This document shows, piece by piece, positions 1 to 64,000 of a stretch of 64,000 nt of DNA (its first letter is position 1; each line of letters opens with the position of its first letter). Where the stretch lies: NCBI GenBank assembly GCA_051362555.1, contig CM120645.1:8246001-8310000 (forward strand), in the 5' to 3' direction. This DNA is from Lingula anatina. Its lineage: Eukaryota > Animalia > Brachiopoda. The position numbers and the translations under genes were made by a program. Under the pieces are notes generated by a model that worked only from the letters and a program-made list of their open reading frames with translations, was not told where the DNA came from and made no database searches.

Positions 1-592
1 GCTATCAGGATCTAAAAGTTGTAGTGTTATAGTTGTAGTATTAACTTTTTTCACTAGCCCACTGCTTCGGGCTAGTGCCTATCAGCACAGACTGATAATA
101 ACAGTGATATCATATATTATAAAATACAAAGGATGCTGGGCACAGAAAACTCAAATGCAGCACATGTGGTATGTGAAGTATTGTGCAAGCTGTTACAGTC
201 TGTGTATCTTCTACTGTTATCAGTGACATTATTGCAGTTAAGATGACCTATGAGTTTCAACAGCTGGAGCTTGGATAATATCAGCTCTATTCTGTACGAA
301 GAAATGTTTGTTTTTTTTCTTTTTTTATATCATTTATTTCAGCAAAAAGGGCTGTGTTTAGCCATGTTGCACAATGCGCGGACATTTTTAGTTAAGATAC
401 ATTTTATGAGCAATGTGTATGAAAAAAAAATGAAGTACAGCAGGATTTACTGAAAATTTACTTTACTCTCTATGCATGCCAGGAAATATCAGATGTCACA
501 TTATATTCTTCATTCCTATCACAGCTTGAAGATTTAATGAATTCACCAAACCTAATCCATAAAGTGATAATAAATATTTGGGTGTTTTAAAT

Positions 593-623
<31 letters not shown>

Positions 624-776
624 AGGTGTAATTTTTAAGCATATCTGAGAACGTAGGTCAAGCAAGAACTTGTAGAAGTAAATACTTTGTTGTTGATTTT
701 TGATTTGAATCTTTTATCATTTTCCAGTTTGTGGTTTTATACCAGTAATTATAAATTGAGACTTTTATTATTACAG

Positions 777-878
777 AGGCATCCCAAAATGGACTTAAAT
801 AAAAACGACATGCTGCGCCTTCTTAGTTACTTGGAGGGGGAGTTACAAGCCAGGGATGTTGTCATAGCAACCATGAAG
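777..878 (+). CDS. CTTNBP2: CTTNBP2 exon 1 in window (RHPKMDLNKNDMLRLLSYLEGELQARDVVIATMK)
   Basis: ttacag acceptor, aag|gtgagt donor, CortBP2 N-terminal motif. Confidence 0.9.
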
Positions 879-1220
879 GTGAGTTAACATTCTTTAAGAT
901 GAGTGAAAGAAGACTAGGCTTGGAACAGGAAGACTGCTATAGTGTTTGATCTTTACTAAAGATTTAATTTGAAGTGCTGTATCCGGCTGTATTTTGGGAT
1001 GAAGAAGAGATTGATAACTTATTTTAGGTTTCACTCGAGGCAACTTTTGTGCATTGTCAAAAAATAGGACAGGATGTGAGGGTTGTTATTTTGGGATGAT
1101 TCATTTCAGTTTTCAACCCTTAACAAAGAAAAGATAGGAGTACTTCAAGGACAGGTTTTCACTTCTATATAACTTGATTGAAAAATAAGAATTAGGGGTC
1201 ATGTGCACCCTCTTCCTTTT

Positions 1221-1289
<69 letters not shown>

Positions 1290-3869
1290 CAAGCAGTGTT
1301 TACGAATCACTACAAACATTTCCAAGTGAACTCAGTTGCAGTTTTGGTAATATACCAACCCTGGCATGCAGACAAACTCCAGGTCATGGACCAGCTTTCA
1401 TAATGACTATTGAATTTGATACACAGACAGAGAGTGTGAGGAACATCAATACTGTTGTCTGCTGTTTCCCAGACACAGGCCAGAGAGAGTGATTCATAGG
1501 CAATCAAGCCAGTATTCTACAGTCATTTCCTGTGCTGTTGTTGTCTAGATCTTGGTTAATGATTATCATGTTAAAACTATTTAGTTATGTATGTATTTTT
1601 GGTCGAAAAATTACCATTTTCGCTTTAAGTGTTGAACCCGTGCATTATTTGTAGGAATAGCTTGGTGTAAAATGGTAATAGTGTCGATTGAAATTCACCT
1701 GATAAACATGTTTGACTGTCAATAATACATATTAATAGTCTATTCTAGCGTAAAGATAAGTTGTTCTTCAGATATGTATCTTTTTTATCCTTCCAGTGCA
1801 GACTTATTTTATTGTAAATAGTTCATTGTGAACAGCAGGAAAGTAGACCATAATGTGTATGACATTTTAGTATGGCTTTTAGTAGGTCTTTTTAGTGAAG
1901 ATCTTTGGAGATGAGGTTGACTTTTTATCAGTGAAACACAATGCACCCTGGAATGTCCTTTTAGAAAGCAACACAAAAGTGACACCCCAAACCTGAATTT
2001 GTACTGTTGCACAAGAGACTGTAACTTAAAAGAACTAATAAAGCAACAAGAATGATGTCTTTGGATTTATAAGTTCTGCCTGTTTTTGTCGTTTCCCCAC
2101 AGCAGTCACTGGTATGCCATATTTCTGCTCCACTCTCCTCTAAATCCTATGGAATCTTGCTCAGTTTTTCACTTTATTGTAAGCCTTAGTTCTGTCTTCA
2201 ATGAAACCCATTGAAGTGTTGATGTATGAAAGCATCCAGACCAACAGCACAAGTCCTTTCTGGTGTTTTTTTTCCCATCTTGATGGTCAACATATTGTGT
2301 CATTTATATTACCAAAATGCATAAAGCAGACTACAGGATAAGTTATGACCGTGTCATGGGGCGTGAAAAACACATCAAGATGTTTTTTTATCTGATCATG
2401 TCCTACTAGGCCACCTTTTAATGGCTTTGTTACCCTTCAGTCAGTCAATTTCATTATGTAGTACTTTTCCTAACTTTATAACCAAAATATTGAGTACATA
2501 GTTGCAATACTGTGTTCTAATGCTTCATAAAATTAGCTGTTGATAAATAAATATATTTGATAACCCCCCCCCCCCCCCCCCCCAATTTATCCTTTATTTA
2601 TATGGCTAAAAGTTAAATATGACTTACAGAGGTAGAAGACAAGAAGAGGAAAACAGAACCCTTAAATCTTTTCCCACATTAAGTTGACATGTTGGGGTCT
2701 GGGAGGATTAATGCCTTTACCGATGGTGACAGATTTTTGAAGACTAAGACCCCATTTCCATAAATTTTAGATCGCTCTATTCTTGTGGGGAGTCTCACTA
2801 GATTACTGTCAGCTTAGCCGGCTTAAGCGTCTGTCCCGCCTACTGAAAGCTGTAAGGGGGTAATTAACTATGGTGCGCGCTCGGCTGACTGCAATTTAGC
2901 TTGAACCCCCTGGGAGTTAGGTCGATCTAAATCTTAATCTCTGGATCGATCTAAATCTCTGGGAATACACCCTTAAACCCAGTTTACATATTGACTTCGT
3001 GCCTTGTGTAAATATGAGTTCTAAACACCAGTTTGATTTCTATTATTCATTGTCACATTACTAGTAGATTTGAACTGTATGTCATGCAGTCATGTTGAAG
3101 AGTCACCATGGCCGACTCTTTAGCATGACAGCAATTTAGCGTGAACTCCCAGGGAGTTAGGTCGATCTGGATGGATCGATCTTAATCTCTGGGAATGCAC
3201 TCTTAAATTATTGATACCTCTGTCATTTGGCCAGTTTTCAGGGAAATGTTTTAATTTAAGCTCTAAAAAGAATATTTGCTTCCTTCTCCCTTCCCTCCAA
3301 CAGAAGTGCATGCTAACAGATGTGCATGCATGAAAAAAAAAACTGGATCTAGAAATATTTTTGGCAAGCTATTATAAACAAGGCTTTTATCCTACTGTGT
3401 TGGTTATGATTCACCAACAGTGCTTTCAGCATGATATTCAAGACAAGCCACAACCATTGTTATTTTTGGTCAAGAATATGAGAACACTTTCCAGTTTTTG
3501 CTTCACAGGTAGATATCTGCAAAGATTTAAATAGCTTTTAAACAGCTTATAATAATGTCCAGAGAGTGATGCTGTAGGGAAATACAATTTACCAAGTCAA
3601 TTACATTAGTGCTGTGTAAGTGGCCTCCAGACAGTTAACAGATGGCTAAATTTAGCAATAACATTGCAGACAATTCAGCTTATTTAGAAATTCAGCTGGT
3701 CAGTCATTTGTAGAAAGGCATGAAATGGTTGATTCACTGGATTAAGACATAAGCCAGTTCAGAAGCAATTAAACTTACATCTATTCATTTATTTCTTTGT
3801 ATTGGTTGATAGGCAGTTAGGTACCAGCCTTCTAAGAATGTGGATGTGACTTTTTCCTGAATGTGTGTG

Positions 3870-3900
<31 letters not shown>

Positions 3901-5235
3901 CTTTTTCACCTAACCTTTATAGGATGGGCAGTGTAGAATGCAAGTTTTGCTCGTAAGTAAACTACCTTTATATCGCCAGAACAAAATACATTTGCATTTA
4001 GGTTAGATAAAATGGTGGTAATCCAGTTTTTGATATGCCTTCACCCAGAAAATTCTTTTCTGCTTTGGTACATCTGCGATTGGAACCACAATCTCGATTT
4101 GCATAAGAATGTGTTAGATATGTGAGATATTGGAGAATATATGGACATATTGTAGCCAAGAGGAAAGATGAAAAAGATAGCATCGATGATCTTGGGGTAG
4201 AAATTTTTTTTCGGGTCAGTAAAGTGCAGTTGACGTAAAGATGGAGCAAATAAAAGACCTTCATGATTGCACCTAGGGCTCTTATGTTATCTGTTAATGT
4301 GGAACAGTCATGAAAAAATATATTCTTTAAAATTTCTTTGTCATGCTCCTTAAAAATGTTTGCAGCCCCTTTTCCCCAGCATGCACACACATATTTACAC
4401 TTCAACATAGATTTATGAGTATTCTAAAAGTTGATGTTTGGATTCATCTTCAATTTAATCAAGGTAAGTTGAAATGGAGAAATTCAAATCTATTTTGCTG
4501 TTGTTGTTCCATATTGGACACTGAATTCATCAATCACCAATCCACAGAGGAGTTGAACTAAAAGACATCTCAGAATACTAAGTAACAATATTGCTGAACA
4601 AACGACAGTTAAATCAAAATCAATGAAAAACAATCAGAAAGCCACAGTTGGTGCATGCCTGGTGAGATCTTGAAGTATAACCAACATCTGTTCAGACGAA
4701 GAGCATTTTTGATTGAAAATTGAGTATTGGGTCTGGGGCAGATTAAGGCCATCTTCTGGGTCTTCCAGAAGACAGTCAGGTTTTAAAGTTAACATTGACG
4801 GGTATCTAATTTTTTCTGTCGAAAGACAGTCAAAAATGGAGGATGGATCAACAAAGATAATTTGGAAGACTGTCAGAAAATATCTCTGGATCTGCCCCTG
4901 TGGGTTATCAGAGGAGTTTGTGTCCCTTGTTGTGGAGGGCAGCATTACATTGAGGGTCCATTTTGCTCGTATCTCTAAATCCTGGTTTGATTTTAAATTT
5001 TCTGATGATGACTTTTCCCAGTCTGAACAAAGCCTATGAATGTTTGTACTTCTGAAACAACATGGTTTTTTAATGTAATTTGGTATTCAGAAGCATATTT
5101 CAAGTGGAAGTAAGAAAAAGATGTCAGAAAAAAAATATACAGAAAATACTCCTTGATCCATGTGACTTGGGAATCTTCAACAATAATTAAGTGTTTTTCC
5201 CCTTGACTGGGCCACACGCAAATACCCATGCCCCC

Positions 5236-5309
<74 letters not shown>

Positions 5310-8300
5310 GTCTTTACAGCAAGTGATCTCAAAGGAAATGTAACTAACTGAATAAGGAGATGGATTGGGAGTCTGATTCAAAGGTTAATTTCATTAGATT
5401 ATCTCAGAGGATATGTTCTGAATGTCTAGTCATTTGATTATTGTTCATTGCAGCTTAAACACCAATGCCTAGTCTGGCCCCCCCCTCCCCATCCGCATAC
5501 ACACATATACTTTCCTCTCATATTGTGATTATCCAGGTGTTCAGCTTGTTATTATTTTGGTCTCATTCACTCGTCAGATTCATTATTTTGGCAATTGTTC
5601 AAAGATATTATCATGTAGCACACATTGTTTACATATCTGAGATTTAGTAATAGGTTAATTTGCTTCAGTGTAAATTAAAAAAAAAAAACTGTAATGTAAA
5701 TTTTGTGATGATCAGGTTTGAAATATTTATTTAACTTTATCAGTTTGGTTTCTGTGAGTATCAAAAGTTTAAGTTCCTGCTAAAAAAAACAAAACATTTG
5801 CAATCTTATTGAATAAAAACACTTTCGAAAGCAAATTTTCTGTTCAAACCAAGATAAAGTTTTAAAACAATATAGTAGTATACAGTGGACCCATTACATG
5901 AGGTATAGGTTCAGTAAAAGATGGAGACACCAAGGCACACATTTTTCAAGAAACAGCCTGTAGACATGCAACAAATACATGTGAGACTTGAAGATTGTCA
6001 CTTTTATTTCCTTATTTCACTGAACATTGTCTCTAAATGTGTCTTGTAATAAGATTTAGGACAATTCAGTCTTTGAACAATTTAGGAAATACTGGATTTT
6101 TTAAATGCTGCACAGCCATATAAAGTGTGATAGGTATTGATCATTATCCTAGGAAAAATATAAAGATTCTCAATTTGAGGTGTATTTTTTCCAAAATATT
6201 GTCTAAGATAAATATTTTAATGCTGTGACACATAACTTAATTCAGAGCAATAGCTGTCCATAATGTTTGGCCTTTGTGTTATGTTGGAATCATCAAAATT
6301 TCAAACTACATTTAACTTGATAGATATTGCACTTCACTGTGATAAAAATTGAATGTGAAAATTCTTGCTTTGAGTTTTATCTGTGTAAAATATTTTATAA
6401 TATGTATGCAGCATTAACTGTAAGATGATGCATAATGTAGTTTACTATAGTTGTCTTTAAAGGATATTTTTAAAAGATTGATTTTTCCATTTCTTTGCCT
6501 GCATTATTTGTATTCATCCTTGAATTTATGGGAAAAAATTTAAATAGCATTATTTGACCTTATATGATGACAAATAGGCCCACGCAATGGGAATGAGTCA
6601 ACTTGCACTCGTTAAACAGCTATTAAGTGTTTTCATCCAACAAACACAAGTTGCATATACTAGAGTGTGTGTGTGTGTGCATGTGCGTGCATGTTTGGGT
6701 GTATGCATTCGTGTATGTGTACGTTCATATATGCACAATGCTGCTGATGAAAGCATGGTGTGATCCAAACAGGAAAAGTAGTCATAATAAAAATAATTAT
6801 AATAGTAGTTATGATATAACAATTATTGTTTTTATAATGTCTTAGTACAAGGGCATATGATGTAACTTGATAAAAATTATACAAAGAGAAAGAATATAGA
6901 TTACATTATGTACTGATATTATTATATATGTTCCTCTTCTTTGTTCACTATATGATAGGTTCAGTCTATCAAATAATTGTAATAAAGCTGGCCCTATGTT
7001 GCACAAGTTCAAACAACTCACTTTTACCAAAAAAAAAAAAAAAAAGATGTTGGTATCTATAATTTGTAAACCACTGCTGTATTAGATAAATATAAGTAAG
7101 AATTTACAATTTTGGTATGGATCAAATTATATTATTCTCTATCAGGGACTAATGGGAAGATAACTTGTATCATTATAAGAATTGCTGCATGGTTTATAGA
7201 TCAGATTGGCTCTATTGGGACCTATGAACACAAATAAAACCTATTTTCATTCTAGTTATCACAACTGTAATAGCCATGTTTTCTTTCCTAGTGGGTGAGA
7301 ATCATAACAACATGGCTTATCCTTGATCAACATCACTACTGCACAAGTTTATAAGTATGAAGCACGGCCCAATTGTTTGGAAAACGTGTTAGGTGGATTT
7401 TTTTCGCACAATTAATGAACATTAGTTGCCCAGCAGGCCGCGGGCATACATCTCGCAGACTCAATGGCTATGTGCTGACCTGGATAATGTCCAGTCCAAG
7501 GACAATTGAGATTCATGGATTTTTTTTTTTTTTTTAATTTTTTTTTTTTTTGAAGAAGAAGTTACCTGTCATAGCCTTACATGTGATAAATTCTAAATGA
7601 ATGAATGGATCCTTGCCACTTTATTGTATAAATTACTATCATATAAACAGGGTGAGATTTTTTTGGCAAATTTTCGAATTTTTAGGGGCCAAAAATATTG
7701 TTGGCCTAGGCAGCCCTCTGGACCCCAAGTCATATTTTCCAATTTCTTCACTAAATGGAGATGAGAATAACCCAAGACATGAAAAGATGGTTGAATGTAT
7801 GATAAACACATTTAAAGGTTTGATGAGTTGATTTAAGTACAAGTAGTTTCAGAGCCAAATAAATGGCAAATAACTGATATAATGTTGGCCGATGAATAAC
7901 AAAGGATTTAAGTCTACAAGTCTGTCTGTAATTGTCTGTTTGTCTACCAATTTTCACCTGTTTATTCTTCCTATGATCTCTCTTTCTCTCTCTCTCTCTC
8001 AGTTAATTGCACTTCAGAGACTTGACTCTAAATGCACTAAGCAAGTTACATTGCCTTTGATCTTCCATGGAGGAAGACTGTCCAGTGTTGTTTTCTTCTC
8101 TTTCTTGTTGATGATTCATCACTTTACTGATACAACTTAGTATATCACTGGTCCTTAGGTGGCTTTTCAGTATCATTCTCAATTTCTGGTGTTCCTAGTG
8201 CATCCTTACCTCCTGAAATCTTCATATTTTACACCTGTTCAGCTTTTGCAGGATTAAGATTGGGTTTATATTTTTACGTTCAGACACAGAAACATGACAT

Positions 8301-11300
8301 TCTTTTTTTCCTCCATTATCGAAACAGATTATGAAAAAATCATAAATTATCGAACCCCCTAAAATTGATTTCTTGAATTATTCAATATGTAACATTTTGC
8401 AGCTTAATTGTAAACAGTGCTGTTGTTCCACAGCCTTTCTTGTAGTCAAACCAAACTAGATGGGATACATCGGAAAATAACTGCTTGACTTTCTGTTTAG
8501 GTTATATTAGATTGTTGCACCACACATCCATATAATGAACACTTATTATACATCCATAAAGTGCTCGAACCACAGAACTATTAGTCATTCCAGGGTTGGT
8601 TGAAATCCGTTTATCTTAATGGTTTTGACTCTGGTACAATTAGTCTATAATAATTGTGATGGTATTGATGTTGAAGGAGGATGCTGGTTACATCAGTTGC
8701 TGAGTGCAAATTGTGACATGTTCAAATATGTCATTAGCAATCTTCTATTACATTTTGTGTTTTTTAATGAAAGATGAAGTTTAAAGAGAGGGAAATTTGT
8801 AAAATACTATACAAGAAAGAAATCCTACCTGATTAATGATAAACATTTAATTTTATGATTATTATGTTATATATGATTATAGTTTGCTTTGACTTTGATA
8901 TCATTATGCTATGGTAACTTGAAAAAATTTCTTCAATCATACATTATATGCTTAAATGTATTTGGATTCATTATAATTACAGGCCGAAAAGGCTCGTCAG
9001 GTACTGTACCAAGCCAAATACGGTAGGGTAGGTCTGGCTGATCCATTCTATGCGCTACAGCGGGATTCAGACGACATGAAAGATAATGCCTTTGACGAGC
9101 AAGCAGTGAAAGCCCTTTACGATAACCAGCTAGCACAGCTGGAGAATCTCATATCTACGCAGCGGAACGCACAGATCAAAATGCGAGAACAGCTGGTGTT
9201 TGTGGAGAAGAAATATCATAAGGTATCATTGTTTGATGTTGATAATGTAACTTTTAGTTGGTAACAGTTTGATTTGAAAAGAGTGTCCAGATGCAGGTGA
9301 AAAATAGAATGGCAGTGCACAACACATTGGCACAAAATTGTAGAAAGTTGATCCGGTGCAGGTAGCAGTTTTGCGAAGAGGACAGCTAGAAACATTGCAG
9401 AGTTCAGTCTTGGGCAAGAATATTGATAATTGATCAGCTTAAAGATGAGTAATGTAAAGAAGTATCTAGTACTAGTATAGTATTTCAATATTTTCTACTG
9501 TATAGTAGTATATATTTTGTAAGTAAAGTTCCACATGAAAAAGGACACTAACAGTTTTGTATAACACAGGTTTTGTCAGAACTGGAAGATGAGAAGAGAA
9601 AACATGCACAAGACACAGCACAGGGAGATGATGTCACATACATGTTGGAAAAAGAGAGAGAAAGGTTACGTAACGAGGTGAGAAATGCACTTACGCAGGG
9701 CAGATAGAAGTGTAGATATTATGCCCTATCTCTGACAGGCCTACCCAACTACCAGACTCGGCACTGAATGATTCTGAATTCACCGGTAGATCAGACCACA
9801 CTACCCGTTTTCAAAATAAACATAAGTATATAAAGTTAAGAGAGTTTCCTCAGCTACTAAAAAAGAAAAAAAAAACAATTTTCAGGAAGATCATGCCTTA
9901 TGCCAAAATATTTGTTGCCCCACACCATGATGCTATTACCTAAGGTTAATGTTCGCAGCGCCGCGGCACACTTTCCAAGAAAATGCCAACTTTTCATGAC
10001 CCATTACTGCTCAGTTTTGCTTGAACTGTTGTATATCTCTCTCCTTACTTGTCACAGTTAATTTGCCTTGCCTGTAACACTAAGTAGATGTGTATATATA
10101 TACTCCAGATATATATATATATAAATAAAATGACCTGGATATAAGCCAGCAAGGTAAGAAGGTCCTGGGTCTACTACTACAACAACAACACATGAGTAAG
10201 GCTATGTTTACAGTCCGTACGGAAGAAATGCACATCATCTTCACTTTGCATAGTTTGTGATACTATGTGGATATATTGTATGCGTATGTGTTTGTGTGGT
10301 ATGTAATATACTATGTGGATGTTTCTCACTTGGGGGAGGGGGGGGGAATGCCCCGATATGCGTGTATCCATAACCATGTGTACACATTAGTCCAGGCCTG
10401 TCTCAATTTTTACAGGAAATATAACTACCCACTGACATGCTATTTTGAGATGTGAACCAGTTTTCAAGCTCAGGAAAATTAGTGTCCTTGGCTTATGAGC
10501 AATTTCTCAAGTATTTCTTATAGGTTAAGTCAGCAGTCGGTTAGCACAAATACGTAGTCAAAAATATTTTTTATGGTTTTCATTAAGACAGAATCTAAAC
10601 ACCACTTTGTCCATTGATTTGATATACTTCTGAATTCAGTTCACACCAAATGAAGGTTTATTACAGTCATCTCTTACTATTTTGAACTTTTGAGTGTATA
10701 CACAAGATAGGTGAGTTTTCATAAACCACTGATGCAGTTTAAATATTTTTCAAGCCAGATTAAATTAAGAAAAAAACACTACATTATGTCAGTCATGAGT
10801 TAAGATACTCTGATTTGAGATTTGACTAGTAGTATTTTGATACAGGTTTCAGTACAGAAAACATCTCTATGAGATGGATTTGGCAGTCATCCCATCATGG
10901 TACATGTAGATATGTATCTTACTTGGCACTGAGCTTGTATTAGCTGGGGTTGTGCACTTCTACCTGCATGTTCACAAATTACCTGTGATTACTGTCCGAT
11001 GTGATTTATATACTTTCTCTAGGGAAGTGAAGCAGATGTTCTTTTTCTGCAGTATGGAGATTTTAGTTGGCTGTTGTTTATTGTCATCATTTTAGTTTTT
11101 AGAAGGTATGGTAATAACTTGATATTTAGGTTGAACAAATTGAATTGATAACATTCTTCAAGGTGGTGTGTTGTTATTATTAGTAATACAAAAAAATGTT
11201 AATTATTAAGAAGTTCTGAAAAGTGAATCTGTGTTATTTGTAAAAGAGCATTTTTCTGAGTCACTAAAAACAACAAAACTTCAAAAATAATAATACTGAA

Positions 11301-14300
11301 GTCTCTGGACTCATGCAGGTTCAGTGGATTTCTTATAAATCTGGCTATGAAAATATTCCACTGTTTTGTGCCAATATTTATTGATTCAGTTCAAATTTCT
11401 TGTTTCAAATTGGCTAAAATTATCCCTCTATTTGACTAAAAGACAAGGAGGTCAAAATCCTTCTGCACCAGGGTCGGTAGTTTTAACTAATTGAGGCTAC
11501 ACCTGTGACTGATCATCTCTGTTTATTGAGAGCCATTAGCAGGGCTGTAATTGGCAGTTGATTATAGGTCAGTTACAGGTGATTTATTTGTTTAACCTGC
11601 AGCTGGTCTATGGAGGTGATCATTAGAGAAAACAGACACTGGGTGAGATCCCCAGAGAAAACAGATTATTAGTTGCTCTTTTTTGCAAATGATTCTGAGA
11701 CTTCAACATGAGTTGCTTGTAGTGCAGTTGTAAGAATAAATAAAAGAATTCACTTCAAGACTTGATGTCCTGCCAAAAATTGTCTCCTTCAATTAAATAT
11801 GTGCACCCCTTTTTCTCAAAATAAAAGGAGATTCAGCTAAATGCTGGCAGACTCCTTGAAAAAGTGTGTTCTAGGGCCAAAATATGGAAGCAGTTACAGG
11901 TGCTGCTGACAATATACTCTTCACTTTAGTATTAGTAAATAACAAGTTTTATTTTTTATATTGTAGATTGAGTTTGAAAAAAACCAAAGCAAGAAAGCCA
12001 AGAAGGAATTGGACAAGGTGAACGCCGCACTGGAACAGGAAGTAGCCATGTCACAAAAGCATAAACAAGTAGCTTTAATGCTGATAAAGGAGAGGAAAGA
12101 TTTGGTGGAAAAATTCCTCTTAGAAAAACAGAAATTCAACTTTGTGCAAAAGAGCTTCCAAGATGGCCGAAACAAAGTAAAAATAATGGCAGAAGGTCTG
12201 GAACAGGAAAGTAAAAAGTCTTTGAAAATGGAAGCTGAATTGGAAAAGAAACTCCACGAGTTTGACATGGAGCGCGAGCAGCTCAAAGCCAAACTAACTC
12301 GTGAGGAGAACAAGAACAAAGACCTTCATGCAGAAATTGAACGCCTACGGCAACAAGTAGAAAGTATAAAACTGAATGTTGGAGACCAACCCCTCTCTCC
12401 CAGAGAGTCAACCTCTCCACAGACGATAGAAATCAAAAGTAGTGTAGCCCAAAAGCCTCTCCCAGCAGAAAAGTCTCCTCATTTAGTGGCTACAACCCCA
12501 GTTAAGGTGCAAAAGGTGGTCGGGAAAGTGCCCTCGGCTAGCGACAACTCTATAGCATCTTCAGGAAAGAATCATCTCACGGGTGGACAGCAGCTGCCCC
12601 CCAAAGCTACGAGTAACGCTGATCCAGTGGTTAAGAAAACCATCATGCAGCTCGCAAACAGTAATGCTGATGGGGCAAATACTGTGCCAAAGAACGAAAT
12701 TAAAAACAGTGGGGGTAATAGTGCTAGTGCAGGAAATCGGGTCAATCTCAACTCTGCTAATGCCACCACAGGGGGCAACACTGCTGTCTTCACAACGCCA
12801 TCTGGTGGCAAAATCTCTCTTTCTGTAGGACAGAGGAAAGTGTCCCCCTTGGGACGCGGTGCTCCACCTCCCATCCCACCCAACAAACCAGTGCTGACAC
12901 CTGCTGGTGGGAAAAAGGAGGTTGGAAACAAAGGTGCTGTGTCTCCGCGGAGCAGCGGTATAGGTGGTGTTAGCGACTCTTCTACCTCTGGGGGGACTTC
13001 CCCAGAGATCAAACCTACAAAACCCGCACCCCCCTCAAAGTTCGGGGTCATCTTAATGAACAATCGGGACAGGACTGCTGCTGACAGAAGTTCGTCAAGC
13101 CCAGAGAGTCCGAATGCAAATCTACGGCCTATAACAATCTCCAATGTCTCCAGTGCTTCTAATGCTGCCACTTCTTCCTCAAGTAACACCACAGTGCCAG
13201 TAAAGCGGGCTACTCAGGTTTGTGTGAATACAAAGTAATGGTAAAAAGTGGGAGGGACTTGTGGAAAGGGAAGATTATGAGTATCATTTATGCATTTGGT
13301 TTGTACTCTGGTGGTATGTACACAAAGGGTATAGAGGCATTTGGAAAGAGATATTTTCATGTATGAATGAGAGTTGGTGTATTATTTAAGTGGACTTGGT
13401 ATAATTATGATATGAACTTATTCTGGCCTAGGCTAAAGAATATGGACACAATAAAATCTTGATGGCTGTTTACTAAAAACTGATCATGTATTTAAGATAT
13501 CAGATGAAGATGTTAAGAGATGATTCCAAAACATGGACTATGCCACAAAGAGAGCACAAACTACTGAAGGATGGAATATTGTGTGCTAAGGAAATGAATC
13601 AGTTCGAACACAACTGTATGATATGCAGTACAGGCCTTATCAGTTTAAGGAAAGTCAAAAAGGAATATTATTTCACCCTCGGCATGCTTCACAAAAGGAC
13701 TTTAGCCCCCAAAATTGCTCTTGATTGTTAGAATATAAGTTTAGCCAAGTTCAATGAGTTTTCCAATTTCAGGTGAAAAAATGTTCGGCTCTGTTAGACC
13801 AATATTTGAATTTAGCATAGTACATTGGAATTAGCTTGAACTCCAGTAGACCATTTTTGTGGTCTTAGAGTACAGAACAATTTTTAGTCTTACAGTCTCA
13901 AAGTTCTTTTGTGAAATCTGTCCCAAATTATTTCAATGAAATACTGCATTAGACAAATTTAAGTGTCTTTAAGAAGTCCTTTTCTTTTCAAATATTTTTA
14001 ACTGCTGAGACATTTGGCTTGTGTTTTATTGTAAAAGATGTATCTGATTATATTTTACATCACAAATTTAATTGTTATTAAGAGATGCGGGAACATGATA
14101 ATCATGTACCTTGAAATAGCACAAATAAGAGAGGCAGTTTTGTTCAGTTTCTGTTTTGAGAATGAGATTTGTTGAATGAATTGTAATATATGTGATAAAC
14201 AAACTTACTAACAATATAAACGAGGCTTGAGTATGGTCATGCAAGCTTATTTTCTGTTTTCACTGGAGAAAAATTTGCCACTGGCTTAATGATTGAAGGG

Positions 14301-17300
14301 TGGACTTGAAAATATCTCGGATTTTGAACCCACTGATAATGACCGTTGCATTTTCAGTAACTTCATATGCTAGTGTGAAACAACCTAATTTGCTTGAAAT
14401 TAATAAGGAAATGTAATATTTATACCCTTTTTGATATGAAAATTATTTCAGTATGTTGTGTAATATTGATATCAGTGTTCTTCCAGTTGGATGTCATTAT
14501 GACCTTCCTAACAGTTTTCAAACTAACTAATTTGGATTTTCTTACATAATAATCAAGGTGGATATATCTTATTACAAGTTATCAGTTTACAGCTGTTTTT
14601 TTTTTTTTTTTTTTTTTTCTACACTCGGATGGCTCATTCACAGTGTGTATAGATGGATACTGTAACCCTTCACCTTTATATGTGTAAAAAAATTAATCAT
14701 TTTAAATTTTATAGGAAATGCATATCGTTATAATTATAGATAAGTAAACAAGACAATCATCAGTTTATGTTCAGGAAAAAAATATTTTTATTAGTTTGTG
14801 CATGAGAGGTTTATGCATTACAGAATTTTAGTAGATAAATTAGAAAAATGAGAAGAATCCCATTTTTTAATTCATTTGTTATGAAAAGTCTGCAATCAGT
14901 TCATGCCTATATTTAGGTAAGATCTCACTAGATAATAAAATTTGTTCTTCTTGTAATGCATTTTTAGTAGGCGGTGCGAGATTCAAATAAAGAACAGACT
15001 GATAAGTGTAAAACTTTGTCAACTGTTAAAGTCAGCAATCTGCACTTAGATGCTTTGAGATTTTTGTACGATCATATTCTGTCGTCATTTCTACTTGTAA
15101 AATATGCTCTGTTGCTATAGTTATCATGTATCTGTATGATTGTATAATTGTCCTCCAAATGTGAATTAAAAGAAATGAACTTGAGATCAAAATTTGAAAG
15201 TAATTGTTTCTTTTATTTATAAAAAATGAAAACATGCTGCAAAAATAAGTTTTGCTTTTTGTTTCTACTTAATTGCATGGTTTGCAGATTGCTGCTTTTT
15301 TATTTGAATATTTTTTGCTATGTTTGGTTCACAGTTTGTAGTGCCATCCATTAAGCCTTTTATAGTAACTTCATAGAGTGTATAATTGTTTTGTGAATGT
15401 TGTTGTTTTATCATTGTTATTTGAGTTGATCTAACTTTAAGTGTTAAAATTCAGGTAATCTCTTTCCACGTGTCTCATTTCTCTTTTGCATGCACCAGAT
15501 TGTAAACTTTTATTTATTTATTTTTAAAGATGCTCACTTGTATAACACTTTATAACATTTACCTTGATTTTGGCCTTACAAAATATCCCATATGTTGCCA
15601 TCTTACACGCATGCACGTTGGTGAAAATTTTTAATTAAAAAAAGCTCTTGTTTTTAACTAGCAGCTTGTATCAACTGCTACAAAGCCTTTTGTTAGCATG
15701 AAAAAAAAAATAGCAATACATTTATTATAAGTAAAGATGGTAACAAGTTCAGTATTGTAGGATGTTGGCTATCTGGGTCTTTTAAATCTTCTTAAAAATA
15801 TAATATTTACATATTGATATGTTAACTGCATTATAAAATTTATTATTACATGTATGCCAGTAACTTTGCTATTGAGTTGGTAATATTGAAAGTTTTCTTC
15901 ATATCTAGTTTGTATGTCGTTTATTTTAATATTTCTGTCATTTATTTTTGCCTTAAATGTATTAGCTAACAGTCTTTAGATAGAGAATGGATCATTCCAC
16001 AAAAATTGACTCCATGAGTCACGTCACTGAGGAACACATTTTGTGAAATATTTGCATAACTCTTATATCACTTTTTAATTACTGTTTCTTATAATGTCTT
16101 TGATGGTGATATAGTATAAAACAGCAAAAATATTGTGACAAGTTAGAATTATGCAGGTATTATACAATTGATGTGACTCGGAGTCACTATTTTGTGAAAT
16201 AACCCAAATACCTTGATGATATGGGGAAATCCTGATTTATGGGATGAGGGGAATACTGTAGATCATATTTAATTGAAATTAAAAGGATGTTCAGTTTAAA
16301 TCTGGTTGATAAATAACACTTAACTAGTTACTAATATTTACTAATATCTTACACTAATAATAGAATAATAAACCTGTCCTATTAAAATTTATAATGGATA
16401 TATTAAAAGAGAACTAGATGGTGGGGGAAGGAGGGATAAGCAGAAAGCCATGTTGATTTTTCTTCCAGTCTTAAGGCTTGATTTAATGTCACATTTTTTA
16501 ATGTCAATTTTGATTTGGTTTGTACATATTGACCTTATACTTGACCATTTTTGTCAAAAATAATGTTAAGCTTCTCAAATATGTTAATATTCTCATTAGT
16601 GGTAAAAAGCAACTTTGATGCCAGTTGTAAGTGATGAACATGCACTTAAAAGATGAGAAGACTGAAAACAGCTGCAATGCTTTACCCGCCATAAAGCAAA
16701 CAGGGGAGGGGGGGCAGGCTTAAAGCTACACAGTTCCCAAATTTAGAGGGCTCCGAAAAGATAGTTACTTACTAGCATCCTGTTTCTGTATAAACTGTAT
16801 TGCAGTGATTTTAACTTTTATTATAACTTTTAATTCACTTCTTGAAATTGGTCTCTTGTGTTATTCGGTGCAGGGTATTTAGCACTATAATATACATCGT
16901 CATTTAACACTAACAGGTGCAACAACACATCTCTAACAGGTGCACATTCTTGTGCGGATGCTGTTGTGTAGAACTGATTACGTTACCTGTATTTGTTTGT
17001 CAGAGGAGTTGGAGATTTGGGGAATTGGAGGCTGAAAAAAAATTTATTCACATAGTTCTAGCACTTGGTGGCCATGGTGAAGGCTAAAAATGTTTAAAGA
17101 ATAATTGTAGGAAATAGTCACTTGATTGCAATTTCATATGTAAATCTGTTGACTAGTTGGCTGTGAAATTACTAGAATATGGAATATTTTATTCAAAATA
17201 TTTTATGTGGCTTACAAGCATTTCTGTGAAAAAAAAAAGAGAGAGAGAGAGAGAGAACTGGACTCCAGAGTTAAGAATTTAGATCCCCTGTCTTCATAAA

Positions 17301-20300
17301 CTTTTGTTTGACTTAAACGCTGTATCAATGTTCAATCCAGGTGTTTTTTGTTCCAAATTCCCCATTGGATTTAAAGAGTTGGTGTCACAAGATTCAAAAT
17401 TACTATTGTTGGAATTTTGCTCCAAGGCTGGGAAACCATTTTAAAAGGGGGATTGTAACAGGTGTGAAGGTCACATCCAGTCTCAATCTAAAATATTCCA
17501 ATGAATTGTTTGATGTCTTCCTAAGAAATGACCCTGGTTTTTGCGATTAACCAATTAATGGGTTAATTCTAAAAAGTCTGCCTCTGCAGTATCTGAAAGA
17601 ACAGGGTTTACAGTTCACCAAAGAAAAATGTTTACATCTGCTTATCACGTCTGCTTTGTAAACCTTGCTTTGGATAAAAAGTCTTCTCTTTTACTATTAA
17701 CCTTGAACTTTTTATGGAAGCTTCTCAGTTTATCAAAACAAACCATAAAATAAAACTTTTCACTGTTGCTTTGTTAACTACTATACAGATGTTCCATTTA
17801 ATGTATGAAAACAATGTTTTTGATTTGGCTTCATGTATACAGACTTCAGTTTTTATGGGTTTGTTTGAAATATTGAGAATCTGAAAAGTCCTTCATTCTA
17901 TTGAAATTACTTGTATTTTAAGCGTGTTCTTATGGATTACCTTTTTAGTTGACAGATGGCTGCTTTCTGTGATATTTCTCTTTATCATTTTTTGGGGAAT
18001 TTTTGTTTGCATCTAATCTCAACTAGCCTTCCTGTAATTTCTGCTGTATTTGAATTGTTTTTGTTTAAATGTTTCAGTATCTGTCAGTGCTTGTGGCCAA
18101 TGTGACATCATTCCAAACTCCTATTGTTAGTCTCAAAAAGTGTTGAAAGAAAAAAGGGAAAAACATTGAAATCATTGGTACCGTTAAAGAATGCAGGAAA
18201 TATTGTAAATATTGTGTGCAGCTGAAGTTCTTAACTATCTTGGCTTGTAGAATATTCATTTTTGACCAAAAAAAAAATTACTTTGAAGAAAGTGGATTTT
18301 TGTGTTCTGTAGATATGTCACCAAAGTGGCCGAAAATTAACAAACAAATTCAGCAAAGTGCATCAGTTTTTAATAAGCTAAAATTATCTGTACTTTAAGT
18401 TTCTTCTCGCGGGATGTCACTTGGCTCTTAAATTTGTTCCCAAGTTTGATGCTTGCAGTGTGCAATTTTTTCCAGCAGCTCCCTAGCGACCCAAATCGCC
18501 CGATGTCCTCTTCCGACAACAACCTGGATTTTCTAGGTCAGGAAATGGCTGACCTTCAAGAGTTGCTTGTTTCCATGGCAACAGGTAAAGGGATAGAAAT
18601 ACAATTTACACACACGTAGAGAAAAAGTGCATTTGTATACTCTCATAAATAGTTTGTAGTTCTTAATTAATGTTTAGTGTTCTGTTGAGTGACTTAGCGG
18701 CTAAAAAGTCATGGCAAGCAGTATTTCAAAGCAATGGTATTAATATGGAATGCAGAATTGGCGTTGTGCTTACAAAAATTAATCTGGTCTGTAATGCAAA
18801 AATTTAATTTGGCTATTATTAACAGCAATTTGAAATGTCTAGATTGAACAGGTGAAAAAACAGTTGCACCAGTACAAATGAGAAATTGAATTTAATCGCC
18901 ATTCAAAAATATCTGTTGACAAATGAAATTTTGAAAGAGGCCCTCACCTTGAAATAGTATCATTTAGTCAAGATATACGTTTTAAACATTGGATGCATCC
19001 TCTCCCCATATGTGAGTATCAATATTCTGCGATAGTGCTCTGCACTTTGAAAATTGGCTCATTCCATTTTAATCAAAGAAATACTTTTAAGGACTTTCAA
19101 ATATCAGACTGCACCATATGTTTTAGATAAAGCCCAGCTAACTGTCATTAACATAATTAAACAAAATAAAAGCACATGAAATAGCCATCCCAGTCGGATA
19201 ACATTATTGGATGCACTAGTAGAGTCACAAGAGATTTTGTATGTTGAGAAGAAACTGGTATCGAGAATCTATTTCTATCCCTTTTACCTTTCATTGTATG
19301 CAATTGGCATCATAAGAGGAAAAGAATGCTGCTTTTACTTATTACTTAGATATTTGCTGTGCATGGTTTGCATTGCTAGTGCAGTTTATAGGCAGCAGTG
19401 AAAACGCCCCGAGTGTCAGATCTGTAAAAGTGACTTTTCTCTGTACAAAATGTGAAGAAAGTCACTTCCAGCCTCCCGGAACTCTGGGTATGAGAAGATA
19501 AGCAAGAATAGATCTGGCAATTGTGTGAGATTTTGAATTGTGCCTTTAGCTAAGCAACCAGGAAAAGATTTGACATCAAATGATATCTCATGGTACTGTA
19601 AAGGAAAGTTGATTGCATTGCATCATGGGCATCCATGGGAGATTTTTCAAGAGGTGAACAGCGTAATGATAAAGCTTTCAAAGTTGGCTGGATTGACTTA
19701 TGATGAGGTTTTTGCTCAGAAGACTGCAATCAGCTCTGCCTTCCATTTGATATCATTTGACTTTTGTAAAGCTCCTCTCTGTAACATTTAGACACACAGT
19801 CAGACCCAAACTGGTTAAGATATGAATTGTGTCACCAGTCAACCTAAATGACATACGAGGGATCCAAGTGAATTAATGTTGAGAATGCACCCAGATGTAA
19901 AAAAGGGGGGGGGGGGGAGGTGAAACACAGAAACTTCTAACCAGTCTGGGCCGAAAATCTGTCTGAACATACCTACAGTGAAGGGAGTGTTGGCGCATTT
20001 TGCCTCGCTGCATGTCATTTGATTGGATGGATTGTTGATTTGATACAAAGTAACTGCATGACAATTTATAGTCGCTTTTGATCTTTTCAGCAGCATGAGT
20101 TTAGACAAAAACAAAATAAATTAATAAATAAATAAAATATAATGCAGAAATTTTGCAGTGGTGAAGTTTTTTTGAAGTGATTTCATTATTGTATTTGCAG
20201 TGTGCAAAGAATAATTTCATTGTGCAAGGTGATGGAAAATAAAGTAAAGGGGGAGATTCTTGAACAAGAGTATTTTTATATCGTGAGTCTTGCTAGCATC

Positions 20301-21889
20301 AGAATTTTCACCAAATGCTTTTTTTTATTGCAAATTTGTGAAAAGATAATTATTTGGTGAAATAAAATATGTGTTTAGCTGACCTTAGCATTTTAGATGG
20401 GGGTGGGTTAAAGTATTTTTTTCTTTCTTTGAGGGGGAAGGGTAAACTCTCACTCACCCCAACAATGTAAGTTTTTGTAGGAAAATTTTAATTAAAACAT
20501 CTCCTGTGTCAAAGTTTCAAAGTGGAACTCTTCCCTCCCTACCCCTCATAAATCCTGGATTGCCTCTGGATTTTTTTACATTGATTGATTTTATATTAAG
20601 TAACCTGAGTGTTGATATCTTTTTTTATTTATATATAAAATGGAAGGATATGCATTACTTAACATGTTTTATGCAAATTATGTTGAAAGTTTTCATGCGC
20701 ATAGGGCATTTGTGCTTTTATAATATTAACTACTTTAACTTGTTATTCCCACATGTTACTGCATTTGACTGTTACAAAAGAGCCAAACTAAAGAGTATTT
20801 ATTGTTTCTTTTGCACATCTCATCTCAGGTTTAGAATGAATGGTAAAATAGGTGGAATTTGCACAGTATTTAGGGCCATCCCATGGGTTTTATCTATCTG
20901 TTTTTATGTTATTTTCAAAGGGGGGTTGGGTGTGAACCTTACAAGTTACGTATGCATTCACTTTTGCAGATCCTCTTGATATATTTTACTCACAAATTTA
21001 TAAGAAGATACTTAAAATAAGTTACAGAGCCAAGTTTTTACTAAATGGTAAAAAGTTCATTTTATGACGTGGATGAAGAAGATTATAGAGTAATATTCTA
21101 CCCTTGGGATGGCTTCAAATTCACATTTTATGAATGTTTAAATGTTGCATAAGTTACGCTATATGTATGTGATACTTGTTACTCTATATTGATGGCCTTT
21201 GTTTTCATCATTCATCCCTACCCTTATCCCATTTTTCTCCCTGTTCCATCATTTAGCCCACGTCACATTTTTGGTAGGCATGAGTTACAGTTCATCTGCT
21301 TGTATATCTGGCAGGAGCTGCCACAGTATCTGGTTAATCAAGTTTTTTTTTTTTTATTAATTAATTAATTAATTAATTTTTTCTGTAGACTAGTTTACCA
21401 GTAAAGCTCCAGGGTTGCTGACATGAGCTTTTTTTGAGAATAAAATGTCCATTGATTTGTTGTTTTTGAGAATGATTTGTACAGAAGAATTGTTCTTAAT
21501 GAATGGATTTCCTATCCTCAAAACCCAAGCGGGGGGAGTCCCAAACCAGAAGTATGTTTTGTGGTAGACATTGTCTTATCTGTTTTTCTATGTAAAAGGA
21601 AACGAACACTCAAAATAATACACGCATGGAGTAACATCATATCTCAGTTTTTTCATCCCAAATGTGTCCGTAAAATATGACCCAGGCGCTGGTCTGTTGA
21701 ATGCCCCGATTTTTATGTGCATTTATTGAGCCTTAGACTTTTGTGAGTGTACGGTATATAAAATAGAATGTGCCAGGATTGGTCTACCTACTTGATTTAC
21801 TTTTGGTTGGGAGGTCATCTTCTTTGGAGAAAAAGAATGCATGACATAGTCAGAACATGCAACCCTGGCGTTTTCCCCATCTTTTTATT

Positions 21890-21924
<35 letters not shown>

Positions 21925-24900
21925 TTGAAAATTGTTCATTAGTGATTGATGAACAGTTTTGCCATTAGTAAACTTGGTAGAAAAGTAAAGAATGGAACAA
22001 GTTGTTTTGTTTGCTGTAAACTGTTGAATGAAGTACTTTTTGTTGTATTATTCTGTTTTACGTTTTACCTTATCAGATTGACCATGTAGCATATTTGTGT
22101 ATTGAAGAATTTCCCTTATTTAGAGAGTTATAGCAACAGCAACCCTTAATTTATCACTAGAGTGATCCCACTTTCCCTTCTTGTTTCATTATAGTTGTTG
22201 TCTAGATCCTAGCAAAGAATTTGAAATAGTTCAAAACACATAGGAAGTATTGTGAAGTTTTGATATAATTGTTATTTTTAATTGTTTACATTTTTGAAAT
22301 GACTTCCCTATCTGAACTGTTTTGAGTTAAGTTAATGAAGGTAGGATTTGACAGGTTCATTAAGATTTAACTGTGAAATGTTCTGTCAAAGCTACCTTTT
22401 CAGTACTGTAACAGTAACACAAAATTTCAATATTTAAGATGACTATCTGAATACAAGATTATGGAACTTTTTGATGGTGATAATTTACACATTTGATGTA
22501 AAAAAGGCTGTCAAAACTTGAAAATTTTAAATTGACTTAAAGATATCAGTTTAAGACTACTTATGACTAGGGTGATGGTATTTAGTTTAAAATTAAATTT
22601 GAACTGCCAAGTTTTCATACTGTTGGTTAAGATATAACAGGTGGATTTAAAAAAAACCTACATCGAAACTTTCAACTTTTCAAAAACTAACCACTTTTTT
22701 TTTTTCAAACTTTCAGGTGAGAGTGGTCCATCTAGTTTAGAAGATCAGAGTTTAGCATCACCATCATTATCATCGACAACATCATCAACAAATTCATCAA
22801 ATGCAATGTCATCAACATCATCATTTACCTCATCGGTTCTAGCATCACAAGATGGACCATCTGCCCAAGTTCTTCAACTCTCTTATCAAGGAAATTCTAG
22901 TGAACTTCAGAAAGTTTTAACGGAAAATGGTCTGGACCTTACTGCTGAGGTAGATGGAAAAAATGCTCTCCATTTAGCTGTTGAGTGTGGGCATTTTGGT
23001 AAGTTTGATTCATATTTAAGTTAATTTAAGAAATTTCTAGTAAATAGTGAGATTTTTTTAACATTACATTTTTTGGCATTGCAGGGAATGTTTTACTTTG
23101 TATTTTGTTTGTGCACAAAATTTTTCCTTGTATCATGTAAAATTTTGTCTAAGTTTGTTGGAATGAAACTTTTCTTTTTATTCTAGAATGTTTGAAACTG
23201 CTTCTTGAACATGGCGCTAATCCTAATACAAGTGGCAAAACTGATGGATTGACACCATTGCATGCTGCTGCAAAACTTGGGCAGTATGGGTAGGTAATAG
23301 CAATGACCTAGATAGGGAGGTCAAGGTTGAAATTACCTTGAGAGAGAGGTCATTATAGGTATTTTCAGTGCTAAATTATCAAAAAAGAAATATGATTTGG
23401 TATTTCAGTTTTTGAATGGCTGATATAATTCCAAACATAATATTTACACATTCAAACATTAAATGTACTATATGTACATGAATCAGTGTTAATTTTTGGG
23501 ATTCATTTTTTTTTTTTTTTCACTTCCAGCTGCCTGAAGCTCCTGCTTGACCATCATGCTAAGATTAACTGCCTTGACCACCAGGGCTGGACCCCACTGG
23601 TGTGGTCAGCTTATAGTGGACACACAGATATATGTAAACTGTTACTAGACTCAGGGGCTAGGCTGGACATTAAAACTAGTGTAAGTCTGGGTGGTCTTAA
23701 AGGGATAACAACTCTTTGTATGTGATCCATATTTCACAATAAATACGTTATAAACAACTCAGAAATGTAAATTCTATTTTACCACCAAAAGAAAAAAAAA
23801 AGCAGGGACTAACTTTGAATGTCGGAACAGATTCATTAACTATTGGTATGGGAAAAGTCTCTTTTTACCCCAGGCAAACCCATTTTTTGTCCAGATGAAC
23901 AGTTGTTATCCCTTTAATGTAATGATCTGAATCAAAGTGAAAAGAAAGTGCTGTGTTGCAGTCATTATTTTAGTTATCGTACATTGTTGTAAATAAATAT
24001 GATATTGTCAGTCCAGAAGTTGCGTGTACAAAATGCTGTGGACACTATATGTACACATTTTTATATTGGTGATTTTCAAATCTACATAAATTCTATATAT
24101 TTCAAGCACAAGCACACTAGATATTTTTTCTTACTTGACTGTGGGATGACTATGATTTTCAATTATGGAAGAAGGAGGAGTTGGGTGGGGGGGGGGGGGG
24201 GTAGATAGGAGTTGGACTAATACAAGAAGTCACACTCTGTGAACACCCAAAAGATTATATTTCCATGATGTGACTATATATTAATAATTCTCTATATATC
24301 ACAGGAGGGCTGGACATGTGCACACGCAGCCACTCAGGCTGGACACACAGAATGTATAGAGCTGCTGCTGACATACAAACAGGGAAGCCAGTTCCGCTCA
24401 TCGCCAAAACCAACCAGCCAATCAGCACCCTTGGCTGAGCTTTACGACATCGTCAACGTTGCGGATGTAGAGGGCAGGACTATAGCACATATGGCAGCTA
24501 TGAAAGAAACAAAGGTATAATCATAAAATTAAAAGACCTACCATTTTTCTAGGACTGCTTGGCCCATGATGACCTCTTGCTTTGTTATAAAAGTTCTCTC
24601 TGGTTTTTAATCAGTTTAATGGTCATAAAATTCTAAGACCTGCCATCTTTTCATGACTGTTTGACCTTGATGACCTCTCATTGTGCTATCAGAAATCTTT
24701 GTGTTTTGTAATCAGATTAATGTTCATAAAATTCAAAGACCTGACATCTCTCTAGAACTCTTTGACCTTGATGACCTCTCACTTTGTTATCACAGTTCTC
24801 TCTGCTTTTTGATCAGTTTAATGGTCATAAAATTAAAAGACCTGCTCTCAATCTCTCTAGGACTGCATGACCTTGATGACCTCTCACTTTGTTATTATAC

Positions 24901-27900
24901 AAGTTCTCTCTGGATTTTAATCAGTTTAATGATCTTAAAACTCTAAGACCTGCCATCTTTCCAGGACTGCTTGACCTTGATGACCACTCACTGTGACTTA
25001 GATCTGGACTGCCGGGACAAGAATGGGAGAACAGTGTATGATGTGGCCTCCAAGGCCTGCAAAGAGTTACTGGAGAGCCTGGGTAAGAAAAGCCTGGCCA
25101 AGGGCACTATATGTCATATAAAGAAATTTTAAGTTAAAAGGCCCTTTTCACTTTTTGTTCCTCTTTTTTTTTTTTTTTTTTGTCTTCTATTTCTTCTTCT
25201 TGGTCTGTTTTATGAACAACAAATTTTGCACTTAAACAAATAACAAGTCAGAGATTCACAGGACTTCCTTGCCATGTGATATATATTAATAGTATTAAGA
25301 AGTACAAATAAGGTCAGTTTTGATGAAATTCTTCTTTACTATATTTCACCAGGACCAAAGAATGACAAAATGTGCACAGTTTGTATAGACATTGAGAGAA
25401 ACCCCAACCACATCCACAACGAGCCACTTCATTACACAGTAGGCGTTATCAAAGTTATGGCAGACACATCGTGGCCAACCCTGGAGGAGAAGCTGGGCGA
25501 TGTCCTATCCCATCACTTTAAGACTCTAGCAACAGGGTTAAAAACAAAGAAGACAACTCGTCTTGAGCATGATTCCCCATCCCCAGATAGTGGACCTTAC
25601 ACCCTGGCTTTGTCCATGGATAGTGTGAAGTCATATTCCATTGGTGAGGTTTAAAAAATATTTTGTTGTTTTTATTTCTGAATCAGTTAAATTGACCTTT
25701 AACGAAAGAGTTAACAAAAGGTTGATCTGTTTTAGATTGTTGATTCTTGAAGTAAAAAGAAAAAAAGAGGACATGTTGAATTGATCATTTCAGTTGATTA
25801 AAAGTGTTTAACTTTACAATTGTAAAACCAAATACAAAAGTAGTAAACACGCTCAAAGTGGAGCATGTCCATTTTGCATTGAAATTATCTGCTGTTTTCC
25901 CTTTTGCCCTAATCTGTGTATTGGGTTTTTAAGTAGGCATGTCTGTTTTTTATTCCAGGTCAGCACAGTTGGTCTCCTGGCACCCCTTCCACAAAATCCC
26001 CTTTTGAAATCCTTTGTAATAATGAGACTAAGAAGATATCTATAGAACTGTTTGGTGAGTTTTTTAATTGGAAAAAACATAAAAAAGGATGTGTGAATAA
26101 TAGTAAAACCTTCAAGTTTACAGATTTGAATATTTGTACATGAAAACCATCTGCTATGCAAAATGTGGTTGTTTTTACACCCTTGTCATCGAAAGGAAAA
26201 GAAATAAGCTTAAGATTGAATAGAAAATACTTCATATTAATTATATTGATTATTTTATAGTTATTTTTTAATTTGTCAGGCTGTGAAGATGGCTGTCAGG
26301 ATGCGTTATCTTATGAAACCCTCATCCCAGCAACAACACTACAGAATTATCTCAGACTGGTGAGTTATACATTGGAAGCTAGCTGTTATATCCATTCTTC
26401 AAAAATTTAAGATATTTATAATTGTTTATATTTATAATTGTTTCTACTATAAAACTTAACTACTATATAATGGCATAATTTAGATAAACATCTCATGTAG
26501 CTTCCCCTAATAGGCAAACACCTTAAAAGTGCCCTGACTTCATTAGTTTCATTTATATAAATGGTGCTGTATGTTTTAATATTAATTCTGCACATGAATC
26601 ATCTCTTTCAGATTGAACAGTACAAGAATGTTGTTTTCTATGGTCCCGTAGGATCAAGTAAAACCTACCTGGCTCGTACTCTGGCATACTGCATACAGGT
26701 ATATACATTGTTTTTGAATAGCATGTTTACAATGTTCAACACTTTATATGATACAATCCATTTATATTAATGGTTAACTGCTATTATAATTGATTTGCAT
26801 GCCAGCCATTGGAGACGTTTGTTTATCATGGCAACAGATTTGCACAGTATGTGGAATATGAAAATAAAGTCCTCTCTTACAAAGTGAAAATACTATATTT
26901 TGGAAATTGGAGCATCATGTTGGCATACATACTGAAAATGCGTAGATATATGTACATAAAATGAGTGATAAGTTCACATTAGAATAACCGAGTCATCAGA
27001 AATCAAGAAAAAATAATTTCATTGATAAAACATCCATTTTACAGGTCCGAGAGCGTAACTGTGGTCACTCAACAGAAATCTCCTTCTTGGCCTTCACTCC
27101 AGCCATGAAGAAGGCTGACCTTTACCACTTCCTGATGACCACTGGTGGACTGCTGCCTGCAGAGACTGCCCCTCCGTCAAAGAAATCTCCAATCCTTATT
27201 TTAGATGATCTCAGCAAGATCAATATTTCCGACATATTTGGTGATTTGTTGCCTGCTTTAGAACAAAGAGGGCCTAAGAATTCTGTTGGTCTGAAATTAG
27301 GTAGGTAAAATTTATTTTTATATATTATTTTATGAAGGTTGTATAATGTTTGATACCTTAAGTTGAAATCAAATGAAAAAGCAGGTCATGAATTTCATGT
27401 TGATGACCTCGTTTCAAATGTGATAAAACTACTTCTAGGAGTTAATACAGTAAGTGCTGCATAATTTAACTTGAACTTCCATTCATTTCAAAATTTTGTA
27501 GATTCTTTTTAATTTTTCTTTGGTATTATTTGAAAGTTATGAATATAACCCAGCTGCAGGGAATCTCAACTTGAGCAAATATTCCGTTCCCAAAGTGTTC
27601 AAGTGTGTACTTAAGGTTTTGTCTACATAAATGATGATAAAAATTGTCCTATTATGGTTACACCAACTCTACAATTTAAGTGTAATTGTGTCAGATTCCT
27701 TAAAAACATATTTTATGTTTCAGACAATAAACCACTAGGTTCTTTCTACCTGACTGAGAACTGTTATATAATAGGAACCATGGACAGAACCAGGTAGGAA
27801 AAATTGTGATATGAAAATAAGTGAAATTTCAACTGTTTATTGAGGATGTAAAGAAAAGACTTATACCTAATGAATTCTTGCTAATTTTAATTGCAATCAG

Positions 27901-30628
27901 TGGATATCTATATTTAAATAATATTTACCCCTTAGTTCCTAGTTTTGACTTCTGCCATTAACAGTGCTATGTTAGATAAAGAGCAATTGGATAATTATTT
28001 AATCCTTTGTTTTTTTAGGGGGTGACATTTAATTTATTTTGTGCTCTATGCTTTTAAAACTGTCTCTTAAAATATTCTGTGGTATTTTTAAAGAAAAAAA
28101 AAATCAAAATTTAATACCAAAGGTTGAATTCTGTCCAAATAGGTGCGCCAGTCTGGATCTAACAGTGCAACAGCGCTTCCGCTGGGTCAACTGCCGCATT
28201 GACACCGAACCAGTGAGGGGGCTCCTATCCCGACAGCTGTACCGCCGCCTCATCAGCAAATATGGCGGCCGTTTACCCCCGTCGGATGATCCAGTCTATC
28301 GCGCCGTGGAATGGGTGATATGTGTGTGGCAGAGATTGAACGATGGCCTGGGAAAACTGGGGCTACCAGAGCTAGTGTTTGGGCCTAGTCATTTCTTGGT
28401 GTGCCCTATAGAGGTGAATCAGCCCAAGAATATTCTCAGGTAAGCCTGGGGTCAAATACAGTAGACGTTTGGATAAGTGTGTCAGTTGTTTGAGATATTC
28501 TGGGCCTGGGAAAACTGGGGCTACCAGAGCTAGTGTTTGGGCCTAGTCATTTCTTGGTGTGCCCTATAGAGGTGAATCAGCCCAAGAATATTCTCAGGTA
28601 AGCCTGGGGTCAAATACAGTAGACGTTTGGATAAGTGTGTCAGTTGTTTGAGATATTCAAGGATTTGAGCTTGGTAATGTTTAAATATCCTCAGCTAATT
28701 GCAAAAAAAAAAAATGCAAAGATTTGAGCTTGTTAATGTCTATATGCCCTCAGCTAATTTCAAAAAGAAAAAAGAAGAAAAAAGTGACATGACTCACCTA
28801 TAACAGTTTCTTTGTAAAAAGTACATATGACTTTTTAGATCTTTCTAAATATTATCTGCTGAAATCTTGGTTCTATAGAGAATAAAAGACAACAGGTTCA
28901 CACATGATCAGTCTCATCTCATCTTTCTTCTATTGTAACAACAGCAGCATTAAGGGAACAGCATATATCCTTTGTGTCTAAGAATTGTAGATATATTACT
29001 ATTATAAGTTTTATATTTATAAACTTTTTAGGCTGTTTCTGAATGCTGTTACAATTCAGCATTTTGTTTTTACTTTATTTTTGTATAGCTGCAATTGTAC
29101 AAATATAAAACATTTTCTCATTCAGGTGGTTGAGTTTGCTGTGGAACCACACAATTGCACCTGCAGTGTCCGAGGCTGTGGTCAGGGGTTCAGGGGCCGC
29201 AGACGTCACTTCAGAAGGACAACAGAAAGTAGTGAACACTGCTCTGTATGTGTTAATGCAGCGCTCAGTGGTCACTGGATGTCCACTCAGTGGTCAAGGT
29301 GAGGCCCTTTTTGGGAAATTGGTGATTCAATAAAAGATCAAGTAAATGTCTGGTTATTTATAGCCGACTTAATCATGTATGATGATTATTTAGCACAAGC
29401 TGAAAATATTTGCCATACTGTTCAGGGCCAGATCCAGATATATTCTCTGACAGTCTTCCAAATTATCTTTGTTGATTCTTCCTCAATTTTGACCATCTTC
29501 CAACAAAAAAAATGAGATACCCGTCAATGTAAACTTGAAAAATTCTGACCGTTTTCCAGGAGACCCAGAAAACAGCTTCCATCCGCCCCTGCGGTTAGCT
29601 TTATAGATATGTTACCTACAGTTAAGATTTTGAAAGTATAGTTAAAAACAAAATTTTTTTTTTAATTTTCACAGAAAAAGAGCGCTACCTCTCCAGTTTC
29701 CATGGAAGCAATGAACTTGACATTCAGATGAGAGAGAGGGGTCGTCACCGTGGTCACAGAGAAATGTCGCCAGTGTTGACACCAGATTTGTCACCAGATG
29801 ACGCCACTGCTTCACCACTCAAACAGTTTGAAGTGGCTAAAACTCATGAGGATCTGGCGTTGAGGTCAGTCTATGTACAGACATTGCCTTTTTAATTATT
29901 TGTAGAAAAGCAGGAAGGCAATCACCATGTTAAAAGTGTAAGTGAGAAGGAAATGACAGAATGAATTTTGGGATATGCTGCATTACTTTTGAACAAATAA
30001 AACACACTGTGTACCATGAAGAGTAGGGCCAAGTGAGAGGAAATGAGACATATTATTACCCTGTAAAATGAGAATAATTTTTTAAAATGTTAATTTCAGT
30101 TCCAAAAGGCCAATATCAAGTTTCCATGAAGGCAGATCATCCAGTTTCTCTTCCCCCTCCTCCACCTCCTCGGCATTCTCATCATCAGCACTGGGTAAAG
30201 CAGCACCACCTAGCAGTATCAATGTTCCCACAAGTAGATCAGAGACAGAACTCAATTACATGCAGAAGAAAATGCGCAGACACGAAATCAGCTCGGATGG
30301 AAAATCTGGGTCACCACGGTGTGGCATGGCCGTGCCTGTCAGGAAGTACGACTTAAACGTAGGGGGAGCTGGTGGAGGGAGATCAAGTCCAGTTCGATCT
30401 CGAAGCCCTCCAGATCCAATGATTCATATTGGAGCTGCACAGAGTCTATCTCTTCTTACAGACGATGCTAATTTGTCATCTTTTGATAATAAAAATGGCA
30501 CACAATCGGTGACAGAGCCGAGAGCGCAGTCCATGACTCAGAGACTGCGAGAGGACTACTTTAGGGACATGATGACACCTGCTAGGACAGAAAAAAGCCC
30601 AAGTCCAGAAATCCAGAAAGTGCAATAG
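777..30628 (+). CDS. CTTNBP2: Cortactin-binding protein 2 orthologue, long isoform, 20 coding exons, about 1580 aa
   Basis: The 20 exons listed below all have AG/GT ends and consistent phases (sum 4743 nt, stop at 30626-30628). Motifs: CortBP2 N-terminus (LLSYLEGELQARDVVI; DPFYALQRD; KHAQDTAQGDDVTYMLEKERERL), PPPIPPNKP, ankyrin repeats, C-terminal P-loop domain. The start is the ATG at 789 or lies in an exon upstream. Confidence 0.93.
1225..1288. repeat. (CT)n(CA)n microsatellite
   Basis: Direct reading. Confidence 0.95.
2755..3207 (+). repeat. Dispersed repeat family B (one full and one partial copy)
   Basis: ggggagtctcactagattac..gctgtaagggggtaattaac..gggagttaggtcgatct; inverted copy at about 43527-43740. 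Confidence 0.7.
4746..4900 (+). mobile_element. Dispersed MITE family A copy
   Basis: Shares caaaaatggaggatggatca..aaagataatttggaagactgtcagaaaatatctctggatc with 29423-29591, 47268-47421 and 54478-54646. Confidence 0.8.
5238..5307. repeat. (CA)n microsatellite
   Basis: Direct reading. Confidence 0.95.
8983..9222 (+). CDS. CTTNBP2: CTTNBP2 exon 2
   Basis: AEKARQVLYQAKYGRVGLADPFYALQRD...KKYHK; 240 nt, phase 0-0. Confidence 0.9.
9570..9677 (+). CDS. CTTNBP2: CTTNBP2 exon 3
   Basis: VLSELEDEKRKHAQDTAQGDDVTYMLEKERERLRNE; AG/GT ends. Confidence 0.92.
11967..13217 (+). CDS. CTTNBP2: CTTNBP2 exon 4 (coiled coil plus Pro-rich region)
   Basis: ORF 12009-13238; ttgtag acceptor; cag|gtttgt donor after 13217; read-through stop ends at 13238. 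Confidence 0.9.
18476..18584 (+). CDS. CTTNBP2: CTTNBP2 exon 5
   Basis: QLPSDPNRPMSSSDNNLDFLGQEMADLQELLVSMAT; NAGNAG acceptor, g|gtaaag donor; phase fits exon 6. Confidence 0.78.
22717..22998 (+). CDS. CTTNBP2: CTTNBP2 exon 6 (Ser-rich, first ankyrin repeat)
   Basis: DGKNALHLAVECGHF; AG/GT ends. Confidence 0.88.
23187..23289 (+). CDS. CTTNBP2: CTTNBP2 exon 7 (ankyrin)
   Basis: ECLKLLLEHGANPN...GLTPLHAAAKLG. Confidence 0.9.
23530..23680 (+). CDS. CTTNBP2: CTTNBP2 exon 8 (ankyrin)
   Basis: GWTPLVWSAYSGHTDICKLLL; gtaagt donor. Confidence 0.9.
24305..24514 (+). CDS. CTTNBP2: CTTNBP2 exon 9 (ankyrin)
   Basis: EGWTCAHAATQAGHTECIELLL...VNVADVEGRTIAHMAA. Confidence 0.9.
24520..24995 (+). repeat. 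Degenerate tandem repeat of about 103 bp (about 4.6 copies) filling CTTNBP2 intron 9 and running into exon 10
   Basis: Unit tcataaaatt..aagacctgccatc...ag gactgcttgaccttgatgacctctcac; acceptor-position dinucleotides end at 24552, 24654, 24755, 24860 and 24964. Confidence 0.85.
24965..25082 (+). CDS. CTTNBP2: CTTNBP2 exon 10
   Basis: DCLTLMTTHCDLDLDCRDKNGRTVYDVASKACKELLESL; phases fit neighbours. Confidence 0.87.
25353..25643 (+). CDS. CTTNBP2: CTTNBP2 exon 11
   Basis: ORF 25370-25654; AG/GT ends, phase 1-1. Confidence 0.87.
25959..26054 (+). CDS. CTTNBP2: CTTNBP2 exon 12
   Basis: QHSWSPGTPSTKSPFEILCNNETKKISIELF. Confidence 0.85.
26280..26359 (+). CDS. CTTNBP2: CTTNBP2 exon 13
   Basis: GCQDALSYETLIPATTLQNYLRL. 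Confidence 0.88.
26612..26698 (+). CDS. CTTNBP2: CTTNBP2 exon 14 (Walker A-like GPVGSSKT)
   Basis: IEQYKNVVFYGPVGSSKTYLARTLAYCIQ. Confidence 0.9.
27045..27300 (+). CDS. CTTNBP2: CTTNBP2 exon 15 (Walker B-like ILILDD)
   Basis: ORF 27087-27308; AG/GT ends. Confidence 0.88.
27724..27793 (+). CDS. CTTNBP2: CTTNBP2 exon 16
   Basis: FYLTENCYIIGTMDRT, AAA+ sensor-1-like strand. Confidence 0.88.
28143..28439 (+). CDS. CTTNBP2: CTTNBP2 exon 17
   Basis: LDLTVQQRFRWV...VWQRLNDGLGKLGLPELVFGPSHFLVCP. Confidence 0.9.
28345..28658 (+). repeat. 156-bp tandem duplication spanning the exon 17 splice donor
   Basis: 28345-28500 equals 28503-28658 by eye. Confidence 0.9.
29126..29298 (+). CDS. CTTNBP2: CTTNBP2 exon 18
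   Basis: WLSLLWNHTIAPAVSEAV...VLMQRSVVTGCPL. Confidence 0.9.
29423..29591 (-). mobile_element. MITE family A copy with both CAGGGGCGGAT-type termini
   Basis: cagggccagatccaga ... catccgcccctg; reverse complement of the family A core. Confidence 0.75.
29675..29864 (+). CDS. CTTNBP2: CTTNBP2 exon 19
   Basis: Open frame KERYLSSFHGSNELDIQM...; AG/GT ends; phase 1-2. Confidence 0.82.
30100..30628 (+). CDS. CTTNBP2: CTTNBP2 terminal exon 20
   Basis: tttcag acceptor; Ser-rich open frame continuous with ORF 30260-30628 to TAG. Confidence 0.85.
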
Positions 30629-30950
30629 ATGCGAGTCACTGTTTACTAGAGTTAATCTGAATTCCATATCATATTAAATGCCATGTAAAATAGCATGTAG
30701 CTATACACAATGTACAAGAATGTAATGAATATGTAGATTTGCATGTTAAGTGTATACATCTTAATGTGATGTCATTAGCAATGATTTTTACAGCGTAAGG
30801 GGTAGAGAGGAATTCTATTTGTGATTTCAAGGAATTTTTTTCATAACTGTAATTTTGTTCACCTTGGAAAGCCGATCAGCCTTAAGCAGTTGTTATACCT
30901 CATCCCAGTTTGTATTGAAAATATATTTCAGAAACTGGGGATCAACATAT

Positions 30951-30952
30951 AT

Positions 30953-31003
<51 letters not shown>

Positions 31004-31006
31004 TTT
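30951..31006. repeat. (ATTT)n microsatellite downstream of the CTTNBP2 stop
   Basis: Direct reading. Confidence 0.9.
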
Positions 31007-33279
31007 TAGAGAGGGAAGCTGGATATTCTCTCAATTGCCCTCAATCATCAGTAAATAAATGTCTGTATATATGCAGGATATAGCAACTCCAAAATATTTC
31101 ATGACAATAATCCTCATGAGATAAAGTGCTAAAATATGGAAGAAATACAATTTTAATTATTGTGCTAACAATTAAGTATAGGTAAATTTTATCTTGTAAA
31201 TATTAAAAGGGCACAAGAGCAATATGATACATATATGGTCAAGAAATGTGGGAGTTCATTGGTTTGAGTGGGGGCAGTTGGGGTTAGGAATTTACAACAC
31301 AAACTTAGATTTATTATCATCATGGGAGAAGTAGTAGGAATGATGAACGTTTTAAAGCTGGAGGCTCAGAGGGTGGGTTGGTTGCTGTTAATACAGCATA
31401 GTAATATCAACTGCACATTTGACAATTATTTGTGTAGCTGCTGAAATGCCAATCTGGATGGTGTTGACATTGTGTGATTGAATTGAGGGAGGTTCACGTT
31501 ATAATATGATGCCATTTTTACTTCATACAGGAACATGCATATCAAATGCAAAGAACAAGAAATCCAGAGGGAATGTGAATATGAGCTAGATGTATAAGAA
31601 GGCATGTGGCTTAAAAAAACAATGTCGCATACAGTTTTAATTCCCTGTTTTCAGGGGCTGTTCTTAAACCTGGTTAATAGATGGGTAAAAAAAAAGAACA
31701 CTGTTTATCATACCAGCTGTTTTTAAAACCAAACTTGGACTTGATTTAATTTTATCTTATGGGCTGGTCTCTTAGTCTTTTCTATTCATTTTTCTTAAAA
31801 AGGGACATCACTAAAATGGTACCAAGAAAGAAAGTGGTGCCAAGTTGGTATTTGAAAAAGGATAAATGTCAGCATGATCACTGGAGGATTCAGCAATGGA
31901 AGGGGGGGGTGAGGGGGTACCACCTTTCTCTCTCCACGAAAAAGTACAAGTTAAATGAAATTTAACCAAATACTTTTTCATTCCCACCCGTACCATACAA
32001 ATTACATAAAAATTGACCTTTTATAGTATTTTGTATTTGCTTTACTTCATCTGTCAAAAATAGCCTTGTTCTCCCCCCCCCCATATCATCAAACCCCTGG
32101 ATCCAAGAGTGCATCATTCATTTTATAGTGTCATTACACAGTTTAGTAATAATGTAGATAATTGACCATATCATGAGGGCGAGTCTTTTTATCATCTCAC
32201 TTTGTGCCATCATCAACAGTATTGTGTACATCTCGCTTGCGTTTTGCTGCCTTTTAGTTCAGTTTACTCTCTGTACTTTACACTTTACAAAAATTGTGCT
32301 GTACTGTGCTGCCAAATTATCAGAAAAACATTGATGTAGATCAAATGTTCCAAAATGTATGCAAAGAATATTACTAAGACAGTTATGAAGAACTGTCCTA
32401 AGTTTTGGTATGGGCCATTTTGTATTTTCTATGATACTAATCATATGATTATGATAAATATGGTAGTAAATTGTAATAGTAACTTTTCTTTATGTTTGCT
32501 CTGAGGCAATGCAAACATAAAACTCTAGGTTCAAAGTGAAAAGTTTGTTTGAGTTGTACTTTTCAGTAGTGACAATTTATTTTATGAGTAGAATGAGCAT
32601 ACATTGTGTAGGGCTAAATATCAATATTAAATTTCAATAAAGAGATGGTATTTTCTCCTCTCATAATAATGATTAACATGAGTTGATTTTTATTAAAAAT
32701 GTGAAGAAAGTACCTTTGTGCACAGGCTTGAATAAATTTTTCACAATCCCTACCTTCAAATTGGAATGCCTTAACAAATATAGATCTGTTTGCTAATCCA
32801 GTTTTTATGTTAAGATGACCCATTATTTAATTGAATAGTATGCTTTTGATATGATAACTCCATACAAGTCTTTATAAAAGACTTACTACCATTATTGCCT
32901 TCATATTGTAAGGTTCTTGCATCATGGGATTAAAAAAATCAATAAATAATTTCTCCTTAATTTTTACCCCTGCTGATGTATATTGTTAATCATCATTCAT
33001 TGCTACATTTATCAGTTAAAATAACGAATGCCAAATGAATTTTAATGTATCAGGTTTCAAAACGCCAATGCAAGATTTTATTAAATCTTTGTTTAACTCC
33101 TTTATTCTTTGACGCCAAGCACATGTTCATTTGTTCTGTTTAATTGTAATATACAGTGGGTATTAAAATGGACCATAGGTTTATACAAGCATTTATTCTG
33201 CACTTGTTTATATTAAAATATTGTATGGGGTATTGCCCTTAAGTATTATTTTTCTGTTAAAAATCCATACTTTATGTTA

Positions 33280-33361
33280 CAGGCCCGTAGCCAATAATTT
33301 CAAAAGTTTTTTTTTTTCCTGAAAAAGTGGACCTTTTACCATGAAACCTAGATCGGCAAAA

Positions 33362-33394
<33 letters not shown>

Positions 33395-33438
33395 TTCGAA
33401 CCCCCCGACCCCCCCCCCAGGGTCTGGTTACGGGCCTG
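33280..33438. mobile_element. Small MITE with CAGGCCCGTAGCCA-type TIRs and an internal (GT)n
   Basis: caggcccgtagcca ... tggttacgggcctg; flanks tgtta / tgtca. Confidence 0.6.
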
Positions 33439-33914
33439 TGTCAAGTGCTTGCTTAATGACGCTGTCTGAAAAGTAAATCAGAACAAAATGGACCCAGATA
33501 AGAGAAAGCATTCTTGTTACTTGCGCTCAGACGTGCAGAGCTGAATCTGCGCGAGGGAAATTCATAAGAAACATGGTTGCATGTTTGAATCCTGTTCTCT
33601 AGTCTCCTAGTCAAGCAGAACTCTTGTTTCAAACGAATTAATTTCTGTATAAAGAACGTCCAAGCGAGTTCGTCACAGGGGCTGATCCAGGATAATTTGA
33701 AGGGGGGTCAGGGACGATAGGCCTCTGATGCGAAGCCGACCATCGCCCCCTTTGTGTAGGGTTCGGACCTGCTCAAGGGTGTTTTGGAGAACAAACAGTG
33801 CCCTTTTGTGCGGTTTAGAACTATAATTTAGTTCGACGAAATCCTACGTTCACGAGGGGAATATTGGTGTGATATATTTTTCAGAAACCGAAGGGAGATT
33901 CAGGACCCCGTGAC

Positions 33915-34090
33915 GGGTGTGCCTAATTACCGTCGACAACCGAGCACAACCGAGCACTACCGAACACTACCGTCCACAAGCACTAATTACCGTCCACAAG
34001 CAATAAATACCGCACACAAGCGTCCTCCCGTATGAAATAGTTGTAAAATCAACTAATAGTTAGAAATTTAGCATAAGATGGTGATTTATT
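33915..34090 (+). repeat. Left TIR with internal ACCGAGCACA / ACCGTCCACAAGCA short repeats (probable transposase-binding sites)
   Basis: Reverse complement of 42742-42917. Confidence 0.92.
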
Positions 34091-34524
34091 GGAAAAAACG
34101 GTCTCTGTACGTGTATAAATATAAGCCACATTTGTGCACTTTTAACAGCAGTAACGCTTTTTTAACAGCTTTTATCCAAGTGCAGCGACGCATTTTTATC
34201 TAATCTCAAAACCAAATTCTAAGTTTATTTATTTATTGTATTATTCTATTATTTTACTCTGTACATTGCTCCGAAAGGAAAATGATTTCCGAATTTTATA
34301 ATTGGCTAAATTAACTCTTATCTTATTATATCTAAATGTGGTTATTTCAATAAATAAAAAGAATATTACGAATCTATAGTTTCACCCTACTTCGTTTTTA
34401 GAATGATTGAATGAAGGACGGTTATAAGCGTACATAAAGAATGTTTTTATCTACTATGGATAGAATAGAACTTTTCCGGTAATTTAATATTCCACTTTAG
34501 TGGACCTTTTAAACATTCGCCGAC

Positions 34525-35045
34525 TAGGCGCGCCTCCGGTATACTTTAAAGTAAAATTGAAATTCTAATTACCTTTGATCATTCAAAGACAGATAAGTTG
34601 ATTGACGTAGGTCGGTCGCGTGCCTCCGGTAAACGTTGAAGCAGAACTGAAATTCTAATTACCTTTTATCATCTGGAGGCAGATAAGTTGATTGGCGTTG
34701 GTCGACCGTGTGCCTCTGGTATATATATTTTTACTTGCCTTTGATCATCAAGGTACAGGTGAGGTGATTACAATCAGGGATAAGCCGGGTGCGTGCCTCC
34801 GGTAACTTTATGCTAATTACCTTTGATCAGCCGAGGACCAGCTTCGAGGTAAGTTAAAGTGATAACAATCAGGGGTTCGCCCGTCGCGTGCCCCCGGCAA
34901 ACAGATCGTACTTACCTTTGATCATCTACGGACTGGTAAGATGATTTCAATCAGGGGTACCCCGGTCGTGAGCCAATGATGTTTGGAGCCAAGAGTGCTG
35001 AATACATAAAAAGCAAGTGTCCTCCGTTGGTTATCCATCATTCCA
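34525..35045 (+). promoter_or_regulatory. Putative SGNH-gene promoter: five 76-95-bp units each with CCTTTGATC (TCF/LEF-type site), then CCAAT, CATAAAA and a TCATTC initiator-like motif
   Basis: CCTTTGATC at 34572, 34738, 34820 and 34915; CCTTTTATC at 34662; CCAAT at 34973; CATAAAA at 35005; TCATTC at 35038; ATG at 35049. Confidence 0.55.
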
Positions 35046-35048
35046 ACC

Positions 35049-35651
35049 ATGTCTGGAAAGCAAGACGGGCCGAGTATTCTTATCTTAGGAGACTCTCACA
35101 TCAGGCGGTTGCGGGACGACCATTTGCGAGCCCCAGGTGAATGTAGACGACATATGGATCCTCAATTCTGTCTCCGCTCGGCGAAAGTTACCTTGTATGG
35201 TGTCGGAGGGTTGACGGCCGTGCACTTTGACCGTAGCCGTCAACACTTCGACATCATACGAAGAACCAAAGCTGATATTGTCTATATTCACTTGGGGGTG
35301 AATGATCTCCTGCCACCACGGCGTAGGGGCTCCAAGAAGAAAACTCTGGCACCTGAAGACCTGGCTCAGGTTCTCCTTCACCTGGCCAGGAGAGTGAAGG
35401 CATGCGGAGTAAGGCAGGTCATCGTTGGAGAGATACTTCCGCTATCTCCCGGGACAAATGAAAACGTTATGAAAGCGGTCAAGAAATGCAATACATTAGT
35501 CAAAGACGCTTTATTGCATGAAGAGGGTGTACGCTTTTGGAGTCACACGCGACTCAGGAGGCCCAACACTTCGTATTTTAAGGAGGATGGTCTGCACCTC
35601 TCGGCATCAGGTTACTTTTACCTGTATAAGAGCGCATTCTCAACGAATTAA
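35049..35651 (+). CDS. SGNH/GDSL-family hydrolase (esterase/lipase-like), intronless, transposon-borne, 200 aa
   Basis: Block I ILILGDSH, block II GVGG, block III IHLGVNDL, block V DGLHL. The last approximately 7 codons derive from an inverted-repeat arm. Confidence 0.88.
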   Translation: MSGKQDGPSILILGDSHIRRLRDDHLRAPGECRRHMDPQFCLRSAKVTLYGVGGLTAVHFDRSRQHFDIIRRTKADIVYIHLGVNDLLPPRRRGSKKKTLAPEDLAQVLLHLARRVKACGVRQVIVGEILPLSPGTNENVMKAVKKCNTLVKDALLHEEGVRFWSHTRLRRPNTSYFKEDGLHLSASGYFYLYKSAFSTN

Positions 35652-36176
35652 GCCAGGCTTTACAAAGCCGGTGACCTAAAAATGGCGGACGTACATGAAA
35701 GAAAAACCGCCTAATCTTTTAATAGTCTCTCCGCCTCTCACACGCCTCCCCACACGTCGTCCCTGCGGGGTACAGTAATTAAATCTCGGCTCCGAACATT
35801 AATATTTCCGTGAATATCTCTGGTGATATTATCTCCGTAGATAGTCGATTCATTGCTGCTCTATGGGCCAAATTATTCCTTTTTCGTCTCTGTTTTCAAA
35901 GATAATAGAACAGAAGAGCTTTTTTCCTTCGATCGCCTTCAGCCACCGTGCTTTCTTCACCACGAGTTTAACTGATGAGCATGCGCACTTAATATTTCTC
36001 AGGTAGCTTCCGCATGGCGAACGGAGCCGAGATTTAATTACTGTACCCCGCAGGGACGACGTGTGGGGAGGCGGAGAGACTATTAAAAGATTAGGCGGTT
36101 TTTCTTTCATGTACGTCCGCCATTTTTAGGTCACCGGCTTTGTAAAGCCTGGCTTAATTCGTTGAGAATGCGCTCT
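35629..36176. repeat. Inverted repeat: arms 35629-35794 and 36022-36176, 227-bp spacer
   Basis: Arms are reverse complements apart from an 11-nt extra segment in the left arm. Confidence 0.9.
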
Positions 36177-36763
36177 AAATCCCTTCGGGGAGCCCTTGTC
36201 TCTTCGAACTCTCAATTTTGAGGGTAATTTTCAAAGGCCCTTTTCAGGGCCACCAAATTTATCGAAAAGCTATCCCAACTTGTTCAACAGTTAAAGCTCA
36301 AACGGACATACTAGGCATTCCTAGTAGACAGGCATTCAACTAGTCAGTAGGTTGGAACATATTGTAAGCCTTTCCTGAGATAAGTGGGTGGTCCTGAAAA
36401 GGACCGTTTATTGAATGTAGATGAGTCTTCATTGATCTGAGGCAACTTTTGGAGGCACCCTGGTACCACTGCCGGGTACTCTTAGTGATCTGCTTCCAAT
36501 TTGGTAGGAGCCAGGTCGTATTACCAATCTGAGCTATCGTCCAGGGTCGTAGTGTCGCAGACTTTTCACATGGGCCGAATGTCAAATCTGAAAAGAACCC
36601 GCCCCCTAAACGCAGGCAACACAATCAAGGAATTGCTGAAAGATAATCCCTTCACTTATTAGTATCATTTAAAACCGATACCTGGTCAGAAATACCAAAT
36701 ATCAATTACTTCATAAAACTGGTCGTAGAGTCGCACTTATGCGTTTATTTTTATTATTATTGT

Positions 36764-37445
36764 AACTGCTAGGGTAACCCACCACGTAGCAGAAGGAAGA
36801 ATATCTTTACACGTCTTTTTATTTAAACTGCTAGGGTAACCCACCACGTAGCAGAAAGAAAAATATCTTTACGCGTCTTTTTATTTAAACTGCTAGGGTA
36901 ACCCACCACGTAGCAGAAAGAAGAATATCTTTACGCGTTTTTTTATTTAAACTGCTAGGGTAACCCACCACGTAGCAGAAAGAAGAATATCTTTACGCGT
37001 CTTTTTATTTAAACTGCTAGGGTAACCCACCACGTAGCAGAAAGAAAAATATCTTTACGCGTCTTTTTATTTAAACTGCTAGGGTAACCCACCACGTAGC
37101 AGAAGGAAGAATATCTTTACGCGTTTTTTTATTTAAACTGCTAGGGTAACCCACCACGTAGCAGAAGGGGAAAAATCACTTTACGCGTCTTTTTATTTAA
37201 ACTGCTAGGGTAACCCACCACGTAGCAGAAAGAAGAATATCTTTACGCGTCTTTTTATTTAAACTGCTAGGGTAACCCACCACGTAGCAGAAGGGGAAAA
37301 ATCACTTTACGCGTTTATTTTATTTTATTCTATTCCAATTTATTTCATTCTGATTTATTTGATTTGATTTGGGAAACTGCTACCACGTAGCATAAGGAAA
37401 ATATCATTTGGCGTTCTTTTTATTGAAACTGCTAAAGTAACCCAT
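36764..37445. repeat. 62-bp minisatellite, 9 copies plus degenerate tail
   Basis: Unit aactgctagggtaacccaccacgtagcagaaagaagaatatctttacgcgtctttttattta starts at 36764, 36826, 36888, 36950, 37012, 37074, 37136, 37200 and 37262. Confidence 0.95.
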
Positions 37446-37504
37446 ATCTTTTATCTCTTTTTCTTTCTATTTAAAAAAAGTCATCATTTTACGCGAGTTT
37501 GGTT

Positions 37505-40488
37505 TCATTTTTGCGGTTGGGCCCTTTCGCTTCTGCATCTCTTTCGCTGCCCTGGCTTTTTGGCTGTGGTGGGGGTGTTCGGTATTTTCAGCTTTCCATC
37601 TGTAGACACAATGGGATGAGTTCCGGGTGAGCTGGATCGATGTTGTATAAATTTTTTGTACAACATATTCTTTTGGGTGTCACTTTTTGTAGCCCACGCG
37701 GCATTCGCAACGCGAAATCTCTGCATCCACGGAGCTAGCTCAAAATTGCCACAACCATAAATTGCCCTCCTGGCATCGGCCGACTGCAGTTTCACTATTT
37801 GGTAAAGTTTGTCAACTAATTCGGGTAACCGTTGAGTTTTAAAATATTGTTCATGGACTCACAGGCGTTGTTTGTCCATGAATACGGTACACATTTGTTA
37901 TGTAAGGAAGGAATAAAAACTTTTTGGCGTAATTTTGGAACTAACCCGGAAAAGTAAGGTCCAAACGCCGGAGCCGAAGTTTCGTATTTGGTTTGTAAGT
38001 TTAAAACTTTGTTATCAAAGTCATACTCGTCTTCACTTATGAGAAGCCCCTGTCTTCCGAATACGTCCCTAACTATTTCTTGTTTTTCTCTATCGTGCAC
38101 GTTTAACTGTGTGAGATGACGTCGCATATTTTCCTCCAAATGGCGCGAGCACAACAGGAACGTCGCGTTTGGAAAGCACATTTGCAACGCGTTCGTAAGC
38201 GCTTTCTCTTCGTCCGAACCAACAATTAGATTTGAAAAGGCCAAGGTGAACGCGCTATCGTTATTGTTTACGAGATCTTTACCTATTTTCGCCTGTAGAT
38301 GAGAAAAAAAGCGTTGATACGTCTCAAATTCTCCGTCCCAATGTAAGAAAATTGGCCCTAAGAAAATGGGCGGTTGCTGCGTATTTTGTCGAATAAGTTT
38401 CGCGTTTTTGTACACAACTGTCGTGACGTAGCAGGCTCCAATATTAAAAGTTCTGTCAACTCCAATACAGCTGCTGGTCTTCCCTCCTGAGCATATAGCG
38501 CGTAACTCCTCTAACTGATCTTCTGTGTAAAGTATGATAGAAGGTGGCTTACATTGTTTCTTGCCGGTGGTTTTACTTTGGATTATTTCTTGAATCATTT
38601 CATGGTCCATCATCATTGATTGAATATGTTGAATGTCATCGGCGTTATTACGACGGTTTTGGTGGGGCATCTCGTTTCTATTACGCTGGTATTTTATATT
38701 TTGGACCTGCTTTAAGTCTCGCGGCGCGTTTTCGGGTTCTTCCGTTACCAACTTCGAATACACTTCCCTAGCTGGAGCATCCTTCACGAGTTCCTTAACG
38801 CGTCCTTTAAGCTGGTGTGGCACTTTGACATACTCACGTTTAGATTTTTTGGCGTTGCCATGAACAGAAACAATTTGCGGCCAAGTCCCTACGTATTCAA
38901 CTATTGCCACAGAATCCGATAAGGGCCTTTTCTCTTTCACTGAATCGGGCACTTTTTCAAGCCAGGTGATTCTTCTCTTTAAGGCACTCTGTCTTTTTAA
39001 AGAAGAGTAATGGTGTTTCATGGTGAGGATTTCCCATGGCGATGGTTGAGGGACCAACGGTGTCCAGGCTTTTCGAACGATAGTTCCGTAACTTCCTTCT
39101 TTCTCAATGACGAATTTTAAACGTCCTTCTGTATGAATATAATGGCTCGACTTTGTAGAGGAACGCTTGCTATCCCATACCCCACAGTCATCTGTAAACT
39201 GACTCTTTGCCCCCCTTTCATGTCGTTTTCGATTGTCACTGTTGTTTACAACAAAATAGACGTTTTCTTTTATTCCACGCGGTATGTTGGATTCGACTTT
39301 CGGTGGGTCGCAAACTATACTTAACAGGGTTTCTGGTGTTTGAAATTTAGTAATGCTTATTCCAAGCATTTCTGGCAAGTCGCTTCCGCCTTCGGAGTTT
39401 GAATCGGGAGTAAAAACAAAATCGCCGTTTTCGTCGTCAGAAATATCTATGATGGAAACAATGTCGCCCTTTTCGTCGTCGGAAATATCTATGACGTCAG
39501 TGGGTGCCGAGTCGGTCACTGGGGGGCTCATGGAGATGGAGGATGCGTCTTTACGTGGTCGCTTCTGAGGTGGTGTTTCAGGATCTTCAAGATCATGTAC
39601 TGGGGAACTGATCTCCTTATTCGAACACTCAATAAGCGGAACGAAATGGTCCGGAGTCCAAATACCACTACCCTCGCCGGTGCCACCGCAACGGGACCAC
39701 ATAACTACTACTGGGGTCATGCAATTGTTTAACCGTAGCCTTGGCTGAAAGGTTTGTCCCATGCATCCCACTGCCGGATCGAGTAATCCGTTCATAGGAG
39801 GATAGACAGATGTTATTGGGCGACCGACAACAGAAGAAAGAGCGTGTATTGTCCATCCAGTGGATTCGTTCCCTTTGACACAATCCATTCGCGCGTCATT
39901 ATAATCAGCATTCATGGCCTCCCAGTAATTGTCAGTGTGCTGTAGCTTATAGAACCGTTCATTTTCAAACATTTCCACACTGCAACGGACGCGAAGCTCA
40001 TTTGCCAATCTCTCAGAACCACAAAGAGCAACAGAAACAGAATTGAACAAACAACTGCCGTCACCGGAGACGCGGATTGGTTTTCTACCTTTTGGGACGC
40101 CCCTACATAACACCAAAATGTCCACTGCAGTAGAATCTACAGTAAGGCCTTCACCAGCAGAGAAATGGTGAAGGCTGCCTTGAAAGTGAGTTGTACTTAC
40201 CCCAAAAATCTTCATGAACATGCCTTCTTGTCGTACTGCTTCTTCAAGGTTATTTGGGGCAAAACCTTTAAGGCGTACCAGGGCTTGGTGAAAGTCATAA
40301 TCTCCACCTGGGGCTGAATTACAACTTTTGCACCAATACCCTAGCCTACTTTGCCCCAAAGCCTTGAAATCTGCCTCTGTTAACCCCTGGCATTCTTTAT
40401 GAAACCAGGAATTACAGGACTCGCATAATATGGACACCGTGTAGGCAGTGTTCTTCCTGCAATCGCCACATGGATATCTCTTAGGCAT
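37505..40488 (-). CDS. PHD finger / vertnin-like OTU protease / tandem SIM / MULE DDE transposase; main ORF 40488-37816 (890 aa), C-terminal ~110 aa continuing in the -1 frame to 37505
   Basis: PHD C7,C10,C22,C25,H30,C33,C53,C56. OTU GDGSC146LFNSVSVAL..ELRVR..VEM and WTPDH281FVP. NLS PQKRPRK. VIDISDDE and IIDISDDE. Transposase VD678RTFN, SD759EEKAL, C780SRH783, TNNACE877SMN. Tail RLPELVDKLYQIVKLQ...STDGKL...KKPGQRKR. Confidence 0.88.
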
Positions 40489-40559
40489 CTTTGCGGTAAA
40501 GATTTCGAATCACGGGTTCGTGGAATCGCTCGGATGTATATTCAGGGAGCCAAAGCTAT

Positions 40560-40883
40560 GAATGAAGGCAGGTACTGGATTGAGCGTGGCTTTTATAGGA
40601 TTTTCAGACAAAAACATACGTAATGAAGCAAGATTAGGTTAAGCGTGGGCAGTCAACTTACCTGTTCATGCATAATCAAAGGTATTAAAAAAGAAATTGA
40701 CAGGGGACACCTACTCTATACCCATGGCAACTGATCTTATCAGTAGTGTCACGCGTCAGCACAGGGGCAATCAACTTACCTGCCCATGCATAATCAAAGA
40801 CATTTCAAAAGAAATTGACAGGGGACACCTACTCTTTACCCATGGCAACTGATCTTATCAGTATTGTGACACGTCAGCACAGG
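40560..40883 (-). promoter_or_regulatory. Putative transposase promoter: 2 x 118-bp direct repeat, TATAAAA, TCATTC
   Basis: Repeat units 40647-40764 and 40765-40883, each with CTTTGAT and GTTGCCATGG on the - strand; TATAAAA at 40597-40591; TCATTC at 40565-40560; ATG at 40488. Confidence 0.55.
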
Positions 40884-41298
40884 CTAGATCGTTTTGACAC
40901 GTGGGATAAACAAGACATGCCACGGAACAACAGTTCCATTTTTTAATAAACTCAAAAAGCAAACGATGTGTATACGTTACAAAAGTTTTTGTCATACAAT
41001 GTGTTACAGTGTATATAATTTTTCACGATTATGTATATATATATACCTGCACCTACATGAATTAAGTACACATTATCAAGCATAAATCTTTTATTCTTTC
41101 TTTTATTATATCGATTAGTTTCCATAGCTTTATTAAGCAGTTTTATATAATTTCTATCGTATAATTCTTTGTATTTATGAATATTACATGCATTAATGTA
41201 CAAAATGTGTAAAATACTTATTCTGAATTTTTTTTAGATGGGTCACAATCGAATAAATAATAATACTCATCTCCTATTGCCTTTCGTGACACTCCTTA

Positions 41299-41434
41299 AC
41301 AAGTGGCACACGCTCTGTTTACGTGGTAACTGATAATATCAGCATCTTTTACAGGTGGCACACGCTCTGTTTACATGGTAACTGATATTATCAGCACCTT
41401 TTACAGGTGGCACACGCTGTTTGCAAGGTAACTG
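41299..41434. repeat. 52-bp tandem repeat, about 2.6 copies, inside the transposon
   Basis: aca(a/g)gtggcacacgct...ggtaactg units at 41299, 41351 and 41403. Confidence 0.85.
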
Positions 41435-41898
41435 GTAACGTCAATTGTCGGCATCGTCTGTTTAGCTCGATCTGACACGGGTTAGAGAAAAAATATAGCC
41501 AAAAATTATAATAATAAATAAATTGATCCTTTATGAAAATAAAGAATAAAGTATTTACGTGAATAAATAAGGCATTGACATCAAGCCTTAAACGTAAAAA
41601 CATAAAAAGAAGGTCGTGACGTATTCATAATGAAAAAATTGAAGTATAGAATGAAATAAAAGATAAATTGAAACAAAGCTGTCAAATGCACGAACCAACA
41701 TCAGTAATGGATCTGTTTAACGTCAGAAAGCTTCGGGTGAAAACTTTTCATTTCGTAAAACATCAGGTGAAATATTTTCATTTTGTTAAACCAATAACCT
41801 GCAGTTTTAAGGAAATTACAATAAAATCAATGAAAAAAATTATAAGCTTTTTATTGCAAAGACGTCTTATTAAACGTAAAATTTAGTGGTGGTTGGCG

Positions 41899-42290
41899 TG
41901 GATGCATATGTCGTCTAAATTCACTTGGGGCTCGCAAATGATCGTCCCACAATCGCTTGATGTGAGAGTCGCCAAGAGGAGAATACTCGGTCCGCCTTGC
42001 TTTCGACACACGGTTAGGGTGATGGATACACTTGCACTTGCTTTTAATATTCTGCACACTTAGGTTGCAATTATTATAATTGTCGCGCGACCGGCGTATC
42101 CCTGATTGACTTAAACTGTCCGTAGATGATCAAATACGACTAGAAATAAGTTTAGGGGAGGCATGCGACGGGCTGGCCTCGAAGGTAATCATAATTCTAA
42201 TTGCACTTAAAAGTTTATCGGAGGAATGCGACTGGACGGCCCTGATTGCCAACAACTTACCGGACCTGGGATGATCAAAAGTAATAAGAC
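41899..42290 (-). pseudogene. Degenerate inverted copy of the SGNH promoter and first ~38 codons
   Basis: Minus strand reads LGDSHIKRLWDDHLRAPSEFRRHMHP versus LGDSHIRRLRDDHLRAPGECRRHMDP; ATG replaced by GTG; upstream tttgatcatctacggac and aaaagcaagtg blocks shared. Confidence 0.85.
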
Positions 42291-42741
42291 TTTAAATCTT
42301 TCGTCAGGACAAGACACTTACTTTTATGAACATCTTACAAAATTTCAGATTATATTTTGGCTAATAAACAACATTTCAACAAGATCTTTACTCCCGTCCC
42401 AAAAATGAAAATGATCGAGGTTTTGACAGAAAAGTAACACCGACTATTGCTATTGCTATGCACATTTGTCGGACCTGAATTGTCAATAAACAATTGTTTT
42501 ATTTCTCATCTGATATTGCTTGAAATAACCGCATTCAGTGCACTAATGTAGCTTTTACGCGTAACGATATGTATTACTGTATACTTATGAACGTTTTTCC
42601 CCTTTTTGCATTTTGGAAGCCTAGCATACAACAGTTAACATCGTTTAACGTAGTTTTCAATGCAACAAATGTGACAATTAAGTGAGGTCCTCCGTTTTGA
42701 AAACGTCTGCAGACCTGTTTTTTTTTTTTTTTTTTTTTTTT

Positions 42742-42917
42742 AATAAAGCACCATCTTATGTTAAATTTCTAACTATTAGTTAATTTTACAACTATTTCAT
42801 ATGGGAGGACGCTTGTGTGCGGTATTTATTGCTTGTGGACGGTAATTAGTGCTTGTGGACGGTAGTGTTCGGTTGTGCTCGGTTGTGCTCGGTTGTCGAC
42901 GGTAATTAGGTACACCG
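42742..42917 (-). repeat. Right TIR
   Basis: Reverse complement of 33915-34090; followed directly by the TSD. Confidence 0.92.
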
Positions 42918-43064
42918 CCCCGTGACCCCCCTCTAAATCAGCCACTGCGTCACTTCCGGCGTAGATCGACATTACAGGTGTGGCAAAAAGTGAAAAGCGC
43001 AGTTCGCAGAAATTTGAGTGTTCTTCTGACCCTTTACATGTTAAAATGTCATGGAAATTTTATT

Positions 43065-43148
43065 TGAGCAGGCATGTGATTGTTATATATGATGAGCAGA
43101 CATGTGATTGTTATATATGATGAGCAGGCATATGATTGTTATATATGA
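43065..43148. repeat. 28-bp tandem repeat x3
   Basis: tgagcaggcatgtgattgttatatatga at 43065, 43093 and 43121. Confidence 0.85.
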
Positions 43149-43526
43149 AAGATGTATTCTGTGATAACCAAATGAGTTGCCCGTGGCTGTACCATAAAAT
43201 GTCGGTATCCACAAGCCCCCATGAGGTCACCTGCCGGTCCACCTGGTGCCGCGAGGACTAAACTCTTCATTCCTGGAATAGAAGCAAATGTCTCACCGCA
43301 TGGTATTTTAAAGAGAGCGTAAATTGTCACACTGACCCGACAGTTATTCTTGCAAGACGTAGCCCTCCCGTTTAAAAGTACCAACAATCATGTTCGCGAG
43401 CCGTGCAGTAGATTGTGGTGATAAAATATTTTATTATTTATGTACCTTGACGGTTTCTTTGATCCAGTCTACTGACTGGCTACTTCCAAATCTGTGAATC
43501 TCGTGACTATTCGTAGGGTTTCCATT

Positions 43527-43740
43527 TCCATAGATTAGATCGACCTACTTTAGAACGACCTAACTCCCTGGGGGTTCACGCTAAATAGCTGTCAGCCGGG
43601 CGGACACGAAAGTTAATTACCCCCTTACAGCTTGTAGTAGGTGGTACGGACATTTAAGTCAGATTATCTGAAAGTAATCTAGTGAGACTCCCCGCGGGGA
43701 TAGATCGATCTAAAATCTATGGGAATAGAGCCTATGAAAT
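43527..43740 (-). repeat. Dispersed repeat family B copy
   Basis: ttaattacccccttacagc..taatctagtgagactcccc is the reverse complement of the 2755-2975 core. Confidence 0.7.
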
Positions 43741-46347
43741 GCCTCGACTCCCCCCCTCCCACCACCACCACCACCAAGTGGTAGTTTACAAATTGTGTCT
43801 CTACCGATCAAGTCAACATATAATAAATTGAAAAGCGACATAATTCTGTGATTACTAGCCCTTAGACCGACAATGCTACGGTATGTCCTTTTGAATGAGG
43901 TATACATCTTTTTCCGATACGACAACACACTCGTAAGATCAGATGTCGATTGGTGTGGATGGATATGGACTATATTGAACCTACCGTGTGGTCGCATAAA
44001 GAATAATAGATAAGGCCGCCCAACATCTGAGTGGGTTTCTGAGGAAAAAAATTAAAACTATCGGTTGAGCAGGCCCCGAATCCCACAAGGGGGGCAATGG
44101 TCGGCTTCGCATCCGAGGCCTGTCGTTTTAGACCCCCCCCCCCCCCCCCTTCAAATAATCTTGGATCTGTCCCTGGTGTATGTCAAGAATGATGCGTTGC
44201 GTGTTGTTAACGATCGCTATGCATTCTCAACACGAGTGGCCAGTTTGTTTGTCGCAGCTCGATACGTTCAAATGTGTTCCATATCTTTGTGGTCAAATAT
44301 CATTTAATCACGGTGCTCATTTATCACGCGGTAGTATTCCTCAAACTGATCCTCATCTTTTAAATCATTTAAAGACTGAAAAAGGGCGTTTCAAACTACA
44401 AATGACTTCTACAGAGCGAAAAAAGAACAATAAACATGCACGTGGAAAATCAGGAAAAAGACTTTCTACAATGACAACTGCACTCAATTATCACTGAAAT
44501 ACATTTTAAAAAATCCTCTGAAAAGCAGTGTTATTTCTTTCAATTTTGATTAAACATTTTAAATGATTTAGAACATTACACAACATTACCCATATCAAAA
44601 CACACTGCATGGGTGCAACAGAGTGTACAAATACAAAAAATTCTCTTTATTTACAGCATAAAAGAAATTACAAGAAAAAAAGATATGAAAAAAAAATCAT
44701 TGCCTCCATACAAATTTTAATTTTAAGATACATGTAACAACATGCAAAATGACTCTGTAAAAATAAAAGATTAATTATTATCGTCAACTATGTACAACGT
44801 GCAGGTACAGAGAAATATAACAGAATAACAAAAAATAAAATAAAATAAGCAAATAGTCATGTACATGTATATATTGATGCCAGATAATCTATTCTTTCTA
44901 TTATTAACTTATTGAACTTTTCCTAAATTTAATAGTAAAAGACGCTGGCATATGTGAAAAGTCGCTCATATTACATTTAATTACATTCATACAAAGAAAA
45001 AGACTGGTCACTAATCATCTGCCCAATAGATAACAATTTCTCAGTTAACTTTCAGAAGGACAACGAACACCAAAGTTGACCCAACTTGAGAAATGGCATT
45101 GAGCCCATGTCATGGAACCAAAGGCTCATTCAGATTCACACATCTTACTGGCTGGGTCGGTCCAACTCTGCGGGTTTTTTTCCCTGAAATGCAATCAGTG
45201 AAATCAGTTTAATCATCACATGATAGTTAATTACCCCCTAGCTGTTCTAGGATGCGTGTCAGACAATTAAGGTGATTGCACTATAACGAGAATCCTCCGC
45301 AGATTTGGCCCGACCCACTTAGTACGATTTTCGAATCTGAATGTGGTCCAATATCAAAATTTGATTGTGAGCGGTGCTTTTCTCAACCAGAAAGGCGATT
45401 CGTTCAACATGCCCCCCCCCCCCACCACCAACAACAATAACCCCATCCCCGAGCCTGGTGCCCCTACTATGGGCCTGCAGTAGCCCCCCGAGGCTTCGGC
45501 TAACCCTTACATGATCTAATAACATGGGACATTCCTAGGACTATCATTCATGTCACAACACCATTGATTATGATCTGCCCAGGTCGTAATTAAAGGGGAA
45601 AATTTGAGGAATTACATCGGGGCATTTGTAAGCTCAGTGCCTGTGCAATATTTCATGCACACATTCGAGATGAACAAAGCCAAGATATTTAGTTACTCGG
45701 TTCACATATAATTAAAATGTACTGTGTGATAAAGAGACAGAATGCCAATATTATCAATATACTCGACGTACTTCAGTCTTGGGAGTTCAACCCCCTTGAA
45801 CTCATAGGGTAGAACTTCACACCTGAAAGAACACTGATCAATTTGTGCAGTTTACCAATGGTTGATTAAACCAACATCGATCGTTGTCGGTATTATGTAA
45901 TAGAATAGACTAGAATGGTTTTATTATTGTGGCAAATGTATACAGGTATACCCCCGGCCACTGAACAAAACTGGCCACAGGCTGAAAGAAGTTCAGTTTA
46001 CCCCAGGGTCAAAGGATGCTGCTCATAAATAACTTTGAAAAACAGCCGAATTATCTCACGGCCGTCCGTTCACGAAGGATTGACCACGTGACAACGCAGG
46101 AAAATCACCAGTATCAGTCCGCGGCGTAATGTACACTTTCCCGTTGGTGACGAACTGGAAAAGACGCTTGGTGACGTCGAGTAATAGATTAAAACCTTTC
46201 AATCGTGCTAAAAAGATAAATATTTCATCTGCGGCTGCTTGACCACTTTTTGTTCGTTCTTTTCATACAGTCGCTTAAGTTACCTCATAAGGAGTCATTA
46301 GGTGAATATAACTGACCAAGGTCCGCACCGGAGAGCGTGTATAAAGC

Positions 46348-48792
46348 ATGGAGTGGGGAAAGGAGCCTGCGCTGTATAAAGCCTTCCTCGTGGCTTTCGT
46401 CTTGATCGAAGTTGGCCTCTTCAGCGTGTGTGTGCAGGGGTGGCCGTCGCTGGTCTACATCTTCAGGGATGCAGGGTTTTACGCCAATCTCTGCGACAAC
46501 ACCACTCTCACATACTCGCCCGACATAAACGTGACGTCGTCCGGCGAGCAAGAGCACGATCACCTGGCTGAGCTGGGGTGTGCCCCACAACAAGAAATGT
46601 TAAACTTAGCTTACACCCTGGCTTGTGCGTCGCTTGTGCTAACATCGGTGCTAGGATACATTTATGATCATTGTGGAACGTGGTGTGTTCGCGGAATTTG
46701 CGTGTAAGTACAACTTAACTACCTAAATAAATCTGTATTTTATACAAATTATAGAAAGCCCTGGGGCTTTATAACGAAATAACTGATGGACTAGAGCTGG
46801 ACCAAACTTTTACGGCAAAATATCCGTCTTCTTTGATACAGTTATTAAGAAGCAGTACAATGTATGTAGAAGTTGTAAGTTCTATTATATAGAATATTGC
46901 GTTTGTTTTATATCAAGAAAGAAATGATAACTGTTTAATTTTAGACAAGGGCGACTCTACCTATTTGCAGACGTTAAACATAAAACCAGCTCTCAGACAA
47001 GAGCCCCTGTTCTCAATCTTTAGATTTATAACGCTACAAGAAATTGCAAAAACTTAAAATTTCTAGTAAAAAAACTGGGTACAGTGGGCACGCGCTCCTT
47101 CCCTAAACTCCCTCAAAAATTGAAACTGGCAAAACGGGACAATACCAAGTGTTATGTCATCCTCGTACTTTCAATATATTTGCCGAATAAACATGGTGGA
47201 ATATTTTAAATCCTGCGCCCATTCCCACCCTCCCTCCTTACGACCATCCCTGAACTGCACTGTTTTCAGGCCGTCTTCAGGGTCTTCCGGAAGACGGTCA
47301 GATTTTCAAGTTTACATTGACGGGTATTTAATTTTTTCTGTCGGAAGACGGTCAAAAATGGAGGATGGATCAATAAAGATAATTTGGAAGACTGTCAGAA
47401 AATATCTCTGGATCCGCCCCTGGTTTTCCCCACTTATACACCACGAAAACGCTATTAAAAGTCTTTCATGTTACCGACCTTACGGGACTATGAACAGCAG
47501 ACAATATAATCGTCAATTACAGGGCCGGTGTAACGTGACAGACCGAGGGCCCGCTTCCCATTCATTTGTACAGGTGAGCCTCGCCCTAGATTTTGACCCA
47601 CTTAGGTCAGACTAACCCTAGCCAATATAACTGTATGGAGGGCGGACTTTCTGTTTCAAGGACCCTCAGTTTCGTGACACCTGCTGATCCAGGCACTTTT
47701 TCTGACAACTTTTAAGTACTTTTGCACTTAAAAGCTTTCAAATATAGACAGATGCATTTATTATTATCATCATCATCATTATTATTATTAACAATTTAGA
47801 AATATTAATATCAGCAGTTGAAAATCAAAGGAAGAAATTTATTAGAAAAAATGTAACTGCCTATGAAATATTTTCAAACGAAATAATATATAAGCTTTTT
47901 ACTAAGTAATTATAAGTACAAGTATACTCCAAACGAAAGAGATCAAAGCTGGACACAAACGTGCAGTGAATCAGTAGCGTGGCATCAGTTGACGCTACAC
48001 TCATTTGCCTCGTCTGTCATTCTTGTGAAAAACCCCACTTTCTTTACCCTTTTTGCTATATTTATGTTATAATTTTTTCCCCGCAACAGTCTTATGCATA
48101 TGGGGCGTTCAGAATGAGTTATGTCGACCTAGTTGCCCCATCAAGATCATACACACCTGAAGATGTGATGTGACCACGGCAATATACAGTTTATTTGATT
48201 TTAGTTGCGTTTTTTGATGCAATGCGAATACTTTCTCTCAGCAAGTATGTCAAATAATACACTGCCCCCTCTCGCGATATATATTTTGAACACCCCTCGC
48301 TGACGCTGGAGGTGTTTTTGCATATATCTCTCGGTGACAATATATTATACTTAAGGAATACTCACAAAACTAGAAAAGCACTCCGAGAGCGCAGACCTCC
48401 GCCAAGGCAGTTATTTTTGATTATTACTGATTATTGATTGATTATTGATCCGGATCACCACCAATAACTAATCATGTCTTCCTTGGCCCACTTCTGACAG
48501 TTCCTGAAAATTTTATCAAAATCGGTCCATAACCTTTTGAGTTCTGTTGATGACAGACAGACAGACAGACAGACAAACAGGGGTGAAAACATACCCTCCT
48601 TGGCGGAGGTAAAAATCAAAGCGCATTTACTGACGGTATCGTTACTAGGTTGAGCAGCGTTGCGTGAATACTTACTGAAGCTCCTCAGGTCTGGTATTGA
48701 AATCGCTTTTATTAAAAGCAAGTTAGAAATCGGATAAGTCATACATCAAGGGCAGTTGGAAGCCTGTCAGCTATTGAATAAATATATTCAAT

Positions 48793-48837
<45 letters not shown>

Positions 48838-51800
48838 ATGCTGTCAGTAGTTTGGAAGACGACGAGGTACATGATGTGCTTCAGTGACAGCTGTGACCTG
48901 ACTCGGGCGTCAACGACTGAAGCGGCTTCGCCCGCTTAACACTGGACGGCGACCTTTCTGTGTCCAGAAGTATTGTCCTTTATGGGAGTAAAAAAATACT
49001 TTATACGTGCCGACAACTGGCCGTTCCTTGAGCATTTATTTTTCAACCTAAGCGATGCTTGTGCCTCGTTATCAAGGTTAACTTTTAAAAACGGTGCACT
49101 TTGGGGCTTTTCGATAATACTTATCAGAACTTTGATTGTATCCCGTTTCCATTCATTTTGAATGGTCTGGCGCAAATTACGTCATTTTTTATCTAATGTG
49201 TCCATCTGCCCACGTGTCTTGCAGTTGACGAGAAAACATTTTATTTACTGACCCTCAAGATGTTATCATTGACCTTCAAAATTATAATCTCATTTCAGGT
49301 CTTTATGCTTCACCGGAACACTGCTGATGGCATTTGCTAGACCAGGTAATTATTCTTTCTGGACATCAGACTTTTACAAGAGTCCAAAGAGGAGCTCCTT
49401 TGTCTTATATTTTGCTGGACAGCATATACGGCTGTTCCAAAACTGTTGATTTCTGCACATTTACTGAGTTCAAATGTTTTACATAACAGCATCGATTGCA
49501 ATGTCTGCACACAAATACCTTTGAAGAGGAGACAACAAAGGCGTTTCGTTTCTTCGCTCTCCGCGGGTGAACACGATGACGTAAACCATTCTGCACGAAC
49601 TGCTGGGGCGTTTACGAATAAAACCAGCGGACTTTTAGGTGCACGCGGTGCACGGAATATGTAATTTTGAAGTGTCTCGTGGTTTTTTTTATTGAGTTTC
49701 TAATGTATCACAAATAGTACAAATAATTGGAGAGAAGAAATTACACATTTGATATTTTTTACATTTAAAATCAACGCAAAAGAATTAATCAACACACCTA
49801 CTGTAGATTTGCCCTACGGCCTCATGCATCTCTGTTGCCATGACCTTCTTGTCAACAAATATTAATTTTTTTGTTATTTGAATTTGAGAAGCTTCAACAG
49901 GGCTCATGATTATATCTCATCTTAGTATTTCAATGGCGGGTCCAACGGACTTAGTGGGTCACGTGCCCCCTCCCCCCCCCCCTGTTTGGGACGTATCAAC
50001 TTTCCTCAACATCTTTTTTTAAATTGAATAAATGAATAGTATAACACACGAAAAGAAACAAAATTAAGTAAATTTACATATTACATTAAAAATTTTCCCG
50101 TCTTTTGGTTTATATGAGAACAAATACTTGGATCTGACAATTTCGCCCTTTGTGTAAGTTAAAAAAAAATTGTCAATGTGTCAGTTTTAAGAAAACTGTA
50201 AATGTCAACCATAACGCTTAATTTGTCATAAGCCTTAATATGTACTAACAAAAATCATATATTTTCACAACCAGGTTAAATCTCACTTCTGCTATTTACA
50301 TCACAGTATAACTTTTAAGAGAAAGTTACCTTCCACTTGTCATGATAAGGAGGATAATATACAAGTATATATAATTTTGCTAAAAACACACACAAAAAAA
50401 AAAAAAAAATCGATCCAATTTTCAAATTGGCAGAGACCAAATTTACAAAATGACTTTTAAGTCAAAAGCTTGGTCTTAACCTATTGTATAAGACCGTAGA
50501 ATGTATCTGCACTGAAAACTTGATTCCAAACACTTTTCTATGATATTTCAGGTCTGGAATGGCTACTATTCCCAGGATCTATCGGCCAATACCTAGGTGG
50601 TGTTATGTACCTTGCGACTGGTATGCAGATGCCGCAGCTTTTTCCTAAGATCAAAACGACTCTTGGAATCATGGTTTCTGGAGCAACAGACATGAGCACG
50701 TCGTCTTTTCTTTTTGTTAAGGTAAAACTATCATATTTCTTCTGCGGTTCGATTATTTTTAAAAGGATTATTCAAATGTTTATTCAATTATTAAGACGAC
50801 TCTTCAAACGATGCATTTATATTGTTGGGTACATTTGGGTGTGTGCTAAATTTCATTTTAATTGCTTTGTTTTTTTTTTGTATTAGAAAAAGTACAAGTC
50901 GTGGAGTTTTACCCGAGATATATGAGATAACTGTCAAGGCGAAGTGCACGCAATTATCTCCTCCATCTCGTATGGGTGGCTCCGTGCTCTGTTCCACATT
51001 CGTGCATTTGGTAACTCCACACAGAATTAATACTAATAATAATGATAATAATAATAATAATTTTTTATTTATCTTTCTAAGCTGGCTTATGACGCTGGAA
51101 TACCTTACCAGAGCTCAATGTTGGTGTTTGCTTCCATTGGTCTCGTTATTTCTACCATTACTACGATTTTGCTGCCCCCTAGGGACCACGCGGCAAACGA
51201 CAAAGAAACAAAAACTGTTTCTGAAAAGTGTTTGTCCATGTCTTTATATACATGTAATTGTCTGGGAAACCAGGAAAAAGATTCTAAAAACGCCAAAGTA
51301 GACTTCAATAACAGAAAGAGCGCAGATGTTTTTATTATAAATGACGCCAACCAAAACAATTGGAAAACGACTGAAAATGAGGACACAGAAAAACCAATGG
51401 CAAAAGTACCATCTCTACCTTCTTCATCTGCAGACATGACACAAAACGGCAAAAAACCAGCGGAGAACGCTGGTACTGTCATTGAAAAACAAGAAAATGG
51501 AGACATCGTTAATGCAGGAGAAATCGTCTTGGGAGAAAAACCAGTGACAGAAACCTCATCAACCGATGAGAAGCTGCAGTGCGATGTCCCCAAGCTTTCC
51601 TCGATCTTCAAGAGCCCGTTGTTTTGGACAACACAAATTTGGTTTTCAGGGAATGTTTTGTTGGTAGTGATGTATTTCGGCAGCTTCAACTCCATCATAG
51701 ATTACTTATCACACGGTGACCAAAGTATAGGTAAGACTGGGTTCCCATACCTAGATCTAACAGGATCGATCCATCTCCGAGGGATTTATCGCTAAATTGC

Positions 51801-54186
51801 TTTCAGCTTAAGCGATAATTAAATACCCCCTAGCATTTGAATATTTTAAAAACTAGAGAAGTGATTAAATTAGTCTTACAGAAATTGCCTCCGGGATTTG
51901 AAGAAAAGAGTTTGCGCTTTTAAAGTCTGTTTTTTATACTGCAGGCGTTGGGTAATTTTGCTCAGCTACTTCTGTGTGTGTATGTGTTCGGAAATGTTTG
52001 TTAGTAACTGGGGAGGGGGTCTCTTTGCTTTTTGTCATTAAATTCTGTGGTTAATATTGAATAAAAAAATTGTCGCCACATATATCATGATTTCCAGAAT
52101 TATAATTATCGTAGTTACAATGTTACAGTTTATAGCATTCGCAGTTAAACCCAATTCAAAACCTATCGTGTCCATCATATTCAGCAAAGAGCACCTTTGT
52201 AGAGGAGCCATTTCTTCAAATAAGGAGGTGAAAACAGTAAAGCGTTGACACAATCCTCGGGTGGATTTTATCGTGAACACTGATACCATTATTTGTCTCG
52301 ATTCCGATACAAGTATTTTTCTGGATTCCAGTGAGCCACTACACTAACGTCCTTGGTATCCTCCAACTGACCACTAGCATACCGATGGCCATAGCTGGGG
52401 GATACATGGTGGACAGACAGAAAAACAGAGCTCAGAAGGGGGCTAAAGGTGGGTGACCAGTGATGTGTAATGCGTGATGGCAGACCTTTGTATAGCAAAA
52501 CAGTAGATGGAACCAGAGAGAGAGAGAAGGGGGGGGCATATATCCATTTAGAACAAATTTATAGTCTCCCCTCTCAACTTCTGCATTAGATAACCTATGT
52601 TTCACTGTTATTTAAGATAGAGTTGACACTCATGACAAATATTTAGGATGCACAGCATCGATAACGGTTTGGTTGTCTTAACAATACCATCACGTTTCTG
52701 TGTCATTATTTTTAAATTCAATTTAAAAATCCACTAATTGTAGCCAGTAACCTTTTAATAATAGATAGGCCTATTTTTATAATATCTGTCTGTTTGCAGC
52801 TCAGCCAAAGTTCTTTCTCGGCCCCTTTTTCATCACAAGTTTTTCGGGCCTGAGTCTGTGGGCTTTATGTGCTGTGCCAGTGTTAGAAGTTCAATATGTG
52901 GCAATGCTGGTACACAGTCTACTAAGAACTTTCGCCTATGGAGTACATATATCGTTTTTGGCATATGCGTAAGTATGATCGTTCCCTCACAAAGCGTTTC
53001 TGAACTTCCTATCATGGTTAGACCTTTAGACATTTAGTGATTTAACAGTTAACAAAAAATATAAATAAAAATAAATTAATTAATAAATGAATAAAATTTG
53101 AATGTAAGAAAAGTACACAGACAGCGCAGACCTCCACCTTTACACTTATAGATTTTAATTTTTAAGTTCATTAATGTTTAAGTACATTCATTGCACAACA
53201 GGTCAAGGTCATTTACCCCATCTCCCAATGGTGAAGAAACCCTTAAAAATTCTTGAATCCAGATGGTGATCCAGATCACGGATGACCACCAAAATATAAT
53301 CACATTTAAGTTAGCCCATTTGTGACCTAACCTGAAAAATATCAAAACGCATGCATAACTTTTTGAGTTAGGGTTGATACCAACAAACAAACAGACAGAC
53401 AGGCAAAAGGAGGTGAAAACATAATCTCCTTTGCGGAGGTAAAAAAGTCTGATGTCAATGTAGAGTCCACCACGATAGAGAGTCCGCTTCCCATTCATTT
53501 GTATAGGTAAGCCTCGCACCTAGATTTTGACACAATTAGGTCAGGCTAACCCTAACCATTATAACTAAATGGAAGGCGGACTTTCTGTCAAACGGACCCT
53601 CAGTTTCTTACACCGGCACAACATTTTGGAAAGATACCTGCGTATATTCCATCCAGCTTTCTACTCAGACCGAACTACTTTATAGCAACATTTTCTCTTA
53701 GGTTCCCGCCACAGCATTTCGGCAAGATATATTCCATCCAGCTTTCTACTCAGACCGTGATTGGTAGTCTTCAGTATCCTCTGTTTTACTGGCTTAAGTC
53801 GGGCCTCGAAAGTAGTCCTTTATTTGTAAGTACATATCATCATATTCATGAATTTGAATTATTTTTTTCTAATCATAAAGAAATTCTTTGAGCTTTATTG
53901 CATTAAGAAAATTCCCGGCAAGGTATCATATGTGAATGTTTTCCTTCAATGTCATTATACAAAAGAGACCGAACATATTATATTTGACATATGAAGACAT
54001 GCTTTAACTTTTCAAATCTCACAACAATAAGTGTTAAAGACTATCATTATTTTATCATCTTTTCAGTTCAGCCTAGTGAACGTAGGTATTGCGTGCCTTA
54101 CTTTCTGCTTGCCTATATACGTCCTCAGGATGGAGGGACCAAAGAAGGGAAAAGAAAACCAGGTCGCTGATATTCAGACTTTTTAA
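46348..54186 (+). CDS. SLC43A-family MFS transporter (SLC43A3/LAT3-like), 8 coding exons, about 583 aa
   Basis: Exons 46348-46703, 49299-49345, 50552-50721, 51082-51730, 52332-52448, 52800-52968, 53702-53825, 54067-54186; AG/GT ends and consistent phases (1752 nt). Motifs GWPSLVYIFRDAGFY..LC, C..QQEMLNL, GYIYDHCG, VSHYTNV, FPPQHFGK, LQYPLF. Confidence 0.88.
47268..47421 (+). mobile_element. MITE family A copy
   Basis: Closely similar to 4746-4900. Confidence 0.8.
47526..47682. mobile_element. MITE family C copy (CCGGTGT...ACACC termini)
   Basis: Core ccgcttcccattcatttgta..gcctcgc..tagattttgacccacttaggtcag..ggactttctg recurs at about 53465-53616 and 59739-59909. Confidence 0.7.
48368..48613. 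mobile_element. Non-autonomous Helentron/DINE-like element (family D); second copy at about 53120-53442
   Basis: Inverted cctccgccaagg / ccttggcggagg pair, gatccggatcacc palindrome, (GACA)n, A-rich ends. The class assignment is inference. Confidence 0.6.
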
Positions 54187-54477
54187 TGCAGGCGTTGTCG
54201 GACTACCGGTGTAGATGAACTTAATATTCTTCTTTATTTCTGACATTGTTATGTTAACTTCAAAATGATTTTGACCTTTGTAAATTCTTATTAAAATTAC
54301 AAATTATTACTTTGTATCTAGAATATAATTTTGTAGAAGCAGAAATAGGAGGAAACGTGCCAGATCACATTCTGTATTAGTTTGCCCACATTTGTTAAAT
54401 AACAGTCCAAAACTACAGGTTTAGTAAGATATGACAATAAATAATTCTTTGTTTCGTCTTCGTTCAAGTCTGTGCTT

Positions 54478-54646
54478 AGGGGTGGGTGGAAGCCGTCTTC
54501 TGGGTCCTACGGATGAGGGTCAGAAATTTTCAAGTTTACATTAACGCTCATCAATTTTTTTTCTGTCGAAAGACGGTCAAAAATGGAGGATGGATCAGCA
54601 AAGATAATTTAAAAGACTGTGAGGAAATATCTCTGGATCCGACCCA
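54478..54646 (+). mobile_element. MITE family A copy
   Basis: Family A core present. Confidence 0.75.
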
Positions 54647-55354
54647 AGATGTTGGTCCCGATACAGATTCAGCGGGAGATTGAAGAAAAAGAAATCAACA
54701 TCGAAAAGCCCTGTGACAAACTGAATGTGATGGATGTTATATTTTGTTTTTATGTTTTTAAAATCTATAATGTGATTCAGATGTATCAACGAGAACCTTA
54801 AAGATGCATTCGAAGTCAATTTTATGCCACAAAAGCCAACCAAATGCCAGCATATGGTTCCAAGTAGTAGAACTAAAAGAATTACCAAAAGGCATTAATT
54901 TTACCCGAAAAATGATATTTGAACGGATTTTTCTGCTAGCATTCTATGCTGTGAATCAATGGGGCAGAAAAGTAGGTCACGAAAGTAGGTTTAATTTTTG
55001 ACCAAACATTTAAGGAAAGGAGCAGTCTAAAACTCTTTTATGGCTGATCGGGTGATTTATTCAGTTTATCCTTTGGCATGTCGTATTTATTTGAAACTAG
55101 TAGAAGTGGTTTATATGTGTTACTGGGAATCTACGTTCCACCGATGCTCGGTTCGTATGTATCTTTAACCACGTGTTAGTGAGCCTTTCCCTTAAATTTG
55201 ACACCGACATATACATTTACCACTGAGTCAACCCGTATACATAAAATTTCTCCATCATTCACTCATCTCTGGTGCAAGAATGTGCTAGAGAAGACGGGAG
55301 ATTTGGACACAATGTGCCTGGTTGTGTCTCCTCTACTTGCGTTACACCTGGTAA

Positions 55355-56014
55355 GGGCCCCTTTACACTGGACGGCGTCCTTTCTGCGTCCCTTCTGCGT
55401 TCAAAAATGTGGTCAGGACGCTCAACGGTCGCCAAAGCAATTAAATCGTGTCTCAGTGTAAAGGCGCCTGCGTCCCTTGTGAGTCCTTTGAACGACCGAA
55501 TCTTGATTTGACCTGTAAAACTGCGAGCGACATGCCTGCCTCCACTGTACGTCCCCTATGCAACCCAAGGCGTCCATTGCGATGTTTGAGCGACCATTGA
55601 GCATTCTTGCTGCGTTCTCTGTGCCTTCCTCGGCGATCAGTGGCGTCTATTCTACGATCATTCTGCATCCTGCTTGACCGATGAGCGTTGTTTGGGCGTC
55701 CTTCTCTATATCCTAACTCTTTTTTTATCGGTTCTAACCAGGTCATCTAATAAAGAACATTTCCAGCACACAAAACAAATAAATGGGAATAAACGCTTTA
55801 AACTATAGTGATGCAAGGTCTGCATGGATTGTTATAATCAGCCAGATGCTCATTGTTATACATATAAGAAGGATGGACAGGCGCCGAAAACGAGAAAGTA
55901 TGACTGACACAACATAGAATATTTGAATCCGTTTTCAAATGACGCATTCTGCAAAAAGTTCTGACATTTAATGCATCTTGTAAAAAAGGCAAAATATTCG
56001 TTTTATAATAACCT

Positions 56015-56055
<41 letters not shown>

Positions 56056-58005
56056 ATCGTTTCATGAATTTTTGGGGAAAAAACAATCGGAGGCTGATAT
56101 GAGACTACTGTTGCCCTTAGAATTCCTGTCTGGTGAAAAATACCTCAGAACTGCCCCGTTTGAGAGTGAAAAAAAAATGTTCTACGTGCCGAACACTGGT
56201 AGATCTTTGAGTTTTTATTCTGCAACCAAAGAGATGCTTGTGCCTCTTTTCTACGACCGCGGCGATGCTTGTGCGTCCTCTCTGCGACCACGGCGATGCT
56301 TGTGCGTCCTCTCTGCGACCACGGCGATGCTTGTACGTCCTTTCTGCGTCCATTGAGCGACCATCCTCCATCGCGTTCTCTTTGCGATTGTTTTGAACAT
56401 GCTCAAAACTTCGCGGCGTCCATGGCGTCCACGGCGATGCTTGAACGTGCTTTGTGCGACTTTATACCCCCTTTAAGCTACTCTTACAACCGGTCGTGCG
56501 TGCTTCTACGAGCGGTTTGCGTGCAAAAAATTGGCCAAGTAGTAAGATACACGCACGTGGAGCGTACTATTTTTGGTGGACGCAAACACGTCGCAAAGCA
56601 CGCAGCCCGAAAACTGGCCGGCCAGTTTTTCGCTACGACCTGTCTGCGACAATTAGAACGCCTGGAGCACGCTCGTAGCACGCAAGACAAAAGTACTGAG
56701 TAAGTGCGCTAGGCGTGCGTGTAACGCAGGAAAAGCATGCAGAAATTACGGGGTATTTTACCACGAAGACGTACTTACCACGCAAGAGACTCGTAAGTTT
56801 AACTTGCTTTCAATGTACGTGTTAACAAAAAGGAGGGTGAGCGCACTTCCTCCGTGCGTTTATCTTACTTCCAAAGTGCGTGGCGAGTACTACTACCATA
56901 CCTGTGAAGTGCGTCACACTAAGACGACGCACGTGCCCAGCACGATAAAAGTGCAGGCGATCCCGAGCAACCACTGCCAGCATTGCGTCACGATCTTCGG
57001 CCTCCTCTAGCATTAGCAGCTGTAGAAGTCGATGGCGCATCCTTCTTGGAAGTGCCTTTTTGGAAGCCAAAACAGTGAATGATGAAGAGACTCGGTGCTC
57101 CCTTTTATATTATTTTGATTATCCGTGCGTTCCACTTCCGTGCTTATTACGTTTCTCTTACGTTTCTCTTACTTCGTAAGTACGGTTTCTGAAAACGTAC
57201 GCTTCACTTGCAATACACGTATGATTATCTCACTCACTGTGTGCGACACGAGTACAGATCGTACGTGCTCCTTACTTCTTCCTACTTCCAAAAAAAGGCG
57301 TACAGACCACTTGCGGGCCCCACGTTTAGAGCACAACACACCTACTCATAAAGTACTTACTACTTCGTCCGCTGCGATTTAATTTTCATCCTGCGACAAC
57401 GCTACGTCTGACGAGAAATCCGAGGACGCACGATCTCCAAAGCCCCCTTTACACTGGACGGCGTCCCTTCTGCGTCCTTTCTGCGACCATGAAATTTGGC
57501 ATCGCTGTGGTCTTAATAAGGAGGCATGAGCATTGATTTTGTATCAGAATGAATGCTCAATGATCTGCCAGTTGTAAAGTATTATACTTCTTTAACTCTC
57601 AAATGGGGCCGTACTGCTGGACGCAGAAAGGACGCCGTCCAATATAAAGGGGGTTTAAATAGATGATATCAGAGCATTGGATCAGAAGAGAAAGATTCAC
57701 TACTATAACATAGCCGCGCTCATTTATCATTTTCAGATATGATTTATGATAAATTATCAAAAGCGAACCATAATATAATAGATCTACAGGTAACAAATAT
57801 TTATTAAACTATCGAACAATCATCGTTTTACTGTATACAATTGATATAATTTAGATAGGCACATGCAGCTCTTTTCTGTGCGTCCTCTTTGCGACCACGG
57901 CGATGCTTGTGCGTCATTTCTGCGTCCTTTGAGCGACCTTGCAGCGTCCATCCTCCATCGCGTTCTCTCTGCGATTGTTTTGAACATGCTCAAAACTTCG
58001 CAGCT
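55355..58005. mobile_element. Cluster of non-autonomous PIF/Harbinger-like elements
   Basis: TIR gcccctttacactggacggcgtcc at 55357 and about 57442; reverse complement ending at about 57655; TAA at 55352-55354 and 57656-57658; internal tgtgcgtcctctctgcgaccacggcgatgct repeats at 56260-56415 and 57858-58005. Confidence 0.6.
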
Positions 58006-59172
58006 CATTTACTCCCAGACCTAGCTAAAAGGGAGGTGTTTTGAAGCTCAAAATTTACAAAATTACTTCCAAATTGTGTATTTTGATAAAAATGTCATTA
58101 GTGGGGCATGTTTTTTGAAGAATATGTTCCGTTCAGGCCATTCTGACGGCCTGGCGATAAACCTTTCAGCATTTTGGAGACCTCGACTGATTTAACCAAG
58201 ATGTAGTCGTGAAATTCTAGACTATACATCGAGGTTAAATCCGAGTTTTCCGAAAGACGCTACACAGAAATGTCGAGTGAAGCTAGATATTTCTTTGTAG
58301 CGGCTCGAGGTTGCCCTTGAACTTCACTGAAGCTTGGCTAAATGGACAGTCTTCAGTGATCAGCATATCGCCACGGTCACATAACATCCCTAGGTACTTG
58401 GACATAATGACGAAAGGCCAACCTAGGTATAAGTTAACTGAGGTCGCAGTTATGACAGGGCGACGCATTCATAAACCTTCTTTGACCTGACAGGTGATGG
58501 TGGACATATGCAAAATTGCTGCTAAGGACACCATTAGTCCCCAGGTGAAACTCTATACCTTTTTTGTTATAATTTTGAACGGAAGATATTGAGGCTATGA
58601 ATTTCGGCGATACACTAAAAATTGGAGTGTGTTCACATTGAATAACACTTTCCCTCAGCGTGTGTGTGTGTGTGTATGTGCGTGCCTGCGTGCGTGTGCG
58701 TGCGTACGTGCGTGTACATATGTGTGCGCTTGCATTCCTGCTTGCTTGCTTGCGAGAGAGAGAGAGAGAGAAAGAGAGAGGTGACACAAAGAAAAGTAAA
58801 AATAAATACCGAGCAACATGTACACCAAATGTAATTAAACTGGTTTTAATGATCTACTTGTACTATCACCCGCCATAGGGAGCTCGAGTATACAGCATTG
58901 TTACGAACAGGAACAAACAAGGCGATGTGTTGTTCATGACCTCACCGCTGTCACTGCGTTCTCATCATCAAAAGACTTAATTAATAGACACTTTGTTAAT
59001 GACAGATGAAATGCGATTGTGTGTGTGTGCGCACACACACACACACACACACACCGCGATATATATTTACTTAATTTTAATAAATTTAAGTACTTACGTG
59101 ATTACGCGCATGAATATGCATTTCCAGGTTGTTTTTATGTAGTCGACAGTGGCGGCAAGCGTTCAGTTAAAC

Positions 59173-59528
59173 ATGGAGAGGGGAAATGAACCAGCGCTGT
59201 ACAAAGCCTTCCTCGTGGCTTTCGTTTTGATCGAAGTTGGCCTCTTCAGCGTGTGTGTGCAGGGGTGGCCGTCGCTGGTCTACATCTTCAGGGATACAGG
59301 GTTTTACGCCAATCTCTGCGACAACACCACTCTCACATACTCGCTCGACATAAACTTGACGGTGTCTGGCGATCAAGAGCACGATCACCTGGCAGATCTT
59401 GGATGTGCCCGGCAAGAAGAAATGGTAAATCTAGCTTACACCCTGGCTTGTGCGTCGCTTGTGCTAACATCGGTGCTAGGATACATTTATGATCATTGTG
59501 GAACATGGTGTGTTCGCGGAATTTGTGT
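59173..59528 (+). CDS. First coding exon of a tandem SLC43A-family paralogue; remaining exons not found in the window
   Basis: 356 nt, same length as 46348-46703; 11 aa differences; gt|gtgagt donor at the same position. Confidence 0.85.
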
Positions 59529-60566
59529 GTGAGTACAACTTGTAACACCCGTACGTTTTTTTTTTTTTTTTTTTTTTTGTTTTTTTTTTTTTTTTTTTTT
59601 CCAAAATGTTTTGAACATTTTGAAAACAACATACCTCTTCATTGTTTTCTATATAACACCGACAGTGTTAAAAATCATAGATTTACTTGGCTCTTAAACA
59701 TTTTCAAGCTGGGGAAGTAAAAGATATTACTTTAAAGTCGGTGTAGTGTGACAGAAAGTCACCCATGACCGAGAGTCCGCCTCCCAAATATTTGTGCAGG
59801 TAAGCCTCGCCGTAGATTTTGACCCACTTAGGTCAGGCTAACCGTAGCCATTCCACATAAATGGAGGGCGGACTTTCTGTTTCACGGACCCACAGTTTCG
59901 GTACACCGGTAAGATGGCAAATACAGTAAATAGCCTCCCAGGTTTGTCGCACCAACGGATCGTAATGAAGGGTTAAGGCCCTGTTACCCTATATAGCGTA
60001 TGGCACCAATGACTGGGATATCTTCACATACGCAGACAAACATAAAGGATTTGTTAGATAGTGTACGTTCTACGTTGGTGTAATTTCGCATAACTTTTGG
60101 GTTTGACCAAGTTTGCACTTCATAATTATCAACAAAGTTTTGCTCCTGAGCACGACATATACGCTCATATGTGATAATCATACGCTTATATACGGCACGC
60201 AAACGCTCATATACGCTACTTTAACGCTGATATACGGTTCTTATAGGCTACACCTATATATCTGGATGTTGCAATAAAATAAATACTGGACACATCGTTC
60301 ATACCACTGTAACCAGTCCCAGCAGGCATAGTGACGTTGAATCAACGTTGAAAACAGGTTGATACGTTGAATTGCCTTTGATCTACCTAAATTCAACGTA
60401 AAATCAACGTTGATCCAGCCACGTCAAAACACCGTCATAATGTGACGTTGACTCAACGTTGTATGTTGGTCATTGACTCAACGTTGTTGTTTGGTCGTCG
60501 TGATTGTAATTTAAAATATTAATATTGAAAACGTGATACTTTGTTTATCAATACTGTAACTAACAC

Positions 60567-61694
60567 TTTGGTGGTCCTCAGGTCGTTCTTCGGTATCTGT
60601 TTTGCCTTTTTAATCCCAGTTTGTATCAGTTGTCTTGGGTATTGTCTCCTTAATAGGAATCCTTCCAGATCTTTGAGCCTTTGTTTTAATGTGGTTTCAT
60701 TTGAGACAATTATGCATAGTCTTCGAGCTAGATTGTATGGTATATTGTGCTTAATGTGTCTGGGATGACACGAGTTAAAAAGGAGATATTGTTGAACAAT
60801 TGATCATGCTGAACAAAACAGCGTGCATGGGATACAACAATATAATCCAACTAACTTTATACCATATCACCCCAGTACGAACAAAGGAAACCGACAAATC
60901 CAAAATTAAAAAGGAACCCATACCGTACATATCAACATATAATCAAAAAAATCCGGAAGTACACAATGTCATAACTGGAAACTTACCTTTGGTAAAACAA
61001 GATGACAAAATGAATGAGATACTAACTGAAATGCAGATTATAAAGAGTAAGAGACAAAGTCCATCACTTAAGCAAATTTTAACAAAAGCAAAATTTGAAA
61101 ACAATTCCAGGACAAATGTGGAAACCTCAACAATACGAGTACAGAAATGTGAGGTACCCAGGTGCGGCACCTGTCCACTAATTAAAGAGGGGAGCCATCT
61201 TACATTTAAAAATGGACTTACATTTAGAATTAAACACCCATTCACCTGCACTAGCTCAAATTTAATTTATGTATTAACTTGCAGTGGATGCGGTGAGAAC
61301 TATATAGGACAAACTGGAGACACTCTCAGACATAGAATGACCGTTCACAGACAACAAATAAGACAACCTAAATATCAGTGCACGTCTGTGAGTGGGCACA
61401 TTAGGGAATGCTCTATGAACAAAAACAAGGACTTTACGGTATTCCCATTTTATAAATTCACTAGGGAAACAACCCAAACAGAAAGGGAAATGAAAGAAAA
61501 TCTATTCATTAATTAGTATAAACCTACATTGAATAGATAATATCATTGGTAAAAGCAGCAATTAAACACCCATTGTTACAGACGTCACATTTTAGCCCTT
61601 ATGACATCACCTAGTAACAAATAAACAAAACCTCCTGAAGAAAGAATGAAACCGGTCGCGGCAAAATAGCTGCTCTTCTTTGTTTTCTTTTTAT

Positions 61695-61700
<6 letters not shown>
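60567..61700 (+). mobile_element. 5'-truncated Penelope-like retroelement: GIY-YIG endonuclease region (+) with an inverted upstream fragment (-)
   Basis: RCGTCPLI..FTCTSSNLIYVLTCSGCGENYIGQTGDTLRHRMTVH; premature TAG before YKPTLNR*; 60794-60567 (-) encodes QQYLLFNSCHPRHIKHNIPYNLARRL..YPRQLI. Confidence 0.88.
61631..61661 (+). ncRNA. Minimal type I hammerhead ribozyme-like motif
   Basis: cctc-CTGAAGA-a(agaa)t-GAAA-ccggtc-gcgg: core boxes, 1-bp stem II, palindromic stem III; one stem I mismatch; about 90 nt after the Penelope stop. Confidence 0.6.
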
Positions 61701-61729
<29 letters not shown>

Positions 61730-61765
61730 AACTAAACCTTGGAAATCCTAACTTGAAGGCCATAC

Positions 61766-63459
61766 ATACAGACTTGACATTTAATATGGAATATTTTTTC
61801 CAAAACATAATTCATCAATTTTTTTCCTATTTTGCTAACTGATAGATGAAAATAAGGATTAAAATCGTGCTTTAATAACTTTTGATAATCTCTTCGATGT
61901 CATTGTGATATCAGTTCATTGATTGTATTCGTCAGTGAAGCAAACAAAAATACATTGCCTATTTTAAGTCATACGACAACCATTGAAAGCAATATTTTGG
62001 ATCTCCATATTTTCCTAATTATTATCTTTAAAAGAGTTACACGCCCCACAAAGGCCCCCCATGTCAGTGTCTATAGTCACAGCAACAGTCGCTGTTACGC
62101 TTGACCTCATCTTGCTGCTACCAGAGCTTTCAAGCCGCAAGGCATTTCTTATGATAGGCTTTTTAGAGTTTAATCTGGAATAAAAATCCAGAATACGGTT
62201 AAAACTTGTCCAATTTGGCTCCGTTTTGATGTAGGACATGCAGGCCGTTAATTCGGCGAGTAATGACCTACCCACACATTGTCTGTGTGGTTCAAATATG
62301 GCGATTTTGATGACCAAGGTTCTGACCAATACTCATTACCTTGGTTCTGTAAGTTATCTGCTATTAAAAGTGCTCTGTGTGAACCGGCAACCTTACCCTG
62401 CAACCTAAAATTGTTCCTAAGGTGCCCCCTATCAAATAATAGTCAAGTGGTTCCCAGATTATTCCTTTATTTGATCTGGTTCAGGTTTTCATCGATGACT
62501 ACCATTGGTGTTTTGGCACCAATGTGGTATCCACTCTAAATACTGACACTGTCAATGACCCTAGTCATTTAAGAAGTGGCACACGGTTCGTCGTAGGCCT
62601 CTTCAGGATGTCTGTAGGCCTCTTCAGGATGTCTGTAAACTTTGACCAGTTTAGCGGTAAAGGTTAAATCTGACCTCAATAAAGAAAGCCACGCGGTTTC
62701 ATTGTTTTACCCAAAAACTGTCATGGCCCCCAATTGATAAGAGAAACAGACTAGGCTGCTTTGCTGTTTACAGTAGCTTCCTCAGAGGTCGTCTGGAATC
62801 CTAACCTGCTGATATCAGTTTGGTGTTCGCTAAGAGCCTTGAAAAACAAGTTTTGGTGACAATTTGTCCCTCATTCAGAACGGACTGGGTGGTTTTGGTT
62901 TAACTGCAGCAGTGTACCCTGAAGGACAGTGAGTCCTATACCTTGGTGGTAAGACGTCGATGCATTGGGCTTGGTCTCTGTGTAGTGCCTCAAACTGGGC
63001 ATAACTCTATAAAACTGTGTAGACCGTTCCGTTTGACACAATAATCTGTCTGGCAATGTCTGTGTTTTTCGCGCCATTCTGGCACAGCTTAACAGTTATG
63101 TAAAACGCTGCTTAACTCATTTTACGCACTGCAAAACCGCTGACCGCTTGCATGCAAAATTTCAAATTCTTCTATGCAGTATTTGCCGACATATGGATAC
63201 TTTTTTGACAGAACCATGCTTCGCCAAAGCCAAGCTTTGACTAGCCCAAAGGAGCACTGCCCAATTAAATTACTGCATATTACACAAGGCAGCAGTGCAA
63301 CAGACTTGGTAAGCAGTTAATTGGCAGCGACACACCTGACTTCACACTTCTCCAGTCAGATGTCTTATATGAAATCTGAATTTTTTGAAAAAAGAACGCA
63401 TTTTTACCTAGGTATACCTTTAAAACTGAAATATTCCATATTAAATGTCAAGTCTGTAT
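61766..63459 (-). pseudogene. Decayed Tc1/mariner element with transposase remnant (about 63100-62270)
   Basis: Across frameshifts: QNGAKNTDIARQI.VSNGTVYTVL (HTH), SRRPLRK, KVYRHPEEAY, PWSSKSPYLNHTDNVW (Tc1 WPSxSPDLNPIENxW). Perfect 31-bp inverted repeat at 61766-61796 / 63429-63459. Confidence 0.72.
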
Positions 63460-64000
63460 ATTTAACCATCAAACATGCCCTACTGCTAAACACATCCAGG
63501 CTAAAAGGGTATACCATGCTTAGGTGCAAAACATAATTAGGAGCTAAATGCGTTGAAAAAATCAGACAAAGCAGACACTTGGATGATTTTACAGTGTACG
63601 TTATAATTGTGTACCTGTGTTTTGTACCAAAAATAAAAACATTTCAGGTCATTTTAATGTCTTTTCATGCAAGAATAGTGTCTTACAACTGGGGTTGATA
63701 CAACGTTGTTATCTGACGTTGATCCAACTTTCAAATCCAATGTTAATCCAACGTCTTATCAACGTTATGATTCAACGTTGTTTCAACGTTAAAACAACAT
63801 AATTTGCCCGCTGGGTTGCCATCATCTTTCTATGTATGTTTGTTACATATATGTCGTAGTTCATGTAAACTGAAGTACTGGAGTAGCAAGTGGATTTCGG
63901 ACTTTGTTTCATGGTGATCGGATAACGACACTGAGTTTAATGTTAAAAAGACGAAAGAAACCCAACAGAAATCAACCATCTTATGATAAATGATTCCGAG

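Follow-up and report, generated by a model that had tools for sequence, protein, structure and literature searches.

The sequence studied is a 64-kb window (the whole stretch of DNA that was analysed), which contains a Mutator-like element (MULE) with MULE ends, a target-site duplication (TSD) and two facing genes, for a PHD-OTU-MULE transposase and for an SGNH esterase. Contigs for comparison came from the DNA runs of samples X1, X2, X4 and X9. The features are as follows.

33906–33914, unstranded: left 9-bp TSD, identical to 42918–42926
33915–34098, plus: left terminal inverted repeat (TIR), containing tandem repeats of 10 and 20 bp (repeat search and end alignment)
34528–35048, plus: five to six promoter-like modules of ~90 bp, CCAAT box and TATA-like box upstream of the SGNH gene (repeats and alignment; putative function)
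35049–35629, plus: SGNH/GDSL esterase gene, codons 1–193; in this copy the frame enters the MITE and stops at 35651
35630–36175, unstranded: nested high-copy MITE (TAA duplication, 35627–35629 and 36176–36178)
36177–36221, plus: final 14 codons of the native SGNH frame, with its stop (MITE-less contigs, homologue alignment)
36231–36276, plus: histone 3′ stem-loop 1 (stem 36236–36251) and purine-rich downstream element (RF00032, 36.8 bits, cut-off 34)
36366–36410, minus: histone 3′ stem-loop 2 (stem 36405–36390) and downstream element, facing stem-loop 1 (RF00032, 34.1 bits)
36757–37325, unstranded: 62-bp tandem array, 9.1 copies, presumed transposase 3′ UTR (repeat search)
37505–40488, minus: gene of the PHD-OTU-MULE transposase, with a frameshift in the present copy (ORFs, Pfam, contigs of X1, X2 and X4)
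40597–40883, minus: TATA box (40597) and a pair of 118-bp modules akin to those of the SGNH gene, upstream of the transposase
41299–41438, unstranded: 52-bp repeats akin to the 118-bp modules (alignment, repeat search)
41900–42300, minus: remains of an inverted duplicate of the SGNH promoter modules plus codons 1–38 (alignment)
42734–42917, minus: right TIR, aligned to the left TIR
42918–42926, unstranded: right 9-bp TSD, inside a high-copy host repeat (its right end)

Ends, genes and upstream modules

The exact 9-bp TSD named in the original prediction is present on both flanks as CCCCGTGAC (chance 7.6e-7 from window composition), and contigs of the host repeat run directly from one flank into the other, the TSD length being consistent with the 8–11 bp rule of MULEs. 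The 176-bp TIRs, claimed to be ~96% identical, indeed show 96.0% identity over 176 nt and extend to 184 nt at 95.1%, with a mismatched terminal base; both their length (184 bp, 95%) and their internal 10- and 20-bp repeats fit the MULE type. Contig depth of the element is ~2–4 times that of the flank, with one TSD read only, and an X2 flank contig was found that stays outside the TIR, which together suggest copies at further sites. SGNH and transposase have equal contig depth in X1, X2 and X4 (ratios 0.96, 0.98 and 1.14), corresponding to 1.8–3.8 times that of the right flank, depth being a rough guide. Contigs of X9 lack the young transposase core, yet contain diverged pieces of SGNH, module and transposase. 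Relatives at the 88–95% level were also seen among the contigs. CpG is undepleted in the element (observed/expected 0.85–1.28 vs 0.47–0.50 in host exons), and the AT-rich middles of both arms have no homology above chance (score 30 vs shuffle maximum 33).

A 19-nt gap at 37832 makes the transposase frame stop at 37816; the missing bases are present in contigs of X1, X2 and X4, and adding them rejoins the frame to the C-terminal piece at 37795–37505. The present copy thus lacks the intact transposase by which autonomy is judged, and intact alleles exist in the other samples. Pfam matches of this gene (PHD, OTU and MULE) each fall just under cut-off, the MULE domain PF10551 having an E value of 1e-3, and its homologues match PF00872 above cut-off. 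The D..D..CxxH..E signature noted earlier is complete (D678, D759, C780xxH783, E877) and accompanied by W871, with the C4HC3 residues of PHD and the catalytic C147/H281 of OTU all in place. PHD-OTU-SIM had also been regarded as special to this element. PHD-OTU-MULE proteins are, however, a widespread animal family with PHD-OTU throughout and an OTU-bearing MULE already published, and the SIM-like motifs arise from a local 42-bp duplication and occur in none of the 11 homologues with a parsable linker, which rules out SIM as a family trait.

The product of the facing gene matches Pfam Lipase_GDSL_2 above cut-off and possesses all SGNH catalytic residues (S16, G54, N85, D180 and H183, as DxxH), with no signal peptide and a basic loop, RRRGSKKK. 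Its predicted structure (pLDDT 92; TM about 0.7 to SGNH structures) retrieved generic SGNH hydrolases only in fold searches; a PDB search by the single sequence returned no match, and the best solved relative of its profile is the ZfL2-1 esterase (4c1b, E 5e-12). The last codons are interrupted by a MITE of 546 bp with inverted ends of about 165 bp and depth above 100,000, presumably of PIF/Harbinger type from its TAA site. The MITE-less joint 35626>36176 is seen in X1, X2 and X4, and the native last codons carry an S-x-R-G-A tail present in 31/40 homologues. This nested MITE accounts for the perfect inverted repeat at the end of SGNH, which rules out a Mu-killer-like hairpin RNA. The two intronless, inward-pointing genes originally described are therefore real as single-exon frames, but neither is intact in this copy, one missing 19 nt and the other carrying the MITE.

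Homology of the modules upstream of the two genes is likewise real (scores 58 and 37 vs shuffle maxima 38 and 25), but those at the right end belong to a decayed SGNH copy and not directly to the transposase, which has two 118-bp modules and a TATA box of its own. This decayed copy (77.5% over 249 nt) has lost its start codon and carries a 1-nt deletion; it has diverged by about 15–23%, during which the SGNH gene stayed open. Because the right-end 'promoter' is an inverted SGNH promoter followed by 38 codons, the pairing of SGNH with the element is old, and the decayed second start in the other arm shows a long residence of SGNH in the element. Among the 40 of 712 rows listed, which derive from copies of undefined genomic context, 8/12 SGNH variants are silent (p 0.002–0.008), or 5/9 (p 0.04–0.09) when three 5′ rows of possible remnant origin are removed; in the right-arm remnant the pattern is close to neutral, with 6 silent against 10 non-silent. 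Intact alleles, equal depth in three samples, mostly silent variants and the decayed second start support, at the level of sequence, a two-gene convergent MULE with an apparently maintained second gene. The layout of maize MuDR is convergent too.

Origin of the SGNH gene

Of the MuDR-like layout proposed for an animal element, the two-gene convergent plan is thus supported; the dedicated partnership of SGNH with this transposase family is not. Neither SGNH nor the hairpin was found near related transposases at any of 84 loci (for the hairpin, sequence covered the 3′ end and a further 150 nt at 41 of them, and reached 2.5 kb downstream at 12 of the first 80), Rfam gave no match on 20 of the longer loci, and one related element (L002) is complete with the second gene absent. 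Viral contigs yielded no relative of either protein and no match to the hairpin pattern. A word-seeded search for SGNH was negative for all 135 candidates, and the two longer or fused SGNH proteins found include no transposase.

This SGNH family is normally retrotransposon cargo: in the contigs of G001, 13 of the 20 carrying it are RT/tyrosine-recombinase elements, as are all four best-scoring ones, and the closest relatives of known context lie in tyrosine-recombinase retrotransposons. It is likely, from these sequence relationships, that the gene was captured from such retrotransposons, even if a quick SGNH tree, with an unstarred group support of 93, does not single out the donor. The element itself is not a retrotransposon of the Ngaro/DIRS order, which is marked by gag, RT-RNase H, a tyrosine recombinase and split direct repeats, since only the SGNH ORFs of those 13 contigs match it. 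A hydrolase link of Ngaro-type elements is published. We did not find it in PMC3783388 or PMC3266345.

SGNH could instead be a Pack-MULE-like passenger, captured together with its promoter and hairpin, carried in one young subfamily and playing no role in transposition, the silent variants then reflecting retrotransposon copies or the donor's past. We consider this unlikely, even though the absence of SGNH from all 84 related loci and from the complete relative, its family's usual role as cargo, the MITE insertion and the decay of the second copy all agree with it, for the element contains no gag, RT or recombinase remnant, and a strict hairpin occurs in 0/13 of the retrotransposon contigs of G001. 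The open state of the gene beside its diverged arm duplicate, and the diverged SGNH, module and transposase pieces of X9, also speak against a passenger.

Histone-type 3′ ends

Both RF00032 matches exceed the gathering score and are the sole Rfam matches in the 64 kb, in which no hammerheads or other RNA families were detected; a stem-loop-like pattern is expected 0.04 times per shuffled window. Stem-loop 1 begins 14 nt 3′ of the native SGNH stop, and one X2 contig links the MITE-less SGNH end to 36404. The two hairpins are alike over about 55 nt, downstream element included (matched by 0/300 shuffles), with a purine-rich tract, judged by eye, 10–12 nt downstream. They differ by one compensatory pair (five rows only; 96/500 shuffles reach it), hairpin 2 retaining all six pairs despite the double change. 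The repeat-rich spacer described previously does contain repeats, but its composition is that of a nested MITE, two histone stem-loops and the 62-bp array. The earlier reading had overlooked the histone-type 3′ ends.

The 3′ end of replication-dependent histone mRNAs corresponds to RF00032 and works with SLBP and U7 snRNP, according to the available text of PMC2781718 and PMC6239174, the former calling the hairpin unique to histone mRNAs and the pathway one that serves these alone. The present hairpins share with it the six-pair stem, the four-base loop, ACC(C/A)A and the purine-rich downstream element and, as in histone genes, stem-loop 1 lies close behind the stop codon of an intronless gene; unlike histone 3′ ends, they form a facing pair behind transposon genes that do not encode histones. 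Each of the two genes has a single exon and a TATA-like box. In G001, none of three identical stem-loops follows a histone gene, and one sits 19 nt 3′ of a RING gene.

Stem-loop 2 is likely the predicted end of the transposase mRNA. The stop codon of the transposase is 1,099 nt away, and the same strand carries 16 AATAAA within 36407–37419, so that polyadenylation upstream of the hairpin is possible. The histone pathway would then serve the SGNH mRNA only, the transposase mRNA being polyadenylated in AT-rich repeats and hairpin 2 being left over from an old inverted arm duplication or a lost third gene. This distance, the many AATAAA and the homologous, inverted hairpins, which resemble the arms, fit such a scheme, which we nevertheless hold to be improbable: hairpin 2 passes the Rfam cut-off with its pairs kept, whereas the arm remnant has decayed; a related copy also aligns over 36355–36405 (joint 36233>36355); and no reading frame, SGNH-like or otherwise, terminates ahead of hairpin 2. 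For want of any fitting frame a third gene is ruled out, as is the end of a broken second SGNH gene, given the lack of homology upstream (152/300 shuffles as good).

The original prediction also held the two genes to be co-regulated. Co-expression was not seen in four RNA runs (two poly(A)-selected, two unspecified), of each of which 6–25% was read: next to no sense reads appeared, sense depth in the stranded runs being ≤0.4 over SGNH and ≤1.1 over the transposase vs 2–57 on a host exon; SGNH reads were mostly antisense and from diverged copies, and no RNA 3′ end of either gene was seen. For co-regulation, the histone-type 3′ ends offer a better starting point than do the promoter modules.

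Proposed mechanism and related elements

Our preferred reading, to which we give an even chance, is that of a damaged, low-copy animal Mutator-like transposon, the intact alleles of which combine a PHD-OTU-MULE transposase with an SGNH gene likely captured from retrotransposons, both mRNAs being predicted to end at the hairpins as S-phase or oocyte messages and the esterase being accessory. U7 snRNP and SLBP would cut and bind the element RNAs as they do histone mRNAs, leaving messages that would be non-polyadenylated, present in S phase and storable in oocytes. The transposase could then cut at a time when the donor site can be refilled from a sister chromatid, and could also act in germ-line founder cells. 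More loosely, the esterase may be an intracellular acyl-esterase, acting on membrane lipids or acylated proteins, that helps transposition without being required, like the ZfL2-1 ORF1p esterase. A bolder version is more tentative: that both genes are wired into the U7/SLBP pathway, with S-phase-only products stockpiled in eggs and invisible to poly(A) surveys, that this is one instance of something more general in animal mobile DNA, and that SGNH is a recurring accessory of animal MULEs. An obligate two-gene system is disfavoured by the 84 loci without SGNH or stem-loop, family-wide PHD-OTU, unconserved SIM and near-absent sense reads.

If true, a DNA transposon on the histone 3′-end pathway would have a built-in cell-cycle timer favouring copy gain and germ-line passage, its activity would be tied to DNA replication or the egg, and such messages would escape poly(A) RNA-seq; RF00032 behind transposon genes offers a simple genome-wide screen. 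Histone-type RNA processing is the testable novelty of the element, the two-gene MULE plan being already known. VANC strips repressive marks for VANDAL elements. The anti-silencing role originally suggested, in which the hydrolase and PHD-OTU-SIM would jointly strip such marks, is very improbable despite the intact PHD and OTU residues, a basic loop that could be a nuclear signal and undepleted CpG, because PHD-OTU occurs without SGNH across the family, SIM is not conserved, the CpG equally fits a young age, and the ZfL2-1 esterase, the best-studied transposon esterase, was inactive on histone-derived peptides and failed a deacetylation test (available text of PMC3905857).

Two-gene MULEs described in the accessible parts of PMC6446971, namely maize MuDR (mudrA/mudrB), yeast Mutyl (mutB) and Arabidopsis Hiun/VANDAL (vanB, vanC), share with this element long TIRs, a 9-bp TSD, a MULE transposase and an extra gene within the TIRs; the second gene of the present element is, by contrast, an SGNH esterase, those parts describe no histone-type 3′ signals, and no hydrolase ORF is listed in the portions of the group table and supplement available. 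OTU and PHD are also joined to the transposase in animal MULEs with protease or PHD domains (MuDR-6_HM with OTU, Rehavkus with PHD, and the Ulp1 MULEs of hydra and lancelet) and in Ginger1 (OTU/Ulp1/PHD), for which a ubiquitin-pathway role was proposed earlier (parts of PMC6446971 and PMC2836005); compared by description, these are listed there with one ORF, unlike the N-terminal PHD-OTU plus separate gene found here. Aedes Muta1, in the available text of PMC5499845, is similar in its long TIR, 10-bp imperfect palindromic end starting GGGT, short tandem subterminal repeats and DDE, (C/D)xxH and W residues, and differs in its size (3.2 kb), 504-aa transposase and absence of a second gene. We did not find SGNH in a MULE, or a histone stem-loop in a transposon, in the open literature; Repbase, Dfam or subscription journals may list the architecture.

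Transposon-borne SGNH esterases are known from ORF1p of ZfL2-1, CR1, RTEX and Penelope (PMC3905857, in part), rotifer LTR ORF3 (PMC5408684) and fish Helitron texim (PMC4021074); in G001 they were also seen within elements of Ngaro type. The present protein extends them to a DDE element without RNA intermediate, and would test a membrane/RNP model made for retrotransposons; unlike the others, it is encoded by a stand-alone gene in a cut-and-paste element, with no coiled coil and no RT. Fold and catalytic residues are the same and, by profile alignment and the criteria of Schneider 2013, H81 aligns with the transposon-specific H191, while Gly/Glu stands at the S228 position.

Element architecture and transposase

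The element, a Mutator-type (MULE) transposon, has two genes, two facing histone-type signals and two promoter blocks that share an origin, arranged as follows:

33677-33914 and 42918-42947: host repeat interrupted by the element
33915-34098 and 42734-42917: terminal inverted repeats (TIRs), 96% identical over 176 nt
35049 (start), plus strand: SGNH gene
35630-36175: 546-bp MITE nested inside the SGNH gene
36231-36276, plus strand: histone 3' stem-loop, hairpin 1
36366-36410, minus strand: histone 3' stem-loop, hairpin 2
37505-40488, minus strand: transposase gene

The TIRs of the original prediction were borne out, with a mismatched terminal base (G/C), and so was its exact 9-bp target site duplication, CCCCGTGAC, at each side of the element. 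The TIR start is an imperfect palindrome and 10- and 20-bp repeats lie inside the TIR, as the consulted part of the Aedes Muta1 report likewise describes (PMC5499845). Insertion occurred in the right end of a host repeat that is high-copy and gene-less, has CAG(G/T)GGCTGA ends and has a related piece at 44065-44175; judging from joint coordinates, both flanks are joined in contigs of all four DNA runs (33895>42918 and >42926). Contigs of run X1 join left-arm to right-arm sequence with modules skipped (34438/42503 and 42046>42329), which suggests that mixed-arm relatives exist. The named relatives come from molluscs, a tunicate, a nemertean and a lancelet.

The minus-strand frame, which ends early at 37816, encodes PHD, OTU and MULE domains in which every key residue is present. 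Homologues extend about 110 residues further, an extension matching frame 37795-37505, and contigs of runs X1, X2 and X4 contain 19 additional bases at 37832 that restore the reading frame; therefore the break belongs to this copy or to its assembly and not to the family. The PHD-OTU-MULE combination occurs widely: a search gave 45 proteins at E<=1e-10, and most full-length homologues among those scanned have PHD and/or OTU. Among the sections covered, PMC6446971 tabulates an OTU-bearing MULE (MuDR-6_HM) and the PHD-bearing Rehavkus, and PMC2836005 already discusses OTU, Ulp1 and PHD on transposases. The SIM proposed as a further transposase feature did not hold: both SIM-like motifs arise from one 42-bp duplication, and none of the 11 homologues with a parsable linker has it (three more were unparsable). 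The related MULE L002, of the same transposase family, is a complete 8.3-kb foldback-type element with long repetitive TIRs, in which no second gene was found.

Histone-type stem-loops in the spacer

Both hairpins score above the Rfam gathering threshold as Histone3 stem-loops (RF00032), the sole Rfam matches within the window. Hairpin 1 begins 14 nt past the native SGNH stop, and one contig of run X2 spans the SGNH body and this hairpin up to 36404. ACC(A/C)A and a tract rich in purines lie downstream of each hairpin, and the two hairpins differ by a single compensatory pair (rows too few for statistics). In the portions of the literature consulted, U7 snRNP and SLBP require the stem-loop plus a downstream element, the hairpin is said to be unique to histone mRNAs, coupling them to DNA synthesis (PMC2781718), and maternal SLBP keeps such RNAs stored in oocytes (PMC6239174). 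The only gene preceding hairpin 2 is the transposase, whose mRNA it may serve; this role is less certain, because the two lie 1,099 nt apart with 16 AATAAA on the same strand. The minus strand also contains a weak splice donor around 37490, directly past the transposase stop, and a good acceptor at 36588-36597, which falls between hairpin 2 and the 62-bp array. If an intron in the 3' UTR were removed there, no more than about 200 nt would separate that stop from hairpin 2.

The hairpin was found in none of 84 related transposase loci. The identical stem occurs three times in G001, a bacterial genome bin containing animal contigs, in no case behind a histone frame. Locus L123 (contig C209) has kinase, OTU-like and RING genes, with a histone stem-loop 19 nt past the RING stop, and L124 (C18) is a compact gene cluster including a TnpB/Fanzor-like gene; a 52-nt stem-loop block is common to both at 90% identity. 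These compact clusters in animal-derived contigs are possibly virus-like or giant mobile elements. A further stem-loop (L125:891-955, contig C185) lies 24 nt past a 103-residue non-histone open frame, adjoining a LINE.

The single parts of the element are all known and their combination appears undescribed. In the literature searched, which lay outside Repbase and Dfam and included parts of PMC6446971, neither a MULE with an SGNH gene nor a transposon with a histone hairpin came up; nothing on this was added by the covered portions of PMC7599744, PMC6431247, PMC3783388, PMC3266345 and PMC5718144. The histone-type ends had been missed in the original prediction.

Probable origin and maintenance of the SGNH gene

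The second gene encodes an SGNH hydrolase whose catalytic residues are intact and whose structure is modelled with confidence. The MITE, with a TAA duplication, lies directly after codon 193; the MITE-less joint is present in runs X1, X2 and X4, and the frame beyond encodes the family's tail motif (present in 31 of 40 homologues). A protein search returned 163 representatives at E<=1e-3; 20 of these were looked up, and those with a name are either hypothetical proteins of lancelets or entries with automatic esterase labels. Genomic context was taken from G001, where 21 matches fall on 20 contigs: 13 are RT and/or tyrosine-recombinase elements (nine with a Pfam integrase match, five with direct repeats), six are LINE ORF1s (five with Pfam APE+RT) and one is a Tpt1 fusion, and this transposase is absent from all 20. 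In that fusion (L112:2-1147, contig C915) the SGNH domain is joined to a Tpt1/KptA RNA 2'-phosphotransferase domain (PF01885, E 1.5e-40), and an unknown ORF comes next. The best four scorers against the window protein in G001 are recombinase elements, and a quick tree (43 rows) places them in one group with it (support 93) and the LINE esterases outside, the inside of the group being unresolved. The best solved relative of the SGNH profile is the ZfL2-1 ORF1p esterase. Given these contexts, the tree grouping and the profile match, the likely source of the gene is the retrotransposon esterase pool; no further retrotransposon part was found within the element. Published cases of SGNH capture also include LTR elements of rotifers (PMC5408684) and Helitrons of fish (PMC4021074).

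Three lines favour maintenance of the gene in the element, none of them decisive. In the right arm, the modules, the TATA box and the first 38 SGNH codons are present a second time in inverted orientation (77.5% identity over 249 nt); this copy has lost its start codon and is frameshifted, and its six silent and ten non-silent changes look neutral. Since this copy decayed while the left one stayed open, SGNH has been resident in the lineage long enough for such decay. SGNH and transposase have equal contig depths in runs X1, X2 and X4, exceeding the flank about 2-4-fold (a measure that does not equal copy number); run X9 lacks the young core and has diverged SGNH, module and transposase pieces. 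Among SGNH variants, 8 of 12 are silent (p 0.002-0.008, from 40 variant rows out of 712), and leaving out the 5' rows gives 5 of 9 (p 0.04-0.09). Counting against maintenance, SGNH was found in none of the 84 related transposase loci (of the first 80, only 12 include 2.5 kb of downstream sequence), and the complete element L002 has no such gene; the pairing is therefore lineage-specific.

Possible timing, esterase role and expression

Both element RNAs would be cut behind their hairpins and follow histone timing, which would place transposon cutting in S phase or early cleavage. Repair from the sister chromatid after cutting raises transposon copy number, and at those times it could do so for this element. 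For the esterase, a role as an intracellular helper is likely. According to the portion of PMC3905857 covered, the ZfL2-1 esterase hydrolyses short esters, binds acidic lipids and enhances retrotransposition, which is yet possible without it; it does not deacetylate histone peptides, which speaks against the anti-silencing role previously suggested for the hydrolase.

RNA from four runs, with 6-25% of each covered, gave no support for co-expression of the two genes, previously held to be co-regulated: sense depth in stranded runs was <=0.4 for SGNH and <=1.1 for the transposase, with the adjoining host exon at 2-57, and SGNH reads were mostly antisense, from diverged copies. These runs are a poor test of the hairpin model because two were poly(A)-selected and two of unspecified type, from unknown tissues.

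Five of the eight CCTTTGAT sites in the window, which we take to be the TCF/LEF consensus, lie inside promoter modules (34572, 34738, 34820, 34915, 40682), adjoining GGTAAG and AATCAGGG motifs; being copies of one module, they are not independent. A plus-strand host gene (11967-13238 and 30086-33300), presumably resembling CTTNBP2 and returning no Pfam match, has its last exon ending about 600 nt before the element. A GIY-YIG endonuclease frame at 60779-61516 (PF01541, E 2e-4) is probably a Penelope-like remnant.
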